64,000 bases of DNA from Candidatus Omnitrophota bacterium (lineage in GTDB: Bacteria > Omnitrophota > Gorgyraeia > Pluralincolimonadales > Pluralincolimonadaceae). The stretch spans positions 18,517 to 82,516 of the forward strand of contig JBAZJG010000003.1 of the NCBI GenBank assembly GCA_041651455.1. Direction: 5' to 3'. The number at the start of each line of letters is the position of its first letter. The first letter of the stretch is position 1. This document shows positions 1-64,000 of the stretch, one piece after another. The notes beneath the pieces are model-generated. The model did no database searches. It saw only the letters and a list, made by a program, of their open reading frames with translations, and had not been told where the DNA came from. The translations under genes were made by a program, and so were the position numbers.

Positions 1-31
1 TGGATAGGCGGATCCGTAAAATGAGGCGCAG

Positions 32-736
32 ATGAAGAAGAGCCGCTATTTCGAGTACCAGTCGAGGATGAAGAAGGCCTATAAGGAGCTGAGGAAGGAT
101 TACAACGAGGTAAAGCACTCATATTCCGAGATGATAATGCGCCTTGCGCTCATCGCGGAGCTTAAGGACGGCTCTACGGGAACCCACCTGGTCAAGGTCG
201 CCGAATACTGCACCGAGATAGCCCGCGGGCTCGGGCTTCCTAAGAAGGACATAGATTACCTGAGGTACGCAAGCCCCCTGCATGATGTAGGCAAGCTTAT
301 AATACCGGATTCGATACTAAAGAAGAAGGGCGGCCTCACGCCGGAAGAGCGCGAGATCGTAAAGAAACACGCAGAGATAGGCGCGGAGGTGTTTGAAGGA
401 AGCAACCTTAACCTGCTCAAGATCGCTATGATGATAAGCCTGACGCATCATGAGAGATGGGACGGCACGGGATATCCCCAGGGATTGAAAGGGAGCGATA
501 TCCCCATATTCGGAAGGATAGTAGCACTTGCGGACGTATTCGACGCGCTGACATCAAAGAGGCCCTATAAGAGGGCGTTCGGTTTTGAAGAAGCGATGGA
601 TATCATCAAGGCTGAGAGCGGGACGCATTTCGATCCGGCGATAGTCAAGGCGTTCCTTAAAAGGAAGAATGTAATAAAGAAGATATGGAAATCAAAACGG
701 CAGGTAGGATTGTTCATAACGGAGCAGATACCATGA
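32..736 (+). CDS. Stand-alone HD-GYP domain protein (putative c-di-GMP phosphodiesterase)
   Basis: 234 aa with HD motif (PLHDVGK), HHERWDG and GTGYPQGL signatures; stop TGA overlaps the next ATG (ATGA). Confidence 0.8.
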   Translation: MKKSRYFEYQSRMKKAYKELRKDYNEVKHSYSEMIMRLALIAELKDGSTGTHLVKVAEYCTEIARGLGLPKKDIDYLRYASPLHDVGKLIIPDSILKKKGGLTPEEREIVKKHAEIGAEVFEGSNLNLLKIAMMISLTHHERWDGTGYPQGLKGSDIPIFGRIVALADVFDALTSKRPYKRAFGFEEAMDIIKAESGTHFDPAIVKAFLKRKNVIKKIWKSKRQVGLFITEQIP

Positions 737-1593
737 ACCCGAGAATCATAATATCGCTGGTCATAGCTTGGATTGTAGTGAATGCTTGTGTTGGAATAGC
801 CGTAGCCATTGATGCTAAATCAGAATACCTAAGAGGAATAAATCTTGCTTCAGAAGGAAAATACAAGGAAGCAAAGAACGCATTGGAGCAATCGTTATCG
901 GACGAGTCGATAAAACCATACGCTGTATTAGAGATAAAGGCTATTGATGAAGCAATAAACGGAAGTGTCAGGCCAGAGATCGCCGCCAGGGCATTTAAAG
1001 GAAAGGCCTATGCCGTTAATAAAAATTGGAACCAGGCAATCTCTGAATATTATAAAGTCATAGAATTCAGTCCTTCATTTAGATATGCATATGTGAGTAG
1101 AGGGAATGCCTATTTGGAAACAAAGTCATACGGAAAAGCGGTAGAAGATTATTCTGAAGCCATCAAATTGGATCCAAAGGATGCAGATGTCTATAATAAG
1201 AGGGGCGTTGCGTACCAGTGGAAGGGCAATATCGATAAGGCAACAAAGGATTACTCATCGGCAATCGAGCTTGATCCCACGTCTGCAATATATTACTGCA
1301 ACAGGGGTCGTGCATATTATGTAAAAGGTAAACTCGAGGAAGCTCTCGCTGATCTCGATAAGGCAACTAAACTGAAACCTAACTATGTAGATGCATATCT
1401 TGTTAAAGGATGGACCTATGAGGACCTTAAGCAGAATGAGAATGCGATATCTGCTTATAAAAAAGTCATAGAATTAGATGCGTCAGAAAATAAATATGCG
1501 ACAAAGGAAGCCGAGGGGGCAATAAAGGACCTCGAGAGTAGAATAAAAAAAGAGACAGAAAAGAAATCTGATGATAGCAAAAAAAATAAATGA
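733..1593 (+). CDS. TPR-repeat protein with N-terminal membrane anchor
   Basis: Internal ATG at 733 (ORF track opens at 685). Hydrophobic N-terminus, then 6-7 34-aa TPR units (AYxxRGxAY...KAxxDYxxAIxLDP). Confidence 0.75.
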   Translation: MNPRIIISLVIAWIVVNACVGIAVAIDAKSEYLRGINLASEGKYKEAKNALEQSLSDESIKPYAVLEIKAIDEAINGSVRPEIAARAFKGKAYAVNKNWNQAISEYYKVIEFSPSFRYAYVSRGNAYLETKSYGKAVEDYSEAIKLDPKDADVYNKRGVAYQWKGNIDKATKDYSSAIELDPTSAIYYCNRGRAYYVKGKLEEALADLDKATKLKPNYVDAYLVKGWTYEDLKQNENAISAYKKVIELDASENKYATKEAEGAIKDLESRIKKETEKKSDDSKKNK

Positions 1594-2050
1594 GCTTATA
1601 AAGGACATGGATTTCGTGCTGATGGCCACGTGCGACCTCGACGGAAGGCCCAATGTCGCGCCTAAGTTCTTCCTGAAGGCGGAGAGCGGTTACCTATATA
1701 TGGTCGATTTCGTGATAGGCAGGACATTCAGGAACCTCAGCATAAACCCGAAGGCGTCAATATCGGTGGTCGACTATAAGAACCTTACCGGATACCAGGT
1801 AAACGGCGCGGTGGAGATCCTGTCCGAGGGCGGAGAATACGAAAAGGCCGCCAAAGAGTTCCTGGACAAGGAGATCAGCCTTTCGACAAAACGGATCGTC
1901 GAAGGCGTAAAGAAAGGCGAGAGGCATAATAGCTTTGAAGCGGCGTTCCCTAACAAGATAGTCGTATTCAAGGTCAGCATAGACGAGGCGGTCGAGATAG
2001 GCCCCGGCGGAGAACTGAAAAAAGAGGGCTATAAGGGAGACGTGCAATGA
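1571..2050 (+). CDS. Pyridoxamine 5'-phosphate oxidase-like FMN-binding split-barrel protein
   Basis: 159 aa with PPOX-class/general-stress-26-like N-terminus (DFVLMATCDLDGRPNVAPKFF); overlaps its neighbours at both ends. Confidence 0.6.
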   Translation: MIAKKINELIKDMDFVLMATCDLDGRPNVAPKFFLKAESGYLYMVDFVIGRTFRNLSINPKASISVVDYKNLTGYQVNGAVEILSEGGEYEKAAKEFLDKEISLSTKRIVEGVKKGERHNSFEAAFPNKIVVFKVSIDEAVEIGPGGELKKEGYKGDVQ

Positions 2051-3357
2051 AAAGATATCATATGCTTGCGTTTGTAGCGGCGATGCTGTGCGTTTCGATG
2101 ACGGTATCCTCCGCATATGCCGCGATAACATGGGCGGGCAATCTCAACAGCGCGCTGAGAGAGGCGAAGTCAAAGAATAAGCCCGTAATGGCCGATTTCT
2201 ACACGGACTGGTGCGGATGGTGCAAGAAGCTCGACAGGGATACTTATGCTGACCCTGAGGTGGCGAACCTCGCCAAAAGATTCATATGCGTCAAGGTCAA
2301 CGGCGACAAATATCCGGACCTCGTGTCCAAATATGGCGTATCCGGATACCCTACTATAATCTTCCTTGACCCGGCAGGAAACAAGGCAAATGCCATTGTA
2401 GGCTATGTGAATGCGGAAGGAATGCTCTCGAGGATGAACGCGGTCCTTTCGAGCTTGCCTGCGGAAAAACCCGCCAAGAAAGCCGAGGAAAAGAAAGAAG
2501 AGATGTCTGAAATGCCGGAGGATAAGAAGCCTGCCGGAGGCTGGAAGACAAAAGTCAACGACTGGTGGTCCGGAGTTAAAAAGACCGACTCTCCAGGCGA
2601 GCCGGTAACAACAGCTGACGAGACCGCCGGTGCCGGAACAGTTGCCGTCGCAAAAGGGACCATCTATAGCGATGTGCTTGAACTTAACAGCGGCAGGGGG
2701 ATACAGGGGCTCATAGAAAGTGAGGACGACCTGCATTACAACATCAAGCTGCCTCTCGGCAAGACGTCAATAAAGAAGGCCGATGTGAAGGAGGTCAGGA
2801 AGCTGTCTCCGGAGGAGGCCTGCGTAATGATGGGGGATAAGTATTACGAGACGAAGAATTATGATGCCGCGATGGCAGAGTACGTGAAAGCGTTGAGCAT
2901 AAATCCCGATTATAAGCCCGCGAAGGTATCGATGGAATCCGCGAAAAGGAAGAAGATAGAGCTCATAGAGCAGGAGAAGAAGAGGCAGAAACTTGAGCAG
3001 GAATCGGCGGAGAAGGAAGCTGAAGAGGAGCCCGCAGTTGTCGCAGAACAAGCCGAGCAGTTCGCGGCTAAGCGGATCAGCTTCGGTTTCAACGTTATGA
3101 ACAGGGAGATACTCAAGAGAAAATACGATTATAAGGACTTCGGTTTTTCGGTGGATGACGCGCTGGTCGTGAACGGCTTCTACGCGAAAAACCCCTGTTC
3201 CTGCAAGCCTGTCTATCCCGCGCAGGAAGCCGGTTTAAGGCCCGGGGATAAGATAGTATCTATCAATGGCGAGGCGGTAGGCGGCCTTACGGCGGCTGAA
3301 GCGACGAGGCTCATAGGAAGCCACCGGTATACTAAATTTGTAGTGGAACGGCCGTAG
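2047..3357 (+). CDS. Secreted thioredoxin-like (WCGWC) / TPR / C-terminal PDZ domain protein
   Basis: Signal peptide and thioredoxin CxxC (DWCGWCKKLD); central K/E-rich region with a TPR unit; C-terminal PDZ (GLRPGDKIVSINGEAV). ATGA overlap with the upstream gene. Confidence 0.7.
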   Translation: MKRYHMLAFVAAMLCVSMTVSSAYAAITWAGNLNSALREAKSKNKPVMADFYTDWCGWCKKLDRDTYADPEVANLAKRFICVKVNGDKYPDLVSKYGVSGYPTIIFLDPAGNKANAIVGYVNAEGMLSRMNAVLSSLPAEKPAKKAEEKKEEMSEMPEDKKPAGGWKTKVNDWWSGVKKTDSPGEPVTTADETAGAGTVAVAKGTIYSDVLELNSGRGIQGLIESEDDLHYNIKLPLGKTSIKKADVKEVRKLSPEEACVMMGDKYYETKNYDAAMAEYVKALSINPDYKPAKVSMESAKRKKIELIEQEKKRQKLEQESAEKEAEEEPAVVAEQAEQFAAKRISFGFNVMNREILKRKYDYKDFGFSVDDALVVNGFYAKNPCSCKPVYPAQEAGLRPGDKIVSINGEAVGGLTAAEATRLIGSHRYTKFVVERP

Positions 3358-3364
3358 AAGAACC

Positions 3365-3393
3365 TATACACATCAAATAAAGTTTGGTATAAT
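3365..3393 (+). promoter_or_regulatory. Putative extended -10 promoter for tRNA-Ala
   Basis: TGG-TATAAT at 3385-3393, with a weak -35 (TATACA) 17 nt upstream. Confidence 0.35.
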
Positions 3394-3456
3394 TAGCACC
3401 TTGTTGTCTAGAAATGGGGCTGGTCCACAGGACCGTTCCATTATATCCAGTAGCAT

Positions 3457-3532
3457 GGGGCTGTAGCTCAGCTGGGAGAGCGCTTGAATCGCACTCAAGA
3501 GGTCGGGGGTTCGATCCCCCCCAGCTCCACCA
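3457..3532 (+). tRNA. tRNA-Ala (anticodon CGC)
   Basis: Cloverleaf GGGGCTG / GCTC-AGCTGGGA-GAGC / CTTGA-ATCGCAC-TCAAG / GGGGG-TTCGATC-CCCCC / CAGCTCC-ACCA, with an encoded CCA. Confidence 0.9.
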
Positions 3533-3588
3533 TCTCAAAAGGGGATTTTCAAATCCTTAATCCTTCAATCAAGCCGCAAAGCAGGTTT

Positions 3589-4512
3589 ATGATCGGCGCC
3601 GCGGCAGTGGCATTCCTATTCCAATCACAAGCATATCCGGAAGATATCCGGAAGGCCGTAGTCGCCGGGTCGTTCTACCCGGCGGAATCGGTGGTACTTG
3701 CGCAGCAGGTCGACAGGTACCTTGAAGAGGCCGGCCCGCAGGAGATAGGCGGAGAGATAGTCGCCATAATATCGCCCCATGCCGGGTATATATATTCGGG
3801 GCCGGTCGCGGCTTACGGGTACAAGGCCATTTCGGGGCGCCGGTACGATACGGTGGTGATAATCGGGCAAAGCCATTCGCTTATATTCGACGGGGCGGCG
3901 GCGCTTGAAAAGGACCAATATGAGACGCCGCTCGGCAGGGTCCCGATCGACCGCGATTTTACGAAAAAGCTGTTGAGGGCCGAGAAGGTCACAATGGTAT
4001 CGAAGCCCGGGGCTTTTGACGAGGATTATACGATCGAGACCCAGGTGCCATTCCTGCAGAGGTCGCTGAAAGATTTCAAGATAGTGCCGCTGGTCATAGG
4101 AAGGGCGGATTATAACACCTGCAAAGGGCTCGCAAGGGGCCTTATAAAGGTCATCAAGGAATCCGGGAAGAGGGTATTGATAGTCGCAAGCACGGACCTT
4201 TCGCACTACTATAAGTACCCGGACGCCGTCGTGAAGGACCAGGCGACGATGTCCGAGATGATGAACTATGACCCAAAGAGGTTTGCGATAAAAGTGGGGG
4301 AAAGGGAATGCGAGCTTTGCAGCCCGGCGCCGGTTATAGTGGCCATGTTGGCCGGAACGGAACTGGGCGCCGACAATATCAGAGCGCTCAAATACGCCAA
4401 TTCAGGCGATACCGCCGGAGATAAGAGCAGGGTCGTAGGTTACGGAAGCATCGTTATCTATAAAGCCGAGGAGAATAGGATGCTTACTTCCGCGCAGAAG
4501 AAGGAGCTGTGA
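3589..4512 (+). CDS. MEMO1 family protein (AmmeMemoRadiSam system protein B-like)
   Basis: Start is the internal ATG at 3589; the ORF-track N-terminus would overlap tRNA-Ala. Motifs AGSFYP, ISPHAGY and TDLSHY. Runs in frame to the TGA at 4510-4512. Confidence 0.75.
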   Translation: MIGAAAVAFLFQSQAYPEDIRKAVVAGSFYPAESVVLAQQVDRYLEEAGPQEIGGEIVAIISPHAGYIYSGPVAAYGYKAISGRRYDTVVIIGQSHSLIFDGAAALEKDQYETPLGRVPIDRDFTKKLLRAEKVTMVSKPGAFDEDYTIETQVPFLQRSLKDFKIVPLVIGRADYNTCKGLARGLIKVIKESGKRVLIVASTDLSHYYKYPDAVVKDQATMSEMMNYDPKRFAIKVGERECELCSPAPVIVAMLAGTELGADNIRALKYANSGDTAGDKSRVVGYGSIVIYKAEENRMLTSAQKKEL

Positions 4513-5022
4513 GGCATCGCAAGAAAGACGATAGAGTCATATGTAAAGGACGGGAAGGTCCCGGAATTCAGGGTAGATGACGAGGGCCTGAAGAAGAACG
4601 AGGGAGCATTCGTCACGGTCCGTAAGGCCGGTGAATTGAGGGGCTGTATAGGGAACATTATCGGGCAGCAACCGCTCTATCTTACCGTAAGGGATATGGC
4701 CGTCGAATCCTCGTCCGCGGACCCGAGGTTCGTGCCGGTTAGCCCGGACGAACTTAAGGAGATCAAGATAGAGATATCTGTGCTCTCTGAGCCCAAGCGC
4801 GTCGAGGACGCGGACGGGATAAAACTCGGTGTGCACGGCGTCATAGTGAAGAGCGGATATCGCAGCGGCGTCTTCCTGCCGCAGGTTGCCGATGAGACCG
4901 GATGGACGAAGGAGGAGTTCCTTTCTAACCTTTGCGAGGGAAAGGCCGGACTTCCGGCGGACGCGTGGAAGGACAAGAAGACCGAGCTGTACGTGTTCAC
5001 GGCGCAGGTCTTCTCCGAATGA
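4480..5022 (+). CDS. AMMECR1 domain protein (AmmeMemoRadiSam system protein A-like), interrupted by an in-frame TGA at 4510-4512
   Basis: AMMECR1 homology (MLTSAQKKEL-[TGA]-GIARKTIESYVKDGKVPEF...LRGCIGN...) runs in the same frame as the upstream MEMO1 gene and across the TGA. SD GAGGAG at 4468-4473 precedes ATG 4480. After the TGA the first conventional start is TTG 4636, which would truncate the domain. Stop TGA 5020-5022 overlaps the rsmE ATG. Confidence 0.55.
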
Positions 5023-5741
5023 GCAGGTTCTTCGTACCTAAAGGTTCGGTATCGGCAGGCAGGATAACCGTGACAGGCGAGGAGCTCCATCACGCAAGGG
5101 ACGTGATGCGGCTCCGCGAAGGCGACCTCATAACTGTCTTTGACGGGACTGGCAAGGAATATACGGGAACGGTAGACAAGATAGGAAGGGACGAGATATC
5201 TGCAGCCGTCAGCAGGGTCTCCGAGGTCCCGAAGGAGAGATGCGCTATCACATTGATACAGGCGATACCGAAATCATCTAAGATGGACCTTATAATCGAG
5301 AAAGCGACTGAGCTCGGTGTCGCAAGGATAATACCAATCGTGACATCGCGGACGGTCGTAAAGATTTCGGGCGAAGGGAACAAGACCGAGCGCTGGAAGA
5401 AGATAGCGGTGGTCGCCGCAAAGCAATGCGGAAGGTCGACATTCCCCGAGATAGCGCCGGTCACCGGACTGAAAGATTCACTGGTAGAGGCGAAGGGCTG
5501 CGAGATATCGCTCATGCCGTGCCTTTATGAGGGCAATAAGCGGCTTATGGATGCGATCGGCGGACGCAAGGCCGCGTCCGCGGCGGTATTCATAGGGCCG
5601 GAAGGCGATTTTACGAAAGAAGAGGTCGAGGCCGCGGTTAGCTCAGGCGCCACACCCGTCATTTTAGGGAACGAAGTGCTGCGTTCCGAGACCGCGGCGG
5701 TCGCGGTATTGTCCATCATGAGCTATGAGCTCAGGTGGTAA
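5019..5741 (+). CDS. rsmE: 16S rRNA (uracil1498-N3)-methyltransferase RsmE
   Basis: Starts MSRFFVPKG and has the RsmE family C-terminal SPOUT fold (PEGDFT, NEVLRSETAAV). The ORF-track start at 4932 is an out-of-gene N-terminal extension. Confidence 0.85.
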   Translation: MSRFFVPKGSVSAGRITVTGEELHHARDVMRLREGDLITVFDGTGKEYTGTVDKIGRDEISAAVSRVSEVPKERCAITLIQAIPKSSKMDLIIEKATELGVARIIPIVTSRTVVKISGEGNKTERWKKIAVVAAKQCGRSTFPEIAPVTGLKDSLVEAKGCEISLMPCLYEGNKRLMDAIGGRKAASAAVFIGPEGDFTKEEVEAAVSSGATPVILGNEVLRSETAAVAVLSIMSYELRW

Positions 5742-5758
5742 AATAATCTAAAAAACTA

Positions 5759-5787
5759 TTGACAAATTCCACGGCGTATGGTATTTT
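5759..5787 (+). promoter_or_regulatory. Putative sigma70-type promoter for smc
   Basis: TTGACA at 5759-5764, a 17-nt spacer, then TGG-TATTTT (extended -10) at 5779-5787. Confidence 0.4.
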
Positions 5788-5788
5788 T

Positions 5789-5817
5789 TAGATAACAATT
5801 AGGGCAGTAGATAACAA
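5789..5817 (+). repeat. Perfect 10-bp direct repeat TAGATAACAA x2 (19-nt period) in the smc leader
   Basis: Copies at 5789-5798 and 5808-5817, immediately downstream of the putative -10. Confidence 0.5.
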
Positions 5818-5884
5818 AATTGTCTTGGCACTCCCCGACTGAGACACCATTTTGGTGGTCTTGTTTTCAAAGGAGGGTGCCAAT

Positions 5885-8800
5885 TTGCATTTTAAGAGCC
5901 TGGAACTGTTCGGATTCAAGTCATTTGCCAACAAAACTGAGCTGAATTTCGAACCCGGTGTAACGGCGATCGTCGGCCCGAACGGCTGCGGTAAATCGAA
6001 CATATCCGACGCCATAAAATGGGTGCTCGGCGAGACATCAGCCAGGGAAGTCCGCGGCAACAAGATGGAAGACGTCATCTTCAGCGGCACGGACGGTAAA
6101 GAGGCTCTCGGGTTCGCAGAAGTATCCCTCACTATAGTAAACCAGCCTAAGATACTCCCCACAGAATACGACGAAGTAACCATCACGAGAAGGGTATTCC
6201 GTTCCGGGGAGAGCGAATATTTCATCAACAAGTCCCCCGTTCGGTTAAAAGATATCAACGAACTATTCATGGGCACCGGCATCGGCACGTCCACCTATTC
6301 ACTTATGGAACAGGGAAGGATAGCCGAATTATTGGACTCGCGCCCCGAAGAGAGGCGCTATGTATTCGAGGAGGCCGCCGGCATCACCAGGTATAAGGCC
6401 AAGAAGAAAGAGGCCTTGAGAAAACTGGAGCAGACAGAGGCGAACCTCCTCAGGGTAAGCGACGTAATAACGGAAGTCAAGCGCCAGATCAATTCGATCG
6501 AGCGGCAGGCAAACAAGGCGAGAAAGTACAAGGAGGACTTCGAGAAGCTTAAAGAGATGGAGGTCGTCTCCGCGGCGAACGAGTTCAGGAAGATAAGGTC
6601 GGAGGAAGGCAGTATATATTCCGACAGGGACGGCCTAAAGGCAAAGGAAGACGAAATCAACGCAGTCATATCGGAGCTTGACTCGAAACTAATGTCTTTG
6701 AGGTCTGACCTCGACAAGGTGGACCACAGGCTGTCGGAAGCAAAGGCCAACGTGGTCAATATCGAGGGCCAGATCGAAAGGAACAGGGACAGGATAACCT
6801 ACAATTCCGAGCGGAGCAACGAGCTCAACGCGAGGATAGCAGCCATCGATAAGGACCTCGTATCCAGCAGGGAGAGATTGTCGAATGTGGAGGCTGAGGT
6901 TGCGAGGCTTAACCTCGAATCAGGCCAGTTCAAGAGCAACGAAGAGAACAAGAAGGCGGAGATAGAACAGAAGACGGCATACCTCGACTCGATAGCCGAG
7001 ACCGTAAGGGTATGCCAGGAGAATATAGAGAAGGCAAAATTATATATAGTGGACATAGCGCAGGGGCAGACGAGGGTACATAACGAGCTTACGAAAATGG
7101 TCGCCCATACGCAGCACCTCAGCGCGCGGCAGAGAAGGATAGAGGTGGAAAAGAGGAAGGTCGAGGAGGAGAGGTCGTCGTTCAACCAGAAACTCGGTGA
7201 CCTTGTAGTATTTGTCGAGAAGATAGGAAAGGATATCGAGGAGCTGAACTGGAAGAAGGCGCAGGCCGAGGGAAGCCTCAGCAGCCTCGACGAAGATATA
7301 GCCAAACTTGAAACGGACCTGCAGGGCCTGAATTCAGAGCTTACAACGGCTCAATCTCGCCTGACATTCCTCGAGGACCTTAAGGCGAAATATGAGGGTT
7401 TCTCGCTTGGAGTAAAGACCGTCCTTAAGGAGATAGAGCGCGGGTCCGGAGTGTCGGAAGGCGTGGTCGGTGTTGTCGCGGACCTCATAGAGCCGTTCCA
7501 GGGTTATGACGGTGTAGTCGAAGCTGCCTTGGGCGATATGGTACAGGCGGTGATCGTGAAGGACAGGGATACGGCGAGGAAACTCATAAGGTTCCTCGAT
7601 GAGGGTTCTCTCGGAAGGGCCACATTCATCCCCCTGGAAGGGCTTAGAAGGCAGGATGCTGCAAGCGATATATTGAATTACCTGAAGGTCAATGAGGCGG
7701 TAAAACCCGCCGTAGAATATCTCCTGAGGAACGCGTGCCTTGCCGAAGACCTCGACTCCGCTATTGCATCCGCGGCGGACCGCCAGGACAGCATGAGGTT
7801 CATAACCAGGAACGGCGAAGTGGTCGAAAGAGGTTACTCCGCGGGCGGAAAGGTGCCTAAGGCCGAAGGGTTCAGCCTTATAGGCAGGGACGCCAAGATA
7901 AAGGAACTCAGGATCAGCATAGAGAACCTTAAGGCAAGGACGGAAGCCGCGGCGGCGGAACTGAATGAAAAGAAGCAGTCAAGGGACCAGCTTGAAGCGG
8001 ACGCAAAGATGACGGCGGAACAGATACATAAGATACAGATAGATAACGCGAACAAGATAAGCGAAAAGTCGAGCATTGAAGAGGCCATAAATAAGCTCGG
8101 TGACGAAGAGTCCCTCCTTAACCTCGAGCTCGGCGAAGTGAAGTCCGAGATAGACACTTATGCCGTCAAGGAAGAGGAGCTCAAGAAAGAGCTCGCGGCA
8201 CTGAATGACGAGGATTCGAAGGTACAGGAGACGATAAAAGGTAACCAGGAAGCGATCGCCGGCAAGCTGAAGGAAAGGGAAGATACGCTTGTTCTGATAA
8301 CGCAGTTGAAGACCGAGCTGGACATGCTCAAGGACAAGGAGACCTCGGTCATAAACGCGCTTACGATGATGTCGCGTTCACTGGAAGACGAGAGGTCCGG
8401 CTATTTTGCGAAAGAGAGGGAGCTGGAAGATTCGAAGGGCAGGATATCCGAGCTCGTGGCGGAATCGGAGGGGCTCTCGAAGAAGAACGAAGAGCTGGTA
8501 AACAGCCGTACGGCTGCCGAGGCGGACTCGCAGAAGATACTCGACGAACGCAGGTCTGCCAGCGAGGCGATATCACATGTCGAAGCCGAAGCCAGGGAGG
8601 CCCAGAAGTCGATCAACGAGCTGAGCGGGAGGATACATACGCTTGAAGTCAAGACTACGGAGTTCAGCTATAAGAGATCGAGCATCAAGGACAGGCTCCA
8701 GCAGGTATATAAAGTGGAGACGGACCTCGAGCAGGTGGCGGTCCCGGAGGACATGAACTGGGACGAAACGAACGAGAAAATGGAAACCCTGCGCGCAAAA

Positions 8801-9427
8801 CTCGAGGGCATGGGCCCGGTGAATCTCGTTGCGATAGAGGAACACCAGGAACTGCAGGAGAGATATACGTTCCTTACCACCCAGCAGCAGGACCTGCTGG
8901 CCGCCAAGGACGACCTGCATAAGGCCATAAACAAGCTCAACAGGACAACGCGCGAAATGTTCCTCGAGACGTTCCAGAAGATACAGGTGGAGTTCAGGGA
9001 CATGTTCAGGCTGCTCTTCGGAGGCGGGGATGCAGAGCTGCTCCTGATAGACCAGGAGGATATCCTCGAGAGCGGAATAGAGATCATAGCGAGGCCGCCC
9101 GGGAAGAAGCCGCAGACGATATCGCTGCTGTCAGGCGGCGAGAGGTCTATGACGGCTATAGCCCTGTTGTTCTCGATATTCAAGGTCAAGCCGAGCCCGT
9201 TCTGCGTGATGGACGAGATGGATGCCGCGCTGGATGAGGCGAACATAGACAGGTTCTGCAGGGTGCTTCGCGATTTCGTGAAGACCTCGCAGTTCATAAT
9301 GATAACGCACAACAAGAAGACGATTTCGGTTGCCGACGTAATGTACGGGATAACAATGGAGGAGTCGGGTGTATCGAAGATCGTTTCAGTTAAGTTTTCA
9401 CAGGAGTTGGAAGCGAAGACAGCCTGA
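5885..9427 (+). CDS. smc: Chromosome segregation protein SMC
   Basis: Probable TTG start at 5885 preceded by AAGGAGGG; the protein then begins (M)HFKSLELFGFKSF. Walker A GPNGCGKSN, long coiled coils, hinge, and C-terminal signature LSGGERSMTAIALLF plus Walker B. Confidence 0.9.
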   Translation: MHFKSLELFGFKSFANKTELNFEPGVTAIVGPNGCGKSNISDAIKWVLGETSAREVRGNKMEDVIFSGTDGKEALGFAEVSLTIVNQPKILPTEYDEVTITRRVFRSGESEYFINKSPVRLKDINELFMGTGIGTSTYSLMEQGRIAELLDSRPEERRYVFEEAAGITRYKAKKKEALRKLEQTEANLLRVSDVITEVKRQINSIERQANKARKYKEDFEKLKEMEVVSAANEFRKIRSEEGSIYSDRDGLKAKEDEINAVISELDSKLMSLRSDLDKVDHRLSEAKANVVNIEGQIERNRDRITYNSERSNELNARIAAIDKDLVSSRERLSNVEAEVARLNLESGQFKSNEENKKAEIEQKTAYLDSIAETVRVCQENIEKAKLYIVDIAQGQTRVHNELTKMVAHTQHLSARQRRIEVEKRKVEEERSSFNQKLGDLVVFVEKIGKDIEELNWKKAQAEGSLSSLDEDIAKLETDLQGLNSELTTAQSRLTFLEDLKAKYEGFSLGVKTVLKEIERGSGVSEGVVGVVADLIEPFQGYDGVVEAALGDMVQAVIVKDRDTARKLIRFLDEGSLGRATFIPLEGLRRQDAASDILNYLKVNEAVKPAVEYLLRNACLAEDLDSAIASAADRQDSMRFITRNGEVVERGYSAGGKVPKAEGFSLIGRDAKIKELRISIENLKARTEAAAAELNEKKQSRDQLEADAKMTAEQIHKIQIDNANKISEKSSIEEAINKLGDEESLLNLELGEVKSEIDTYAVKEEELKKELAALNDEDSKVQETIKGNQEAIAGKLKEREDTLVLITQLKTELDMLKDKETSVINALTMMSRSLEDERSGYFAKERELEDSKGRISELVAESEGLSKKNEELVNSRTAAEADSQKILDERRSASEAISHVEAEAREAQKSINELSGRIHTLEVKTTEFSYKRSSIKDRLQQVYKVETDLEQVAVPEDMNWDETNEKMETLRAKLEGMGPVNLVAIEEHQELQERYTFLTTQQQDLLAAKDDLHKAINKLNRTTREMFLETFQKIQVEFRDMFRLLFGGGDAELLLIDQEDILESGIEIIARPPGKKPQTISLLSGGERSMTAIALLFSIFKVKPSPFCVMDEMDAALDEANIDRFCRVLRDFVKTSQFIMITHNKKTISVADVMYGITMEESGVSKIVSVKFSQELEAKTA

Positions 9428-9435
9428 TATAGTAG

Positions 9436-9460
9436 CCCTTGCGAGGGTAAGGGTTATTTG
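9436..9460 (+). terminator. Possible terminator hairpin between the convergent smc and GGDEF genes
   Basis: CCCTT-N8-AAGGG followed by TTATTTGG. Weak. Confidence 0.3.
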
Positions 9461-10623
9461 GATGTGTAGACGCAGACTTTATTTTTACCCGTTCGCTTTG
9501 CTTCGTACAGCGCCATGTCAGCCAGGTAGATCAATTTTTCCTTGTCGAGCGCGTCTTGCGGGTAGGTAGCCAGGCCGGCGCTTATGGTAAGATTCTTGTT
9601 CGGCTGGACGTCCTGTCCCTTAAATTGGAATCCTTCGATCGCCTGCCTCAATATTTCTGCTATCTGGTAAGCCGAATCCTTGCGCATGCCGGGCAATATA
9701 ACGGCAAATTCCTCGCCTCCGTAACGTGCAACTGAGCCCTTCCCGTCACAGGTGGCCTTAAGGATCCTCGCGACATCCCTGAGGAGCTGGTCTCCCATCT
9801 GGTGCCCGAGGGTATCGTTATAGTTCTTGAAATTGTCTATGTCGAACATTACGAGCGAAAGATCCTTCTTGTTCTCATACGCCTTCTTGAGCTCCTCGGT
9901 AAGCGAGTACTGGAAATACCCGTGGTTCCACAGGCGCGTGAGCATGTCGGTATTTGCCTGGTGGACCGTCTGCTCGTAGAGGCGGGAGTTCTCGATAGCG
10001 AGACCCGCATGGTTGGCGAACATCGTCAATGTCCTGATATCGTCCTTCGTGATGGGTTTCTTCGTGAAAATGTTATCGGCAAGTATGACGCCTATTACCT
10101 TGTCCTTGGCCCTCAGCGGCACCGTCACGAAATACTCGGTCCTCAGCGACTGAAGGATAGGGTCGCCTTCGATGTTCTTTCTCGTATGTTCGTTGGTTAT
10201 CTCGAAGCTCATGCCTTCCATGACGGTCATCGCAAGTACGCCTGAATCCTCACGGAGCGGTACCTTTATATTACGGACGATCTTGTCCAGCTCGGAACCG
10301 CCTTTCTTGTAGAAACTGTAGGCGGAAATAAGGTCTTCGAGGTTCATTCGCTCAGACTCGATCCTGTTCCAGATGCGTCCGGCCTCCTCGACGGAATGGG
10401 GGCCGATGCCCATCTTGCCCTCGACGGTATTGTCCTCTTCGTTGACGAGGAAGAGCATGGCCCTGTTGAAACCGAGCCCCTCATGCGAGGTCACTCCCGT
10501 AAGGATGATGAAGAGGATCTCATCCAGGTTAAGCGTGGAACGCATGGCGTTGCCGATCTCGTAGAAAATTGTGAGTTCGGCGCGGATCCTGTCGAGCATC
10601 TCCTGTAATGATCTTTTTTCCAT
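9454..10623 (-). CDS. GAF domain-containing diguanylate cyclase (GGDEF)
   Basis: N-terminal GAF-like region; C-terminal GGDEF with RYGGEEFAVILPG and DxLGH motifs. Confidence 0.85.
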   Translation of the reverse strand: MEKRSLQEMLDRIRAELTIFYEIGNAMRSTLNLDEILFIILTGVTSHEGLGFNRAMLFLVNEEDNTVEGKMGIGPHSVEEAGRIWNRIESERMNLEDLISAYSFYKKGGSELDKIVRNIKVPLREDSGVLAMTVMEGMSFEITNEHTRKNIEGDPILQSLRTEYFVTVPLRAKDKVIGVILADNIFTKKPITKDDIRTLTMFANHAGLAIENSRLYEQTVHQANTDMLTRLWNHGYFQYSLTEELKKAYENKKDLSLVMFDIDNFKNYNDTLGHQMGDQLLRDVARILKATCDGKGSVARYGGEEFAVILPGMRKDSAYQIAEILRQAIEGFQFKGQDVQPNKNLTISAGLATYPQDALDKEKLIYLADMALYEAKRTGKNKVCVYTSK

Positions 10624-10690
10624 AGTGGCAGTAATGATACCCTATTAAATACCCTTTGTCAAGGCAGGCAGGACAGTCCATAGCGGGGGC

Positions 10691-10719
10691 TTGACAAACG
10701 GGGAGCTTTGGTATAAACT
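10691..10719 (+). promoter_or_regulatory. Putative promoter driving the FMN riboswitch and rib operon
   Basis: TTGACA at 10691-10696, a ~15-nt spacer, then TGG-TATAAA. Confidence 0.4.
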
Positions 10720-10721
10720 CT

Positions 10722-10870
10722 ATTTGTTCTTCGGGAGGGGTGAAATTCCCCACTGGCAGTGAAATCCTTGCGCAAGCAAGGATCAAGCCTGCGAGCTTCC
10801 CAAAAGGGGGGCAGACCCTGTGAGATCCAGGGGCCAATAGTCAAAGTCTAGATGGGAGAAGACAGAACAC
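10722..10870 (+). promoter_or_regulatory. FMN riboswitch (RFN element)
   Basis: Conserved RFN blocks: GGGGTGAAATTCCCCACTGGC, AGCCTGCGAGC, a GACCC stretch, and AAGTCTAGATGGGAGAAGACA. P1 strands are GTTCTTC and GAAGA(C)AGAAC. It sits directly upstream of ribBA. Confidence 0.85.
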
Positions 10871-10900
10871 AAGGGCCGTGTTTTGCGTTCGCTTTATTTT

Positions 10901-10935
10901 ATCCCGGAGATTTTATCTTCGGGATTTTTTGTTTT
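10901..10935 (+). terminator. Intrinsic terminator (riboswitch expression platform)
   Basis: 10-bp stem ATCCCGGAGA / loop TTTT / TCTTCGGGAT, followed by TTTTTTGTTTT. The 3' arm TCTTCGGG is identical to the 5' strand of P1. Confidence 0.75.
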
Positions 10936-10946
10936 AAAGGAGAGGC

Positions 10947-12146
10947 ATGTTCAATACGATAAAAGAAGCGATAGAGGACATCAAAAGAGGCAGGATGGTG
11001 ATAGTCATTGATGACGAAGGCCGCGAGAATGAAGGCGACCTCCTGATGGCCGCGGAATTCGTGACGCCCGATGCGATAAACTTCATGGCGAAATACGGGC
11101 GCGGGCTGGTTTGCGTCCCGATGGAAGAAAGCCGGTTGCGTGAGCTCGGTATAGAAGTTCTATCCGAGACAGGCGGCGGCAATTTCAATACCGGGTGGAC
11201 AATGTCCATCGACCTCAAGGAAGGCGTAACGACGGGCATTTCGGCGCACGACAGGGCAAGAACGATAAAAGCCATGGTAAACCCGAGGTCGAAACCGGAG
11301 GACTTCAGCAGGCCGGGGCATATATTCCCCCTTAGGGCAAAGGAAGGAGGAGTCTTGGTCAGGACAGGGCATACCGAAGCGGCCGTGGACCTTGCCAAGC
11401 TCGCGAAGTTGAGGCCTGCAGGCGTGATATGCGAGATAATGAACGACGACGGAACGATGGCAAGGACCCCGCAGCTTAAGGAATTTGCGAAGAAGCACAA
11501 ACTAAAGATATGCACGATAGCGGACCTCATAAAGTACAGGATGGCCGCGGAGAAACTGGTCCGGCTTGTCGAGGTGACGACGCTCCCGTCGGAATACGGC
11601 GAGTTCAGGCTAATGCTTTACGAATCGATGATAGACAGGAAGGTGCATGTGGCGCTCGCGATGGGGGAACTGTCCGGGAAGCCGATACTTGTAAGGGTGC
11701 ATTCGGAATGCCTGACGGGCGATGTCTTCGGCTCTTTGAGGTGCGATTGCGGCGGACAGCTCAAGCGCGCCCTGTCGATGATAGGCAAGGAAGGCAGGGG
11801 TGTCCTGCTGTATATGAGGCAGGAAGGGCGCGGGATAGGCCTCGAGAATAAGATCAAGGCCTATGCGCTTCAGGACAAAGGCCTTGATACGGTAGAGGCG
11901 AACAAGGCGCTCGGTTTCGACGCTGACCTGAGGGACTACGGCACCGGCGCGCAGATCCTCGCGGACCTCGGCCTCAAGAACATACGGCTGCTGACGAATA
12001 ATCCGCAAAAGATAGTCGGGCTGGAAGGGTACGGGCTCAAGGTAGTGGAAAGGGTGCCTATAGAGATTCCTTCCAACCCGAAGAACTTCAGGTATTTGAA
12101 GACGAAGAAAGAGAAGATGGGCCACGTGCTCAGGAAGTTAAAATAA
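10947..12146 (+). CDS. ribBA: Bifunctional 3,4-dihydroxy-2-butanone-4-phosphate synthase / GTP cyclohydrolase II
   Basis: N-terminal DHBP synthase motifs ([18 protein letters not shown]) and C-terminal GCHII motifs ([15 protein letters not shown]); SD AAAGGAGAGG upstream. Confidence 0.9.
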
Positions 12147-12157
12147 AGGAGGGGAAG

Positions 12158-12622
12158 ATGGTGAAGACGGTAGAAGGGCAGTTGATTGCGAAGGGAAAGA
12201 AATTCGCTATAGTCATTTCGAGGTTCAACGATTTCATTTCGAAACGGCTCCTCGAGGGCGCGGTGGACACGCTTTTAAGGCATGGCGCCAAGGAGAGCGA
12301 AGTCGAGGCGGTATGGGTCCCGGGCGCGTTCGAGATACCGCTGGCAGCAAATAAGATAGCGAAGTCGAAGAAGTTCGACGCTATCATATGCCTTGGGGCT
12401 GTGATAAAGGGTTCCACGCCGCATTTTGAGTATGTATCCAGCGAAGCCGCGAAAGGCGTGGCGAAGGTATCGATGGACAGCGGCGTACCCGTGATATTCG
12501 GCGTGATAACGGCAGAGAACCTTGAACAGGCGATAGAGCGCGCGGGCACGAAGGACGGCAATAAAGGGCGCGATGCGGCCATGTCTGCTATAGAGATGGC
12601 GAACCTGTTAGAGAGCATCTGA
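12158..12622 (+). CDS. ribH: 6,7-dimethyl-8-ribityllumazine synthase
   Basis: 154 aa with lumazine synthase signatures ([18 protein letters not shown]). Confidence 0.9.
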
Positions 12623-13044
12623 TGAGAAAACGCACGCAGGCGCGCGAGTGCGCGCTCCAGATACTGTACCAGTCGGACATAAGGAAAGAGCAACCGGAGA
12701 AGCTGTTCCTCGATTTCTGGAGGGACAACGAGGTCGGCGCCGAGGTGTCGGATTTCGCCTCATCGCTGGTGCTCGGTACGCTCAAGAACATGAAGAAGAT
12801 TGACGAGACGATAACGAGCTACGCGAGCAACTGGAAGCTGAACCGCATGGCCGTCATCGACAGGAACGTTCTGAGGCTCGCAACATATGAACTGCTATTC
12901 TGCGATGACATACCGCAGAAGGTCTCCATAAACGAAGCGGTGGACCTCGCGAAGAAGTTCGGCGATACGGAGTCCGGTAAGTTCGTGAACGGGATACTGG
13001 ACAAGATAAGCAAAGAAGAGGCCAAGAGTGGAAAAGCTGGCTGA
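12622..13044 (+). CDS. nusB: Transcription antitermination factor NusB
   Basis: 140 aa NusB fold (REcALQILYQ..., LNRMAVIDRNVLRLATYELLF); TGATG overlap with ribH. Confidence 0.85.
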   Translation: MRKRTQARECALQILYQSDIRKEQPEKLFLDFWRDNEVGAEVSDFASSLVLGTLKNMKKIDETITSYASNWKLNRMAVIDRNVLRLATYELLFCDDIPQKVSINEAVDLAKKFGDTESGKFVNGILDKISKEEAKSGKAG

Positions 13045-13861
13045 CCTTCACGTCCATACGCGCCTTTCTGACGGGACGTTCACTCCGGAAGAGGCGGTTG
13101 AGGGCGCGAGGAAGGCCGGCCTTTCATGTATAGCTATCACCGACCACGATTGCGTTGATGCTATAGCGCCAGCAAGGAAAGCCGCAAGGGGCAGGGGCAT
13201 CGAGATCATCCCCGGAGTAGAGATGACCGCGCAGGAGAAATCGCGCGAGGTGCATATACTCGGTTATTATCCCGATATCGAAGACGCGCGATTCCTGAAG
13301 AGGCTAAAGGCAATAAGGCAGAACAGGGTCGACCGGGCATATAAGATCATCGAGAAGCTCAAGAAATACGATATATGCCTTGACCCGGAGACGGTGTTTG
13401 AGCTTAGCGGGCCGGGTTCCGTGGGCAGGATGCATATCGCATCCGTCCTCGAGCGGCGCGGATACGTATCATCGATAAAGGAGGCGTTCAACAGGTATAT
13501 CGGCGACAAAGGCCCCTGTTATGTAGCGCACTACGAGATAACAGCCAGGGATGCTATCGCAGAGCTCAAACGTGTAGGCGCGGTCGTGGTCTTCGCGCAC
13601 CCCCAGCTGATGGGAGGTGAGGAGCTTATACCGAAGTTCGTGAAGTACGGACTCGACGGCCTGGAGGCGTTCCATTCGGAACAGTCGAAGTCGGTGGCGC
13701 GTAAATTTACAGAGATCGCGGGTGAGAACGGCTTGTTGGTGACGGGAGGTTCTGATTGCCACGGCCTGAACAAAGGCCGGATGCTGATGGGGACTGTCAT
13801 GGTGCCCTACAGCCTTGTCGAAGGGTTGAAAAGATGCGCAAAGAGGACAAAAAATATATAG
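13028..13861 (+). CDS. PHP-family phosphoesterase (TrpH/YciV-like)
   Basis: GTG start. DLHVHTRLSDG, AITDHD and later His/Asp motifs of the polymerase/histidinol-phosphatase domain. Overlaps nusB by 17 nt and ribD by 28 nt. Confidence 0.75.
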   Translation: MEKLADLHVHTRLSDGTFTPEEAVEGARKAGLSCIAITDHDCVDAIAPARKAARGRGIEIIPGVEMTAQEKSREVHILGYYPDIEDARFLKRLKAIRQNRVDRAYKIIEKLKKYDICLDPETVFELSGPGSVGRMHIASVLERRGYVSSIKEAFNRYIGDKGPCYVAHYEITARDAIAELKRVGAVVVFAHPQLMGGEELIPKFVKYGLDGLEAFHSEQSKSVARKFTEIAGENGLLVTGGSDCHGLNKGRMLMGTVMVPYSLVEGLKRCAKRTKNI

Positions 13862-14871
13862 GCGCAGCGATAGAGCTGGCGTCAGCGGCAAGGGGAAAGA
13901 CAAGCCCGAACCCCTGTGTGGGCGCAGTGGTCGTAAAAAGAGGAAAGATAGTAGGAAAAGGATACCACAGGTATGCAGGCGGGCCGCATGCCGAAGTATA
14001 TGCCCTGAAACAGGCGGGAACAAAGGCAAAGGGCGCGACATTGTACGTTTCCCTCGAGCCGTGCAGGCATTACGGGAAGACACCCCCGTGCGTGGATATG
14101 ATAAATGAATACGGTATCAGGCGCGTCGTCGCGGCTATGAAGGACCCGAATCCGCTGAATAACGGAAAAGGGCTTGCCGCGCTCAGGAGGTACGGGATAA
14201 GAGCGGAATCCGGCATAATGCGCAAGGAGGCGCGGGAACTGAACAGGCCGTTCATAAAATATATGGAAGAGAAGATGCCCTTCGTGATCGTTAAGGCGGC
14301 ACAGACCCTCGACGGCAAGATAGCGACGAGGACGGGGGATTCGAAATGGGTATCTAACGAGGCATCTAGGAGGTTCGTCCACAGGTTAAGGAGCGAGGCC
14401 GATGCGGTGATCGTCGGCGCGAACACGGTTGTTAAGGACGACCCGCTTCTTACGGCGAGGATAAAAGGCGTAAGGGCAAAACAGCCGCTTAGGGTAATAC
14501 TGGCCGGAAGAAACGGCATACCTGGGAATGCAAAGGTCCTGCACAGCAGGGGCGGGAAGGCGCTTGTGATGATGCCGGACAGGAAGACGGGGAAAGTTGC
14601 CATTAAGAAGCTTTTGAGGGTACTTGCCGACAGGGGTGTGATGAGCGTGCTGATAGAAGGAGGCGGGGAATTGATCGCCTCGGCATTCAGGGAGAAGGTC
14701 GTCGATAAGGTCTATTTCTTCATAGCGCCGAAGATAGCCGGCGGAAGGGACGCGAAGTCGTCCGTAGAGGGTGAAGGCGTCGCTAATATGAAGGACTCGG
14801 TCGTGATCAGGGACATTACGTTGCACGATATGGCCGGGGACATACTTATAGAAGGATACGTCAGGAGATAG
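13834..14871 (+). CDS. ribD: Bifunctional diaminohydroxyphosphoribosylaminopyrimidine deaminase / 5-amino-6-(5-phosphoribosylamino)uracil reductase
   Basis: Internal ATG at 13834. Cytidine-deaminase zinc motifs (HAEVYAL, EPCRHYGKTPPC) plus a C-terminal reductase domain. Confidence 0.85.
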   Translation: MRKEDKKYIGAAIELASAARGKTSPNPCVGAVVVKRGKIVGKGYHRYAGGPHAEVYALKQAGTKAKGATLYVSLEPCRHYGKTPPCVDMINEYGIRRVVAAMKDPNPLNNGKGLAALRRYGIRAESGIMRKEARELNRPFIKYMEEKMPFVIVKAAQTLDGKIATRTGDSKWVSNEASRRFVHRLRSEADAVIVGANTVVKDDPLLTARIKGVRAKQPLRVILAGRNGIPGNAKVLHSRGGKALVMMPDRKTGKVAIKKLLRVLADRGVMSVLIEGGGELIASAFREKVVDKVYFFIAPKIAGGRDAKSSVEGEGVANMKDSVVIRDITLHDMAGDILIEGYVRR

Positions 14872-14872
14872 C

Positions 14873-15499
14873 ATGTTTACGGGGATAATAGAAGAGAAGG
14901 GGACGGTAGAAAGATTCGAGAAGTCCCGAGAGCCGTCGCTGATAACAATAAAGGCGGCTAAGACGGCGGCCGGCCTTAAGACCGGCGACTCGGTATCCGT
15001 TGACGGCGTATGCCTTACGGTCGTAAAGGCAGGAGAAGGAGCATTCTCGGCGGAGGCCGTTGAAGAGACGCTTAGGAGGACCACGCTCATCCTGCGCAGG
15101 CCGGGGGATGCCGTCAATCTCGAAGGTGCCCTTACCGCGGGATCAAAAATAAGCGGACATTTCGTTACGGGGCATATAGACGGGACGGGTGAGATAGGAT
15201 CTGTCAGGGAAAGTAAAGGCCAGAAGACCGTTGAGATCAAGGCGGAAAAAGACCTGCTGAAAGGCATCGTGCCGAAGGGATCGATAGCGGTCGACGGCAT
15301 CAGCCTCACTGTCGGGGACGTAAAAGAAGGTTCGTTCTCGGTCTACATAATACCTCACACGGCCGGGATGACCACGCTGGCATCTAAAAAGGCGGGAGAC
15401 AAGGTCAACCTCGAGACAGACATCCTCGGAAAATATGTCAATAAAAACGGTCTTTCCGGGATAACCATGGAATTCCTGCGGGAAAAGGGGTTCATTTAA
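14873..15499 (+). CDS. ribE: Riboflavin synthase (alpha subunit)
   Basis: MFTGIIEEKG start and duplicated lumazine-binding halves (GDSVSVDGVCLTV / GSIAVDGISLTV). Confidence 0.85.
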   Translation: MFTGIIEEKGTVERFEKSREPSLITIKAAKTAAGLKTGDSVSVDGVCLTVVKAGEGAFSAEAVEETLRRTTLILRRPGDAVNLEGALTAGSKISGHFVTGHIDGTGEIGSVRESKGQKTVEIKAEKDLLKGIVPKGSIAVDGISLTVGDVKEGSFSVYIIPHTAGMTTLASKKAGDKVNLETDILGKYVNKNGLSGITMEFLREKGFI

Positions 15500-15524
15500 A
15501 AAGAGCTTCATTCTGCCTCCGGTG

Positions 15525-15553
15525 TTGACTATTTGCCTTACCCGTGATAAAAT
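15525..15553 (+). promoter_or_regulatory. Putative sigma70 promoter (TTGACT-N17-TAAAAT) for the thermonuclease gene
   Basis: -35 at 15525-15530 and -10 at 15548-15553; only ~8 nt separate the -10 from ATG 15562. Confidence 0.4.
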
Positions 15554-15561
15554 CAACCGTT

Positions 15562-16083
15562 ATGTTAAGTTCTTTTGTACGCCGCAGAGCGCTGCTGGCC
15601 GCCCTCTTCTTGTTCGTAACGTCAATAGACTCCGGCGTTTTCGCCGAAGAGCTGTTCGTCACAAGGGTGATAGACGGCGATACGATAGTGGTGGAGAACG
15701 GCGAGCACGTCAGGTATATAGGGATCGATACGCCGGAGAAGGGCCGCCCGTATTATAACGAGGCAAAGAGGCAGAACGAGAAACTCGTAAAAGGCAGGAG
15801 AGTCAGGCTCGAGTACGACGCCGGGAAAAGGGATAGGTACGGCAGGACGCTTGCTTACGTGTATGCCGGCGATATATTCGTGAACGAGGAACTGGTACGG
15901 GGCGGGTACGCATTGGCGTATACGGTGCCTCCGAACGTAAAATACTCGGAGAGGTTCGTCTCCCTGCAGCAGGAAGCGAGGGAGCAGAAGAAGGGTATCT
16001 GGGGCCCGGAAAAGCCGGAGCCCAAAAAGAAGAAGACCGTCTGGGACTACATTTTATATAAATTGAAGTATCTGTTCGGATAA
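15562..16083 (+). CDS. Secreted thermonuclease (SNase/micrococcal nuclease family)
   Basis: Signal peptide followed by SNase motifs (VTRVIDGDTIVV, YIGIDTPE, DRYGRTLAYV). The alternative GTG at 15544 lies inside the putative -10. Confidence 0.75.
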   Translation: MLSSFVRRRALLAALFLFVTSIDSGVFAEELFVTRVIDGDTIVVENGEHVRYIGIDTPEKGRPYYNEAKRQNEKLVKGRRVRLEYDAGKRDRYGRTLAYVYAGDIFVNEELVRGGYALAYTVPPNVKYSERFVSLQQEAREQKKGIWGPEKPEPKKKKTVWDYILYKLKYLFG

Positions 16084-16084
16084 C

Positions 16085-16161
16085 CGGGGCGTGGCTCAGT
16101 TTGGTAGAGCGCTTCGTTCGGGACGAAGAGGTCGACAGTTCAAGTCTGTCCGCCCCGACCA
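16085..16161 (+). tRNA. tRNA-Pro (anticodon CGG)
   Basis: CGGGGCG acceptor stem, anticodon arm CTTCG-TTCGGGA-CGAAG, T-arm, CGCCCCG-ACCA. Confidence 0.9.
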
Positions 16162-16203
16162 TTGTTCCTAGGTCGGATATGAAACTAAATTCCACGGGAA
16201 TAA

Positions 16204-16256
16204 ACGCGGTCATATCCCCATTTGTATGGGTAATGGTGTCCGCGTTTTGTTATTTT
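16204..16256 (+). terminator. Possible terminator after tRNA-Pro
   Basis: ACGCGG ... CCGCGT arms enclosing an internally paired loop (CCCAT/ATGGG), followed by TTTTGTTATTTT. Confidence 0.4.
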
Positions 16257-16285
16257 ACGGCAGCGGGAACTATAGATGAGGCGCC

Positions 16286-19122
<2,837 letters not shown>

Positions 19123-19126
<4 letters not shown>

Positions 19127-19680
19127 AACATATATTAAGGGCGCTGCAGGTCGGCCCCCTTGCGGCAAACTGTTACATATTCGGTTGTACTGAAACGAAA
19201 GCTGCGGCGATAATAGACCCGGGCGGGAATGCCGCGGCCATACAAAGACAGCTCACCGGCGACGGATTAAAGGCGGAATGCGTTATAAATACGCACGGGC
19301 ATTACGACCATACCGGCGCGAACGGGGAATTCAAGCTTCCGGTATTCATACATAAGGCGGACGCGGGAGCGGCGGCGTATTTCAGGTTCATAAAGGACGG
19401 CGACATAATAAAGGTAGGCAACCTGTCCCTTGAGGTGATACATACGCCAGGGCATAGCCCTGGTTCTGTGTGCCTCAGGTGCGGAGAGATCCTTTTCAGC
19501 GGGGACACGGTGTTTGCCGGGACCATAGGCAGGACGGACCTTCACGGAGGGTCGGAGGAGCGGATGGCTGAGTCGCTGGCGAAGCTGGCCGCCATGATAG
19601 ACGACCGGACAAAGATATACCCGGGCCACGGGCCTTCGACCACGATGGGGCAAGAGAGAGAGGAGAACCCTTTCCTGTAG
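19123..19680 (+). CDS. MBL-fold metallo-hydrolase (glyoxalase II-like)
   Basis: HGHYDHTG motif and later His/Asp ligands (HTPGHSPGS, GDTVF). Confidence 0.75.
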
Positions 19681-20568
19681 ATGGAAGAGTTCATCAGGGA
19701 GTTCATGGATTTCATTTCCGTAGAACGCGGATTGAGCAAGAACACGCTCGAATCCTACGGGAGGGACCTCGCAAAATACACGGAGTACCTTAAAAAGAGC
19801 GGGATAACCGACCTGAACAGGGTCAAGAGGACGCAGATACAGGATTTTCTCATGAGCCTCAAGGATAGCAAGCTGAACGCAAGCTCTATCGCGAGGAACC
19901 TTGTGGCGATAAAGGTATTCCACAGGTACCTTACGAGCCAGAGGATTCTGAAGGAAGACGTGACTTCCGTCATAGAGACGCCAAAGCTGTGGAAGACCCT
20001 GCCGGACGTGCTCGACGAGAAGGAAGTCGAGGCGATACTTATGAGCCCGAACACGCGTTTGAAGCAGGGGCTCAGGGACAAGGCGATGCTCGAGCTGATG
20101 TACGCGACGGGAATGCGCGTGTCGGAGCTTGTGAACCTGAAATCGACTGACCTGCATATGGATATGGGATTCGTCAGGTGCCTCGGGAAAGGCCAGAAGG
20201 AAAGGATAATTCCCGTCGGAAGCAAGGCCAAGGAAGCGCTGGAGAAATATGTGATGAAAGCGAGGCCTAAATTCCTTAAGAAGGGAGAATCCGCGTCGCT
20301 CTTCCTGACGCGCCTCGGAAAGCCGATGTCGCGGCAGACATTCTGGATGGTCATAAAACATTATGTCAGGGACGCGAGGATAAAAAAGAGGGTCACGCCC
20401 CATACGCTTAGGCATTCGTTCGCGACGCATCTTTTGCAGAACGGGGCGGACCTAAGGATAGTCCAGGAGTTGCTCGGGCACGCAAACATCTCCACGACAC
20501 AGATATATACGCATATTAACAAGGAGCGGTTGAAGCAGATACACCAGAAGTTCCACCCGCGACCCTGA
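19681..20568 (+). CDS. xerD: Tyrosine site-specific recombinase XerD/XerC
   Basis: 295 aa with an N-terminal SAM-like core-binding domain and a catalytic domain (R...HxxR...Y: TPHTLRHSFATHLL, GHANISTTQIYTHI). Confidence 0.8.
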   Translation: MEEFIREFMDFISVERGLSKNTLESYGRDLAKYTEYLKKSGITDLNRVKRTQIQDFLMSLKDSKLNASSIARNLVAIKVFHRYLTSQRILKEDVTSVIETPKLWKTLPDVLDEKEVEAILMSPNTRLKQGLRDKAMLELMYATGMRVSELVNLKSTDLHMDMGFVRCLGKGQKERIIPVGSKAKEALEKYVMKARPKFLKKGESASLFLTRLGKPMSRQTFWMVIKHYVRDARIKKRVTPHTLRHSFATHLLQNGADLRIVQELLGHANISTTQIYTHINKERLKQIHQKFHPRP

Positions 20569-20576
20569 AAGGATTT

Positions 20577-20653
20577 GCGCCTGTAGCTCAATTGGATAGA
20601 GCGTTGGCCTCCGGAGCCGAAGGTTGTGCGTTCAATTCGCACCAGGCGCACCA
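20577..20653 (+). tRNA. tRNA-Arg (anticodon CCG)
   Basis: GCGCCTG acceptor stem, anticodon arm TTGGC-CTCCGGA-GCCGA, T-arm GTGCG-TTCAATT-CGCAC, CAGGCGC-ACCA. Confidence 0.9.
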
Positions 20654-20660
20654 TAAATCC

Positions 20661-20679
20661 CCGCTATAAATTATAGCGG
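20661..20679 (+). repeat. AT-rich perfect palindrome CCGCTATAA-A-TTATAGCGG just after tRNA-Arg
   Basis: Seen directly in the sequence; no U-tract follows. Confidence 0.4.
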
Positions 20680-20708
20680 ATAAGGTTAAAGGAAAACAAA
20701 CACAACAG

Positions 20709-21038
20709 ATGCGCACCATTATATTATTAACGGTTTCGAATATCTTTATGACGTTCGCGTGGTACGGCCACCTGAAGTTCAGGAACACGCCGTTGAAGGT
20801 CGCGATCCTCGTGAGCTGGCTGATAGCTTTCGTCGAATACTGTTTCCAGGTGCCTGCTAACCGCATAGGAAGCTACGAATATTCGACCGCGCAACTCAAG
20901 ACACTGCAGGAAGTCATAACGCTTATCGTCTTCTGCGTATTTTCGGTACTCTACCTGAAGGAAGGATTGAAATGGAATTATATCGTCGGCTTTATGTTCA
21001 TGGTAGCATCCGTATTCTTCGTGTTCAAGAAATGGTAA
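20709..21038 (+). CDS. Small DMT-superfamily-like membrane protein (4 TM)
   Basis: 109 aa, four predicted hydrophobic helices, EamA/DUF486-like. Confidence 0.55.
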   Translation: MRTIILLTVSNIFMTFAWYGHLKFRNTPLKVAILVSWLIAFVEYCFQVPANRIGSYEYSTAQLKTLQEVITLIVFCVFSVLYLKEGLKWNYIVGFMFMVASVFFVFKKW

Positions 21039-22342
21039 AGAGGGAAGGCATAACGCTGTTGATAACAGCGGCAATATGCTTGAACGCCTGCTGCGGCGCC
21101 GCGGAGACCGTTGAGGAAAGGGGCGGCAGGAAATCCAAGGCAATAAAACACCAGGACGGCAGGTGGGAGCTCATCGTGGACGGGGAGCCGTATTACATCA
21201 AAGGTGTCGTATTCAGCCCCGTCGTGATAGGCGAGTCGCCCGGCGACGAGACGATGCGCGACTGGATGTATTACGATGAGAACAAGAACGGAAAGAACGA
21301 TATAGCCTGTGATGTATGGGTAGACAGGAACAGGAACGAAAAGCAGGACCCCGGCGAAATACCCGTCGGCGATTTCCAGGTATTGAAGGATATGGGATGC
21401 AACACGATCAGGATCTACCATGTCCCGTCAGATAACCCTATCCTCGGTGAGATATACCGCAAGAGCGAAAGTTTCCGCCTGCAATACGACCATCCTGTAA
21501 ACAAGGCACTGCTCAGGGAGATGTTCTCAAAATACGGCATACGCGCGATAATGGGTAATTTTATGGGGTCCTGGACCGTCGGAAGCGGCACGACCTGGGA
21601 CCAGGGATGCGATTACACTGATCCGGCGCAAAGGGAAAACATAAAGAAGTCCGTCAGGGCAATGGTAGAGGACAACAAGGACGAACCCTATGTGCTGATG
21701 TGGCTCCTCGGCAACGAGAACAACATCGCGACATGGTCCCGCTGCAACGCCGGCAGCAATATGAAGGATTATCTGACGCTGGTCAACGAGTGCGCGAAGA
21801 TGATAAAACAGATGGACCCCGACCACCTGGTCGGCATATGCGAGGGGTTCAGGGGCAGCCACCTTGCGCTCTACAGGGAGTACCTTCCGGATATAGACAT
21901 ACTCGGGCTCAACGCGTATATGGGCAAGTGGGGATTTGCGACTATGTGGAAGCAGGTAAGAAGGGATTTCGACAGGCCTGTTTTCCTTACCGAATACGGG
22001 ATATTTTCGTATAATAAGAATAAGGGCGATGACGAAGACATGCAGTTAGAGTATCACGAGGGCTGCTACAAGGACATGGAGAAGAACCGCTCCGGTAATT
22101 GCGTCGGCGGCTGCATATTCGACTATCTCGACAGGTGGTATATGGACGGCAATCCGTCGGAACATAATCCCGGGACCAGGTACTGGGATTCGCCGGACAG
22201 GACGGACCACGAGGAATATTTCGGCGTGACATCGATGGGTAACGGAAGCGACAGCATATTCAAAAGGCAACTGAAGAAGTCGTATGAATTTTATAAGAAG
22301 AAGTGGGCGGAAGAGGCCGGAGTTGCAAAAACAGGAGATTAA
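21032..22342 (+). CDS. Lipoprotein glycoside hydrolase, clan GH-A TIM barrel (GH5/GH2-like)
   Basis: Internal ATG at 21032. Signal/lipobox (LNACCG); acid/base-like LLGNENN and nucleophile-like VFLTEYG; a Ca-binding-like loop DENKNGKNDIACD. Confidence 0.65.
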   Translation: MVKREGITLLITAAICLNACCGAAETVEERGGRKSKAIKHQDGRWELIVDGEPYYIKGVVFSPVVIGESPGDETMRDWMYYDENKNGKNDIACDVWVDRNRNEKQDPGEIPVGDFQVLKDMGCNTIRIYHVPSDNPILGEIYRKSESFRLQYDHPVNKALLREMFSKYGIRAIMGNFMGSWTVGSGTTWDQGCDYTDPAQRENIKKSVRAMVEDNKDEPYVLMWLLGNENNIATWSRCNAGSNMKDYLTLVNECAKMIKQMDPDHLVGICEGFRGSHLALYREYLPDIDILGLNAYMGKWGFATMWKQVRRDFDRPVFLTEYGIFSYNKNKGDDEDMQLEYHEGCYKDMEKNRSGNCVGGCIFDYLDRWYMDGNPSEHNPGTRYWDSPDRTDHEEYFGVTSMGNGSDSIFKRQLKKSYEFYKKKWAEEAGVAKTGD

Positions 22343-22344
22343 AG

Positions 22345-22707
22345 ATGCTTCATGCCTTACTTTATGTTATATTAGGTTTGGCTGCCGGAGGGCTCAGCGG
22401 ACTGATGGGAGTCGGCGGGGGTATAATAATAGTGCCCGCGCTCATCTATGTGTTCAAGTTCACGCAGATACAGGCCCAGGGCACGACATTGGCAATGCTG
22501 CTGCCGCCGATAGGCATACTTGCCGCCATAGTGTATTATAGGAGCGGTTATGTCGATGTGAAGGCCGCCGCGTTCCTATGCGTCGGGTTCATCCTCGGCG
22601 GGTTGTTGGGCGCGAAAACGGCGGTTGGGCTTTCGAACTTGTTTCTGCAGAGAATGTTTGGTATATTCATGTTTATAATATCGTTGAAGATGATGTTCAC
22701 TAAATGA
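22345..22707 (+). CDS. TauE/SafE (DUF81) family membrane protein, half-size
   Basis: Internal ATG at 22345 after SD AGGAG. GLxxGxxSGLxGVGGG motif. About 120 aa, against ~250 aa for typical members. Confidence 0.65.
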   Translation: MLHALLYVILGLAAGGLSGLMGVGGGIIIVPALIYVFKFTQIQAQGTTLAMLLPPIGILAAIVYYRSGYVDVKAAAFLCVGFILGGLLGAKTAVGLSNLFLQRMFGIFMFIISLKMMFTK

Positions 22708-22724
22708 GGAAAGGGGGAGCTTAG

Positions 22725-23321
22725 ATGTCCAAGGTCGTTAAGGTATTCCTGCTGGTATCGTCGCTGCTCGTATCGTCATCCGCGCTGATGGCCGAGACCG
22801 CCGATGTCATAAACAGTGACGCGACCCTGAAGGAGGCGGGTTTCTATTCGGGATGGGGAACGGCCGACGTAGGAGATGACGGCGCGCCGAAAGATTACGA
22901 CAACGTATATATCGCGGGCAGGTTCGGGTTCAACCTGAAGAAATGGCTGAATTGGAACGGATTGAAGGGCTCACTCTTATTCATGGTAGAACCTTTCGCG
23001 AACCCGGTGATCAAGCCCAGTTCCGAATATGAGGCCGGATGCAGCCTCGGTTTAAAATATATGTTCCCCCTGGGGGACAAGCTCTATCCGTATATAGAGG
23101 GCGGCACGGGCGGCATCTATATATCCGAGAAGACAAGGAAGCAGGGTTCACATGCGAATTTCGTAGACCACGGCGGTGCGGGCCTTTATTATTTCATAAA
23201 GGACAACCTTGCCGTCAATGTCGGCTACCGCTACAGGCATATATCGAACCTCGGCATAAAGAAGCCGAACGGCGGTATCGACACTAACTCCGTTATCGGG
23301 GGCGTTTCGCTGTTCTATTGA
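22725..23321 (+). CDS. Small outer-membrane beta-barrel protein (PagL/acyloxyacyl-hydrolase-like)
   Basis: Signal peptide, alternating amphipathic strands, and a C-terminal aromatic residue (…GVSLFY). Confidence 0.45.
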   Translation: MSKVVKVFLLVSSLLVSSSALMAETADVINSDATLKEAGFYSGWGTADVGDDGAPKDYDNVYIAGRFGFNLKKWLNWNGLKGSLLFMVEPFANPVIKPSSEYEAGCSLGLKYMFPLGDKLYPYIEGGTGGIYISEKTRKQGSHANFVDHGGAGLYYFIKDNLAVNVGYRYRHISNLGIKKPNGGIDTNSVIGGVSLFY

Positions 23322-25990
23322 CAGATCTTATAACGACCCACACTAACGCCGATTTCGACGCGCTCGCGTCGATGGTGGCGGCGCGCAAACTATATCCGGG
23401 CGCGAGGCTCGTCCTGCCCGGTTCGCAGGAGAGGGCCGTAAGGGAGTTCATGTCCCTTAGCGAGGATATAGTAAAGATAGAACACGAGAAGGATGCGCGC
23501 CTTGACGATGTGGGCCGGCTTATCGTGGTCGAGACGCGGTCTCCCTCGCGTATAGGGAAGATGGCAGGCTTGGCTGGCAGGAAAGGCGTGGAGGTGCATA
23601 TATATGACCACCACCCGAGGTCGCGGGGCGATATCAAGGCCGATAAGGACGTGTACGAAAAGGCCGGAGCCACCACAACGATCATCTGCGACATCGTAAG
23701 GAAGCAGGGCCTCAGGATAACGCCGCTTGAAGCGACAATAATGGCGCTTGGGATATACGAAGACACCGGGTCACTGACATTCCCTACGACTACGAAACGC
23801 GATATAGATACGGTCAGCTTCCTTGTATCGCAGGGAGCGGACCTGAACCTCGTCTCATCGTACCTGAAGAGGGAGCTTACCGAGAAGGAGCTTAACCTCC
23901 TTGCCCGCCTGATCCAGTCAACCGAGATACACGTCGTGAACGGAGTGCATCTTGCGATAGCCTCGGCGACAGACGATGAATATGTCGACGACTTGAGCCT
24001 GCTCGCGCATAAGATAGAAGAAGCGGAGAACTTCAACGCGACCTTCATACTTGTCCAGACGAAGGACAAGGTCCAGTTCATAGCGAGGAGCAGCCTGCCG
24101 TTCGTGGATGTATCGAAAGTAGCGTCATTTTTCGGCGGCGGAGGGCATCCAACTGCGGCCGGCGCCGTCATCAGGCGCAGCGGTTTGCCGGAGGTTAAAG
24201 CTAAACTGCTCGGGTACCTCAGGGGCCATATACGTTCCGACATAAAGGCGAGCGAACTCATAAAGGGCGGGACGCTGGTACTCGATAGCGACGAGGCCGT
24301 AAGCGAAGCGAAGGAGAAGCTTGCGGCATCGGGATCGGAATATGCCGCCATACGGGGAAAGGCTGCCGCAGGTATGCCGGCAGGGATCGTCTCGCTGAAG
24401 GAGCTGGACCGCGCGATATCAAGGGGTTTCGGCCATGCGAGATTGAAGGGCTATATGTCGGGAAAGGTATATCCCGTAGGTCCCGACACATCCATATATG
24501 CCATACAGGATATAATGCAGCAGAAGTCGGTCGGATGCGTGCCCGTGATGGACGGCAGGAGGTTTATGGGGCTCGTTACAAGGACCGACCTGCTCCGCAC
24601 GTTCCACGGCAGGCTCTTCGGGGAACCGGCGCCGGGTACAAATGAAACCGGCGGCGGTTTTGCGATAGACTTGGCACCTAATATAAAGAGAGTTTTTCCG
24701 GCCAAGGTCGCCGAACTGCTGAGGTTCTCCGGAAGGATCGCGGAGGAGATGGGCTTCAAGGCGTTCGCGGTCGGAGGGTTCGTGCGCGATCTCATACTCG
24801 GCGCGGGAAATTACGACCTTGACATAGTCATCGAAGGAAATTCGATAGATTATGCTAAAAGGATGGCCAAGGAGCTATGCGGCGTATACATATACCATAA
24901 GAGGTTCGGGACGGGGACGGTCTTCTTCCCATGCCCCAAAGGGATCGCTCCCGCGAAGTCCGCGGGCGGGAAATGCAAGATCGATGTGGCGATGACGAGG
25001 ACCGAGATATACGAGCGCCCTGCGGCACTGCCGACGGTCAGGTTCGGGCCTATTGAGAACGACCTCTACAGGAGGGATTTCACCATCAATGCGATGGCGT
25101 TCAGCCTCGGCAGGAGAAGATTCGGAGAACTGCTCGACCCGTTCAACGGCAGGAAGGACCTGAAAGAAGGAAAGATCAGGGCCCTGCATGACCTTAGTTT
25201 CGTGGACGACCCGACCAGGATATTCCGGGCGGTAAGGTTCGAGCAGAGGTTCGATTTCAGGATAGAGCCGCATACCGAAGAGCTGATAAAGAAGGCAGTC
25301 GGCCTGAAGATGGTCGACAGGACCCAGAAGCAGAGGATACGCGAGGAGATGATCGCAATGCTATCGGAGGAAGAGCCGTTGAAGGCGGTCAGGAGGCTCT
25401 CCGAGCTCAATGAGCTGCGATTCATAGATAAGGGCCTCAAGCTTACGAAAGGTGTCGTATCGATGTTCGGCTCGACCGGTGAGGCCTTGAAATGGTACGA
25501 CACCAGCGCGCTCAAGAGGAAGCATGTTACCGAACGCTGGCTGTTATATATGGCGGCGTTACTGGACGGGCTCGGACACGAAGCTACGGGCAGGATATGC
25601 TCTGAATTCGTGTTCAGGAAGGACGACTCCAGGAAACTGAACCGTTTCAAGGCGGACCACGAAAAAGTACTCGGCATGCTTTCGAGGAGAGGGAAGATGA
25701 GGCCTAGCGAGATATACGATTGCCTCAAGGATTATCCCCAGGATGTCCTGTTGATGCTGGTTGCGAAGAGCCGTTCGCAGACAGCGAGGCGCAGGATAAT
25801 GGTCTTCCTTGAAAAATATTCGGAAGTAAAACTGCACCTGCGGGGCGAGGACCTGAAGAAAAAAGGCGTGAAACCCGGCCCTCATTTCAAGGATATAATG
25901 GAGAAGGCGCTTTACGCAAAGCTGGACGGAAAAATCAAAACGAAGGCGGAAGAACTCGAGTTCGCCATGGGGAGACTGCGATGGGAATAA
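23318..25990 (+). CDS. Fusion protein: DHH-DHHA1 phosphoesterase + tandem CBS + nucleotidyltransferase (CCA-adding enzyme / poly(A) polymerase head) + HD-like tail
   Basis: TTG start (TTGA overlap with the upstream stop). DHH motifs (HTNADFDALAS, DHH), DHHA1 GGGHPTAAGA, a CBS pair, then the PolyA_pol head (FAVGGFVRDLILG...DLDIVIEG) and an RNA-binding region. Confidence 0.8.
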   Translation: MTDLITTHTNADFDALASMVAARKLYPGARLVLPGSQERAVREFMSLSEDIVKIEHEKDARLDDVGRLIVVETRSPSRIGKMAGLAGRKGVEVHIYDHHPRSRGDIKADKDVYEKAGATTTIICDIVRKQGLRITPLEATIMALGIYEDTGSLTFPTTTKRDIDTVSFLVSQGADLNLVSSYLKRELTEKELNLLARLIQSTEIHVVNGVHLAIASATDDEYVDDLSLLAHKIEEAENFNATFILVQTKDKVQFIARSSLPFVDVSKVASFFGGGGHPTAAGAVIRRSGLPEVKAKLLGYLRGHIRSDIKASELIKGGTLVLDSDEAVSEAKEKLAASGSEYAAIRGKAAAGMPAGIVSLKELDRAISRGFGHARLKGYMSGKVYPVGPDTSIYAIQDIMQQKSVGCVPVMDGRRFMGLVTRTDLLRTFHGRLFGEPAPGTNETGGGFAIDLAPNIKRVFPAKVAELLRFSGRIAEEMGFKAFAVGGFVRDLILGAGNYDLDIVIEGNSIDYAKRMAKELCGVYIYHKRFGTGTVFFPCPKGIAPAKSAGGKCKIDVAMTRTEIYERPAALPTVRFGPIENDLYRRDFTINAMAFSLGRRRFGELLDPFNGRKDLKEGKIRALHDLSFVDDPTRIFRAVRFEQRFDFRIEPHTEELIKKAVGLKMVDRTQKQRIREEMIAMLSEEEPLKAVRRLSELNELRFIDKGLKLTKGVVSMFGSTGEALKWYDTSALKRKHVTERWLLYMAALLDGLGHEATGRICSEFVFRKDDSRKLNRFKADHEKVLGMLSRRGKMRPSEIYDCLKDYPQDVLLMLVAKSRSQTARRRIMVFLEKYSEVKLHLRGEDLKKKGVKPGPHFKDIMEKALYAKLDGKIKTKAEELEFAMGRLRWE

Positions 25991-26343
25991 GGCCTGAAAG
26001 GGTGGCAAGCGAGATGAGGGAGAGCATCTCGATGATAATATCCGAGAACCTGAAGGACCCGAGGATCGGTTTCGTGACGATAACAAGGGTGGAGATCACG
26101 CCGGACCTAAGGAATGCGAAAGTATACTTCAGCTCTCTCGGAGGGAAGAAAGAGAAGGAATACGCTGCGGAAGGGCTTAATTCAGCGACGGGTTTCATCA
26201 GGAAGCTGCTCGGAGAAAGGCTCAGGATGAAGTTCACCCCGGAGCTTTTGTTCAGGCTCGACGAGTCTACGGAGTACAGCCTGCACCTTAACGAGATATT
26301 CGATAAGATACATAAAGAGAAAGAGGGGAAAAATGAGCCTTAA
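25981..26343 (+). CDS. rbfA: Ribosome-binding factor A
   Basis: 120 aa with the RbfA KH-like fold (RVASEMRESISMIISENLKDPRIGFVTITRVEITPDLRNAKVYFS). Confidence 0.9.
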   Translation: MGIRPERVASEMRESISMIISENLKDPRIGFVTITRVEITPDLRNAKVYFSSLGGKKEKEYAAEGLNSATGFIRKLLGERLRMKFTPELLFRLDESTEYSLHLNEIFDKIHKEKEGKNEP

Positions 26344-27310
26344 CGGCGTTGCCGCAGCGATACGCAGGCACAAGAAGTTCCTCGTGACGGCGCATGTCGA
26401 CCCGGAAGCCGACGCGATAGGTTCGCAGCTTGCGTTGGCGAGCATGCTGCGCAGGGCAGGCAAGAAAGCCGTCATAATAGACCAGGACCCGCCGCCGATA
26501 TCCTGCGATTTCCTCCCGGGAATAGGCGCTATTAACGTGCTGGGCAGGATGAAGAAAGAGGTAAAGCCTGGGGATTTCGATTGTGCATTGGTGGTTGACT
26601 GTCCGACGCTCGAAAGGACCGGGAAAGTCGCGGGGCTCATATCAGACGATATGGCCGTAGTCAACGTGGACCACCATGTCAGCAACACGGGTTTCGGAGA
26701 CATAAACTGGGTGGACAGCAAGAGCGCGGCCACCGGCGAGATGGTTTACGGTATCTTCAGAAAGCTGCGTATCAAACCGACAAAGCAGGAAGCAGTGTCT
26801 ATCTATGCAGCAATACTGATAGATACGGGATCGTTCAGGTATTCCAACACGTCCGCAAAGACACATATCCTTGCCGCGGAACTCATGAAGAGCGGTCTCG
26901 ATACGAACTCGATATACGAGAACCTTTTCGAGATGAAGACCTATGAGATAACGCACCTTCTCGGACATTCGCTGTCCACGATGAGAAGGAGCAGGGACGG
27001 CAAGATCGTATGGCTTTGGATAACGGGAGATATGCTCTCCGAATCCGGCGCCGACCTGAAGGACGCGGAGAACTTCATAGGGTTCGCGAGGTCCGTAAGG
27101 GGGAGTAAAGTAGCGGTGCTGTTCAAGCAGGCGAAGGAAGGCGGGGCCATAAAGGTCAGTTTGAGGGGCAAGAACGGTATCGACGTCAACAAGATCGCCT
27201 CGAAATTCGGGGGCGGCGGGCATGCCGCAGCGGCCGGATTCAGCATAAAGGCCCGTGACCGTGCTTCGGCGGAAAAGAAGGTAATAGCTGAGATATCGAA
27301 ATACACCTGA
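26333..27310 (+). CDS. nrnA: DHH-family bifunctional oligoribonuclease / pAp phosphatase NrnA
   Basis: AHVDPEADAIGS, DHH and DHHA1 (GGGGHAAAAG) motifs. Confidence 0.8.
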   Translation: MSLNGVAAAIRRHKKFLVTAHVDPEADAIGSQLALASMLRRAGKKAVIIDQDPPPISCDFLPGIGAINVLGRMKKEVKPGDFDCALVVDCPTLERTGKVAGLISDDMAVVNVDHHVSNTGFGDINWVDSKSAATGEMVYGIFRKLRIKPTKQEAVSIYAAILIDTGSFRYSNTSAKTHILAAELMKSGLDTNSIYENLFEMKTYEITHLLGHSLSTMRRSRDGKIVWLWITGDMLSESGADLKDAENFIGFARSVRGSKVAVLFKQAKEGGAIKVSLRGKNGIDVNKIASKFGGGGHAAAAGFSIKARDRASAEKKVIAEISKYT

Positions 27311-27311
27311 A

Positions 27312-27992
27312 ATGGACGGCATACTGCTCGTAGATAAACCAAAAGGGATGACATCGCACGATGTGATAGATTTCGTGCGCAGGAGTTTCGGCATAGCGAA
27401 GGCGGGGCACGCGGGCACGCTAGACCCTTCCGCGACCGGGCTGCTTGTCGTGCTTATCGGGAAAGCCACGAAGATCTCGTCGCGTTTTCTCGGCGAGGAT
27501 AAGGAATATGAGGCCGTAATGACGCTGGGCAAGAAGACCCATACAGGCGATGCCGACGGGAGGATACTGCAGGAAAGGCCCGCCTCGGGAATAAGCGAGG
27601 AACGAATCCGCAGCGTATTCGCGGATTTCGAGGGCGAGACCGACCAGGTCCCGCCGATGGTGTCCGCCTTGCACCATAAGGGCCGGAGGCTTTATGAGCT
27701 CGCGCGCAAGGGAACGGAAGTGCCGAGGGAGCCGAGAAAGATAAGGATATCGGAGTTGAGGATAGACGGCATAGATCTTCCGGATATAAGGTTTACGGTA
27801 AGATGCTCAAAGGGGACATATATAAGGAAGCTGTGCGACGATATCGGCGAGGCTCTCGGCTGCGGGGCGCACCTTTCGGGGCTAAGGCGCCTAAAGGCGG
27901 GCGAGTTCACGGTAGAGAATTCCACAGATATAGAAAAGCTCAAATCGTTCTCTTCGGAAGAACTTGAGAGGCGGTTGATTAGATATGAGTAA
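27312..27992 (+). CDS. truB: tRNA pseudouridine(55) synthase
   Basis: GILLVDKPKGMTSHDV and the catalytic HAGTLDP motif. Confidence 0.9.
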   Translation: MDGILLVDKPKGMTSHDVIDFVRRSFGIAKAGHAGTLDPSATGLLVVLIGKATKISSRFLGEDKEYEAVMTLGKKTHTGDADGRILQERPASGISEERIRSVFADFEGETDQVPPMVSALHHKGRRLYELARKGTEVPREPRKIRISELRIDGIDLPDIRFTVRCSKGTYIRKLCDDIGEALGCGAHLSGLRRLKAGEFTVENSTDIEKLKSFSSEELERRLIRYE

Positions 27993-28890
27993 GGCATTCG
28001 CGGCAATAGGCATATTCGACGGCGTGCACAGGGGACACGCCAGGATAATCTCGTCAGCGGTAAGGGAAGCAAAGAGGGCCGGTGCAAAGGGGATCGCAAT
28101 AACCTTCGACCCGCATCCCGCAAAAGTGATTGACCCGCGAAGGAAGACGCCCTCAATTATTTCAACGCCCCACCGGGTACGACTAATACACGGTCTTGGG
28201 ATCGGGAAGTGCGAAGTAATAAGGTTCGACAGGAAATTCGCGGGTATCTCCCCGAGGGAATTCGCTCGCGATGTTCTATTGCGTAAATTTCACGTGGCGA
28301 AGGTCTTCGTCGGAAGCAATTTTGTATTCGGGAAGGATAACTCGGGCAACGCGCGCATGCTTAAAAGACTCGGGGCAGAATTCGGGTTCGCGGTAAAAAT
28401 CGTCCCGATGGTAAAGTCCGCAGGCAAAGACATATCATCCACATCGATAAGGAAGATGATCATAAGCGGCGACCTGAAAGGCGCGCAAAAGATGCTCGGA
28501 AGGCCTGTATCCGTGTTCGGCACAGTCATAAGCGGCCGGCAAAGGGGAAGGCTACTCGGATATCCGACGGCGAACGTTGACCCGCACCATGAGGCGATAC
28601 CTCCCGGAGGGATATATGCGGTATGGGTGAAGGTCAAGGGAAGGACGTACGGGGGAGCCCTATTCATCGGAGCCGCATCGACTTTCGGCGAGAAGGACCC
28701 TTCCATCGAAGTCCATATATTCGGGCTTCATGAATTCATATATAAGGAAGATATCGAGGTCATATTCGTAAAGCGGCTGCGAAGCTCCCGCAAATTCAGG
28801 GACCATGAAAAGCTTATCGAGCAGATAAAGCGCGACGATAAGGAAGCGAGGAAAGCCCTCGGGCTCAAGCCTAATAATGCTTTACATTAA
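27985..28890 (+). CDS. ribF: Bifunctional riboflavin kinase / FMN adenylyltransferase
   Basis: [10 protein letters not shown] FAD-synthetase N-terminus and a C-terminal riboflavin kinase ([24 protein letters not shown]). Confidence 0.9.
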
Positions 28891-28937
28891 ATGAGAATTA
28901 TGCTATTATATTGTCAAATCAGGAGGAGGAGAAGTTA

Positions 28938-29207
28938 ATGACGCTTATGAAAGATGCAAAAACGAGCCTTATAAATAACTTCAGGCAGAACGATAAAGAT
29001 ACGGGCTCGGCTCCGGTGCAGATAGCTATCCTTACGGAAAGGATAAACATGCTGACCGAGCACTTTAAGGTCCATAAGAAGGACCATCATTCCCGCCATG
29101 GTCTTCTAAAGCTTGTCAGCCAAAGGCGCAAGCTTCTGGAGTATCTCAAGAGGGAAGATTCCGATGTCTACCAGGAGATCCTGGATAAACTGAGCCTTAG
29201 GAAATAA
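28938..29207 (+). CDS. rpsO: 30S ribosomal protein S15
   Basis: 89 aa from the ATG at 28938, preceded by SD AGGAGGAGGAG. S15 motifs ([32 protein letters not shown]). Confidence 0.9.
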
Positions 29208-29210
29208 CAA

Positions 29211-29247
29211 CTTCATCTTTTGCGTGGTGTAAATGCGGAAGATGGAG
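29211..29247 (+). other. Hairpin in the rpsO-pnp intergenic region
   Basis: CTTCATCTT ... AAGATGGAG arms (one mismatch), with a U-rich stretch ~10 nt downstream. Confidence 0.3.
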
Positions 29248-29296
29248 CAAGAGGTAGTTTTGTATTCCGAAAGAGCATTACTATCAGAAAGGGTAT

Positions 29297-31474
29297 ATGA
29301 GTAACAGAATAGAAACAAAGCTTGGAAGGGAAAACCTGATATTTGAGACAGGCAAGATGGCCAAACAGGCCCACGGCGCCGTCATGGTCCAGTACGGCGG
29401 CACGGTGGTGCTCGTTACGGCTGTGATGGCGAAGGAACCCAGGGAAGCCAGGGATATTGATTTCGTCCCGCTTACCGTTGAATACCAGGAGAAGAACTAT
29501 GCCGCCGGAAAGATACCGGGCGGATTTTTTAAGCGCGAAGGAAGGCCCTCCGAGAAAGAGGTCCTTACCGCTCGCCTTATAGACAGGCCGATAAGGCCTT
29601 TGTTCCCTGCGGGCATTTCGCATGAGATCCAGATAATGGCTCTCGTGCTTTCGCACGACGGGGAGAACGACCCGGATGTCCTAGCGCTCAACGCGGCTTC
29701 ATGCGCGCTTGCGATATCCGATATACCGTTCGATTACATAATAGGAGCGGTAAGGGTCGGAATGATAGAAGGCGAACTTGTCATAAACCCGACATTCGCG
29801 GAGCTTGAGAAGAGCTCGCTCGATATAGTCGTGGTCGGAACGAAGGACAGGATCGTGATGATCGAGTCCGGCATGAACGAGCTGACCGAAGAGGACGTCG
29901 TAAAGGCCATAGAGTTCGGACATAAGAACCTTATAGCTTCGATAGAACTCCAGGAGAAGATGAAGAAGGAGTGCGGAAGGACGAAGCTGACAGACGTAAA
30001 GATAAATACTGTAAACGAGGAGCTTTACAAAAAGGTCGGGGAGCTTGCGCTCGACAAGGTAAAGGAAGTCGAGCAGAAGTCGAGCAAGGAAGAGCGCGAA
30101 GAATTGATGGCGATCCTTGCAAAGGACCTTATAGAGAAACTGGTAGTCGAGGGCGCGGAATGGAGCGAGAACGACGTCAAGAACGCGCTGATAAAGCTCG
30201 AGAAGGAACGCGTAAGGCAGTCGATACTTAAGGACAAGAGAAGGGTCGACGGCCGCGGTTTCAAGGACATAAGGCAGATATCCGGCGAGGTCGGAGTGCT
30301 TCCGAGGACTCACGGCTCGGCCCTGTTCACCCGCGGGCAAACGCAGAGCTTATCCGTCACAACTCTCGGGACATCCGCCGACGAGCAGACGATAGACGCG
30401 CTTGAGGGCGAGACATCGAAGTCCTTCATGCTGCATTACAATTTCCCGTCCTTCTCCGTCGGAGAGGTCAAGCCCGTCAGGGGCCCGGGAAGGCGTGAGA
30501 TAGGGCACGGTGCACTGGCCGAGAGAGGCCTTAAGCCCGTGATGCCTACCAAGGAAGAATTCCCGTACACGGTCAGGGTCGTTTCAGAGGTACTCGAATC
30601 AAACGGTTCATCCTCGATGGCCACGGTCTGTGCGGGCACATTATCGCTTATGGACGCAGGCGTGCCCATCAAAGCCCCCGTAGGCGGCATAGCGATAGGG
30701 CTTGTCAAGGAAGGCAATGAGCATGTGGTCCTTACCGACATAGCCGGCCTCGAAGACCATTTCGGAGACATGGATTTCAAGGTCACCGGGACGGAAAAGG
30801 GCATAACGGCAGTGCAGATGGACCTTAAGATAGACGGTATCGGTTTCGATATCATCAAGGAATCACTGCAGCACGCGAAAGAGGCGAGGAAGACGATACT
30901 TGAGAAGATAAGGCAGACGCTCGCCGAACCGAGGAAAGAGCTCTCGAAATATGCGCCGAGGATAGTGTCCTTCAAGATCAATCCCGACAAGATACGCGAT
31001 GTTATCGGGCCCGGCGGCAAGGTCATACGCAAGATAATCGAGGACACCGGGGTCACGATCGACATCGAAGATGACGGTACGGTCAATGTCGCATCGGCGG
31101 ACGGGCCGGCGCTCCAAAAAGCGATAGACATAATCAACAAACTCACAGAAGCGCCCGAAGTCGGAAAGATATACATGGGCAAAGTAAAGAGGATAATGCC
31201 TTTCGGTGCCTTCGTCGAGATTTTGCCGGGACAGGAAGGCCTCGTCCACGTATCCGAGATGTCCAACGAGTATGTAAAGAACGTGGATGATGTCGTCAAG
31301 CTCGGCGATGAATTCCCGGTCAAGCTAATGGAGATAGACGACCAGAACAGGCTCAACCTCAGCAGGAAAGCCGCAATGCCGGGCGCAGTAGACAGCCCGC
31401 CGGGCGAAAGGCCTCAGAGGGAGCGCAGGGAACCGAGAGAAGGCAGAGACGAAAGGAGACATCATAGGAAGTGA
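29297..31474 (+). CDS. pnp: Polynucleotide phosphorylase
   Basis: 725 aa: two RNase PH domains, KH, S1, and a basic R/E-rich C-terminal tail. Confidence 0.9.
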   Translation: MSNRIETKLGRENLIFETGKMAKQAHGAVMVQYGGTVVLVTAVMAKEPREARDIDFVPLTVEYQEKNYAAGKIPGGFFKREGRPSEKEVLTARLIDRPIRPLFPAGISHEIQIMALVLSHDGENDPDVLALNAASCALAISDIPFDYIIGAVRVGMIEGELVINPTFAELEKSSLDIVVVGTKDRIVMIESGMNELTEEDVVKAIEFGHKNLIASIELQEKMKKECGRTKLTDVKINTVNEELYKKVGELALDKVKEVEQKSSKEEREELMAILAKDLIEKLVVEGAEWSENDVKNALIKLEKERVRQSILKDKRRVDGRGFKDIRQISGEVGVLPRTHGSALFTRGQTQSLSVTTLGTSADEQTIDALEGETSKSFMLHYNFPSFSVGEVKPVRGPGRREIGHGALAERGLKPVMPTKEEFPYTVRVVSEVLESNGSSSMATVCAGTLSLMDAGVPIKAPVGGIAIGLVKEGNEHVVLTDIAGLEDHFGDMDFKVTGTEKGITAVQMDLKIDGIGFDIIKESLQHAKEARKTILEKIRQTLAEPRKELSKYAPRIVSFKINPDKIRDVIGPGGKVIRKIIEDTGVTIDIEDDGTVNVASADGPALQKAIDIINKLTEAPEVGKIYMGKVKRIMPFGAFVEILPGQEGLVHVSEMSNEYVKNVDDVVKLGDEFPVKLMEIDDQNRLNLSRKAAMPGAVDSPPGERPQRERREPREGRDERRHHRK

Positions 31475-33711
31475 AGCAAGAGAGGATAAACGAGATTTGG
31501 GGCGTTCTTCTCTTCGCCTTAAGTGTCCTTATCTTCATAAGCCTGATCTCTTATGATCCGAACGACCTCCAAGTCTTTACGTCCCATCCTAACGTTTATA
31601 CGCGGAACTACGCTGGCATTATAGGCGCGTATGTAGCTGCAGGCCTGTTCAACCTGATAGGTTTCAGCGGGTATATAATACCCGCGTTAACCGCGACATG
31701 GGCTATAGGCAAGTTCCTTAATAAGGTCCCGCAGAAGTTCTATTTCAAACTTCTCGGGACCTCTTTTCTTTTTATCGCTTCAAGCGCTATCCTCAGCATG
31801 GCATCATCACCTCAGAGCAACGCCGTAAAAGTACACTACGGCGGCATGCTGGGACTATTCTTCTCGAATTTCTTCGTTAGATATCTCGGCAACGTCGGAG
31901 CGTGGGTCATGGTAATAGTGCTCGGGGCGCTTTCCATCCTGCTTGCAACGGAATTCCTTATCCTTCCGGTACTTATATCATTATATAACGCGGTAACGGA
32001 GCTTTTCGCCGCCATATTCAGACGGCCGCAGCCAAGGCAGGAAAAGCCGAGGCAGAAAGAGATTCCGGCAAAAGAGCCGTCTCTGAAGAAAGCGTTCGAG
32101 CAGATCAAGGCGGAGGTGTCGAAGAACCAGGAACAGAAGAAGAAAGAGATACCGGAGGAACCCAGGCCCGCGGCTATCGTCGATATAAAGAAGGTCATAA
32201 AAACCGAAGAGGCGAAGGCCTACCCGGTAAAGGTCATTAAAAAGTCCGTAGGCGATTACAAGCTTCCGGATATGAGCCTGCTGGATTCGCCGCCCCCGAT
32301 GGAGGAGCGCAAGATCAGCGACGACCTTGACGCGAGCGCCAAGATACTCGAGGAGACGCTTCGCGATTTTGGGATCGAGGTAAAGGTCACGGCGGTCGAG
32401 CGCGGCCCTGTAATAACAAGGTATGAGCTAGAGCCCGCGCCGGGCGTAAAGGTAACTAAGATAACGAGCCTCTCCGACGATATCGCGCTTGCGATGAAGG
32501 CCCAGAGCGTCAGGATAGTCGCCCCAATACCAGGGAAGGCAAGGGTCGGCGTCGAGGTGCCGAATTCGTCCAGCGCGATGGTATACCTAAAAGAGATACT
32601 GCAATCATCCGAGTTCCAGAATGCGAAGTCGAAGTTGACTCTTGCGCTCGGTAAAGATATAGCCGGTGTCCCGGTAATCGCGGACCTTAGCACGATGCCG
32701 CATATGCTCATTGCGGGCACCACGGGCGCCGGAAAGACAGTCTGCGTGAACGCGATAATAAGCTCGATGCTGTTTAACGCGTCACCGGACGAGGTCAAGT
32801 TCCTGATGGTGGACCCGAAGATGGTAGAGCTCGCGATGTTCAACGGACTGCCGCACTTATTGTGCCCCGTGGTCACGGACCACAAGAAGGTATCGGGCGC
32901 GCTGAACTGGGTAGTAAATGAGATGGAGTCCCGTTACAGGCTCTTCGCGAGGCTTGCCGTACGGAACATCGAATATTTCCACGAAAAGAAGAATAAGGGC
33001 GATTTTAAGGGCCAGGAAGACGTTCCGGAGGTGCTGCCGTATATAGTAGTCATAATCGATGAGCTTGCGGACCTTATGATAGTCGCAGCACAGGAGGTCG
33101 AGAACGCGATAACAAGGCTCTCACAGCTGTCGAGGGCCGTTGGTATACATATCATACTCGCTACGCAGAGGCCGTCCGTGGATGTTGTTACCGGCGTCAT
33201 AAAGGCGAATTTCCCAGCGAGGATATCCTTCAAGGTCGCCTCAAAAGTGGACTCAAGGACGGTACTCGACATGAACGGCGCGGACAAACTGCTCGGAAAG
33301 GGCGACATGCTCTTCATGAAGCCCGGGGACGCGAAACCGACCCGCGCGCAGGCCTGCCTCGTAAAGGACTCAGAGATAGAGAGGGTCATCAAATTCATAA
33401 AAGAACAAAGGTCCGCCGAATACGATGAGGAGATACTGAAGGAGCAGGATAAGAAGGGCCACGGCGGCAAGACATACGAGAAGGACGATATGTATGAGGA
33501 AGCCGTAAAGATGGTCCTGGACACAAAACAGGCCTCGGTGTCGATGCTGCAGAGGAGGCTCGGGCTCGGATATACACGTTCCGCGCGGCTTGTAGATACG
33601 ATGGAAGCGGAAGGCATTGTAGGACCATATAACGGCTCGAAGCCGCGGGAAATACTCATAGATACTATGGAGGCCGTAAAAGCCAAATGGAATCAATCGG
33701 GTCGAGATTAA
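31471..33711 (+). CDS. ftsK: DNA translocase FtsK/SpoIIIE
   Basis: N-terminal TM helices, a linker, the motor domain with Walker A GTTGAGKT and Walker B, and a C-terminal gamma winged helix. Confidence 0.9.
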   Translation: MKQERINEIWGVLLFALSVLIFISLISYDPNDLQVFTSHPNVYTRNYAGIIGAYVAAGLFNLIGFSGYIIPALTATWAIGKFLNKVPQKFYFKLLGTSFLFIASSAILSMASSPQSNAVKVHYGGMLGLFFSNFFVRYLGNVGAWVMVIVLGALSILLATEFLILPVLISLYNAVTELFAAIFRRPQPRQEKPRQKEIPAKEPSLKKAFEQIKAEVSKNQEQKKKEIPEEPRPAAIVDIKKVIKTEEAKAYPVKVIKKSVGDYKLPDMSLLDSPPPMEERKISDDLDASAKILEETLRDFGIEVKVTAVERGPVITRYELEPAPGVKVTKITSLSDDIALAMKAQSVRIVAPIPGKARVGVEVPNSSSAMVYLKEILQSSEFQNAKSKLTLALGKDIAGVPVIADLSTMPHMLIAGTTGAGKTVCVNAIISSMLFNASPDEVKFLMVDPKMVELAMFNGLPHLLCPVVTDHKKVSGALNWVVNEMESRYRLFARLAVRNIEYFHEKKNKGDFKGQEDVPEVLPYIVVIIDELADLMIVAAQEVENAITRLSQLSRAVGIHIILATQRPSVDVVTGVIKANFPARISFKVASKVDSRTVLDMNGADKLLGKGDMLFMKPGDAKPTRAQACLVKDSEIERVIKFIKEQRSAEYDEEILKEQDKKGHGGKTYEKDDMYEEAVKMVLDTKQASVSMLQRRLGLGYTRSARLVDTMEAEGIVGPYNGSKPREILIDTMEAVKAKWNQSGRD

Positions 33712-34439
33712 GATCGGCGCGCGAGGAAAAGGGCATTTCGCTTGAGCAGGCGCAGAAAGACACGCGCATAAGCTCGAGGATACTTTCGGCGCTCGAGACT
33801 GATAAGATCGACCAGATGGTATCCGGCCCGGTCTACGTGAAAAGTTTCATAAAGAAATACGCGAACTACCTCGGCCTTGACGGGAATGCGGTAGCTGAGA
33901 GCTTTAGCGGCCAGAAGCCGGAGTTCAAGGAACAGATATCGGTGCTTGCAAAAGACGCCGGCGGCGGAGGGTTCCCGTACAGGAAGGTCGTCGCGGCAGT
34001 CGTGGCAATAGTCGTGATGATCGCGGCCGTTAAACTTGCCTCATTCGGAATCTCCAGGGCCGTCGCGTTCTTTAAATCCAGGCCGAAGGCGGTAAAAAAG
34101 ATAGAGCCCGCCAAGGCCAAGCCGGCCCCCAAACCTGCGGCAAAAGCCGCTAAAGAACCTGCAGCGCCTGCCGTCATTCCGCCCGCCGTACAGATACCTA
34201 AGGGCGAATCCATAGTTCTCTCGGTAAGATCAAAAGCAGATACATACCTGAAGGTTAGGTCCGACGGAATGGTAATTTTCGACGGCACGCTTGAAAAGGG
34301 TTCGGAAGAGAAGTGGGAAGCGAAGAATTCCTTCGAAATATCCACGAGTAAAGCAGAAGCCCTGTCGGTAGGCCTCAACGGAACCGACATCGGGGCGCTC
34401 GGTAAGGGCGCAGTCAAAGGCCTGAAGCTACCTAAATAA
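33687..34439 (+). CDS. rodZ: RodZ-like cytoskeleton protein (HTH-XRE + TM + DUF4115-like C-terminal domain)
   Basis: N-terminal HTH (GSRLRSAREEKGISLEQAQKDTRIS), one TM, a P/A/K-rich linker and a C-terminal beta domain. Confidence 0.6.
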   Translation: MESIGSRLRSAREEKGISLEQAQKDTRISSRILSALETDKIDQMVSGPVYVKSFIKKYANYLGLDGNAVAESFSGQKPEFKEQISVLAKDAGGGGFPYRKVVAAVVAIVVMIAAVKLASFGISRAVAFFKSRPKAVKKIEPAKAKPAPKPAAKAAKEPAAPAVIPPAVQIPKGESIVLSVRSKADTYLKVRSDGMVIFDGTLEKGSEEKWEAKNSFEISTSKAEALSVGLNGTDIGALGKGAVKGLKLPK

Positions 34440-34450
34440 CCCAATCCAAA

Positions 34451-35794
34451 ATGACGAAAAAAATTGCGCTTATCTCGCTCGGATGCGCGAGAAACCTGGT
34501 GGATTCCGAGGTGATACTTGGGACTTTAAAAAAGTCCGGGTATAAGATCACGGATTCGCCGTCGGGCGCCGATATAGCGATAGTGAATACCTGTTCCTTC
34601 GTTGAAGACGCCAAGAAGGAATCGATAGAGACCATACTGGACCTTATTGAGTTAAAAGGCAGGAAGAAGCTGAAGGGGATAATCGTCGCCGGATGCCTGT
34701 CTCAGAGATACGGGCAGGAGCTTGCCGTGGAGCTGGCTGAGGTGGACGGTTTCGTGGGCGTCGATGCCGCGGAGAGGCTGCCGTCACTGATAAAAAGTCT
34801 TGCCTTGGGCCGGAAATCGGATATAATTTTACGTGAGCCAAGATACCTTTATAATGACAGGAGCCCGAGGCTCAGCCTTACGCCGAAGCATTACGCGTAC
34901 GTGAAGATCTCCGAAGGTTGCTCGCACAGATGTTCATTCTGCATCATACCTGCAATAAGAGGGCCGCATAGGAGCCGCACTGCCGGTTCGGTCCTGAACG
35001 AAGCCCGCTGCCTTATAGCAAAAGGCGTCAAAGAGATAAACATAATAGGGCAGGATACATCGATCTACGGTAAGGATATATACGGACGGTATTCGCTGGC
35101 ATCCCTGTTAAGGAAACTGTCTCGCCTGCAGGGAGCTAACTGGATAAGGTTGCTCTACGGCCATCCAGAACATATAACTGATGAGCTTATATCGGTTATA
35201 TCGGAAGAGGCGCATATATGCAAATATATAGACATACCGGTCCAGCATATCAGCGGTAAGATACTGAAGGCGATGGGAAGGAACCCGTCCGGGACGCAGG
35301 TAAGGGACCTCATACACAAATTGAGGAAGAGGATACCGGGTGTTGCATTGCGGACATCACTCATAGTCGGTTTTCCGGGTGAAGGTGAAAGGGAATTTGG
35401 GGAATTGAGGGATTTCGTGAAAGAGGCGGGGTTCGAAAGGCTTGGGGCGTTCAGGTATTCGGCTGAGGAGGGTACTGCGGCCGCAAAGCTGAAGGGCCAG
35501 GTCCCCGAGAAGACCAAGGCCTCCCGCTGGAACGAGATAATGCGCATCCAGCAGGGTATCTCAGAGAAGATGAACAGGAGCATCATCGGGAATGAGCTCG
35601 ATATCCTTATAGATGAGCCCGACCCCGCGGATAAAGGCGTCTTCCTCGGGCGTTCGTATATGGATGCCCCCGAGATCGACGGGACCGTATTCGTTAGGGG
35701 AACGGGGATAAAAGCAGGCGATATGGTAAGGGTCAGGGTCGTTGACGGTTATGAATACGACCTGGTCGCTGAAAAGTTGCAAAGGAGGCAATAA
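34451..35794 (+). CDS. rimO: Ribosomal protein S12 methylthiotransferase RimO (radical SAM)
   Basis: MTTase N-terminal domain, radical SAM CSHRCSFC motif, and a C-terminal TRAM domain. Confidence 0.85.
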   Translation: MTKKIALISLGCARNLVDSEVILGTLKKSGYKITDSPSGADIAIVNTCSFVEDAKKESIETILDLIELKGRKKLKGIIVAGCLSQRYGQELAVELAEVDGFVGVDAAERLPSLIKSLALGRKSDIILREPRYLYNDRSPRLSLTPKHYAYVKISEGCSHRCSFCIIPAIRGPHRSRTAGSVLNEARCLIAKGVKEINIIGQDTSIYGKDIYGRYSLASLLRKLSRLQGANWIRLLYGHPEHITDELISVISEEAHICKYIDIPVQHISGKILKAMGRNPSGTQVRDLIHKLRKRIPGVALRTSLIVGFPGEGEREFGELRDFVKEAGFERLGAFRYSAEEGTAAAKLKGQVPEKTKASRWNEIMRIQQGISEKMNRSIIGNELDILIDEPDPADKGVFLGRSYMDAPEIDGTVFVRGTGIKAGDMVRVRVVDGYEYDLVAEKLQRRQ

Positions 35795-36579
35795 TGTCCG
35801 GCTTGAAGAGCAGTATAGGAAGGGAAAAGAAAATAAGTGAGATCGCCGAAATCATCTATGCCGACAACCGCAGGAAAGGCCTTCCCGCAGACCCGATGAG
35901 GGACTGGAAACACGCGGAGCAGATCTACGATGACAAGACGCTATACTATGGATGGTGGCTGCCCGGAAGGTTCATACAGAAATATTATTACAAAATAATT
36001 GCCGTGACGCTCGCGACCATAGTGCTATTGATAGCATGGAACATAAAGACCGGCCAGGACCTGAAAGAGATAGATATCAGGCCGTACGTCTCGGTCGACA
36101 TGATCGACCCTATGCAGATAAACGATACGGAAGGCAAAAACGTATATTTCGGGAACTATATAATACTCAACAATACCGGTAAGACCCCTGCGGCGAACGT
36201 ATCCATAAGGTATTACCTGACCTCGGAGGCGGAAAAGGCGAATACGCCGGGACAGAAGTGGATCGACCAGAAGATCGAAGGCATCAGCACGCTGGGATTC
36301 ATAGCTCCCGGGACGTTCACGAAAGAACCGAGCTTCAAGGCGTTATCGCCATCGGCGAAATATTACTATTTCGAGGCGATCGTCTCATACCAGGGGTTGT
36401 CGTCTCCCAAAAGGTACTGGACGCACGTGAGGAAGGTCTTCAGGTTCGACAGGGCCGAAGGCAAGTTCGTTATAGCCCTCAGCGACAGCGAATGGGACAT
36501 GAACCGCGATTTCGGCGTGCCGCCGATATCGACCGTCAAAGAGATAGACGGCCTTATGATGCAGCTGAAGAACAAATGA
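35794..36579 (+). CDS. Hypothetical membrane-anchored protein (N-terminal DUF2934-like motif, one TM, unknown C-terminal domain)
   Basis: 261 aa. N-terminus ...IAEIIYADNRRKGLPADPMRDWKHAEQI resembles the DUF2934 signature; TM at ~60-85. ATGA-coupled to pgsA. Confidence 0.45.
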   Translation: MSGLKSSIGREKKISEIAEIIYADNRRKGLPADPMRDWKHAEQIYDDKTLYYGWWLPGRFIQKYYYKIIAVTLATIVLLIAWNIKTGQDLKEIDIRPYVSVDMIDPMQINDTEGKNVYFGNYIILNNTGKTPAANVSIRYYLTSEAEKANTPGQKWIDQKIEGISTLGFIAPGTFTKEPSFKALSPSAKYYYFEAIVSYQGLSSPKRYWTHVRKVFRFDRAEGKFVIALSDSEWDMNRDFGVPPISTVKEIDGLMMQLKNK

Positions 36580-37148
36580 ATATCTCGAATAAGCTGACAA
36601 TATCGAGGATATTCCTTACATTCGTTTTTATGTATTTTGTTTTCGCGAGGTGGCCCGGCGCGAAATATTTCGCGTTCATCACATTCCTTGCCGCCTCGCT
36701 TACGGACTATTATGACGGTTATTTCGCGAGAAAGAACGGCAGCTTCACCGATTTCGGAAAGCTTATGGACCCGATAGCTGACAAGATACTCGTGCTTTCC
36801 GCATTCCTTGCGTTCGTCGAGATGAAGCTGATACCCGCCTGGACGGTCCTGATAATCGTAGCGAGGGAGGTAACGGTGACGGGACTCAGGATATTCGCTC
36901 TCACCAAAGGAAAGGTCATTGAAGCGGAGGAGGCGGGAAAACACAAGACAGTATCGCAGATGATAGCGATATTCATGATATTGATATTCCTGATGTTCAG
37001 GGAGGCCGGGAAGTCGCTCTCTTTCTGGAACTGCGATACGGAGATATGGGTAAAGAACCTGATATTTGTCGTGATGCTCGTGACCGTTTGCCTGACCATC
37101 ACGTCAGGCGTATCGTTTTTCATAAAGAACAGGAAGCTATTGTCTTGA
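36576..37148 (+). CDS. pgsA: CDP-diacylglycerol--glycerol-3-phosphate 3-phosphatidyltransferase
   Basis: Internal ATG at 36576 (MNISNKLTISRIFL...). The CDP-alcohol phosphatidyltransferase motif is D-x2-DGxxAR...G...D-x3-D. Confidence 0.85.
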   Translation: MNISNKLTISRIFLTFVFMYFVFARWPGAKYFAFITFLAASLTDYYDGYFARKNGSFTDFGKLMDPIADKILVLSAFLAFVEMKLIPAWTVLIIVAREVTVTGLRIFALTKGKVIEAEEAGKHKTVSQMIAIFMILIFLMFREAGKSLSFWNCDTEIWVKNLIFVVMLVTVCLTITSGVSFFIKNRKLLS

Positions 37149-37606
37149 AGACGGTGGTCAGGCTAGTCAGCACTTTCTTCTATTCAGGATTCGTCCCGCG
37201 TATTCCCGGAACTGCAGGTTCCGCCGCAGGGCTCCTTTTTGCGCTTCTTACGGTTTATGATACCAGGGTGTACCTGTCGTCGCTGGCCGTGTTGCTGGTG
37301 TCGGCGATGCTCGTTATCAGGCGCGCAGAAATACTCTTCGGCAGGAAGGATTCCGGAAAAATAGTCATAGACGAAGCGGTTGGCATGATGATAGCCCTGC
37401 TGTTCCTGCCGGTGGAACCGGCCTGCATTGCTGCGGCCTTTATATTCTTCAGGTTATTCGACATCCTCAAACCGTTCCCGATAAGTATGGCGGAGCGCGC
37501 ACCGAGCCCATTGGGAGTCGTTCTCGACGATATTATTGCGGGGATCTATGCTAACATTACCGTCAGGGTCGGTGCAGCATTGCTTTTGAAAGCGGCGTGT
37601 AGATAG
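37145..37606 (+). CDS. pgpA: Phosphatidylglycerophosphatase A
   Basis: Probable TTG start overlapping the pgsA stop. PgpA motifs GFVPRIPGTAGS and LDDIIAG. Confidence 0.7.
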   Translation: MKTVVRLVSTFFYSGFVPRIPGTAGSAAGLLFALLTVYDTRVYLSSLAVLLVSAMLVIRRAEILFGRKDSGKIVIDEAVGMMIALLFLPVEPACIAAAFIFFRLFDILKPFPISMAERAPSPLGVVLDDIIAGIYANITVRVGAALLLKAACR

Positions 37607-38138
37607 GGCCCCCCGGGGAGAGTTTGCTGCTGAAAAGGACCACGCTGTCAACGGGCGTCAGGGAAGAAGCAGGGAACGAGGAACGCTCGATGGCCTTTCT
37701 TAGCGAATCTGTGTTCTTCCCGCTCCTGACCCTTCCAATAGTTATATGCGGTGAAAAATCCCTTCCTTCTTCAGGTATCCCAAGTTCCGCGAGGCGTGAT
37801 GATATGGAAGCATACAGGGCTTCGGATTCCCGCCTGCCGTCGCCCACTCCCGCCCAGATGATCCTTGGGGAGGAGAGGCCGGGGAATGCGCCGACTCCTT
37901 TCAGCCCTAAATTGAACGGTCCGGACGCGGACACAGCTTCAGTAAGGGCTGTTTTAACGGAAGGTATAATCTGTTCGCCGCAGTCACCCAAAAAGCGGAG
38001 GGTAAGGTGTATATTCGCAGGGTCGACCCATTTTACGTCAGCTCCCGCTTCCTTTAAAGAGGACTGGAGATAATGCAGTTCACGGCGGGCTTCTCCGGAA
38101 AGTTCTATCGCTATAAAAACCCTCATACGGCCCTCCAT
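37563..38138 (-). CDS. thpR: RNA 2',3'-cyclic phosphodiesterase (ThpR/LigT, 2H family)
   Basis: Two H-x-T/S-x motifs (HLTLRFLG, HITIGRV). Alternative start ATG 38126 (MRVFIAIEL) has SD GGAGGG; the first ATG at 38138 sits 8 nt after a TATAAT. Confidence 0.8.
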   Translation of the reverse strand: MEGRMRVFIAIELSGEARRELHYLQSSLKEAGADVKWVDPANIHLTLRFLGDCGEQIIPSVKTALTEAVSASGPFNLGLKGVGAFPGLSSPRIIWAGVGDGRRESEALYASISSRLAELGIPEEGRDFSPHITIGRVRSGKNTDSLRKAIERSSFPASSLTPVDSVVLFSSKLSPGGPIYTPLSKAMLHRP

Positions 38139-38146
38139 AGCCAGCG

Positions 38147-38175
38147 ATTATACATTATGAATTTACATTAATCAA
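38147..38175 (-). promoter_or_regulatory. Putative promoter TTGATT-N17-TATAAT for thpR (minus strand)
   Basis: Reverse complement of 38170-38175 gives the -35 and of 38147-38152 the -10. The -10 ends 8 nt before ATG 38138. Confidence 0.4.
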
Positions 38176-38281
38176 CCAAATGGGGATACTCGACAGCCTC
38201 GAGAAAGAGACTAAAAGGGCACGCCGCGAAAAGCAACGCGGGAAGGACCAGTTACGCTGCCATCGGATATAGGAAGGAACC

Positions 38282-39415
38282 CTACAAAAGAGATACTCTG
38301 ATCAGGTCTAATGCGGCCTGTGAAGACCTGAATTTTATCACCTCGCGCTCGCCCCTGAAACGGAATTCCCTGCAGATCGTCCTGTCCGCCGATGAGAACG
38401 CAATATATACAAGGCCCACGGGCTTGTCTTTCACCGCCCCGGAAGGCCCGGCAATACCGGTTACCGAAAGCCCGATATCAGTTCCCGCCGATCTCCTTAT
38501 GTTTTTTGCCATCTCGACAGCCGTTTGCCTGCTGACCGCGCCGTGTTCCCGCAATGTAACGCTGCTGACCCCCAGCAAACGCGTTTTTATGTCGTTGGAA
38601 TAAGCAACGATGCCCGTTTTAAAATACGCGGAACTGCCGGGGACATCGGTAATGCGGCTCGATATCAACCCGCCGGTGCATGATTCCGCAACTGCAAGGG
38701 TCATGCGCGAACGCGACAGCAAGGCCCCGACGGCGCCTTCAAGCGTCTCATCGTCGCGGCCGAATATGTATTTGCCGAGGCGTGAGGTTATTTTCGCATC
38801 CGCCCTATCCAAAAGCGCCTTCGCCTGCTTTTCATCGGCCGCTTTCGCCATTATCTTCAATTCGACCAGCGCCGGCTTGGCGTAGATGCCTACGGTAAGT
38901 GGAGGAGGGCATTTAAGCAGGTCCCCGACCTTGCTGTCCGCAGCCGATTCGGACAGCCCGGTCATCCGTATTGTCCTGACCTTTAGCACTCCTTCGCTCC
39001 TGAACCTCTTCCTAAGGAACGGCGCCACTGAGCGCTCGAACATCGGATTGAGCTCCCTTGGGGGGCCCGGAAGCGCTATAAGCAGTTTTCCGCCTATCCC
39101 GTATATGAACCCGGGAGCTGTACCTAGCAGATTCTTGGCCGTTATCGAGCTTTCTACCGGGAATGTGCGGGATATCACCTGAAGCGTTATATCGTCTACG
39201 GTCGGCCCGAGACCGCCGGTCGTTATGACTATGTCGGAACGCCTGAGGCCGGTCTCGAGTGCGTTCGAAAGCCTGCCCGGGTTATCGCCTACGGTCGAAT
39301 GGTGGTACACGCCGATACCCAGGGCCGCAAGCTTCACGGATAACCATTGCTGGTTCGTGTTCAGTATCTGCCCAAGCAGTATTTCCGTTCCTATCGAGAT
39401 AATTTCCGCTTTCAT
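38282..39415 (-). CDS. cinA: Competence/damage-inducible protein CinA (MocF-like N-terminal domain + C-terminal NMN deamidase domain)
   Basis: MKAEIISIGTEIL start, CinA N- and C-terminal domains, 377 aa. Confidence 0.85.
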   Translation of the reverse strand: MKAEIISIGTEILLGQILNTNQQWLSVKLAALGIGVYHHSTVGDNPGRLSNALETGLRRSDIVITTGGLGPTVDDITLQVISRTFPVESSITAKNLLGTAPGFIYGIGGKLLIALPGPPRELNPMFERSVAPFLRKRFRSEGVLKVRTIRMTGLSESAADSKVGDLLKCPPPLTVGIYAKPALVELKIMAKAADEKQAKALLDRADAKITSRLGKYIFGRDDETLEGAVGALLSRSRMTLAVAESCTGGLISSRITDVPGSSAYFKTGIVAYSNDIKTRLLGVSSVTLREHGAVSRQTAVEMAKNIRRSAGTDIGLSVTGIAGPSGAVKDKPVGLVYIAFSSADRTICREFRFRGEREVIKFRSSQAALDLIRVSLL

Positions 39416-39422
39416 AACCTGG

Positions 39423-39428
39423 ATTATA
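39423..39428 (-). promoter_or_regulatory. Extended -10 (TGcTATAAT) 7 nt upstream of the cinA ATG (minus strand)
   Basis: The reverse complement of 39423-39431 reads TGCTATAAT, with no SD before the start. Confidence 0.4.
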
Positions 39429-39439
39429 GCATAAATGGC

Positions 39440-39468
39440 TTGCCACGGGACAACTAATCGGATATCAT
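39440..39468 (+). promoter_or_regulatory. Putative promoter TTGCCA-N17-TATCAT for the discoidin-GH gene
   Basis: -35 at 39440-39445 and -10 at 39463-39468; SD AGGAGGGAAGG precedes ATG 39505. Confidence 0.4.
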
Positions 39469-39504
39469 ATTACGAGTTGGGGGAAATAACTTCAGGAGGG
39501 AAGG

Positions 39505-42500
39505 ATGTCTAAGTTAGGGATTTTCTCTGTTTTGGCGGTCTTATCGCTTGCCTGCGTTAGCCCTGCAGAGGCGGATGACGAATGGAAGGCCTCAGCCTCT
39601 TCCGTAGAGGAAAAATTCACTCCGGAGCTCGCCGTCGACGGCGATATCTCCACCCGCTGGTCAAGCCAGTTCGCCGATAACCAGTGGTGGTCAGTCGATT
39701 TCGGCGCCCAAAAAGACATAAAAAAGATAACCATAGTTTGGGAGGACGCATATCCCGCCGTATATAAGGTCCTTGTCTCACCTGACGGCAAGGCATGGCA
39801 GGCCGTGTTTGAGAATAAGAACGGCAAAGGCGGCTCGGACATCATCCCGGTAAACAGCATTAAAGCGCGGTACCTGAAGGTCGAGATGGCGGAGAGGGCC
39901 ACTCAATGGGGGAATTCCATCAGGGAGCTTAAGCTTAACGAACCTGACCCGATAAAAGCCAAGGCGTCAGCGTCCTCGGGAGATTCCGATTACAGCGCTC
40001 AGAAGGCCATTGACGGCGACATGCAGTCCCGGTGGTCGAGCAATTTCGAAGATAACCAGTGGTGGCAGGCGGATTTAGACTCCCCGCATAAGATCTGCGG
40101 CGTCATGTTAAAGTGGGAAACGGCTTTCACGGAGATATACAACATAGAGATAAAGGACTCCTCCGGGAAATGGAGGAAGGTATACGAGACCTCCGACGGC
40201 GACGGGAGCACGGATATAGTATATTTCGACCCGGTCGAGGCGACGGCATTGAAGATCAACTGTGTCCAGAGGGGTACCGGCTGGGGGAATTCGCTTTGGG
40301 AGGTCTCATTCCTCGACGGGAATAACCCGCCGGTGATATCCGGCGACGGCAAAATCATAGACATAAAGCTCCCGTCAAAGGCGGACCTCGGGGGCGTCGT
40401 ATTGTCGTGGGCGGATAATTACGCTAAGGAGTACGCGCTTGAGATCTCAAGGGACGGCAAGGATTTCAAGGAGATCTACAAGACCGCCGACGGCAACGGC
40501 GGTAAGGACCTGATATATTTCAAGGCCTCGCCGGTAAAGGAATTCAGGATCAAATGCATAAAGCCGGCATCCGGAAACCGCTGCGACATAAAGGGATTCG
40601 AGCCTAAGAGCGGCGAGGAACAGGCGACTCCGATCAAGATCTACCAGGCGCTCGCGAAGGAATCTCCGGCGGGGTATTATCCTATGTGGCTCAGGCGCCT
40701 GCAGGAATTCTGGACCGTGACCGGAGTGCCGGATTCGGACAACGAGGGATTATTCACGGAGACGGGCACATTCGAGCCGTATAAGGACGGTTTTTCGTTG
40801 ATGCCCTTCGTTTACGACGGCAGTAAGCTTTATACGGCCGAGGACTGCAGGGTCTCACAAGCGCTTGCGGATGGTTACTTGCCGATACCGTCGGTCGCAT
40901 GGGACCATTCCGACTGGTCGCTGGAGATAACGGCGCTGTCTGCGAGAGGTTCCGAAACATCATTGAGGTATGTCATTAGGAATACCGGAAAGGCGCAGTT
41001 AAATGGGAAATTATTCCTGGCGATCCGCCCGGTACAGGTAAATCCCATATGGCAGAGGGGCGGTTTCAGCCCCATCAACAAGATAGAATGCAAGCCTCCG
41101 GTCCTTTCCATAAACGGGAGGGATTGCCTCGTATCGGCCACGGAAGGCGTGTCGATGGGCGCGGCCGACCTGTCAAAGGGGGATGCGGTCGATTTCATGA
41201 AAAAAGGCGGGCTTCCGCCCTCGCTTACGGCGGATAGCGCAGAAGGAACGGCATCGGCCGGGCTTTCATTCGATGTGGCGGCCGCGCCGGGCGAAGCTAA
41301 CACTTTCATAGTGCAGATGCCTGCCGGCAAGCTGGCCGACTTCGATTCCGACCTTTCAAAGCAAAAGAGCTTCTGGAAGAACGAGCTCAGCAGGGTCTAC
41401 ATCGACATACCCGAGACGCGCATCACGGATGTCATGAGGACGAATATTGCCTATATTCTCATAAACAAGGACGGCCCGTGGATAAAGCCGGGCTCACGGA
41501 ACTATAACCATTCATGGATACGCGACGGAGCATTGACGAGCGCGGCGGTCCTCAGGATGGGCATAAACGACGAAGTAAAACAGTGGCTGGACGCGGTCGC
41601 CTCCAAGGTCATGGATAACGGGTACGTCCCGTATATAGTTTTTGAAGGCGGCAATCCGATCGGCCTTAATGACAACGGGACGGGCGAGGGCGTTGAGTGG
41701 GATTCGCAGGGTGAGTTCGTCTTCGCCGTCAGGAACTACGTGGATTATTCGGGGGATAAGGGGTACCTGCCTTCCATATACCCGAAGGTCGTTAAAGCAC
41801 TTGAGTTCACAAGGGACCTGAGACGCCGCAACATGACCGAGGAGTTCAAAAAAGACCCGAAGAAGATGCCATACTACGGAGTCCTGCCGAAATCGAACAG
41901 CCACGAGGGTTATTACCCGGCACAGACCAGTTACTGGGACGATTTCTTCGCCATAAGGGGATTCAAGGATGGCATATACCTCGCGGAGCTCATGAATGAC
42001 GCTGAAAGCGCGGAGTGGATGCGCGAGGAGCTCGACGATTTCCGCAAATGCCTTTATGAGTCGATACGGCTTGTAGTCGAAAGGGACAGACTCGACTATA
42101 TCCCCGGATGCGTAGAGAAAGGCGATTTCGACGCAACGTCCACCGCGATAGGGATAGTAGCGGCGGGAGAGTTGGAGTATATGCCGAAAGAGCTGCTGAA
42201 GAAGACGTTCGACAAGTATTACGCGGATTTTGTAAAAGGCATGGTCCCGGGTAAGGAGAGGACGTTCACGCCTTACGAGGTCCGTTCCGCTAATGCGTTC
42301 TTCAAGATGGACCAACGCGACCGCGGTCTTACGATGCTGCGCTATTTCCTAAAGGATTCCGTCAGGCCTTACGGATGGAACCATATGGCGGAGGTAGTAC
42401 ACGCGAAGGTCCGCGCTCCGTCATACATCGGCGATATGCCGCATACTTGGGTCGGGTCCGGGTACATAGACGCCGTCCGTACGATGTTCGTATATGAGGA

Positions 42501-42732
42501 CGACGGCAAGCTTATCCTCGGCGCCGGGCTTGCCCCGGAGTGGTTCGAGAAAGGCATAGAAGTCAGGGATATGCCGACGCTCTACGGGAAGATCTGTTAT
42601 AAGATAATCAAGAAGGGCGACAAAATCGAGTATTTCCTGTACGGGAACGCGAAGCCCCCGAAGGGCGTCAAGTTCGTGCTGCCGAAGGAACTCAGGGATT
42701 GCGTTATCGAGGAGATGAAAGCCGGGAAGTGA
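39505..42732 (+). CDS. Secreted multidomain carbohydrate-active protein: 4x F5/8 type C (discoidin/CBM32-like) domains + (alpha/alpha)6 six-hairpin glycosidase domain (GH15/GH63-like)
   Basis: Signal peptide; four ~140-aa repeats with the discoidin signature (NQWWxxDFG, RWSSxFxDNQWW); C-terminal region has NHSWIRDGA and a six-hairpin barrel. Confidence 0.7.
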   Translation: MSKLGIFSVLAVLSLACVSPAEADDEWKASASSVEEKFTPELAVDGDISTRWSSQFADNQWWSVDFGAQKDIKKITIVWEDAYPAVYKVLVSPDGKAWQAVFENKNGKGGSDIIPVNSIKARYLKVEMAERATQWGNSIRELKLNEPDPIKAKASASSGDSDYSAQKAIDGDMQSRWSSNFEDNQWWQADLDSPHKICGVMLKWETAFTEIYNIEIKDSSGKWRKVYETSDGDGSTDIVYFDPVEATALKINCVQRGTGWGNSLWEVSFLDGNNPPVISGDGKIIDIKLPSKADLGGVVLSWADNYAKEYALEISRDGKDFKEIYKTADGNGGKDLIYFKASPVKEFRIKCIKPASGNRCDIKGFEPKSGEEQATPIKIYQALAKESPAGYYPMWLRRLQEFWTVTGVPDSDNEGLFTETGTFEPYKDGFSLMPFVYDGSKLYTAEDCRVSQALADGYLPIPSVAWDHSDWSLEITALSARGSETSLRYVIRNTGKAQLNGKLFLAIRPVQVNPIWQRGGFSPINKIECKPPVLSINGRDCLVSATEGVSMGAADLSKGDAVDFMKKGGLPPSLTADSAEGTASAGLSFDVAAAPGEANTFIVQMPAGKLADFDSDLSKQKSFWKNELSRVYIDIPETRITDVMRTNIAYILINKDGPWIKPGSRNYNHSWIRDGALTSAAVLRMGINDEVKQWLDAVASKVMDNGYVPYIVFEGGNPIGLNDNGTGEGVEWDSQGEFVFAVRNYVDYSGDKGYLPSIYPKVVKALEFTRDLRRRNMTEEFKKDPKKMPYYGVLPKSNSHEGYYPAQTSYWDDFFAIRGFKDGIYLAELMNDAESAEWMREELDDFRKCLYESIRLVVERDRLDYIPGCVEKGDFDATSTAIGIVAAGELEYMPKELLKKTFDKYYADFVKGMVPGKERTFTPYEVRSANAFFKMDQRDRGLTMLRYFLKDSVRPYGWNHMAEVVHAKVRAPSYIGDMPHTWVGSGYIDAVRTMFVYEDDGKLILGAGLAPEWFEKGIEVRDMPTLYGKICYKIIKKGDKIEYFLYGNAKPPKGVKFVLPKELRDCVIEEMKAGK

Positions 42733-43514
42733 TAATAGATATACATACCCACGCCTGGCCGGAGAAGGTGTCGCGGAAGGCGAGGGAGAGCCTCGAGAAA
42801 CTGTTCGGCGAGAAGATGGTCTGTGATCCCACTGCAGGCAACCTGCTGGAACATATGGACCTCAACGGGATAGACATTAGCGTCATCTGTTCCGTCGCAA
42901 CGAGGCCGGAACAGGTCACGGGGATAAACGACTGGCTCTTCGGGGTAAGGAGCGAACGCTTAAAGGTCTTCTGCGCCTTCCATCCTGCCTATGCGGGATG
43001 GAAGGATGAGTTGAAAAGGATACGCGATAACGGAGACGGAATAAAACTCCAGCCGGAGTTCCAGGATTTCTTCGTCGATGACGAGATGATATTCCCCGCA
43101 TACGAGCAGATAGAGAAGACCGGATTGCCGGTCCTGTTCCATTGCGGCGAGGAGCTCTCCGGGACGATGCAGGTCAGGTCTTCGCCGTCGCGGATCGCGA
43201 AGGTCAGGGACAGGTTCCGCGGACTCAAGATGATCGGGGCGCATTTTGGAGGGTTCCGCCTCTGGGACGAGGTCAGGGAATACCTTATCGGAAAGGATAT
43301 CTACCTGGATACCTCGTTCTTTTTCGGGTTCCTTCCCGACGCAGAGGCAAAGAACATGATCCTATCCCACAGGCAGGACCGTTTGCTCTTCGGGACCGAT
43401 TTCCCGCTCGTTGATCAGGCAAGGGACCTAGGCTATATCGGCAGGCTCGGAATTGACGGTAGGCTTAAGGATATGATATTGTCGGCCAACGCAAAGGATT
43501 TGCTGTATTCCTGA
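42729..43514 (+). CDS. Amidohydrolase-2 family TIM-barrel metal-dependent hydrolase
   Basis: Probable GTG start (GTGA overlap with the upstream gene). IIDIHTHAWP motif and later metal ligands (HCGE, HFGG, D). Confidence 0.65.
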   Translation: MIIDIHTHAWPEKVSRKARESLEKLFGEKMVCDPTAGNLLEHMDLNGIDISVICSVATRPEQVTGINDWLFGVRSERLKVFCAFHPAYAGWKDELKRIRDNGDGIKLQPEFQDFFVDDEMIFPAYEQIEKTGLPVLFHCGEELSGTMQVRSSPSRIAKVRDRFRGLKMIGAHFGGFRLWDEVREYLIGKDIYLDTSFFFGFLPDAEAKNMILSHRQDRLLFGTDFPLVDQARDLGYIGRLGIDGRLKDMILSANAKDLLYS

Positions 43515-43572
43515 ATCGGTTTATCTGATAGCCGCCGTTTAAGTTGCGTCAAAACAGCCCGCCTTATTTCTC

Positions 43573-43601
43573 TTTACAAAAAGATGCCGTAATCGTATAA
43601 T
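43573..43601 (+). promoter_or_regulatory. Strong sigma70-type promoter TTTACA-N17-TATAAT upstream of recA
   Basis: -35 at 43573-43578 and -10 at 43596-43601, leaving a ~117-nt leader before ATG 43719. Confidence 0.55.
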
Positions 43602-43718
43602 AATCCAGTCATTAGGCGTGAAGTCCTGCCTGAAATATTTGAAAGAATATCCCTCAAGGCGCCGTCTATTAACGTGTCGGCGGCGCATAAACCATATAAA
43701 CCTTAAGGAGGGAAGAAT

Positions 43719-44765
<1,047 letters not shown>

Positions 44766-44788
44766 ACAAGCAAGGAGGTTGATCGGCA

Positions 44789-46207
44789 ATGTTTAAGCGG
44801 TTTGTCTTTATGATATTGCAGTTGGTTTTGGCGGCATCCGTATGCGGGCATGCATATGCGGAATCCGCCGTTCCCGGAGAGGATATCGCCGTCGCTAAGT
44901 CGCTTGAGAACGCTTTTGCCGGCGTCGCGGACAAGGTAGGGCCCTCAGTCGTGGCGATATCAACGATTCATACTGCGAAGATGCGCAGCCCGGGGGGAGG
45001 CGGACCGGGCGATGATGAGATGTTCCGGCAGTTCTTCAAGGACTTCTTCGGTGACATACCCGAGCGTGAGTTCATGCAAAGGGGCATCGGTTCAGGCTTC
45101 ATCATCGATCCCGACGGCTACATATTGACGAACCATCACGTCGTTGACGGCGCTGATAAAATAGAGGTCATCCTGCCGGACGGAAGGAAATTCGACGGAA
45201 AAGTCAAGGGGCAGGATACGAGGGCCGACCTCGCGGTGATAAAGATCAACGCTTCGAACCTCAAGGCGCTTGAGCTGGACGATTCCGATAGATTAAAGAT
45301 AGGGCAGTTCACGCTTGCAGTTGGCAACCCGTTCGGCATATCATCCAAACCTACGGTGACCGTTGGCGTAATAAGCGCGCTCAACCGCTCGCTGCCGAGG
45401 TCAAGCCGGGGCGACCGTGATTATTCCGACCTGATACAGACCGACGCGGCGATCAATCCTGGCAATAGCGGCGGTCCGCTGGTCGATATAGACGGCAAGG
45501 TTATAGGCATAAACGTAGCCATCATATCGACGACGGGCGGCTACCAGGGGATCGGCTTCGCGATACCTATAAATGTCGCCAAGAGAGTGTTAAGCGACCT
45601 CATCTCCGGCAGGAAGGTGCTTTACGGGTGGCTCGGTGTAAATGTTCAGGACCTTGATGAGGATCTCGCAAAACAATTCGGGCTTTCAGGCACGGAAGGC
45701 GTAGTTGTCGCGAAAGTGATGAACGGCAGCCCGGCCGAGAAGGGCAGGATGAAGACAGGCGACATCATCAGGACGTTCGACGGGAAACCGGTCGAGAACG
45801 TCCGCGAGCTGCTAAAACTGGTCGGTAGGGCGCCTATCGGGAAGAAGATAAAGGTCGTAGTATTGCGCGACAAGAAGGAAATGACGCTTGATATAGAGGT
45901 CGCGCAGAGGCCGGAGGCGATCGAGGAATTTGCCGATGAAGAACTCGGTTCCTGGCGCGGTATCGAGGTCATAAGTAAAGACGGCGTAACGGTCAGCAAT
46001 GTCGAGCCCGGAAGCCCCGCGGATGTTGCAGGGCTCAGGCGAGGCGATAGGATACTGGAGATAAACAGGAAAGCGATAAAAGATATAACGGATTATGACA
46101 AGGCCACAAAGAGCCTTAACGGCGATGTCCTCCTGTTGACGAACCGGGGATATGCCGTTATCAAGGAAGAGCCGAAAGAAGGGCGTGATAGCGACGAAAA
46201 ACGGTAA
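44789..46207 (+). CDS. htrA: Periplasmic serine endoprotease DegP/HtrA (trypsin-like + 2 PDZ)
   Basis: Signal peptide and catalytic triad motifs (TNHHVV, DLAVIKI, GNSGGPL), then two PDZ domains. Confidence 0.9.
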   Translation: MFKRFVFMILQLVLAASVCGHAYAESAVPGEDIAVAKSLENAFAGVADKVGPSVVAISTIHTAKMRSPGGGGPGDDEMFRQFFKDFFGDIPEREFMQRGIGSGFIIDPDGYILTNHHVVDGADKIEVILPDGRKFDGKVKGQDTRADLAVIKINASNLKALELDDSDRLKIGQFTLAVGNPFGISSKPTVTVGVISALNRSLPRSSRGDRDYSDLIQTDAAINPGNSGGPLVDIDGKVIGINVAIISTTGGYQGIGFAIPINVAKRVLSDLISGRKVLYGWLGVNVQDLDEDLAKQFGLSGTEGVVVAKVMNGSPAEKGRMKTGDIIRTFDGKPVENVRELLKLVGRAPIGKKIKVVVLRDKKEMTLDIEVAQRPEAIEEFADEELGSWRGIEVISKDGVTVSNVEPGSPADVAGLRRGDRILEINRKAIKDITDYDKATKSLNGDVLLLTNRGYAVIKEEPKEGRDSDEKR

Positions 46208-46700
46208 TATCGGCGCGGATGATGAGGCATTGAATAAAGCGAGGGCGGATGCCTTAAGGCTGTTAAGGTTCCGCCCGCGCAGCGTTAAGGAGATGGCCGG
46301 TCGCCTTAAACAGAAAGGGCATCGCGGCATAATAATAGCCCGAACCATAGATGAGCTTGAAAGCAAGGGCCTTCTCGATGACAAGACCTTCGCGAAACTC
46401 TGGATAGGCGACAGGATATCCCTGAAACCCGCCGGTAAAAGCCTCATAGTGAGGGAGCTCAGGGCGAAAGGGCTTGAAGAGAAGACGATAGAATCGGCGT
46501 TCGCCGAATATAAGGACCTGTTTGACGAGGCGGAACTGGCAGGCCCTCTCGCCAGGAGGAAGATAGCCGGACTTAAGGGGCTTGAACCGGAAAAGGCAAA
46601 GAAGAAGGTCTTCGATTTCCTAACCCGAAGGGGCTTTTCCTGTAACACGATCTGGAAGGTCATCAAGGATAATTATGACTACGGACCAACTGAGGAGTAA
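46152..46700 (+). CDS. recX: Regulatory protein RecX
   Basis: Three-helix repeats (ALRLLRFRPRSVKEM...). The true start is uncertain; the ORF overlaps htrA by 56 nt, and in-frame TTG/GTG alternatives exist. Confidence 0.7.
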   Translation: MPLSRKSRKKGVIATKNGNIGADDEALNKARADALRLLRFRPRSVKEMAGRLKQKGHRGIIIARTIDELESKGLLDDKTFAKLWIGDRISLKPAGKSLIVRELRAKGLEEKTIESAFAEYKDLFDEAELAGPLARRKIAGLKGLEPEKAKKKVFDFLTRRGFSCNTIWKVIKDNYDYGPTEE

Positions 46701-49302
46701 ATTCCTCAAATATTTCGAGGCGAAGGGGCATCCCGTCGTCCCGTCGGATTCATTAGTCCCGAAGGACGACCCGACTGTCCTCTTCACGAGCGCCGGGATG
46801 AACCAGTTCAAGGATTATTTCCTCGGCAAGAGGAAGGATATGCGGCGCGCCGCAAGCAGCCAGAAATGCCTGAGGACAGGCGATCTCGATAACGTGGGAA
46901 AGACACCGTCTCACCATTCGTTCTTTGAGATGCTCGGCAACTTCTCTTTCGGCGATTATTTCAAGGAAGACGCGATCGCATGGGCGTGGGAGTTCCTCAC
47001 GAAGGAACTCGGCATGAAGGAAAAGGACCTCTGGATATCGGTCTATAAGGATGACGACGAGGCGTTCAGGATCTGGAAAGATAAGATCAAGATCCCGGAA
47101 AACAGGATTTTAAGATTCGGCGCGAAGGATAATTTTTGGCCGGCAAACGCGCCTGAGGAGGGGCCAAACGGTCCGTGCGGCCCTTGTTCGGAGATATATT
47201 TTGACCGCGGCGAGAAGTACGGCTGCGGGAAGCCTGATTGCAAACCCGGGTGCTGCCGCAGGCACGTTGAGGTCTGGAACCTTGTCTTTACACAGTTCAA
47301 CAGGGTGGGCCTCAATAAGCTTGAGCCGCTGCCGAACAAGAACATAGACACAGGGATGGGTCTTGAACGGCTTGCCTCGGTCATGCAGGGTGTGCCGACG
47401 AATTTCGATACGGACATCTTCAGGCCTATCATAGACGAGATAAAGCAGTTTACGGATAAGGATGATACCGGCCACAGGAACGCCATTGCAGACCATGTAA
47501 GGGCCGCCGTCTTCTGCATCGCGGATGGAGTTCTTCCCGCGAATACCGGAAGGGGTTATGTGCTGAAGACCCTGATAAGGCGCTCGCTGGTACACGGGAA
47601 GTTCCTGGGCATAAACGAACCGTTCCTGTACAAGCTCGTAGACAGCGTGGTCCGCGCAATGAAAGGCGGGTATCCGGAGTTAGGCGAACGCAGGGAAAAT
47701 ATCAGCGTCATCATAAAGTCCGAGGAAGAGAAGTTCTTCCAGATAAACGAGGATGTAAGGGCCGACTTAGAATCGGCCGCTGCGGAATTGAAGGGTATGA
47801 ATAAGAAAGTCATCCCGGGAGACAAGCTGTTCTATTTCCACGATACGCGCGGCCTGCCGCTCGACCTTATCAAGGAGTTCGCGGCCGGCGAAGGGCTGGA
47901 GCTTGATATAAGCGGATACGAGAAGCTTATGGACGAGCAGCGCAGGAAATCACGCGGTGCGACAAAGCTTACCGGAGAAGTATTCGCCGAGACGCTTACG
48001 GCGGCGGTCCTCGGCACGGGATCGAGTTCCGAATATATCGGATATGATAAATTGGAGTCCGATGCGTCGATAATTGCACTGGTCAAGGAGAACAAGGCAG
48101 TCGGGTCCGTTGACTCGCCATCGGTTTTCGCGGCTGTACTCGACAGGACGCCATTCTATGGGGAGACAGGCGGCCAGGTCGGTGATACCGGCAAGCTTGA
48201 AGGGAACGGGTTGGACATCACCGTCACGGATACTAAACTGGTCGAAAAAGTACCGGTCCATATTTGCAGTATCAAGCAGGGCTCGGTAAAGGTCGGCGAT
48301 AAGGTCAAGGCCGCAGTAGACGGCAGAAGAAGGATGGCTATCGCTCGGCATCATACGGCGACGCACCTTTTGCAGGCGGCGCTTCGAAAGGTACTCGGGG
48401 CGCATGTCAACCAGTCGGGTTCATTGGTCGCGCCGGACAGGCTGCGTTTCGATTTTACGCATTTCAAGCCGATGAGCGCAGAGGAGATCGAGGCGACGGA
48501 ATCCCTTGTCAACGAGTATGTCAGGAAGAACGCTCCCCTTAACGTGCGAGTGATGGATATAGACGAGGCGAAGAAGATAGGGGCGACCGCCCTGTTCGGT
48601 GAAAAGTACGACAAAAAAGTGCGCGTAGTGGACGTAAAGGAAATCTCAAAGGAGTTCTGCGGCGGCACGCACCTGGGCGCTACAGGAGAGATAGGCATAT
48701 TCAAGATAATGTCGGAGGGTTCTGTCGCGGCCGGAATACGCAGGATCGAAGCCGTCGCCGGTGAAGCCGCATACGGGAAGATCAAGGAGTCGGAAAATAT
48801 ACTGAATGAGGTCGCGGATTCGCTTGCGGTAAAACCCGCCGGTCTTCCGGCGCAGATAGACGGGCTGCTGGCCAAGGTTAACGAGCTCGAGAAGAAGCTC
48901 AAGGGCCTCCAGTCCGAAAGCATAAAACAGAAGGCGAAAGAGCTTGTGTCCGCCGGGAAATTATCGGATAATAACATAAGTATCGTTGCAAAAAGGCTCG
49001 ACGGATACGCGCCCGACACCCTTGTAAACCTCACCGATTCAATAAAATCGTCACTGGGAAAAAACGCGGTCTCGATGCTTGTAGGAGCTTATGAAGGAAA
49101 GGCGTTCATCGTTGTAGGCGTCACGCAGGACCTTTCGGAGGGTGTTATCGACGCCCGCGCGATAGTAAAAACGATGTCCTCCGCGATTTCGGGCGGAGGA
49201 GGCGGACGGCCGGACCTCGCACAGGCCGGAGGAAAAGATATAACAAAACTGGATGAAGCGCTGAAGGCCGGGGAAAAAGCGGTAAAGGAAATCAAAAGAT
49301 GA
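46675..49302 (+). CDS. alaS: Alanine--tRNA ligase
   Basis: 875 aa with class II aaRS motifs, editing-domain HxxxH...CxxxH, and C-terminal DHHA1 (GGGGG). Confidence 0.95.
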   Translation: MTTDQLRSKFLKYFEAKGHPVVPSDSLVPKDDPTVLFTSAGMNQFKDYFLGKRKDMRRAASSQKCLRTGDLDNVGKTPSHHSFFEMLGNFSFGDYFKEDAIAWAWEFLTKELGMKEKDLWISVYKDDDEAFRIWKDKIKIPENRILRFGAKDNFWPANAPEEGPNGPCGPCSEIYFDRGEKYGCGKPDCKPGCCRRHVEVWNLVFTQFNRVGLNKLEPLPNKNIDTGMGLERLASVMQGVPTNFDTDIFRPIIDEIKQFTDKDDTGHRNAIADHVRAAVFCIADGVLPANTGRGYVLKTLIRRSLVHGKFLGINEPFLYKLVDSVVRAMKGGYPELGERRENISVIIKSEEEKFFQINEDVRADLESAAAELKGMNKKVIPGDKLFYFHDTRGLPLDLIKEFAAGEGLELDISGYEKLMDEQRRKSRGATKLTGEVFAETLTAAVLGTGSSSEYIGYDKLESDASIIALVKENKAVGSVDSPSVFAAVLDRTPFYGETGGQVGDTGKLEGNGLDITVTDTKLVEKVPVHICSIKQGSVKVGDKVKAAVDGRRRMAIARHHTATHLLQAALRKVLGAHVNQSGSLVAPDRLRFDFTHFKPMSAEEIEATESLVNEYVRKNAPLNVRVMDIDEAKKIGATALFGEKYDKKVRVVDVKEISKEFCGGTHLGATGEIGIFKIMSEGSVAAGIRRIEAVAGEAAYGKIKESENILNEVADSLAVKPAGLPAQIDGLLAKVNELEKKLKGLQSESIKQKAKELVSAGKLSDNNISIVAKRLDGYAPDTLVNLTDSIKSSLGKNAVSMLVGAYEGKAFIVVGVTQDLSEGVIDARAIVKTMSSAISGGGGGRPDLAQAGGKDITKLDEALKAGEKAVKEIKR

Positions 49303-50522
49303 AGATAGTCAGGTTATACAGCAAGGAATTCGAGAAACTATGCAGCAGGTATAATAACCGCAAGAAGAGGGTCTCGGACAGCGTAAGCAGGATCGTCGAA
49401 GACGTTAGGCTCAACGGCGATGAAGCGGTCATAAAATATACGAGGAAGTTCGATAAGGTCAAACTCTCGGCAAGACAGCTGCGCGTCACGGAGAGCGAAG
49501 CGAGCGGCGCGTTCCAGGACATAGATTCGGAATTCATATCTGAACTCAAGAACATAATAGATAACGTAACGAAATTCTACAAGAAGCAGGTCAGGAACAA
49601 GAAGTCGTGGAGGATAGTCGACGAGGACGGTGTAGTTCTCGGCGAGAAATACGAGCCGATAGAGCGGGTCGGTATATACGTTCCCGCAGGGACCGCACCG
49701 CTTGTATCGACAGTATATATGACCGTTTTGCCCGCCAAGGTGGCAGGCGTAAAGTCGATAGTGCTCTGCACTCCCCCCAACAAGTTCCAGAGCGTAGACC
49801 CGTATATACTGGCCGTCGCGAACTTGCTGAAGGTCGATGAGGTCTATAAGGTCGGCGGCGCCCAGGCCATTGCGGCGCTCGCTTTCGGCACGAAGACGAT
49901 ACCGAAAGTTGATAAGATAGTCGGGCCGGGCAATGATTATGTGACGGAAGCAAAAAGGCAGGTATTCGGCTACGCCGATATCGACATGATAGCCGGCCCT
50001 TCAGAAGTAGTAGTAGTGGCCAACAGGTCCACAAACCCGCTATTCGTCATAAAGGACCTCGAAGCGCAAAGCGAGCATTTTAAGGGGCTGCCTATACTAG
50101 TGACTACTTCCAAGCCGCTGGCTAACCTGGTCAGGAAGGAAGTCACGAACGGGTATATAATAATAACGAAGAACATGGAAGAGGCGTGTGATGTCGTGAA
50201 CCGGCTCGCGCCGGAGCATCTCCAGATAATGGTCAAGAGCCCGCAGAAGTGGCTAAAAAGGATAAAGAACGCCGGCGCTATATTCCTCGGACAATACAGC
50301 CCGACAGCTATAGGCGATTATGTCGCCGGGCCGAGCCATGTCCTGCCGACAAGCGGGACAGCGCGTTTCTTCTCGGGGCTGGGCGTCGAAGATTTCGTAA
50401 AATCCTCGCATATAATATCGTATTCGAAGAAAGCGCTCGAAAAAGCCAAGAGATCGATAGAGAAGATAACAAAGCTCGAGGGGCTCAGCAAACACCTCGA
50501 ATCCATTAAAGTGAGGTTCTAA
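49299..50522 (+). CDS. hisD: Histidinol dehydrogenase
   Basis: 407 aa with HisD motifs (GPGNDYVTEAK, AGPSEV). Confidence 0.9.
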   Translation: MKIVRLYSKEFEKLCSRYNNRKKRVSDSVSRIVEDVRLNGDEAVIKYTRKFDKVKLSARQLRVTESEASGAFQDIDSEFISELKNIIDNVTKFYKKQVRNKKSWRIVDEDGVVLGEKYEPIERVGIYVPAGTAPLVSTVYMTVLPAKVAGVKSIVLCTPPNKFQSVDPYILAVANLLKVDEVYKVGGAQAIAALAFGTKTIPKVDKIVGPGNDYVTEAKRQVFGYADIDMIAGPSEVVVVANRSTNPLFVIKDLEAQSEHFKGLPILVTTSKPLANLVRKEVTNGYIIITKNMEEACDVVNRLAPEHLQIMVKSPQKWLKRIKNAGAIFLGQYSPTAIGDYVAGPSHVLPTSGTARFFSGLGVEDFVKSSHIISYSKKALEKAKRSIEKITKLEGLSKHLESIKVRF

Positions 50523-51131
50523 ATGAAGAAGAGGGCCGTAAAGCATAAGCGCAAGACCACTGAGACCGATATAACTGTAGAACTCAATATCGACGGGACG
50601 GGGAAATTCCGCGTCTATACCGGGATAGGGTTCCTCGACCATATGCTGTCTCTCTTCGCCAGGCACGGGTGTTTCGACATGAAGCTTATCGCTAAAGGCG
50701 ACCTAGATGTCGATATACACCATACAAATGAGGACGTAGGAATAGCCCTCGGCGAAGCTTTGGCAAAAGCGCTCGGCAATAAGAAAGGGATACGCCGTTT
50801 CGGGTCGAGGGACGTAGCGGTCCCCATGGAAGAGGCGCTTGCCCGCATTGCGCTGGATATAAGCGGAAGGCCGTCGCTGTATATGCGCTGCACGGGTAAA
50901 CCTGTGCCTCCGACGCTTCTTGACAGGCAGGGCTATAGCCTTTCGAGCGCGAAGCAGTTCTTCGAGGCCTTTGTAAGGAACTCGGGAATAAACCTGCATA
51001 TCGAATACCGCGGGGAGGACCTGCATCATGTGCTCGAGGCGATATTCAAAGCGTTCGGAAGGGCGTTGTGCGACGCGACGAGGATAGACCCGAGGGTAAA
51101 AGGCATCCCGTCGACAAAAGGGAGATTATGA
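50523..51131 (+). CDS. hisB: Imidazoleglycerol-phosphate dehydratase (monofunctional)
   Basis: 202 aa with IGPD motifs (GIGFLDHML, DxHHxxE). No fused histidinol-phosphatase domain. Confidence 0.9.
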   Translation: MKKRAVKHKRKTTETDITVELNIDGTGKFRVYTGIGFLDHMLSLFARHGCFDMKLIAKGDLDVDIHHTNEDVGIALGEALAKALGNKKGIRRFGSRDVAVPMEEALARIALDISGRPSLYMRCTGKPVPPTLLDRQGYSLSSAKQFFEAFVRNSGINLHIEYRGEDLHHVLEAIFKAFGRALCDATRIDPRVKGIPSTKGRL

Positions 51132-51742
51132 AACAAAAGATAACCGTCCTTGATTACGGAATGGGCAACCTAAGGAGCGTGTCAAAGGCCCTGGAAGCGG
51201 AAGGCGCATCTGTAATAGTATCGGACAGGGCAAGAGACATACTTAAGGCGGATAAACTGGTATTTCCCGGCGTAGGAGCTTTCAGGGATGCGATGTCGGA
51301 GCTAAAGTCACGCAAGCTTATCGATCCCATAATGGAGTTCATTGACTGCGGGAAACCGTTCCTCGGGCTGTGCCTCGGCCTGCAATTGCTGTTCGACAGG
51401 AGCGAGGAAGCCGCATCATGCAAAGGCCTCGGCCTGGTGAAGGGCAAAGTGCTGAAGTTCAGGTCGAAGAAACTCAAGATACCCCACATGGGATGGAACC
51501 AGCTCTCCGGCATCAGGAAAGGCTGCCCGCTGTTCAGGGGCATTCCCGAGGGTTCGTACGTCTACTTCGTGCACTCATATTACGCTTTGCCGGAAGACAA
51601 AGCATCCGTCAGCGCTTACACCGACTACGGGGTAAAGTTTGCGTCGGCAATATGGTCTGACAATGTTTACGCCACACAGTTCCACCCTGAGAAGAGCCAG
51701 GCGCTGGGGCTTAAAATCATGAGGAATTTCGTAAAGATATGA
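51128..51742 (+). CDS. hisH: Imidazole glycerol phosphate synthase, glutamine amidotransferase subunit
   Basis: Internal ATG at 51128 (ATGA overlap); class I GATase (GLCLGLQ, H-E). Confidence 0.9.
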   Translation: MKQKITVLDYGMGNLRSVSKALEAEGASVIVSDRARDILKADKLVFPGVGAFRDAMSELKSRKLIDPIMEFIDCGKPFLGLCLGLQLLFDRSEEAASCKGLGLVKGKVLKFRSKKLKIPHMGWNQLSGIRKGCPLFRGIPEGSYVYFVHSYYALPEDKASVSAYTDYGVKFASAIWSDNVYATQFHPEKSQALGLKIMRNFVKI

Positions 51743-52470
51743 TAGTTATACCTGCTGTTGACATAAGGGGAGGCAATGTAGTAAGGCTTTTCAGGGGCGA
51801 TTTCTCGAAGGAGACGGTATATTCCAACGACCCGGTCAAGACCTCGCTCTGGTGGCAGAGCGAAGGCGCAAAGAGGCTCCATGTGGTGGACCTCGACGGC
51901 GCTCTCGAAGGCAAGCTTAAGAACCTCGACTGGATAAGGAAGATTACCGCGTCTCTCGATATACCAATAGAGGTAGGCGGCGGCATAAGGACCGAAGCGG
52001 ACCTCCAGACGGTAATAAGGGCCGGGGCCTCGTACGCGATACTCGGTACAAAGGCCTGCGAGGACGAGCAGTTCCTGAAGAAGGCGGTGGAAAAGTACCG
52101 CGAGAAGATAATCGTGAGCCTTGACGTGAAGGACGGCTATCTCCAGACAAAGGGCTGGGTGAATCCGACGGAGATAAAGGCGATAGATTTCGCCCAGCGG
52201 ATAAAGATGTTCGGGGTACAGACTGTCGAGTATACCGACATATCGAGGGACGGGACTCTGCAGGGCCCGGGATTCGGCAATATCCTGAAATTCCTCGGGG
52301 ACGTTAAGATAGACATGATCGTTTCGGGTGGCATCTCGACGCTTGCCGACCTCAGGATAATGAGGGATTACAACAGGAAAGAAGTGGTCGGCGTCATAGT
52401 CGGCCGCGCGCTTTACGACAAGAAGATACTGCTTAAGGACGCGAATAAAGTATGCTCGCAAAAAGGATAA
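51739..52470 (+). CDS. hisA: ProFAR isomerase
   Basis: [12 protein letters not shown] start and the HisA (beta/alpha)8 fold. Confidence 0.9.
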
Positions 52471-53207
52471 TACCCTGCCTTGACGTCAAGGACGGCCGCG
52501 TCGTCAAGGGGGTCAATTTCGTGAACCTGAGGGACGCGGGCGATCCGGTCGTCAACGCCTCCTTCTACGAGAAAGAAGGAGCCGACGAGCTCGTATTCCT
52601 TGATATCACGGCCAGCTGTGAGGACAGGGATACTATGATAAGCGTGGTACGCCGCACCGCAGAACAGGTATTCATGCCGCTTACCGTAGGTGGTGGTATA
52701 AGGAACATCTCGGACATACGCAACCTCCTGAATGCCGGGGCGGACAAGGTATCGATAAATACCGCCGCGGTAAAGGATCCCGGGCTCATTTGTGAATCTT
52801 CGGACAGGTTCGGGAGCCAATGCATCGTCGTTGCGATAGACGCCAAGCGCAAAGGCAGGAAGTGGGAGGTATTTACCCACGGAGGCAGGACGCCCACGGG
52901 AATCGATGCCGTAAGGTGGGCCAGGGAATCCCAGAAGCGCGGAGCGGGAGAGATATTGCTGACTTCAATGGACAGGGACGGCACGAAGATAGGTTATGAT
53001 ATCGAGCTGACCAGGGCCGTATCGGAGAATGTTGGGATCCCCGTCATCGCATCGGGCGGCGCCGGTTTGCCCGCGCACCTTTATGACGGTTTAGTGAAGG
53101 GCAAGGCCGACGCGGTACTGGCGGCGTCGATATTCCATTTCAGGGAATATTCGGTAAAGCAGGTAAAAGAGTACCTAAAGAGAAAAGGAGTCGCGGTAAG
53201 GATATGA
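52452..53207 (+). CDS. hisF: Imidazole glycerol phosphate synthase, cyclase subunit
   Basis: [20 protein letters not shown] start and the HisF fold. Confidence 0.9.
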
Positions 53208-53593
53208 ACAAGTTCATCAATGGGCTGAAATATGACGAGAACGGGCTGATACCTGCGGTAATACAGGACTGCAAGAACAACGAGGTCCTGATGGTCGCTT
53301 ATATGAACGATGTCGCGGTAAAGAAGACGATCGAGACGAAGAGGGCCCACTTCTATTCCCGCTCAAGGAAGAAGCTTTGGCTTAAGGGCGAATCGTCCGG
53401 GCACGTGCAGAAAGTGAAGGAGATCCGTTTCGATTGCGACGCCGACTGCCTTCTGGTGAAAGTGGAGCAGGTTGGCGGGGCATGCCATACGGGCTACAGG
53501 TCGTGCTTTTACAGGAAATTGAAGGATAATAAGGGGAATACGGCCGTATCGGGAAAGAAGATGTTCGACCCCGATAAGGTCTATAAAAAATAA
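53204..53593 (+). CDS. hisI: Phosphoribosyl-AMP cyclohydrolase
   Basis: 129 aa with the cyclohydrolase domain only (GLIPAVIQD..., CDxDC); no fused HisE domain. Confidence 0.85.
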
Positions 53594-55068
53594 TGGAATA
53601 CGCACCATCCAGGAAAGAATTCGGACGCCTCTCCAAGAAAGGGAACCTTATCCCGGTCTATGCCGAGATAACGGCGGACCTTGAGACGCCGGTGTCTGCC
53701 TTCATGAAGATCGACAAGGGGGATTACTCGTTCCTGCTCGAATCGGTGGAAGGCGGGGAGAAGATCGCCCGTTATTCCTTCCTGGGTTCGGGTCCGTCGC
53801 TTGTATTCAGGAGCAAAGGCGATGAAATAGAGGTAACGGAGGACGGCAACACGAAGCGCTTTACCGCGTCATCCGACCCCCTTGAGGAGATGAAGGGTAT
53901 TCTGGACAGGTATAAATTTGTGCATACCCCCGGCCTGCCGAGGTTCTGCGGAGGGCTCGTAGGGTTCATGGGGTACGATATGATAAGGTTCTTCGAGAAA
54001 CTTCCGGAAAAAAACCCGGATGACTTGAATGCGCCGGACTCGGTCTTCATGCTTACGGACACGATATTAATATTCGACCACGTGAAGCACAAGATAAAGG
54101 TCGTTTCGAACGCCCACGTAGAAGGAGATCCCTCAAGGGCATACGATACTGCCGTAAAGAAGATAGACGGCCTCATAAGGATGCTCGGAGCCCCGCTTCA
54201 TGCCGGCCGCAGGAAAGGCCGCGCAATGGAACCCGGCATAGAGTCTAATTTTACGAAAGAAGAGTTTGTCGCACTGGTCAGGAAAGCGAAAAGCTACATC
54301 AGGATAGGCGACATAATCCAGGTAGTGCCGTCCCAGAGATTCAGTACAAAAATATCATGTTCGGGCATCGACCTGTACCGTTCCCTCAGGATGATAAACC
54401 CTTCGCCCTACATGTATTACCTGAAGATGAGGGAGATGTCCCTTGTGGGGGCTTCGCCGGAGCTGATGGTCAGGTGCGAAGATAATATAGTGGAGCTGAG
54501 GCCTATCGCGGGCACCAGGCCGAGAGGAAAGACGGAAGCCGAGGAGAAACGCCTCGAGAAGAACCTGCTGTCCAGCGTGAAAGAGCGCGCCGAACATATC
54601 ATGCTCGTGGACCTCGGGCGCAACGACATAGGCAGGGTCTGCAAATACGGCACGGTAAAGGTGTCCGAGCTGATGGTCATAGAAAAATATTCGCACGTGA
54701 TGCATATTGTCAGCGAATGCACCGGCAGGTTGAGGCATGATAAGGACATGTTCGATGTCATCAGGGCGACATTCCCTGCAGGCACGGTATCTGGCGCACC
54801 GAAGGTAAGGGCGATGGAGATAATCGAGGAGCTCGAGAACACCAGGCGCGGGCCTTATGCCGGGCTCGTCGGGTATTTCAGTTTTTCCGGGAACGCTGAC
54901 ACGTGCATCAATATAAGGACTATAGTGATGAAGGGCGGCAGGGCCTTTGTCCAGGCAGGCGGAGGGGTCGTGGCGGATTCCGATCCCGCGAAGGAATACC
55001 AGGAGACCGTAAACAAAGCCAAGGCCACGATAAAGGCGATAGAAGCCGCAGAGAAGGGGATTATTTAG
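53593..55068 (+). CDS. trpE: Anthranilate synthase component I
   Basis: 491 aa with chorismate-binding motifs (GAxPELMV, RGPYAGxVGYFS). Confidence 0.9.
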   Translation: MEYAPSRKEFGRLSKKGNLIPVYAEITADLETPVSAFMKIDKGDYSFLLESVEGGEKIARYSFLGSGPSLVFRSKGDEIEVTEDGNTKRFTASSDPLEEMKGILDRYKFVHTPGLPRFCGGLVGFMGYDMIRFFEKLPEKNPDDLNAPDSVFMLTDTILIFDHVKHKIKVVSNAHVEGDPSRAYDTAVKKIDGLIRMLGAPLHAGRRKGRAMEPGIESNFTKEEFVALVRKAKSYIRIGDIIQVVPSQRFSTKISCSGIDLYRSLRMINPSPYMYYLKMREMSLVGASPELMVRCEDNIVELRPIAGTRPRGKTEAEEKRLEKNLLSSVKERAEHIMLVDLGRNDIGRVCKYGTVKVSELMVIEKYSHVMHIVSECTGRLRHDKDMFDVIRATFPAGTVSGAPKVRAMEIIEELENTRRGPYAGLVGYFSFSGNADTCINIRTIVMKGGRAFVQAGGGVVADSDPAKEYQETVNKAKATIKAIEAAEKGII

Positions 55069-55638
55069 ATGATCCTTATGATAGATAATTATGATTCCTT
55101 TACCTATAACCTCGTCCAGTACCTCGGCGAGATGGGGCAGGCGCTTAAGGTCATCCGCAACGACAAGATATCGGTGAAAGCTATCGCAGGCCTCAGACCG
55201 AGGAGCATCATAATATCGCCCGGGCCGGGATTCCCGAAAGATGCCGGAATATCAAACTCCGTCATAAGCGAATTTTCGGGAAAGGTCCCTATACTCGGGG
55301 TATGCCTGGGCCACCAGTGCATCGGTGAAGTGTTCGGCGGGCGGGTGGTCAAGGCGTCAAGGCCGATGCACGGCAAGACATCGCTTATATACCATAACGG
55401 CAAAGAAATATTCAAGGGCCTCCACAACCCCTTCGCTGCTATCAGGTACCACTCGCTTATAGTCGAAAAAAAATCATTGCCGGACTGCCTAGAGGTCACC
55501 GCGCAAACAAAAGACAAGGAGATAATGGGCCTAAGGCACAGGAAATATCCAGTATGGGGCGTGCAGTTCCACCCGGAGTCCATTCTAACCGCCGAAGGCA
55601 GGAGAATGCTCAAAAACTTCCTGGAGCTCTCGGAATGA
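55069..55638 (+). CDS. trpG: Anthranilate synthase component II (glutamine amidotransferase)
   Basis: [15 protein letters not shown] start, GVCLGHQ catalytic Cys, and His-Glu. Confidence 0.85.
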
Positions 55639-56645
55639 TAAAGGAATCGATAGCAAAACTCGTAAGGTCAGAGAACCTGTCAAAGCCGGAGATAGAGCTT
55701 TCGATGGAAGAGATAATGACCGGGCAGGCGCTCCCGTCGCAGATAGCAGCTTTCCTGACGGCTATGCGGATGAAAGGCGAGACGCTCGATGAGATAGTAG
55801 GCGCGGCCTCGGTCATGCGCAAGCACGCAACCAAGATAAAGACAAGACACCCCGTCGTACTTGATACCTGCGGGACCGGCGGCGACGAGTCGCAGACGTT
55901 CAACGTGTCTACCGTATCCGCGTTCGTAGTGGCGGGTGCCGGGGTTGCGGTAGCAAAGCACGGCAATCGCTGCGTCTCCTCGAAATGCGGCAGCGCGGAC
56001 CTTCTTAAGGCTCTCGGAGTAAACATAGAAGCGGAGGAGCATGCCGTGTCAAGATGCCTCGACGAAATAGGGATAGGATTCCTTTTCGCGCCGATGTTGC
56101 ATAAGGCGATGCAATACGCTATTGGGCCTAGAAGGGAGATAGGCATCCGAACGATATTCAATATCCTCGGCCCGCTGACAAATCCCGCTAACGCGACGCA
56201 CCAACTCCTCGGTGTTTATGATTACAGGCTCACGAAGCCGATGGCCGAAGCGCTAGGACGGCTTGGGTCCAGGCACGCGCTTGTCGTGCACGGCGACGAC
56301 GGTCTTGATGAGGTGACGACTACGGACTCGACGCAGGTATCCGAGCTTAAGGGCGGCAAAGTCACAAATTACGAGATAACGCCGAGGGAATTCGGGATAA
56401 AGATGGCAAAACCGGAAGACCTTAAGGGCGGTGATGCCGAACAGAACGCAAAGATAGCGCTTGCCGTCCTCAGCGGGGATAAAGGGCCCCATCGCGACAT
56501 CGTGCTTATGAATGCGGGCTGCGCGATATATGCCGCGGACGGGGCGGAAAGCATCAAAGAAGGCATAAAGATAGCGGAAGAATCGATCGATTCCGGTCAG
56601 GGTTTGAAGAAACTCGGGCAGCTTAAGGAGGTCACAAGCAGATGA
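55635..56645 (+). CDS. trpD: Anthranilate phosphoribosyltransferase
   Basis: Internal ATG at 55635 (ATGA overlap with trpG). Motifs DTCGTGGD and KHGNR. Confidence 0.9.
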
Positions 56646-57418
56646 TAGGACTGCAGGAGATAATTGAGCACAAAAAGCACAAGCTTGAACGTGCGCAGGA
56701 AGTCCTTTCTCTTGAAGAACTGGAAAAACGGGCCGTTCCCGTCAAGAACAGGGGATTCAAGTCCGCAATATCGAAAGGCAGCAAGATCAACCTGATAGCC
56801 GAGGTGAAGAAAGCGTCGCCGTCGCACGGCGTCATCAGGCATGATTTCGACCCCTCCGGAATAGCGAAAATCTACAAGAAAAGCGGGGCTTCGGCATTGT
56901 CGGTCCTGACCGAAGACAAATATTTCCAGGGAAGCATCGACGACCTTAAGTCGGTCCGTGACGCCGTGGACCTTCCGGTCATGCGCAAGGATTTCATAAT
57001 ATCCGAATACCAGGTATTCGAATCAGCCATAGCGGGCGCGGACGCGATCCTTCTCATCGCAACCGCCATGGACAGGGGCATGCTAAAGGCCCTGTTCCAT
57101 GAGGCGAAATCCCTCGGGATGGATACGGTCGTCGAAGTGCATAATGAACGCGACCTTGAAAAGGCGCTCGGGGTCGATGCGGATATTATCGGCATCAACA
57201 ACAGGAACCTGGCGACGCTCGAGGTCGACCTGCAGGTTACGCGGGAATTGATACAGAAAGTGCCGGCCGGGAAGATAATCATCTCCGAGAGCGGGATAAG
57301 GGACCCGGAAGATATCCAATCGCTCGCTTCGACAGGCATAAGGGCGGTCCTTATCGGCACCGCATTCATGGAATCCGACGATATATCGGCCGAAGTAAAG
57401 AGGATCATGGGTTGGTAA
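56642..57418 (+). CDS. trpC: Indole-3-glycerol phosphate synthase
   Basis: IGPS motifs (IAEVKKASPS, RKDFI, NNRNL). Confidence 0.9.
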   Translation: MIGLQEIIEHKKHKLERAQEVLSLEELEKRAVPVKNRGFKSAISKGSKINLIAEVKKASPSHGVIRHDFDPSGIAKIYKKSGASALSVLTEDKYFQGSIDDLKSVRDAVDLPVMRKDFIISEYQVFESAIAGADAILLIATAMDRGMLKALFHEAKSLGMDTVVEVHNERDLEKALGVDADIIGINNRNLATLEVDLQVTRELIQKVPAGKIIISESGIRDPEDIQSLASTGIRAVLIGTAFMESDDISAEVKRIMGW

Positions 57419-58032
57419 GGGTTAAGGTCTGCGGAATAACGAACCTTAAGGACGCCGAGGCGGCCTGCCGCTTTGGGGCGGACGCGATAGGATTCGTCTT
57501 TGCAAAGAGCCCGAGAAGGATAGATGCCTCGAAGGCGAGGGCGATCTCCTTAAGAATGCCTCCTTATGTATCCCTGGTAGGCATTTTTGTTGACGAGGAT
57601 ATCAAGAAATTACTGCAGATAGCGGAAAAATGCAGGCTCGACATTATCCAGCTTCACGGCAACGAATCTATTAACTATTGCAAACAACTTAAGAAATATT
57701 ATAAAATAGTCAAGGCAGTCAAGGTAGGAGAACAAAAGAGCTTTAGCGGCCTATTAGGTTACGATGCTGACGCTTTCCTGCTTGATACATACAGGCCGGG
57801 TAAGGCGGGCGGCACAGGAGAGAAATTCGATTGGAGCCTGGCCCTGAAGGCAAAGAAGCACGGCAAGCCCATCATACTTTCGGGCGGCCTAAGGCCGGGT
57901 AATGTTTCCGAGGCTATCAGGAAGGTAAAACCTTATGCAGTAGACGTGTCGAGCGGGATAGAATCATCTCCCGGCAGGAAAAATATGAAACTCATGAAGG
58001 AATTCATACATAAAGCCAAAAAGACATCCTAG
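57412..58032 (+). CDS. trpF: Phosphoribosylanthranilate isomerase
   Basis: Starts VKVCGIT (PRAI), 206 aa. Confidence 0.85.
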   Translation: MVRVKVCGITNLKDAEAACRFGADAIGFVFAKSPRRIDASKARAISLRMPPYVSLVGIFVDEDIKKLLQIAEKCRLDIIQLHGNESINYCKQLKKYYKIVKAVKVGEQKSFSGLLGYDADAFLLDTYRPGKAGGTGEKFDWSLALKAKKHGKPIILSGGLRPGNVSEAIRKVKPYAVDVSSGIESSPGRKNMKLMKEFIHKAKKTS

Positions 58033-58045
58033 GAGAGAGACCGAG

Positions 58046-58588
58046 ATGAGTTCAAACAAAAGATTGCACCGCCGGCTGGCGCTTGATGTAGAAGTAAAGT
58101 GGCACAGGAAGAAAGACAAGTCGTCCAGCAGCAAAGCATACATGTTCAGGTCTAAGAACTTCGCGCGGCACGGCCTTTTTCTCAAGACCGACAAGAAATT
58201 CAGGATCGGCATGGATATGGACCTTGAGTTCATGCTTCCGACGGTATCTCATCCGGTGCTCGTCTCAGGGAAGGTTGCATGGATAGCCGATAAGGACAGG
58301 AACCCTACTTATTATCCCGGTATCGGCGTGAAGTTCACGAAGATAGATCCCGAGGACAAGAAAGACCTTACAAAGTTCCTCAACCGCAAGTTCAGGAACT
58401 ACAAAGACGCGCAGGAGCTCAAGAAGATGTACCTTACACTCATAGATATGGGCGCAAGGCTCGTGGAACTCGGGGAAAGGCACCCGGGCGCCATTTATTT
58501 CAAAAAGGCCGTTGATAACTCGATAAAAGAGATCTCGGAGGTCGCGCACCTTATAGACAAGGAAGTTTCCGAGATAAAGAATCTGTAG
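58046..58588 (+). CDS. PilZ domain protein (putative c-di-GMP receptor)
   Basis: RxxxR (RLHRR) plus a downstream D/NxSxxG-like block; ~100-aa PilZ core, then a C-terminal helical region. Confidence 0.6.
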
Positions 58589-58602
58589 GAGAGACGCCGG
58601 AA

Positions 58603-59451
58603 ATGAACGTTTTTAAGACCGTTTTTTTACTCACCTTATTGACCTTATTGCTGATATTTGTAGGCGGGCGGATAGGGGGGAAGGAAGGCATGATCATTGC
58701 CTTCTCCATAGCGCTCGCGATGAATTTCATATCATACTGGTTCTCAGACAAGATCGTCCTCGCGATGTACAAGGCAAAGGAAGTGACGAGGGCCGACTAT
58801 CCGAAACTTCACGCGATAGTATCGAACCTGTCGACAAAGGCCGGGCTCCCGATGCCCAAGGTATATGTAATGCCCGTTGAAACCCCCAACGCGTTCGCTA
58901 CCGGCAGGGATCCTGCGCATGCGGCAGTGGCAGCGACAGAGGGGATCATAAAGCTCCTGTCAGACGACGAATTGGAAGGAGTAATAGCTCACGAGCTTTC
59001 TCACGTCAGGAGCAGGGATACGCTCGTAATGACAGCGGTGGCTACGATAGCGGGCGCTATTTACATGATCTCAGATATGGCAAGGTTTGCGATGATATTC
59101 GGCGGAAGGGATGACGACAGGGACGGAGGCAGCCCTATGGTTGCGCTCGTCTTATTGATACTGGCGCCGATAGCCGCCACGATGATACAACTGGCGATAT
59201 CGCGTTCACGGGAATATATGGCCGACGATTCGGGAGCCGATATCTGCGGCCGCCCGCTCTCATTGGCGAACGCGCTTAGGAAACTGCATGGCTATTCGCG
59301 CCGGCTTCCTATGAACGCGAATCCCGTGACCGCGCATATGTTCATAGTCAACCCGCTTACCGGACGCGGATTCACTTCATTATTCAGCACACACCCGCCG
59401 ATCGAGCGCAGAATAGCGCGCCTTGAGGAGCTAGCCATAAAGCCGAGATAG
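58603..59451 (+). CDS. htpX: Zinc metalloprotease HtpX (M48)
   Basis: Four TM helices and HELSH(V) zinc motif ([10 protein letters not shown]). Confidence 0.85.
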
Positions 59452-61383
59452 ATGGACTGCGCGCATTTCTTCGGCAAGAAGGGCGTGCTTGCCGGGAACT
59501 TCCGGGATTACGAGTTCCGCCCTCAACAGGCCGAGATGGCCGGATCGGTCGAGCGCGCGATAAAGCAGAAATCCCACCTGATAGTCGAGGCGGGCACCGG
59601 CGTCGGAAAATCGTTCGCATACCTTGTCCCCGCCATAGATTTCGCCGTATCCTCCAATAAGAAGTCTGTCATATCCACAAACACGATAAGCCTGCAGGAG
59701 CAGCTTGTAAAAAAGGACATACCTTTCCTGGAAGAGGTCTTGCCGTTCGATTTCAGGCATTGCCTCGTAAAAGGAAGGTCGAATTACCTGTGCCTCAGGA
59801 GGTTGAACAGGGTGTTGTCGTCGAAGACAGACCTGCTGGAATCCAAAGAGGAGGTTGCAGGCCTCCAGGCGATATTCTCTTGGTCTAAGGTCACCGAAGA
59901 CGGCTCGTTGTCAGATTTTAATGCCGAGCCCGACCGCAAGGTATGGGAGAGGGTATGCTGCGAGCACGATACCTGCCTCGGGAAGAAATGCGTGCACAGG
60001 GACGCCTGTTTCCTGATGAAAGCCCGCCGCAACATGCAGGAAGCCGACCTGATCGTCGTCAACCATCATCTCTTTTTTTCCGACCTTGCCCTCCGCCAGT
60101 CGGAGTGGGCGCTGTTACCCGATTATTCGTGCGTCGTGTTTGACGAGGCCCACACGATCGAAGATGTCGCGACAGAACATCTGGGGACCGAGATATCGAA
60201 CTACAGGATAAAACATCTGATGGATTCCCTTTATAACCCGGCAAAGAAAAAGGGATTCCTCGCCACGATAAAGGAAGCGGGACTTAAGGATGCTGTCGCG
60301 GAGGTCAGGAAGGCGTCCGAGGTATTCTTCGATGAGACATCGGATTGGCTCGGGAAAGACCCGATACGACGGGTCAGGTGCGCCGATTTTATAGACGATA
60401 ACCTTTCAGCCCCGCTGAAGGATATCAGGGGCCGGCTAAAGGACAGGGCCAAGCGGTCCGTATCGAAGGAAGAAGAGACCGACCTCAAGTATTACATTGC
60501 AAGGGTTGATGCCCTGGCAGGCGCGCTTGCCGCCTTTATGGGACAGGAGATGGGCGACTACGTCTACTGGGCGGAATCATCCGGAAGGCGTTTCAGGAGG
60601 ATAGCGCTTGACTGCGCGCCGGTTAACGTGGCGCCAGTATTGAATGATATGCTCTTCTCCAAGGTCGATACCGCGATATTGACCAGCGCCACTTTATCAA
60701 CGGAAGGCGGATTCGGGTTCATAAAGTCGCGACTCGGCATAACCAAGACGGATGAGGTTCTTCTCGGTTCACCCTTCGATTACGAGAGGAACGTGAAGAT
60801 ATACATCCCGAGAAAGATGCCTGACCCGAACGATTACATGAGATATAAGGAAGAGGTCGTGAAGAAGGTAAAGGATTACGTCACAAGGACGGAGGGCAGG
60901 GCTTTCGTCCTTTTCACGAGCTACAGGTTCATGGATGACGTATATGAAGAGACATCCGGCTATTTCTCCGACCTCGGCATACCGCTCATGAAGCAGGGAT
61001 TGGGCATGCCTAGGACAAAGATGCTGGAGGCGTTCAAGCGAGACGTCGGTTCCGTGATATTCGGGGTCGATTCCTTCTGGACCGGCGTGGATGTGCCCGG
61101 AGAAGCACTCGGCAACGTGATAATAACGCGCCTTCCTTTTGCGGTCCCGGACCACCCGATATCCGAGGCGAGGATGGACAGGATAAAACAGGACGGAGGC
61201 GACCCTTTCTCCGAGTATAGCCTTCCGCAGGCCATACTCAAACTCAAGCAGGGCTTCGGAAGGCTTATAAGGACAAAGAACGACGCCGGCATAGTCGCGA
61301 TACTTGACAGCCGTATCCTTCACAAGCCCTACGGAAGAAAGTTTTTGTCGGCCCTGCCGAAATGTGAGATAATAATAGAATGA
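59452..61383 (+). CDS. dinG: ATP-dependent DNA helicase, DinG/Rad3 family with Fe-S domain
   Basis: Walker A GTGVGKS, a DEAH-like box (VFDEAH), a four-Cys cluster (C..C...C...C) and helicase motifs V-VI. Confidence 0.8.
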   Translation: MDCAHFFGKKGVLAGNFRDYEFRPQQAEMAGSVERAIKQKSHLIVEAGTGVGKSFAYLVPAIDFAVSSNKKSVISTNTISLQEQLVKKDIPFLEEVLPFDFRHCLVKGRSNYLCLRRLNRVLSSKTDLLESKEEVAGLQAIFSWSKVTEDGSLSDFNAEPDRKVWERVCCEHDTCLGKKCVHRDACFLMKARRNMQEADLIVVNHHLFFSDLALRQSEWALLPDYSCVVFDEAHTIEDVATEHLGTEISNYRIKHLMDSLYNPAKKKGFLATIKEAGLKDAVAEVRKASEVFFDETSDWLGKDPIRRVRCADFIDDNLSAPLKDIRGRLKDRAKRSVSKEEETDLKYYIARVDALAGALAAFMGQEMGDYVYWAESSGRRFRRIALDCAPVNVAPVLNDMLFSKVDTAILTSATLSTEGGFGFIKSRLGITKTDEVLLGSPFDYERNVKIYIPRKMPDPNDYMRYKEEVVKKVKDYVTRTEGRAFVLFTSYRFMDDVYEETSGYFSDLGIPLMKQGLGMPRTKMLEAFKRDVGSVIFGVDSFWTGVDVPGEALGNVIITRLPFAVPDHPISEARMDRIKQDGGDPFSEYSLPQAILKLKQGFGRLIRTKNDAGIVAILDSRILHKPYGRKFLSALPKCEIIIE

Positions 61384-63275
61384 TGAAAAGGAAAAGCGGC
61401 CTCTTTATAGGTTTAATATGCTGCGCCGTCATCGGCCTGGCGTATCTCCTCGGTTTCTTCGAGCTTGCCGAATACCAGGGCATGGATATGCTGTTCAAAC
61501 TGCGCGGCCCGCGCCCCGTAAGCCCCGATATAGTGATCATCGAGATCGACGACGCGTCCCTTAAGGCATTTGGCAGGTGGCCGTGGGACAGGGGATACCA
61601 TGCCGAGATGCTCGATATAATTGAGGATTACGGGCCTAAAACCATCGTCTTTGATATCCTGTTCAGCGAGCCGCAGGAAGATAAGCCCGAGGAGGACAGC
61701 AGGCTTGCCGCGCAGACCAGGAAGACCGGAAATATATTCTATTCCGCGTTCTTTGACCTTTCGCAGGATAACATACACAAGAATTTAATCAAGCCACGCG
61801 ATATCACTATGCCGCTTCCCGCGCTTCGCGAGAGCGCGAAAGGCGTCGGCTTCGTGAATATCCTCGTGGAGCCCGACGGAAAGGTCCGCAAGGTCCCGCT
61901 GACGATAGGGCATGATGGCAGAGATTACGTCTCCATAGATATGCTCGCCGCCGCGCATTTCACGGGTGTAGAGCACGGCAAACTAAAGATACACACGGAC
62001 GCGAACGGCATGATGTGGATCAACTATCCGGGAGATTTCGCGCGGTTCAAGCGGCTCTCGTTCGCCGAGGTGGCCATTTCCGGCATACAGGCGCAGGACG
62101 GGAAGAAGGCGTCTACCGACCTCGGGATCCTTAAGGACAAGATCGTAATAATAGGAATGACGGCCACGGGATCGGAGGATTTTTGGGCAACACCGATGTC
62201 GACCCTGTATCCCGGCGTAGGCATAAGGGCAAGCGCGGTCAATACGATATTGAGGAAGGATTTCATACACAGGGTATTCAGGCCCGAGATCCTAATTATA
62301 CTGTTCGCTATAGGGATCACGCTCGGTACCGTCCTGCCGAGGAGGACCCCGGTCGAAGGGCTTGCGCTCTTTGCGGTCCTGCTGGCGGGGATACTGCTCG
62401 TATCTTATGCCTCTTTCACTTTATTCAATATATGGATAGATTATGTCACGATCCTCGTGCTCCTCTGCGTCTGTTATCCCGCTATCACGCTTAACCAGCT
62501 TATAATAACAAAATTCGAGAAAGGCCTCATCGAAAAGGAACTGCAGATAGCCAGCAGGATACAGCAGTCGATACTTCCGCAAAGTCTGCCGCATTCGATA
62601 GGCATAGAGATCGGCGTAAAGTGCGTCCCTGCGAAGCATGTAGGCGGGGATTTCTATGATTTCATAAAACTCATCTACGATTTCATAAAGTTGAAGGAGG
62701 ACAGGCTCGGCGTTGTCATAGGGGACGTGTCGGGGAAGGGCGTGCCCGCAGCCCTGTACATGGCCAAAGCGATGGCGGATTTCAGGGGCCTTACGCATGA
62801 TTTTACCGAACCGAACGAAGCTATGACCGCGATAAACGACAGGCTTGTCGAAGAAGGCGTCTCCGGGATGTTCGTGACGCTTCAATACCTGATATATAAA
62901 CCTAAAGAGAGGACGATAAAGTATTCGAACGGCGGGCATAACCCTCTCGTATGGGTAAAGGAGAACGGCGAAGTGCTCTCGCTTACGCAGTCGGTCGGAA
63001 GCCCGATAGGCATAATTCCGGGTTCTGAGTTTACCGCCGACGAGTTCAAGGTGTCGCCCGGTGACGTATTCGTCATGTATACGGACGGCATATCGGAGGC
63101 AAGGGACAGGAACCTTAAGGAATTCGGGGAGAAGAGGATACTTGATACCGCCCTTATCAACAGGCGCCTCTCCGCCCAGGAGCTATCGGATAAGCTTGTG
63201 GATGAGGTCCAAAAATTCAGCAGGGGAATGCCGCAGCACGACGATATGACGGTTATTGTACTTAAGATAGCCTAA
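61380..63275 (+). CDS. CHASE2 sensor domain / multi-TM / PP2C-type (SpoIIE-RsbU-like) serine phosphatase
   Basis: N-terminal CHASE2, 3-4 TM helices, then a C-terminal PPM phosphatase (GGDFYDF, GDVSGKGVPAALYMA, YTDGISEA, HDDMTVIV). Confidence 0.75.
   Translation: MMKRKSGLFIGLICCAVIGLAYLLGFFELAEYQGMDMLFKLRGPRPVSPDIVIIEIDDASLKAFGRWPWDRGYHAEMLDIIEDYGPKTIVFDILFSEPQEDKPEEDSRLAAQTRKTGNIFYSAFFDLSQDNIHKNLIKPRDITMPLPALRESAKGVGFVNILVEPDGKVRKVPLTIGHDGRDYVSIDMLAAAHFTGVEHGKLKIHTDANGMMWINYPGDFARFKRLSFAEVAISGIQAQDGKKASTDLGILKDKIVIIGMTATGSEDFWATPMSTLYPGVGIRASAVNTILRKDFIHRVFRPEILIILFAIGITLGTVLPRRTPVEGLALFAVLLAGILLVSYASFTLFNIWIDYVTILVLLCVCYPAITLNQLIITKFEKGLIEKELQIASRIQQSILPQSLPHSIGIEIGVKCVPAKHVGGDFYDFIKLIYDFIKLKEDRLGVVIGDVSGKGVPAALYMAKAMADFRGLTHDFTEPNEAMTAINDRLVEEGVSGMFVTLQYLIYKPKERTIKYSNGGHNPLVWVKENGEVLSLTQSVGSPIGIIPGSEFTADEFKVSPGDVFVMYTDGISEARDRNLKEFGEKRILDTALINRRLSAQELSDKLVDEVQKFSRGMPQHDDMTVIVLKIA
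62655..62696 (+). repeat. In-frame imperfect 21-bp tandem duplication inside the PP2C domain (encodes YDFIKLI / YDFIKLK)
   Basis: TATGATTTCATAAAACTCATC / TACGATTTCATAAAGTTGAAG, 15/21 identical. Confidence 0.5.
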
Positions 63276-63287
63276 CGGGGAAACTGT

Positions 63288-63812
63288 TTATTTGCGTCTC
63301 AGCAAACGCCTTCCGAAAAACGCCGATCCCCCGGCGAGAAAGAGGATAGTAGAGACCGGTTCGGGAACCGTAGTTGTGTTCTTCATCGTGAATGTGGTAT
63401 ATCCCGAGCCAGAAGATAGGACATTTCCCCCGAATCCAAGTTCTTTATACCAATAGTCTGCGTCTATCGTCCATGTCCCGGCATTGGAAGCATCCGACCA
63501 ATCATGGCCTATCAGCTCTATATGGTATATCGACTGAAAACCCGTCCTGTCGGCATCGCCCTCAAACAAGCTGCCGTTCCACCAGTCACTCTCGACCTCA
63601 GAGTACCAAAGCCCTCCGGGAGGGTTCGGAAGCTGAATGTACAGATAAGGCGTTGAACCTAACTCGAATTCCGATACGGCGAAAGAGGAAGTATCGCTCG
63701 CAACGGTATACATCTGGAAATCCTGGTAATTCGGATCATAATCAGCGTAAGCAGGCGATAAGGAAGCAAAAATACACGCAAATACCGCAAATATTAATGA
63801 TATTTTTTTCAT
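63288..63812 (-). CDS. PEP-CTERM sorting-domain protein (secreted, exosortase substrate)
   Basis: Signal peptide, a 120-aa W/D/G-rich domain, and a C-terminal VPEP + TM + RRLLRRK tail. Confidence 0.8.
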   Translation of the reverse strand: MKKISLIFAVFACIFASLSPAYADYDPNYQDFQMYTVASDTSSFAVSEFELGSTPYLYIQLPNPPGGLWYSEVESDWWNGSLFEGDADRTGFQSIYHIELIGHDWSDASNAGTWTIDADYWYKELGFGGNVLSSGSGYTTFTMKNTTTVPEPVSTILFLAGGSAFFGRRLLRRK

Positions 63813-63859
63813 AGGAACTTACCTCGCTTGGTTGGCTGGTTTGAACTGAATTTGTAATT

Positions 63860-63887
63860 ATTATACCAATTTTATGGCTCTTGTCAA
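63860..63887 (-). promoter_or_regulatory. Promoter TTGACA-N16-TGgTATAAT for the PEP-CTERM gene (minus strand)
   Basis: Reverse complement of 63882-63887 is TTGACA, and of 63860-63865 is TATAAT with an upstream TGG. Confidence 0.5.
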
Positions 63888-63898
63888 CAAATATTTAC

Positions 63899-63927
63899 TT
63901 GACATAACCCTCTACAAATGGTATATT
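63899..63927 (+). promoter_or_regulatory. Divergent promoter TTGACA-N17-TGgTATATT pointing rightward out of the window
   Basis: -35 at 63899-63904 and -10 at 63922-63927; an ATG at ~63990 follows GGGGCCCAGCAG. Confidence 0.45.
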
Positions 63928-64000
63928 TATTCAAATCTACTTCATTCATAATCTTTAAAAACTAACCTAATATAACCAAAGGGGCCCAGCAGATGCCGCA

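Follow-up and report, generated by a model that had tools for sequence, protein, structure and literature searches.

The four ORFs at positions 32–3,357 of the window (the 64-kb stretch of Candidatus Omnitrophota DNA analysed here) are, in the reading that we favour with moderate confidence, the last four of at least 11 co-directional and probably co-transcribed genes, and they represent an evolutionary mosaic rather than a dedicated four-protein module. All four are intact and located on the + strand, with the coordinates and overlap lengths given in the first-pass annotation: a stand-alone HD-GYP phosphodiesterase (32–736, 234 aa), an exported TPR protein (733–1,593, 286 aa), a PNPOx-like split-beta-barrel protein (1,571–2,050, 159 aa), and an exported thiol-disulfide oxidoreductase with Trx, TPR, and PDZ parts (2,047–3,357, 436 aa; the Trx/PDZ protein below). 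The domain assignments made there also hold in Pfam, NCBIfam, and PDB sequence comparisons, and the components of this tail of the string are ordinary. Its constant part comprises cutA1, the exported TPR gene, usually the gene for the cytoplasmic split-barrel protein, and an exported fusion of a DsbD-gamma-like Trx domain to a beta/TPR/PDZ module. On our analysis, the tail is best read as a putative envelope thiol-redox operon that resembles cutA-dsbD and carries a hitch-hiking HD-GYP gene.

The window edge truncates the unit, and the string begins upstream, as seen in the near-identical contig L001 (99.55% identity to the window). Seven co-directional genes, which overlap or are separated by gaps of at most 7 nt, precede the HD-GYP gene in L001, giving the full order TPR831, ExbB, ExbD, TonB, p85, DUF2582, CutA1, HD-GYP, TPR, split barrel, and Trx/PDZ. 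The window itself starts with the 3' end of cutA1 (1–24, + strand, with the stop codon TGA at 22–24; the CutA1 call in L001, 7,664–7,978, corresponds to window positions −290 to 24; Pfam CutA1, E = 1e-34), and the HD-GYP gene starts 7 nt after this stop codon. Downstream of the four genes, a promoter-like site was detected by a consensus scan (3,365–3,393), and a tRNA-Ala(CGC) gene (3,457–3,532, + strand; ARAGORN and Rfam) forms the boundary of the string. A + strand terminator scan of the string yielded no convincing candidate, the sole match being a weak 5-bp stem within the HD-GYP gene. Because of the tiny gaps and the lack of a convincing + strand terminator, co-transcription of the string is likely, in agreement with the operon named in the first-pass annotation.

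That annotation described all four junctions as overlaps; the overlap types are right, but there are three junctions, not four, i.e. ATGA at 733–736, a 23-nt dual-coding overlap between the region of the TPR stop codon and the start of the split-barrel gene (1,571–1,593, + strand; containing an A8 run at 1,579–1,586), and ATGA at 2,047–2,050. The identical 23-nt overlap is present in the gene calls of L001, L002/L003, L005, L007, and L089. The proposal that the overlaps imply a fixed stoichiometry or a complex is not sustained, since overlaps are generic here: elsewhere in the window, approximately 26 of 48 junctions between same-strand genes overlap (a count that uses longest-ORF starts and is somewhat inflated thereby), nine of them by 4 nt, and 6 of the 14 junctions beyond the four-gene unit overlap in the L001 gene calls.

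In the sub-clade of the window, a distant, low-GC allele later overwrote the TPR gene, and the native allele is kept in sister lineages. The GC3 of this gene is 0.37 versus 0.53–0.70 for its neighbours in L001, the lowest among all ORFs called in the 64 kb (0.56–0.77 for well-supported ORFs). The window allele (type B) is 41–45% identical to the type A allele, which sits in this slot with identical overlaps in the sister lineages L005 and L089, and DNA identity between the window and L005 falls to ~50% over the TPR gene only. The exact 5' ATGA and 3' 23-nt overlaps of the slot were kept through the swap. The protein contains at least four TPR units (TPR_1, E = 4e-40), and its start at 733 is backed by the N-termini of orthologs and by a GGAG located 9 nt upstream; an alternative ATG at 685 lies within the HD-GYP coding region. 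The protein had been described as membrane-anchored, but its N-terminal segment, which is short, differs between orthologs, and terminates in AxA-like sites, appears to fit a cleaved signal peptide better (signal peptides of the TPR and Trx/PDZ proteins were judged by eye).

Gene presence was compared across eight related lineages using synteny tables and a tblastn matrix. Only CutA1, the exported TPR protein, and the Trx/PDZ protein with its DsbD-gamma-like domain occur in all of them. The linkage expected of a module in related genomes is found for the TPR and Trx/PDZ genes (8 of 8) and the split-barrel gene (7 of 8; absent in L008), but the HD-GYP gene is unlinked in part of the lineages. 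The cutA1 and TPR genes overlap by ATGA in L007 and form a single in-frame ORF in L008. In L095 and L096, a split-barrel homolog with 57% identity follows ~2.5 kb downstream of a CutA1-CcdA-TlpA-like Trx gene set, all in one co-directional string. The cutA locus of Escherichia coli contains genes for CutA1 and DsbD (PMC12685090), and the genomic arrangement in the window may be analogous to it: as in that locus (cutA1, dsbD/cutA2, and cutA3), a CutA1 gene and a gene for an exported thioredoxin resembling the DsbD C-terminus are found in one co-directional string. The two arrangements differ in that the transmembrane and N-terminal domains of DsbD are lacking from the window protein, the operon, and the 64 kb, in that the window Trx domain forms part of a fusion with a beta/TPR/PDZ module, and in that three other genes intervene.

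The string is confined to a narrow clade of uncultured Candidatus Omnitrophota. Only 15 full-length clusters were found; only 3 GTDB species representatives encode the full-length protein, and only 2 full-architecture representatives were present among 1.84 billion proteins. As gene order stays collinear all the way from UvrA to the rib operon in this narrow clade, the adjacency of the TPR, split-barrel, and Trx/PDZ genes may reflect shared ancestry rather than selection. The best-surviving alternative applies this to the entire neighbourhood: no gene would work with another, the packing would be that of a compact genome, and the adjacency in relatives would stem from recent common ancestry. 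It is consistent with a window consisting almost entirely of housekeeping genes on one strand with overlapping junctions, with the synteny from UvrA through SMC and rib kept in every relative, and with the occurrence of Trx domain, split-barrel, and HD-GYP genes in other contexts outside the clade. We nevertheless consider it rather unlikely, given that both overlaps of the TPR slot survived allele replacement, that cutA1 and the TPR gene overlap or share one ORF in the two lineages mentioned above, and that CutA1 is found again beside periplasmic thiol-redox genes in L095/L096 and E. coli.

In the mosaic reading, the HD-GYP gene is the newcomer. Its product is one of a family of short HD-GYP proteins that lack a sensor and are found across the Omnitrophota; same-length homologs (50–69% identity) form >100 clusters in the phylum. 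Relatives at 63–66% identity adjoin a STAS gene elsewhere in the genome; an orthologous STAS gene is located before the HD-GYP gene in L091, L093, and L177, and SpoIIE- and RsbW-like genes are close to the pair in L091. No STAS gene was found in the 64-kb window. The 12 operon-linked HD-GYP proteins form a single clade nested among the Omnitrophota homologs, and, in one sub-clade, a single copy entered the string between cutA1 and the TPR gene; one member of this sub-clade has since lost it by deletion. The gene in this slot is intact in four of the eight lineages (L001, L009, L010, and L089/L090), a deletion pseudogene in one (L005, in which 36-nt and 364-nt deletions remove HD..HHE..GYP), and absent in three (L002/L011, L007, and L008). 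Together with the foreign TPR allele, the missing split-barrel gene in L008, and the normal location of the HD-GYP family beside STAS, this distribution contradicts the four-gene module proposed in the first-pass annotation. The locus records two events in an operon of tightly overlapping genes from an uncultured phylum: one gene was inserted, and the allele of another was replaced in place.

The recurrent STAS–HD-GYP pair of Omnitrophota is itself a candidate for a real regulatory unit. In the SiaABCD system of Pseudomonas aeruginosa, a c-di-GMP enzyme is under switch-protein control (PMC8457831), which is similar to the placement of a STAS gene before this HD-GYP family in other Omnitrophota; the Sia target, however, is a cyclase and not an HD-GYP protein, and the window copy has lost its STAS neighbour. 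A more elaborate proposal is that a normally STAS-governed phosphodiesterase family has been rewired by recruitment to the end of a TonB/CutA/thiol-redox envelope operon, by which c-di-GMP breakdown would be slaved to envelope expression, and that the adjoining exported TPR protein is an exchangeable cassette under diversifying pressure, e.g. from host-cell or phage contact; we regard this combination as improbable. In a search with PADLOC anti-phage models, the HD-GYP protein gave only weak, generic HD matches to Cas3 (E = 8e-5), and the other three proteins gave none.

The HD-GYP protein passes the curated Pfam threshold for HD_5 (137.1 bits, cut-off 27.2; E = 6.6e-40), and its residues 24–214 align to residues 167–357 of PmGH from Persephonella marina (PDB 4mcw, E = 1.6e-53). 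When aligned to PmGH, the metal-ligand pattern (H52, H84-D85, H113, H139-H140, and D168) and G147-Y148-P149 are present, and the HD, HHERWDGTGYP, and DVFDALTS..RPYK motifs are the same in both proteins. The HD dyad (H84 and D85) is encoded at 281–286 and HHERWDGTGYP (residues 139–149) at 446–478, both on the + strand. The dyad, like the other metal-ligand and GYP residues, is invariant across 23 homologs, as are H139, H140, E141, D144, G145, G147, Y148, and P149 in the alignment. In agreement with the earlier assignment as a phosphodiesterase, the catalytic residues are therefore intact and not degenerate. The window protein consists of the catalytic domain and a lead-in helix of ~40 aa, whereas PmGH has an N-terminal domain of ~165 aa. 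Its solved relatives comprise c-di-GMP and 3'3'-cGAMP enzymes, the second-best being 3'3'-cGAMP-specific (5z7c), and the protein is predicted to be an active cyclic-dinucleotide phosphodiesterase, most likely acting on c-di-GMP. A GAF-GGDEF gene with a GGEEF site is also present within the window. With a dN/dS of 0.02–0.07, the HD-GYP gene is under purifying selection in the sub-clade with the insertion; identity is 97% where the gene is present versus 83–87% for cutA1, and, given this strong conservation, it could have gained a real role in the operon. Overall, the gene appears to be a recent, dispensable, hitch-hiking insertion that is presumably functional where present, and its dose in the sub-clade would simply follow from read-through of the envelope operon rather than depend on physical coupling to the neighbouring proteins.

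Another alternative builds on the coupling suggested in the first-pass annotation and treats the four proteins as a functional unit, in which envelope redox or proteostasis would be sensed by the TPR and Trx/PDZ proteins and relayed, perhaps via the split-barrel flavoprotein, to the HD-GYP protein, thereby tuning c-di-GMP. This draws on the intact catalytic residues and the absence of a sensor domain, on the close packing of the HD-GYP gene beside its three partners in four lineages, where purifying selection on it is strong, and on the STAS context in relatives, which suggests that the family depends on a partner protein for control. We judge such a relay very improbable: the HD-GYP gene is lost or decayed where the other genes persist, its TPR partner was swapped for a foreign allele while it stayed, and overlaps are uninformative in this genome. 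Moreover, judging from their sequences, the HD-GYP and split-barrel proteins look cytoplasmic, whereas the TPR and Trx/PDZ proteins carry cleavable-looking signal peptides, which argues against a single complex, and the genes do not encode a relay across the membrane. Across 80 loci whose HD-GYP genes are more distant, CutA1 and the split-barrel gene were each found in none and Trx in one, and an HD-GYP gene was located within 10 kb in 7 of the 77 non-syntenic Trx_7 loci, about the level expected by chance. In an Abditibacterium locus, HD-GYP forms part of a convergent 991-aa protein. A true four-gene module would have been a new way of linking the redox state of the envelope to c-di-GMP signalling, but the comparative evidence is against it.

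The split-barrel protein lacks a signal peptide and matches PNPOx_N (58 bits, cut-off 28.1; E = 1.6e-15); the top Foldseek matches of its AF2 model (pLDDT 86) are PNPOx-like proteins. The profile and fold support the split-barrel part of its earlier designation as an FMN-binding protein, but FMN binding is not established: its Foldseek relatives include FMN, haem, and F420 binders with similar scores, and its best PDB sequence matches are the haem-binding HupZ (E = 8.5e-10) and HutZ (E = 1.7e-6). These two share its fold and are its best solved sequence relatives; however, identity is ~24% over the first 97 residues only, and the equivalog cut-offs of HutZ (TIGR04110, 25.1 versus 225) and HugZ (TIGR04109, 16.8 versus 240) are missed by far. 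His119 is nearly invariant and located in a conserved GExH..FE motif. The further alternative that the split-barrel protein binds haem in the manner of HupZ/HutZ and that the string serves, with the upstream ExbB–ExbD–TonB genes, in haem uptake or handling, with the Trx domain keeping apocytochrome or haem-handling cysteines reduced like CcmG/ResA and the TPRs acting like CcmI/CycH, would fit the HupZ/HutZ matches, His119, the ExbB, ExbD, and TonB_C genes of the string, and a TPR831 score above the TPR_CcmH_CycH gathering score (49 bits versus 42), but is very unlikely in view of the missed cut-offs, the similar scores of FMN- and F420-binding relatives, the dispensability of the gene in L008, the generic nature of cross-matches between TPR models, and the lack of any TonB-dependent receptor, haem transporter, or Ccm gene in the string or the scanned window ORFs. 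In the envelope thiol-redox reading, CutA1 and the split-barrel protein would be cytoplasmic small-ligand or redox-cofactor proteins.

In the same reading, export would place the TPR and Trx/PDZ proteins in the periplasm, where their role would be thiol-disulfide maintenance or the quality control of proteins. The Trx/PDZ protein matches Thioredoxin_7 (E = 4.8e-18), TPR, and PDZ_6 (E = 6e-9), and its AF2 layout is, in order, a signal-like N-terminal peptide, a DsbD-gamma-like Trx domain, a disordered linker, a small beta domain, a TPR hairpin with a long helix, a linker, and the PDZ domain. The WCGWC active site (residues 55–59) is encoded at 2,209–2,223 (+ strand), and 13 orthologs all retain W55, C56, W58, and C59. 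DsbD gamma holds Foldseek ranks 1–6 for the Trx domain (30–36% identity), which also aligns to positions 452–571 of the 574-position DsbD profile (E = 8.8e-20), and the context of the CxxC motif (WCGWC, GYPT) is closer to that of protein disulfide isomerase than to that of DsbD gamma. The cut-off of the full DsbD family is not reached (70.8 bits versus 330), the protein has no match to DsbD_TM, and neither the operon nor the 64-kb window was found to encode a membrane conduit of the CcdA or DsbD kind. Clients or partners may be bound through the PDZ and TPR parts, and disulfides would be exchanged at the WCGWC site.

The joining of a DsbD-gamma-like thioredoxin with a beta/TPR/PDZ module is restricted to the clade that carries the string. 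The protein is similar to the NCBIfam Trx7/PDZ (seleno)protein family NF041199 in combining Thioredoxin_7 and PDZ in one exported protein. Membership in NF041199 was rejected (39 bits versus 300, covering only profile positions 2–120 of 390), and the middle beta/TPR/coiled region of the window protein is unlike that family. The chaperedoxins CnoX/YbbN likewise have a thioredoxin fold fused to TPR helices; CnoX is cytoplasmic and has no PDZ domain, whereas the window protein has a signal peptide, a single TPR hairpin, and a PDZ domain. Distant matches with a Trx and TPR combination are named 'thioredoxin-like negative regulator of GroEL' by several sources.

All four ORFs are intact and lie on the same (+) strand at the coordinates first annotated, i.e. 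a 234-aa HD-GYP protein (32–736; Pfam HD_5, 137 bits), a 286-aa TPR protein (733–1593), a 159-aa split-barrel protein (1571–2050; PNPOx_N, 58 bits), and a 436-aa protein, Trx/PDZ, containing Thioredoxin_7, TPR, and PDZ_6 domains (2047–3357). The overlaps between them are as described in the first-pass annotation (ATGA at 733–736, 23 nt at 1571–1593, and ATGA at 2047–2050), but they make three junctions, not the four that it had counted. The start codons are backed by ortholog N-termini in three protein alignments, and direct reading of the sequence identified Shine-Dalgarno-type GAGG, GGAG, and GGGAG motifs 6–9 nt ahead of the starts of HD-GYP, TPR, and Trx/PDZ. An alternative TPR start at position 685 was ruled out by the ortholog N-termini and the Shine-Dalgarno position. 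An A8 run (1579–1586) is located within the 23-nt dual-frame stretch, where the frame of the split-barrel gene is offset by +1 from that of the TPR gene. No RNA elements or tandem repeats were found inside the four-gene region, and a defence-system reading of the four genes was rejected.

Overlapping junctions are nothing special for this genome. In a rough ORF map covering the whole window, in which nearly all ORFs are on the + strand, 26 of the 48 same-strand junctions outside the four genes overlap (9 by 4 nt), a count somewhat inflated by longest-ORF starts, and independent gene calls on L001, a public contig with 99.55% identity to the window, gave 6 overlapping junctions out of 14. The four-gene unit is truncated by the window edge: comparison with L001 identified positions 1–24 as the 3' end of cutA1, which is separated from the HD-GYP start by 7 nt. 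Upstream in L001, genes for an 831-aa exported TPR protein, ExbB, ExbD, a TonB_C protein, an 85-aa membrane/zinc-ribbon protein, a 65-aa DUF2582 winged-helix protein, and CutA1 are tightly packed, and a tRNA-Ala gene (window 3457–3532) marks the downstream end of the string. From the 831-aa gene to the stop codon of Trx/PDZ, no convincing terminator-like site was found on the + strand, the sole match being a weak 5-bp stem within the HD-GYP gene. One intergenic promoter-like site was found, in the 37-nt gap downstream of uvrA, with site counts no higher than in shuffled controls. The DUF2582 gene (L001 7459–7656, just upstream of the window) is the best conserved of the string, with 86–98% identity vs 42–80% for its neighbours. 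The window as a whole is core chromosome, encoding rib genes, LigA, a XerC/D-like recombinase, PNPase, FtsK, RecA, HtrA, AlaRS, HisD, and TrpE; an ordinary FMN riboswitch (10722–10867, 92.6 bits) precedes the ribBA-ribH-nusB genes.

The window is assigned to Candidatus Omnitrophota by its best hits and their source names, and the full-length Trx/PDZ protein is limited to a narrow clade. A search of 5.8 billion proteins yielded 15 full-length clusters (42–99% identity), and the non-Trx part retrieved only two full-architecture representatives from 1.84 billion proteins. In an alignment scan of a genome collection, full-length orthologs were present at 3 of 80 loci (all GTDB species representatives), and the other loci matched in the Trx domain alone. 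The neighbourhood was compared among eight lineages with readable junctions, all from metagenome contigs and MAGs. In all eight, cutA1, a TPR gene (of one of two alleles, type A or type B, occupying the same slot), and the Trx/PDZ gene are present. An intact HD-GYP gene, a type B TPR gene, and the split-barrel gene are found together in the window and L001 (Trx/PDZ identity to the window, 100%), L009 (87%), and L010 (83%). Type A TPR and split-barrel genes accompany an HD-GYP pseudogene in L005 (78%) and an intact HD-GYP gene in L089/L090 (about 68%). The HD-GYP gene is absent from the remaining lineages, namely L002–L004 and L011 (55%; split barrel present, type B TPR 59% identical to that of the window), L008 (52%; type A TPR, no split barrel), and L007 with an ENA contig (42%; type A TPR, split barrel present). 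With HD-GYP intact in four of eight lineages, a pseudogene in one, and absent from three, and with the split barrel lost in L008, the conserved four-gene module proposed in the first-pass annotation is not supported; the genes belong to ordinary families and form a mosaic specific to the lineage. An ATGA overlap joins cutA1 to the TPR gene in L007. In L008, cutA1 lacks a stop codon and continues in-frame into the TPR gene (7468–8595; 375-aa ORF), with AAGGAG ahead of the internal ATG; this fusion and the missing split barrel may represent an assembly error, because the lineage is known from one Logan contig only. L005 alone among the relatives carries an extra Methyltransf_21 gene (11501–12457; low third-position GC [GC3], 0.46) between the Trx/PDZ and Memo/AMMECR1 genes.

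None of 77 loci with related Trx domains outside the clade has a neighbouring gene for CutA1, a split barrel, or a matching TPR protein, and some HD-GYP gene lies within 10 kb at seven of them, which is roughly the chance level for phyla rich in such genes. The Trx/HD-GYP adjacency in Abditibacterium was dismissed as chance, because the HD-GYP domain there terminates a 991-aa protein encoded convergently. As a negative control, a metagenome alignment scan with HD-GYP was used, in which the matches listed were generic HD-GYP domains (41–53% identity); among these, 80 distant loci had no CutA1 neighbour, no split-barrel neighbour, and one Trx neighbour.

The constant genes may be the tail end of an operon for envelope maintenance, in which the TPR adaptor and the Trx/PDZ oxidoreductase, both exported, would act on cysteine-containing envelope proteins, and the HD-GYP protein would be an active phosphodiesterase working independently of its neighbours, in an amount set by operon expression. 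We consider this joint reading, drawn from gene content and sequence comparison, to be moderately probable. That the arrangement is purely an accident of packing is rather unlikely; general collinearity within so narrow a clade accounts for much of the gene-order conservation. In a more distant Omnitrophota lineage, the CutA1–thiol-redox neighbourhood recurs: in L095 (3584–5043) and L096 (2259–3718), genes for CutA1, CcdA (DsbD_TM), and a TlpA-like thioredoxin adjoin and overlap, paralleling the linkage in E. coli, whose cutA locus codes for CutA1 and DsbD (PMC12685090). No CcdA or DsbD_TM gene was found in the window. In Trx/PDZ itself, WCGWC (residues 55–59) is invariant among 13 orthologs, and the WCGWC and GYPT motifs of the Trx domain are reminiscent of protein disulfide isomerase; the best match of the domain, by both profile and fold, is the DsbD C-terminal domain. 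The AF2 model of the entire protein is moderate (pTM 0.33), with low confidence for PDZ and the linkers. Three proteins of 275–316 aa (P0272, P0273, and P0278), among the matches of the non-Trx part, carry the beta-domain/TPR/coil/PDZ module after a hydrophobic N-terminus and have no thioredoxin domain; the 436-aa protein is therefore the product of fusing a DsbD-gamma-like Trx domain to an exported module that already existed. Putative export signals in the TPR and Trx/PDZ proteins were recognized by inspection.

The split-barrel protein belongs to a small family (30 clusters), and its predicted structure is good (pLDDT 86). A role in haem handling is suggested by its closest solved sequence relatives, the haem-binding HupZ and HutZ; its fold matches are a mixture of FMN, F420, and haem binders, it scores far below the HutZ/HugZ family cut-offs, and we regard this reading as very unlikely. 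A homolog with 57% identity lies in the string Flavodoxin-CutA1-CcdA-TlpA-like Trx-NAPRTase-LUD-split barrel, and another (51%) lies near a Redoxin gene.

The catalytic pattern of the HD-GYP protein is complete (H52, H84-D85, H113, HHERWDGTGYP at 139–149, and D168) and aligns with the active enzyme PmGH (4mcw; E = 1.6e-53), so in this respect the initial assignment held. The relay of an envelope redox or proteostasis input to c-di-GMP turnover that had been built on it deserves little credence for a gene decayed or missing in half of the lineages. The protein is a member of a large Omnitrophota family of the same length, likewise sensor-less (>100 clusters at 50–69% identity). In three lineages at 63–66% identity, the gene lies directly downstream of an orthologous 112–113-aa STAS gene (L091, 7641–9073; L093, 6655–8726; and L177, the complete genome CP070807.1, 4650–5714), and in a fourth (55%), it is preceded by two Band_7 genes. 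The pair is a candidate for partner-switch control of a c-di-GMP phosphodiesterase. In its vicinity, L091 has a second STAS gene and genes for a CHASE2-SpoIIE phosphatase and an RsbW-like kinase, and L093 has a PilZ gene. No STAS gene was found in the 64-kb window, our literature search found no paper on the pair, and none of these genes is named in the Omnitrophota survey PMC10066038. By neighbour joining (tree without support values), the 12 HD-GYPs linked to the operon group as one clade inside a 91-leaf clade that contains the STAS-linked ones. The simplest history is that one family member was inserted once between cutA1 and the TPR gene and was later lost in L005. Where present, the gene is constrained (dN/dS 0.02–0.07). 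The L005 pseudogene (8415–8740) has a 36-nt 5' deletion and a 364-nt internal frame-shifting deletion and has lost the catalytic core; its 3' remnant retains the ATGA overlap with the TPR start. Elsewhere in the window (9454–10623, − strand) is a gene for a GAF-GGDEF diguanylate cyclase bearing a GGEEF site, making c-di-GMP signalling plausible in this organism; this gene occupies the same position in relatives without the HD-GYP insertion.

The STAS–HD-GYP pair of other Omnitrophota is among the more interesting leads, as is a cassette-like replacement of the TPR gene. The TPR gene of the window (733–1593) has a GC3 of 0.37, the lowest among the ORFs called in the 64 kb, compared with 0.53–0.70 for its neighbours in L001 and 0.56–0.77 for well-supported ORFs over the 64 kb. 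Type A copies (L005, L089/L090, L007, and L008) have native GC3 values (0.63–0.68) and share 66–82% identity, whereas type B copies in the window, L009, and L010 have GC3 values of 0.32–0.37 and are 38–45% identical to type A; the type B copy in L002 has a GC3 of 0.49 and 59% identity to the window copy. At the DNA level, the window and L005 are about 90% identical, falling to about 50% solely between roughly nt 704–733 and 1500–1570, placing the breakpoints at the TPR start codon itself and just upstream of the downstream overlap. By composition and alignment, the window gene is foreign and has taken the place of a native-composition allele retained by sister lineages. Because L089 carries HD-GYP with type A, the replacement postdates the HD-GYP insertion. 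The TPR protein had been described as membrane-anchored; its N-terminal hydrophobic segment is short, variable between orthologs, and has AxA-like ends, features suggesting a cleaved signal peptide instead of an anchor. The replacement left the ATGA and 23-nt overlaps both intact.

Follow-up and report, generated by a model that had tools for sequence, protein, structure and literature searches.

An in-frame TGA, apparently private to one assembly, interrupts a fused Memo-AMMECR1 gene of an Omnitrophota bacterium

We analysed a 64-kb stretch of a Candidatus Omnitrophota contig (the window), in which positions 3589-5022 encode homologs of the B (Memo) and A (AMMECR1) components of the AmmeMemoRadiSam system. 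Translation of this region gave a single frame whose sole internal stop is the TGA at 4510-4512, with MLTSAQKKEL before the stop and GIARKTIESYV after it (the same context reads YKAEENRMLTSAQKKEL, stop, GIARKTIESYVKDGK). An earlier note on this DNA had proposed that B and A lie in one frame and are parted solely by this codon, which is what the translation gives. The part before the stop opens with a short hydrophobic N-terminus, followed by the Memo/AmmeMemoRadiSam-B domain (about 3649-4458) and, after a linker, the first ten codons of the A domain (4480-4509). The features of the locus are collected in Table 1.

Table 1. Features at and around the interrupted B-A gene, with positions in the window.
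Feature	Position	Strand	Evidence or remark
tRNA-Ala(CGC)	3457..3532	+	ARAGORN; Rfam tRNA 65 bits; directly upstream of B-A gene
Fused B-A gene, 5' part	3589..4509	+	TIGR04336 4e-80, PF01875 2e-61
Two variant bases	4509..4511	+	G at 4509 and 4511 here, T in k141_1803373; base-by-base comparison and alignment A1
In-frame TGA	4510..4512	+	codon 308; position of a nearly invariant Leu in the AMMECR1 N-terminal stretch
AMMECR1/A domain, remainder	4513..5022	+	TIGR04335 4e-54, PF01871 2e-57
rsmE (16S rRNA U1498 N3-methyltransferase)	5019..5741	+	NF008692 2e-62, 210.7 bits (cutoff 196)
Same-frame abutting pairs			metallo-beta-lactamase-fold protein and tyrosine recombinase; hisD and hisB; trpE and trpG; M48 peptidase and helicase

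Both domains score far above the curated cutoffs of the known B (TIGR04336/PF01875) and A (TIGR04335/PF01871) families. The B domain matches TIGR04336 with 268.9 bits (cutoff 26) over profile positions 1-270 of 270, and Pfam Memo PF01875 with 207.9 bits (cutoff 27). Alignment of 4480-5022 to TIGR04335, which had been suggested as a check, gave 182.5 bits (cutoff 99) over profile positions 2-175 of 175, a full-length match that holds only with the TGA read through as X. With the same read-through, Pfam AMMECR1 PF01871 matched with 190.8 bits. Because the TIGR04335 profile begins at residue 9 of MLTSAQKKEL, the TGA falls at about profile position 4. It therefore lies inside the A domain, as the earlier note had held, and the domain is not encoded without interruption. 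The A domain also aligns end to end with archaeal MM0484 (PDB 1zq7, E-value of 3e-33), which has the same MLT... N-terminus. The TGA corresponds to V11 of MM0484 and V14 of PH0010 (PDB 1vaj), where the N-terminal stretch of the domain has a hydrophobic residue. Both of these are standalone AMMECR1 proteins, whereas the A domain here is the C-terminal half of a fusion.

Residues H64, H96, D203, H206 and C244 of the B domain, which by analogy with MEMO1 we take to be a putative metal site, are invariant in a 35-sequence alignment and retained in the window protein. The RGCIG motif of the A domain (within LRGCIG, in the part after the stop) is likewise invariant in the family alignment and kept. 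ATG 4480 and the GAGGAG at 4468-4473 are both present as described earlier, and this ATG now encodes merely a 10-aa peptide. The first canonical in-frame start past the TGA is indeed TTG 4636, the codon for the L of LRGCIG, and an A ORF that begins there is short of about 52 residues at its N-terminus.

We searched with the read-through protein and obtained 7,998 matches, of which the best 120 are single proteins of about 390-546 aa that carry both Pfam domains. Among these 120, the named proteins are mostly from Candidatus Omnitrophota, and the IMG label on named matches is 'AmmeMemoRadiSam system protein B/AmmeMemoRadiSam system protein A'. A genome scan with one genome per species found 597 stretches encoding a relative. 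We kept 80 loci, and each of the 80 contains an uninterrupted B-A ORF of 444-570 aa. This answers the question whether homologs in related genomes are B-A fusions, and with every kept locus and the best matches fused, the fusion is therefore the normal state in the phylum. The idea that B and A here are two genes sharing a frame has to be abandoned: judged from these homologs, 3589-5022 is one fused Memo-AMMECR1 gene of 477 aa when intact. Hundreds of fused B/A proteins of Omnitrophota share its domain order, length and linker, and the copy here differs from them in being broken by the TGA at codon 308.

Two further observations concern the architecture of the fusion. Most fused B-A proteins start with a segment of hydrophobic residues resembling a signal peptide (e.g., MKK..LLFFFLSSNCFAQ; alignment A2, columns 1-95), and this segment is shortened in the window protein (MIGAAAVAFLFQSQA; 3589-3650). 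A putative signal peptide would be unexpected on the partner of a cytoplasmic radical SAM enzyme. At the B-A junction (homologous to window 4468-4482, in loci L002-L084), the A domain still opens with an ATG codon in 55 of 82 fused genes. A GGAG, GAGG or AGGA motif lies 5-16 nt upstream in 51 of the 58 genes with a start-type codon at the junction, a raw count in a linker that is Glu/Lys-rich. The junction ATG and its SD-like motif may be left over from a time when A was a gene of its own, or may form a conserved internal start from which free A could be made.

We compared the interrupted gene with its closest homologs. The best match is a 477-aa protein (P0001) that is 100% identical to the read-through protein and has Leu at the window's TGA; residues 1-307 of it are 100% identical to the product of 3589..4509. 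It comes from an independent 34-kb MEGAHIT contig, k141_1803373 of ENA assembly ERZ27247363 (locus L001). Window positions 1-12725 are identical to this contig save 4509 and 4511, so that CTG TGA (Leu-stop) here stands against CTT TTA (Leu-Leu) there. The A-domain DNA after the stop is identical to that of the intact gene in L001 and shows no decay. Loci L002 (92% DNA identity) and L003 (86%) have CTT TTG at the site. Across 84 well-aligned relatives the site codon specifies Leu in 79, Ile in four and Met in one, and is never a stop; in the 35-protein alignment, at least 90% of the sequences have Leu in this column. The earlier note had called for a search for sense-codon variants in related genomes, and they are found throughout: TTA in the contig identical over 12.7 kb, TTG in closer relatives and a sense codon in 84 of 84.

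The stop is also in deposited records. The exact 307-aa shortened product occurs in JGI/IMG, and NCBI MFA5164363.1 is a 301-aa version named 'MAG: AmmeMemoRadiSam system protein B [Candidatus Omnitrophota bacterium]'. The two share one 167,088-bp contig, where the adjoining rsmE is MFA5164365.1. As these two records represent the same assembly, each of the two codons, TGA and TTA, is backed by a single assembly. An exact scan of genome and metagenome contigs with a 41-mer that spans the site and leaves the two variable bases free (N) gave no matches, and therefore no additional near-identical assemblies for comparison. Looking up the window's rsmE product returned solely the ENA contig. In this comparison of sequences, then, the stop is private to this assembly.

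Identity with k141_1803373 ends after 12725, and divergence starts at 12726 inside nusB (12622-13044). From there, window 12726-15022 differs from L001 19138-21434 by ~12%, with substitutions of every type, and the divergence continues through the PHP and ribD genes. Either the switch at 12726 marks a point of recombination between strains, or one of the two assemblies was joined chimerically there.

We also examined the genes around the fusion in the window and in its relatives. The sole ORF with a CxxxCxxC motif in the window is RimO (34451-35794; TIGR01125, E-value of 2e-155), 30 kb away from B-A, which agrees with the earlier reading of rimO as the only radical SAM gene present. A TIGR04337 radical SAM gene was found neither adjoining B-A nor elsewhere within the 64 kb, so here the cognate gene of the three-component system does not accompany A and B. 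The cognate enzyme of relatives (TIGR04337, E-values of 1e-108 to 1e-114; cutoff 220 bits) is encoded by an ORF of 360-400 aa that immediately precedes B-A and often overlaps it. Among the 75 related loci with enough upstream flank, the gene directly upstream is TIGR04337 in 37, a tRNA-Ala in 16 (21%) and neither in 22. These counts, which also bear on where the radical SAM partner lies in relatives, show that an adjacent partner is present in only about half of the loci. Its absence is therefore a common state in the phylum and not a peculiarity of this locus. The claim that the pair lacks a radical SAM partner thus holds for the window, but not as an anomaly. On the other side, the start of rsmE overlaps the B-A stop by ATGA (5019-5022), and the ATGA coupling of the A frame to a gene that scores above the rsmE cutoff was correctly described. 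rsmE lies downstream of B-A in 20 of 84 related loci; it is a neighbour and not an AmmeMemoRadiSam component.

Other radical SAM genes occur near the fusion in some relatives. In L003 (1280-2689) and in L004 and L005 (211-1620; these two are the same contig), a gene for a 469-aa B12-binding radical SAM protein lies between the tRNA-Ala and B-A and overlaps the B-A start by 35 nt. Its carriers are the closest other species (87-89% protein identity), and it is absent from the window (3533-3588), L001, L002 and L007. It has HpnJ- and BchE-type class B matches, all below their cutoffs, and might be a lineage-specific alternative radical SAM neighbour. We rejected it as a general substitute partner, as it is directly upstream only in L003 and L004/L005, with related ORFs further upstream in three other loci. 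Many Omnitrophota loci contain CxxxCxxC ORFs of 420-470 aa, 1-2.5 kb downstream of B-A. The two that we scanned (L011 10152-11549; L008 11929-13281) are MtaB-type methylthiotransferases (TIGR01579, E-values of 1e-128 to 1e-133). Together with rsmE, these ORFs place B-A in a recurring neighbourhood of RNA-modification genes. Elsewhere in the window, a tyrosine recombinase (19681-20568; Phage_integrase 1e-54 and an N-terminal SAM-like domain) is encoded close upstream of tRNA-Arg(CCG) (20577-20653) and may represent XerC/D or mark one end of an integrated element.

How should the TGA be explained? Programmed recoding of the UGA, by selenocysteine or regulated readthrough, would give full-length B-A protein and make the stop regulatory. 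The frame runs perfectly past the TGA into a conserved domain, and in bacterial selenoprotein genes the in-frame UGA likewise lies inside a conserved domain. The RNA from 4507 also folds slightly better than shuffles: positions 4507-4570 have an MFE of -14.6 kcal/mol (z = -1.8). Yet this fold consists of three short stems of 3-5 bp, the sole local structure is a 5-bp stem to which the stop codon itself belongs, and among 200 shuffles 7 folded at least equally well. Selenoprotein genes have a SECIS hairpin directly after the UGA, whereas folding of 4507-4570 and an Rfam scan found no SECIS-like hairpin just 3' of the UGA here. The search for such an element proposed earlier thus ended with a fold unlike SECIS. 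Rfam has no match at the site (its only match is the tRNA-Ala), and no tRNA-Sec was found within the 64-kb window, where the three tRNA genes are those for Ala, Pro and Arg. The residue whose place Sec normally takes is a catalytic Cys and not a Leu buried in a helix. Unlike in selenoprotein genes, no relative has Cys or Sec at the homologous position, and neither a stop nor Cys occurs at the site in any of the 84. Programmed readthrough is not supported, because a conserved stop would be expected and is missing even from the contig identical over 12.7 kb. The sense codon in that contig and in all 84 relatives therefore points to a lesion or a base-calling error and not to programmed recoding, which we regard as highly improbable; all recoding readings together hardly amount to more.

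A genetic code in which TGA is a sense codon (code 4 or 25) has nothing in its favour apart from this one codon and is improbable in the extreme. TGA ends 25 of the 58 long ORFs in the window, including SMC (TAA 24, TAG 9), consistent with the earlier view that it is an ordinary stop elsewhere. This TGA is the sole spot in the window where an in-frame stop interrupts one protein family. No other window gene has an in-frame TGA between two halves of the same family, each further pair of abutting ORFs in one frame (Table 1) consists of separate complete genes, and relatives have Leu codons at the site. The lineage might instead have split the fusion functionally, with B ending at 4512 and a shortened A translated from TTG 4636 or a non-canonical start. 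Standalone A proteins are known: L091-L095 match just residues ~284-477, most of them from ~296-299, and archaeal MM0484 begins with MLT... precisely at the A-domain start. A weak AAGG also precedes TTG 4636. However, natural standalone A proteins start at the MLT... position and not 52 residues on. ATG 4480 here yields a 10-aa peptide alone. A product from TTG 4636 would be without the domain's N-terminal stretch ahead of LRGCIG. An exact look-up of this 128-aa product found no record in the protein collection, which counts against a split, and there has been neither compensatory change nor divergence since the stop arose. We consider a functional split very unlikely.

The locus is thus very probably one standard fused B-A gene with a private nonsense codon, and not a case of recoding. 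The codon would have arisen very recently by a double-base mutation in the sampled population, or it would be an error of consensus or base calling in this single assembly. Of the three options offered in the earlier note, the nonsense lesion in a B-A fusion and the assembly error survive; programmed readthrough or selenocysteine-like recoding falls to the sense codon in 84 of 84 relatives. Two T-to-G changes, two bases apart, would have turned CTT TTA into CTG TGA and so created an unprogrammed nonsense codon. Translation would end at 4512, and the product would be an intact Memo domain that carries a 10-residue A-domain stub. The remaining A domain could then be started only at TTG 4636, at the cost of about 52 conserved N-terminal residues. 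A functional form of this domain is probably not produced, because those residues include the N-terminal stretch of the domain.

Whether the TGA is a real allele or an artefact is almost evenly balanced, with a slight lean towards a real allele. By our own arithmetic, two independent substitutions within 3 bp across 12.7 kb would be expected with a chance of about 3 in 10,000. The pair is therefore a single event (a tandem or multi-nucleotide mutation) or an artefact. The dN/dS values of the window against L002, L003 and L005 are 0.09-0.12 for B and 0.04-0.08 for A, and such low values indicate strong purifying selection on both halves in the lineage. If the allele is real, the stop is very recent. 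The contig is long and, this pair aside, matches the output of an independent assembler letter for letter over the 12.7 kb, which argues against a random or sloppy consensus error. Conversely, both changes are T-to-G and hit an invariant residue of a gene under constraint, which speaks against a natural allele that is tolerated. T-to-G is an over-represented Illumina error class and the 'dark-base' call of two-colour chemistry, and as both changes are T-to-G, we counted this bias on the artefact side. We also considered templates for the change. No other copy of GGAGCTGTGAGGCAT with at most two mismatches, which could have been a donor template, was found in the window or in 96 loci beyond the homologous site. 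The changes do improve the complementarity of a TGTGA...TCGCA stem, but we rejected this quasi-palindrome as probably due to chance, because a true template switch would have altered the middle base too.

There is also a slim chance that the TGA is real and that some full-length B-A is made by near-cognate readthrough at UGA-G. This would lower the A-domain dosage in a strain-specific manner while free Memo is kept. If true, it would be a natural experiment in which the Memo half works without a covalently attached AMMECR1 half.

The association of Memo, AMMECR1 and radical SAM proteins is credited to Burroughs et al. 2019 in a passage of PMC7159879. Our literature search for 'AmmeMemoRadiSam' found the term in passing mentions only, and the NCBIfam models of the system are typed 'hypoth_equivalog'. 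The gene described here is a disrupted copy of a known fusion, already annotated in fused form by public pipelines, and the locus departs from the known AmmeMemoRadiSam picture solely by its private stop codon. The biological weight of the stop is slight; the worth of the result lies in a false lead removed and in cleaner annotation. NCBI MFA5164363.1 and the IMG call both represent shortened products, and the gene should be flagged as a disrupted B-A fusion (pseudogene or sequencing error). A modestly useful by-product is the view of the system in the phylum: AmmeMemoRadiSam in Omnitrophota is typically a two-gene unit of TIGR04337 followed by the B-A fusion. The fusion is uncoupled from the radical SAM gene in about half of the genomes, which bears on the mutual dependence of the three parts.

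Follow-up and report, generated by a model that had tools for sequence, protein, structure and literature searches.

The window, by which we mean the whole 64-kb stretch of DNA that was analysed, carries a riboflavin (rib) operon on its forward strand, and a gene for a PHP-domain phosphoesterase is embedded in this operon between nusB and ribD. An FMN riboswitch aptamer (RF00050; 10722-10867, + strand) matched the full model (positions 1-138) with 92.6 bits, above the gathering score of 66.2 (E 5.8e-20). Just upstream of it lies a sigma-70-like promoter match (TTGACA-17-TAAACT; 10691-10719, +), which is a match to the consensus only, and downstream of it a terminator-like hairpin with an 11-bp stem (10901-10925) and a T-run (the whole at 10901-10935, +) is likely to be the expression platform of the riboswitch. 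The genes that follow, all on the + strand, are ribBA (DHBP synthase/GTP cyclohydrolase II; 10947-12146, with its ATG at 10947; NF006803, 624.7 bits, cutoff 569), ribH (lumazine synthase; 12158-12622; TIGR00114, 189.6 bits), nusB (transcription antitermination factor; 12622-13044; TIGR01951, 159.7 bits, cutoff 88), the PHP gene (13028-13861), ribD (deaminase/reductase; 13834-14871; TIGR00326, 364 bits) and ribE (riboflavin synthase; 14873-15499; NF006767, 222 bits). The mechanical ORF of ribD begins at a TTG at 13756 (13756-14871); the in-frame ATG at 13834 is the most plausible start as judged from homologues. The PHP gene overlaps the end of nusB (stop codon at 13042-13044) by 17 nt and the most plausible start of ribD by 28 nt, and no terminator-like site was detected on the + strand within the rib operon. 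The preliminary description had placed the gene between nusB and ribD, overlapping both and behind an FMN riboswitch, and these coordinates bear it out.

The ORF call gives a GTG start and a protein of 277 aa, which we assign to the TrpH/RNase AM (cog0613) type of PHP phosphoesterase. The motifs DLHVHTRLSDG (aa 6-16) and AITDHD (aa 36-41) are present, and the PHP domain (PF02811; E 1.5e-13) was the sole Pfam family found. The top NCBIfam matches were 3',5'-nucleoside bisphosphate phosphatase (E 1e-48) and RNase RNM (E 6e-43); since the scores fall under the equivalog cutoffs (165.9 bits versus 400 and 147.2 versus 375, respectively), the protein is a family-level relative and not an equivalog of either. 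The top PDB sequence matches were Cv1693 (2YB1; E 5e-32), BAD_1165 (3E0F) and RNase AM (7UG9/9ETK). An AlphaFold model (pLDDT 90) superimposed on Cv1693, Vibrio cholerae RNase AM and BAD_1165 with TM scores of 0.86-0.87, along the whole chain in the case of 9ETK and 2YB1, and a Foldseek search with this model (E <= 1e-3) returned the TrpH group first and polymerase PHP domains after it. The TrpH/YciV-type identity proposed earlier is supported by motifs, domain and structure matches alike. The PhnPP family (phosphoribosyl 1,2-cyclic phosphate diphosphodiesterase) was rejected as an assignment (NF041661, 105 bits versus a cutoff of 500), and no phn genes were seen near the PHP gene.

Each of the three structural relatives is similar in part. 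RNase AM (YciV/Rnm; Escherichia coli and V. cholerae; 7UG9, 9ETK) has the same PHP barrel with a helical insertion domain (TM 0.86 to 9ETK), but is only ~23-28% identical to the window protein, and E. coli rnm adjoins yciO and the trp operon, whereas the window gene adjoins nusB. Cv1693 (TM 0.87) shares the metal and AMP-binding residues but carries an HPGR arginine that is absent from the window protein; we know of no association of Cv1693 with NusB. BAD_1165 of Bifidobacterium adolescentis (3E0F/3O0F), a putative metal-dependent phosphoesterase with no described function to our knowledge, was the top Foldseek match (E 2e-23, 31% identity), and it resembles the window protein in having a TGGSDxHG...K motif and in lacking the HPGR arginine.

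Residue conservation was evaluated with roles taken from the published study of RNase AM (PMC9410882). The nine metal ligands of the window protein (H8, H10, D15, H40, E65, H76, H191, D243 and H245) align with H13, H15, D20, H45, E72, H83, H198, D255 and H257 of E. coli RNase AM. At least 68 of the 70 Omnitrophota sequences keep them, as do 11/11 Verrucomicrobiota-type sequences and 10/10 of the NusB fusions described below, and with E. coli Rnm, Cv1693 and BAD_1165 included the nine positions still show little or no variation. Residues R100, R103, R134 and F154 align with the R107/R110/R141 pocket and the stacking F161 of E. coli RNase AM and are invariant in Omnitrophota, the Verrucomicrobiota-type proteins, the fusions, E. 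coli Rnm, Cv1693 and BAD_1165; of the four homologues that stand alone or are unclassified, two carry a different residue at one of these positions each. In RNase AM, the pocket arginines and the stacking Phe hold a phosphate other than the one that is cleaved (PMC9410882). The invariance of the metal ligands, the 5'-phosphate arginines and the stacking Phe thus fits a 5'-phosphorylated nucleotide or RNA substrate and not the singly phosphorylated ARAPDP, the riboflavin intermediate for which the enzyme had been proposed. One position departs from the E. coli enzyme. Its R201, the Arg after HPG and in contact with the scissile phosphate at the metal centre, corresponds to L194 (HPQL) in the window protein, to T, L, V or I across Omnitrophota and to L or V in the Verrucomicrobiota-type proteins and the fusions, whereas Cv1693 has R as E. 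coli does. Because this Arg is absent, the specificity may differ from that of E. coli RNase AM; as judged from the alignment, K249, which is nearly invariant in the clade, may substitute for it.

To place the gene among its relatives, we took the best 80 out of at least 573 relatives, each from a different assembly (GTDB species representatives), and surveyed them by tblastn with rib, nusB, SNase and acylphosphatase queries. Among these best 80, nusB lay directly upstream of PHP in 76 loci, with a median HSP gap of 15 nt; the other four comprised three with PHP alone and one truncated at its 5' end. Stand-alone PHP homologues without nusB are those of loci L065, L075 and L083. We define a NusB-linked PHP subfamily here as those genes that directly follow a nusB of the same strand or are fused to it; this grouping is ours and is not a curated one, and the window gene, with same-strand nusB upstream and overlapping it, belongs to it. 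The order ribBA-ribH-nusB-PHP-ribD-ribE recurs across Omnitrophota at PHP identities as low as 41%, and ribH-nusB-PHP-ribD was found in 57 of the best 80 loci, so that recurrence inside rib operons of relatives, which the preliminary description had wanted checked, is indeed conserved. The median HSP gap from PHP to ribD was 23.5 nt, with small gaps or overlaps, and an FMN riboswitch was present in 9 of 12 further Omnitrophota-type loci that were tested. Within Omnitrophota, the linkage of PHP to ribD, often overlapping, is as tight as that to nusB.

Outside this phylum, the two linkages come apart. All 11 Verrucomicrobiota-type loci kept nusB-PHP and were devoid of ribBA and ribH; ribD-ribE lay 1-2 kb downstream in four of them, rib genes were not found in the DNA surveyed around the other seven, and ftsY was the gene after PHP in those examined. 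An FMN riboswitch is absent from these 11 loci. In none of the best 80 loci did PHP adjoin rib genes where nusB was demonstrably missing. The adjacency of nusB and PHP, which could be read directly from gene order across 80+ loci, outlasts divergence at the level of phyla (41-50% identity) and changes on both flanks, and the neighbourhood signal belongs to nusB rather than to the rib enzymes. All of the nusB-linked cases come from related phyla, and shared ancestry therefore contributes to the pattern. An Elusimicrobiota homologue (45% identical) is preceded by genes for an RNase J-like protein and a PhoH2 RNA helicase. A flavin role signalled by an FMN riboswitch beside a nusB-PHP pair without rib genes was also looked for; none was found: ten Verrucomicrobiota/Scalindua loci gave no Rfam match of any kind, and loci L079, L081 and L082 gave none to the FMN riboswitch.

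In anammox bacteria, the two genes are joined. In Scalindua (locus L076), nusB and PHP form a single ORF of 435 aa, and proteins of 425-460 aa with both PF01029 and PF02811 made up more than 100 clusters at 90% identity, with members from Scalindua, Brocadia, Hypogeohydataceae and Jettenia, including contigs of 2-4 Mb; they are as little as 50% identical to the query. A chromosome-scale Brocadia contig (CP091279.1, 4.05 Mb) carries ribH, NusB::PHP and ftsY in this order. Five proteins among the 150 nearest representatives of 50% clusters were over-length, of which three were NusB fusions and none was fused to a rib enzyme. The Brocadiales fusions resemble the window in the identity of their PHP domain (43% to the window protein) and in the order NusB-then-PHP with ribH upstream, but differ in being one polypeptide with a disordered linker of ~20-30 residues and in having ftsY next and not ribD; unlike the window, the fusion locus of Scalindua showed no FMN riboswitch when scanned for RNA families. 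In the model of the Brocadia fusion, both domains are confident, and because the linker (residues 134-151) is disordered and the pTM is 0.65, no fixed NusB-PHP interface is predicted. The fusion of two overlapping neighbour genes is possible by a single frameshift and may persist neutrally. A neighbour-joining tree, which has no support values and samples mainly the closest matches, placed the fusion PHP domains in one group with the proteins of Omnitrophota and of the Verrucomicrobiota-type loci and left the characterised enzymes outside it; we read from it only that the fusions are closer to the window protein than those enzymes are. In public annotation, the Brocadiales fusions are named only 'transcription antitermination factor NusB' or 'PHP domain-containing protein'. 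We found no description of a NusB-PHP pairing or fusion in the literature searched (NusB with PHP domain or RNase AM); one phylogeny of COG0613 removed proteins of >400 aa (PMC11528712) and would thus have missed the fusions.

Overall, because nusB is the constant partner of the PHP gene across phyla and is fused to it in anammox bacteria, an RNase AM-like enzyme acting on RNA or nucleotides is likelier than the missing riboflavin phosphatase. We favour, at a probability of roughly 55%, a NusB-associated, RNase AM-like, 5'-phosphate-dependent phosphoesterase that acts on the 5' ends of rRNA or other RNA and that lies in the rib operon because nusB does. Linkage of ribH and nusB is widespread; with nusB located in the rib operon of Omnitrophota, both nusB and PHP come to stand behind the FMN riboswitch, and the PHP gene most likely arrived in this riboswitch-controlled vitamin operon together with nusB. 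In the proposed mechanism, the trinuclear-metal PHP enzyme would recognise a 5'-phosphorylated nucleotide end and would cleave the phosphate ester on the 3' side of that nucleotide, in the form of either 5'-to-3' exonucleolytic trimming of 5'-monophosphate RNA and oligoribonucleotides or removal of the 3'-phosphate of pAp. The subfamily would be a dedicated NusB partner in Omnitrophota, Verrucomicrobiota and anammox Planctomycetota, with nusB and PHP presumably co-transcribed, often translationally coupled, and in Brocadiales covalently joined as one predicted product. A dedicated partner of NusB would most likely serve the processing of 5' ends of pre-rRNA, or of another RNA bound by NusB at boxA, near the antitermination complex. 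What the analysis shows directly is the family and fold, the conserved active site and pocket, the gene order and the fusion; that the substrate is RNA, that the protein is coupled to NusB functionally or physically and that it takes part in rRNA maturation we infer.

Several published observations bear on this reading. In E. coli, all three rRNAs receive their mature 5' ends through RNase AM (PMC7261194), and NusB anchors boxA of the pre-rRNA leader in an antitermination complex that already includes SuhB, a subunit with a phosphatase fold (PMC10250234). Fusions of RNase AM to RNase III are known from deltaproteobacteria (PMC7261194) and are a precedent for joining such an exonuclease to an rRNA-processing factor, by analogy only, the partner being different; likewise, SuhB, of the IMPase fold, is a precedent for a phosphatase-fold protein among Nus factors, again only an analogy since the fold differs (PMC10250234). 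In a more specific form, on which we would not wager, the PHP protein of Omnitrophota, Verrucomicrobiota and anammox Planctomycetota may be an accessory of the rRNA antitermination complex, a 5'-to-3' exonuclease that NusB recruits and that trims the pre-rRNA leader where NusB holds boxA. If this were so, antitermination would be coupled physically to 5'-end maturation, and in Omnitrophota ribosome biogenesis factors would be tied to flavin status through the FMN riboswitch. The conserved pair and its anammox fusion offer a testable link between the rRNA antitermination machinery and rRNA 5'-end processing, a link that is new relative to the literature searched.

The NusB-associated reading has its most serious competitor in a housekeeping role, which we consider unlikely, though well short of negligible: a pAp (3',5'-bisphosphonucleotide) phosphatase and/or a diribonuclease or nanoRNase, like Cv1693 and the RNase AM of Pseudomonas, whose adjacency or fusion to NusB would be a historical accident with no functional coupling. 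The top NCBIfam match of the window protein is the nucleoside bisphosphate phosphatase and its top PDB match Cv1693, the pocket residues are conserved, diribonuclease activity is described for RNase AM orthologues (PMC11528712), nothing beyond a flexible tether appears in the fusion model, and three close homologues stand alone. An accident of this kind fits poorly with a nusB-PHP adjacency that persists at 41-50% identity through changes on both sides and with retention of the fusion across an order. The window also encodes an NrnA-like DHH/DHHA1 protein, so a generic nanoRNase or pAp phosphatase role may already be covered, which tells against the favoured reading as well as this one.

The proposal that the PHP protein is the missing ARAPDP phosphatase of riboflavin biosynthesis, which the preliminary description had put first, is now improbable, lowered but not refuted. 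It draws on the place of the gene between nusB and ribD, seen in 57 of the best 80 loci, on the terminator-type FMN riboswitch upstream in the window and in 9/12 other Omnitrophota-type loci, and on the ribD-ribE pairs that still lie 1-2 kb downstream in 4/11 Verrucomicrobiota-type loci. PHP enzymes can be phosphomonoesterases (Cv1693, HolPase), and no gene for a HAD, histidine-family phosphatase, IMPase or HisN was found among the larger ORFs scanned in the 64-kb window, a result that says little about the whole genome. The step is done by different and often promiscuous families according to lineage (PMC12051542, PMC13151069), and the statement that the known ARAPDP phosphatases are HAD-family is outdated, since a histidine-family phosphatase and an IMPase, both of Aquifex, were added in 2025 (PMC12051542; reviewed in PMC13151069) to the HAD enzymes of E. 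coli (YigB/YbjI), Bacillus subtilis, Arabidopsis and Bacteroides thetaiotaomicron. Like the window protein, which would share their reaction if the proposal held, these are metal-dependent or general phosphoesterases of modest size, but their folds are unrelated to it and none is PHP (PMC13151069). The window protein thus belongs to none of the families with demonstrated ARAPDP activity; a PHP-family ARAPDP phosphatase was not described in the literature searched, and the reviews list no PHP enzyme. Against the proposal, the linkage follows nusB wherever nusB and the rib genes separate: association with rib genes is not independent of unrelated neighbours, as it holds within Omnitrophota while elsewhere PHP stays with nusB, the best 80 loci hold no case with rib genes and demonstrably no nusB, and the fusions conserved across Brocadiales have only ribH adjacent. 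The window protein keeps an invariant second phosphate-binding pocket for the non-cleaved phosphate (PMC9410882), which ARAPDP, having one phosphate, would not need. Membership of nusB itself shows that a place in the rib operon need not mean a riboflavin function, and the case shows where function prediction from operon context can mislead; annotation as the missing riboflavin phosphatase is unwarranted without an assay. If the ARAPDP reading were nevertheless true, PHP would become the fourth family of enzymes for this step, the least settled one in riboflavin synthesis.

A flavin-linked RNA function, in which the enzyme would remove FAD caps (deFADding) with release of intact FAD and would be induced through the riboswitch when flavin is scarce, is very improbable. 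E. coli RNase AM does remove FAD caps and release intact FAD, but this activity could not be disentangled from ordinary decay of 5'-P RNA, and FAD caps are rare (PMC9410882); the PHP gene stands behind the FMN riboswitch in Omnitrophota, whereas in Verrucomicrobiota and Brocadiales it is not linked to flavin control. The window also holds a his cluster (49299-53207), and that it lacks a phosphatase gene, as first described, was verified: hisD (49299) and an IGPD-only hisB (50523) are followed by hisH, hisA and hisF, which ends at 53207. PHP-family HolPases exist, but the suggestion that the PHP gene fills this gap is scarcely credible and fails on type (cog0613, not HisK), since the only HolPase-related NCBIfam match was PRK06361 (36.7 bits versus a cutoff of 117, over residues 5-67), no HolPase structure was among the Foldseek matches with E <= 1e-3, 36 kb separate the gene from the his cluster, no his genes lie beside PHP in the loci annotated or inspected in detail, and the insertion domain with its 5'-phosphate pocket is conserved.

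The PHP gene (13028-13861, + strand; GTG start preceded by a GAAGAGG motif) lies between nusB and ribD, overlapping them by 17 nt and 28 nt, respectively, downstream of an FMN riboswitch, and both motifs reported in the preliminary description (DLHVHTRLSDG and AITDHD) were found in its reading frame. On the + strand, a consensus match to a sigma-70-like promoter (10691-10719) is followed by the FMN aptamer (RF00050, 10722-10867, 92.6 bits), a terminator-like hairpin with a T-run (10901-10935), ribBA (10947-12146), ribH (12158-12622), nusB (12622-13044), the PHP gene, ribD (13834-14871, start taken as the ATG at 13834) and ribE (14873-15499). Within the rib operon, a terminator scan gave no candidate site on the + strand. 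In this operon nusB, usually a housekeeping rRNA antitermination factor, stands behind a terminator-type FMN riboswitch (10722-13044), and no strong internal promoter was found in this interval, the sole candidate being a weak 9/12 match at 12186-12213.

PHP was the sole Pfam domain of the window protein. The TrpH/YciV-type label was correct at the family level, and the protein is an equivalog of no characterised member, because its top NCBIfam scores (3',5'-nucleoside bisphosphate phosphatase, 165.9; RNase RNM/AM, 147.2; PhnPP, 105 bits) all fell far under the equivalog cutoffs (400, 375 and 500, respectively), while its nearest solved structures were Cv1693 (2YB1), BAD_1165 (3E0F) and RNase AM (7UG9, 9ETK). 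An AlphaFold model built on an alignment 19 homologues deep (pLDDT 90.3, pTM 0.88) matched these four entries at TM 0.84-0.87 in a structure search, the next matches being polymerase PHP domains at TM <0.5. The gene adds a divergent new member to a known and very large family, with 17,641 representatives of 50%-identity clusters (E <= 1e-3).

One genome per GTDB species was scanned for homologous loci, the best 80 of at least 573 relatives were kept (one per assembly; the closest, L006, is 92% identical to the window protein), and rib genes around them were sought by tblastn with the rib proteins of the window. The window is from a Candidatus Omnitrophota genome, and the nearest homologues of its PHP protein bear that name in their source records. 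The six-gene order was the same on contigs with homologues 73%, 66% and 51% identical, the flanking genes differing on the last of these. The gene does recur in rib operons of relatives within the phylum, a point that the preliminary description had proposed to check: ribH-nusB-PHP-ribD was present in 57 of the 80 best loci, at identities down to 41%, and ribD lay directly 3' of PHP in 62. Twelve other loci of the Omnitrophota type (order ribBA-ribH-nusB-PHP-ribD-ribE) were checked for an FMN riboswitch; it preceded ribBA in nine and was not found in L034, L047 and L061. The constant neighbour of PHP is nusB, which lay directly 5' of it in 76 of the 80 best loci (median HSP gap 15 nt). Eleven Verrucomicrobiota-type loci (41-44% identity) had nusB-PHP with neither ribBA nor ribH upstream; ribD-ribE lay 1-2 kb 3' in four of them, and tblastn found no rib genes in the sequence available around each of the other seven. 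The Rfam scan gave no FMN riboswitch at loci of this type, and ftsY followed PHP in those examined. In none of the best 80 loci did PHP adjoin rib genes where nusB was demonstrably missing, and three stand-alone homologues lacked nusB. One of the three, a 45%-identical PHP gene with no adjoining nusB in an Elusimicrobiota MAG (L065, 2438-6475), comes after genes for an RNase J-family-like beta-CASP protein and a PhoH2 RNA 5'-3' helicase, with an AdoCbl riboswitch just 3'. In an unclassified MAG (L082, 2038-2936), the order ribH, nusB, PHP is followed by an overlapping gene for a histidine-family phosphatase, which scores above the cutoff of the cobC (alpha-ribazole phosphatase) model, with a cobalamin riboswitch and cob genes farther along. 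Some taxonomic labels in the locus set look unreliable: many MAGs with the Omnitrophota-type operon (L006, L011, L013, L014, L019, L026, L030-L032 and others; L061 was also noted) are labelled 'uncultured Planctomycetia/Planctomycetales' or 'Chlamydiae', and among the Verrucomicrobiota-type loci L071 bears an Acidobacteriota label ('Sulfotelmatobacter').

In Scalindua (L076, 7521-8828), nusB and PHP share one 435-aa reading frame, uninterrupted by any stop, in which ~30 linker residues separate the two parts, and NusB::PHP fusions also occur in L086 and L087 (7001-8284 in each). With the Scalindua fusion protein as query, more than 100 clusters (90% identity) were recovered whose members are 425-460 aa long and have PF01029 as well as PF02811, at identities down to 50%; they are from Scalindua, Brocadia, Hypogeohydataceae and other Brocadiales. 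The contigs bearing them include ones of 2-4 Mb, among them the Brocadia chromosome-scale CP091279.1 (4.05 Mb; ribH, NusB::PHP, ftsY), and a Jettenia fusion was recovered independently. The single protein thus occurs throughout the anammox Planctomycetota (Scalindua, Brocadia, Jettenia, Hypogeohydataceae), with ribH and ftsY on either side, and source databases call it simply 'NusB' or 'PHP domain protein'. Of the 150 50%-cluster representatives closest to the window protein, five were over-length: three NusB fusions, one PHP protein with a C-terminal shikimate kinase (P0370, 474 aa) and one in which a Cys-rich CWC domain lies N-terminal to PHP (P0382, 343 aa). None was fused to a rib enzyme. 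In a neighbour-joining tree, which carries no support values and draws on a biased sample, the fusion PHP domains grouped with the Omnitrophota and Verrucomicrobiota-type proteins, with E. coli Rnm, Cv1693 and BAD_1165 outside. In a model of the Brocadia fusion (pTM 0.65), both domains are confident and the linker between them is disordered, so that the domains are tethered but have no predicted rigid interface. As far as our searches show, neither the conserved pair nor the fusion has been described; a COG0613 phylogeny would have missed the fusions because proteins >400 aa were excluded (PMC11528712).

RNase AM coordinates three Mn ions through H13, D20, H45, E72, H83, H198, D255 and H257 (we assign H15 to an HxH motif with H13), and at the metal centre R201 makes contact with the phosphate. 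A pocket of R107, R110 and R141 buries the terminal nucleotide's 5'-phosphate, and F161 is able to stack against the base; AMP is bound likewise by Cv1693 (PMC9410882). In our alignments these ligands, the pocket and F161 correspond to the metal ligands, R100, R103, R134 and F154 of the window protein, which vary little or not at all among 70 Omnitrophota, 11 Verrucomicrobiota-type and 10 fusion sequences. Since the pocket phosphate is not the one cleaved, homology suggests a substrate with a 5'-phosphate and a 3' phosphate ester (pAp, pNpN or 5'-phosphorylated RNA). However, unlike in RNase AM and Cv1693, the R201 position is hydrophobic throughout the nusB-linked clade (L194 in the window), and a near-invariant K249 is shared with BAD_1165, so specificity could differ in detail.

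We favour, at somewhat better than even odds (roughly 0.55), an RNase AM-like, 5'-phosphate-dependent phosphoesterase that would work with NusB. The ribH-nusB pairing is widespread, and a partner of nusB would therefore be carried into the rib operon along with it, with no riboflavin function of its own. In E. coli, RNase AM is a 5'-end trimming enzyme for 5S, 16S and 23S rRNA, and it also occurs fused to RNase III (PMC7261194); NusB binds boxA of the pre-rRNA leader in an antitermination complex that includes the phosphatase-fold SuhB (PMC10250234). Against this reading, every nusB-linked case is from related phyla, a single frameshift can fuse overlapping neighbours, the modelled fusion has no predicted interface, and in Omnitrophota PHP is no less tightly coupled to ribD than to nusB and lies under the riboswitch. 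A doubtful but serious alternative is a general pAp phosphatase or nanoRNase that is not truly coupled to NusB; the retention of the pair in different phyla and an NrnA-like gene elsewhere in the window (26333-27310) weaken it. The proposal that PHP is the missing phosphatase for ARAPDP, a riboflavin intermediate, drew on a rib operon that is indeed conserved within the phylum, and a side activity is possible because promiscuous enzymes often perform this step (PMC12051542, PMC13151069); nevertheless we consider it improbable, since the linkage follows nusB where rib genes are absent and the single phosphate of ARAPDP would need to sit at the metals, leaving selection for the conserved second-phosphate pocket, which fits a 5'-phosphorylated substrate, unexplained. 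An April 2026 review names no PHP enzymes among known ARAPDP phosphatases (PMC13151069). A flavin-linked deFADding role, recalling the removal of FAD caps by RNase AM (PMC9410882), seems very unlikely, and the suggested histidinol-phosphate phosphatase least credible of all, as no such structure was among the significant matches to the window model.

At 49299-58032, the his cluster, described earlier as lacking that phosphatase, reads hisD, hisB (IGPD only), hisH, hisA and hisF, then trpE, trpG, trpD, trpC and trpF. Its scanned ORFs included no hisG, hisC, hisI/E, trpA, trpB or gene for a histidinol-phosphate phosphatase, and the next genes encode a PilZ protein and an M48 peptidase. Downstream of ribE are a staphylococcal-nuclease homologue (15544-16083), tRNA-Pro (16085-16161) and an acylphosphatase gene (16286-16573); an acylphosphatase lay within 4 kb 3' of ribE in 31 of the 46 loci with enough sequence, and wherever Rfam scans gave a tRNA match at an Omnitrophota-type locus (10 loci), a tRNA gene lay 3' of ribE. 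At 23318-27310, the gene for an 890-aa DHH-DHHA1-CBS and tRNA nucleotidyltransferase protein (best NCBIfam model A-adding enzyme, at 701 bits short of its 1440 cutoff) precedes the separate NrnA-like DHH/DHHA1 gene, truB, ribF and pnp. Finally, a mechanical ORF for a Memo-like protein (3484-4512) overlaps tRNA-Ala (3457-3532), and its true start is probably downstream of 3484 because the Pfam match begins at residue 58.
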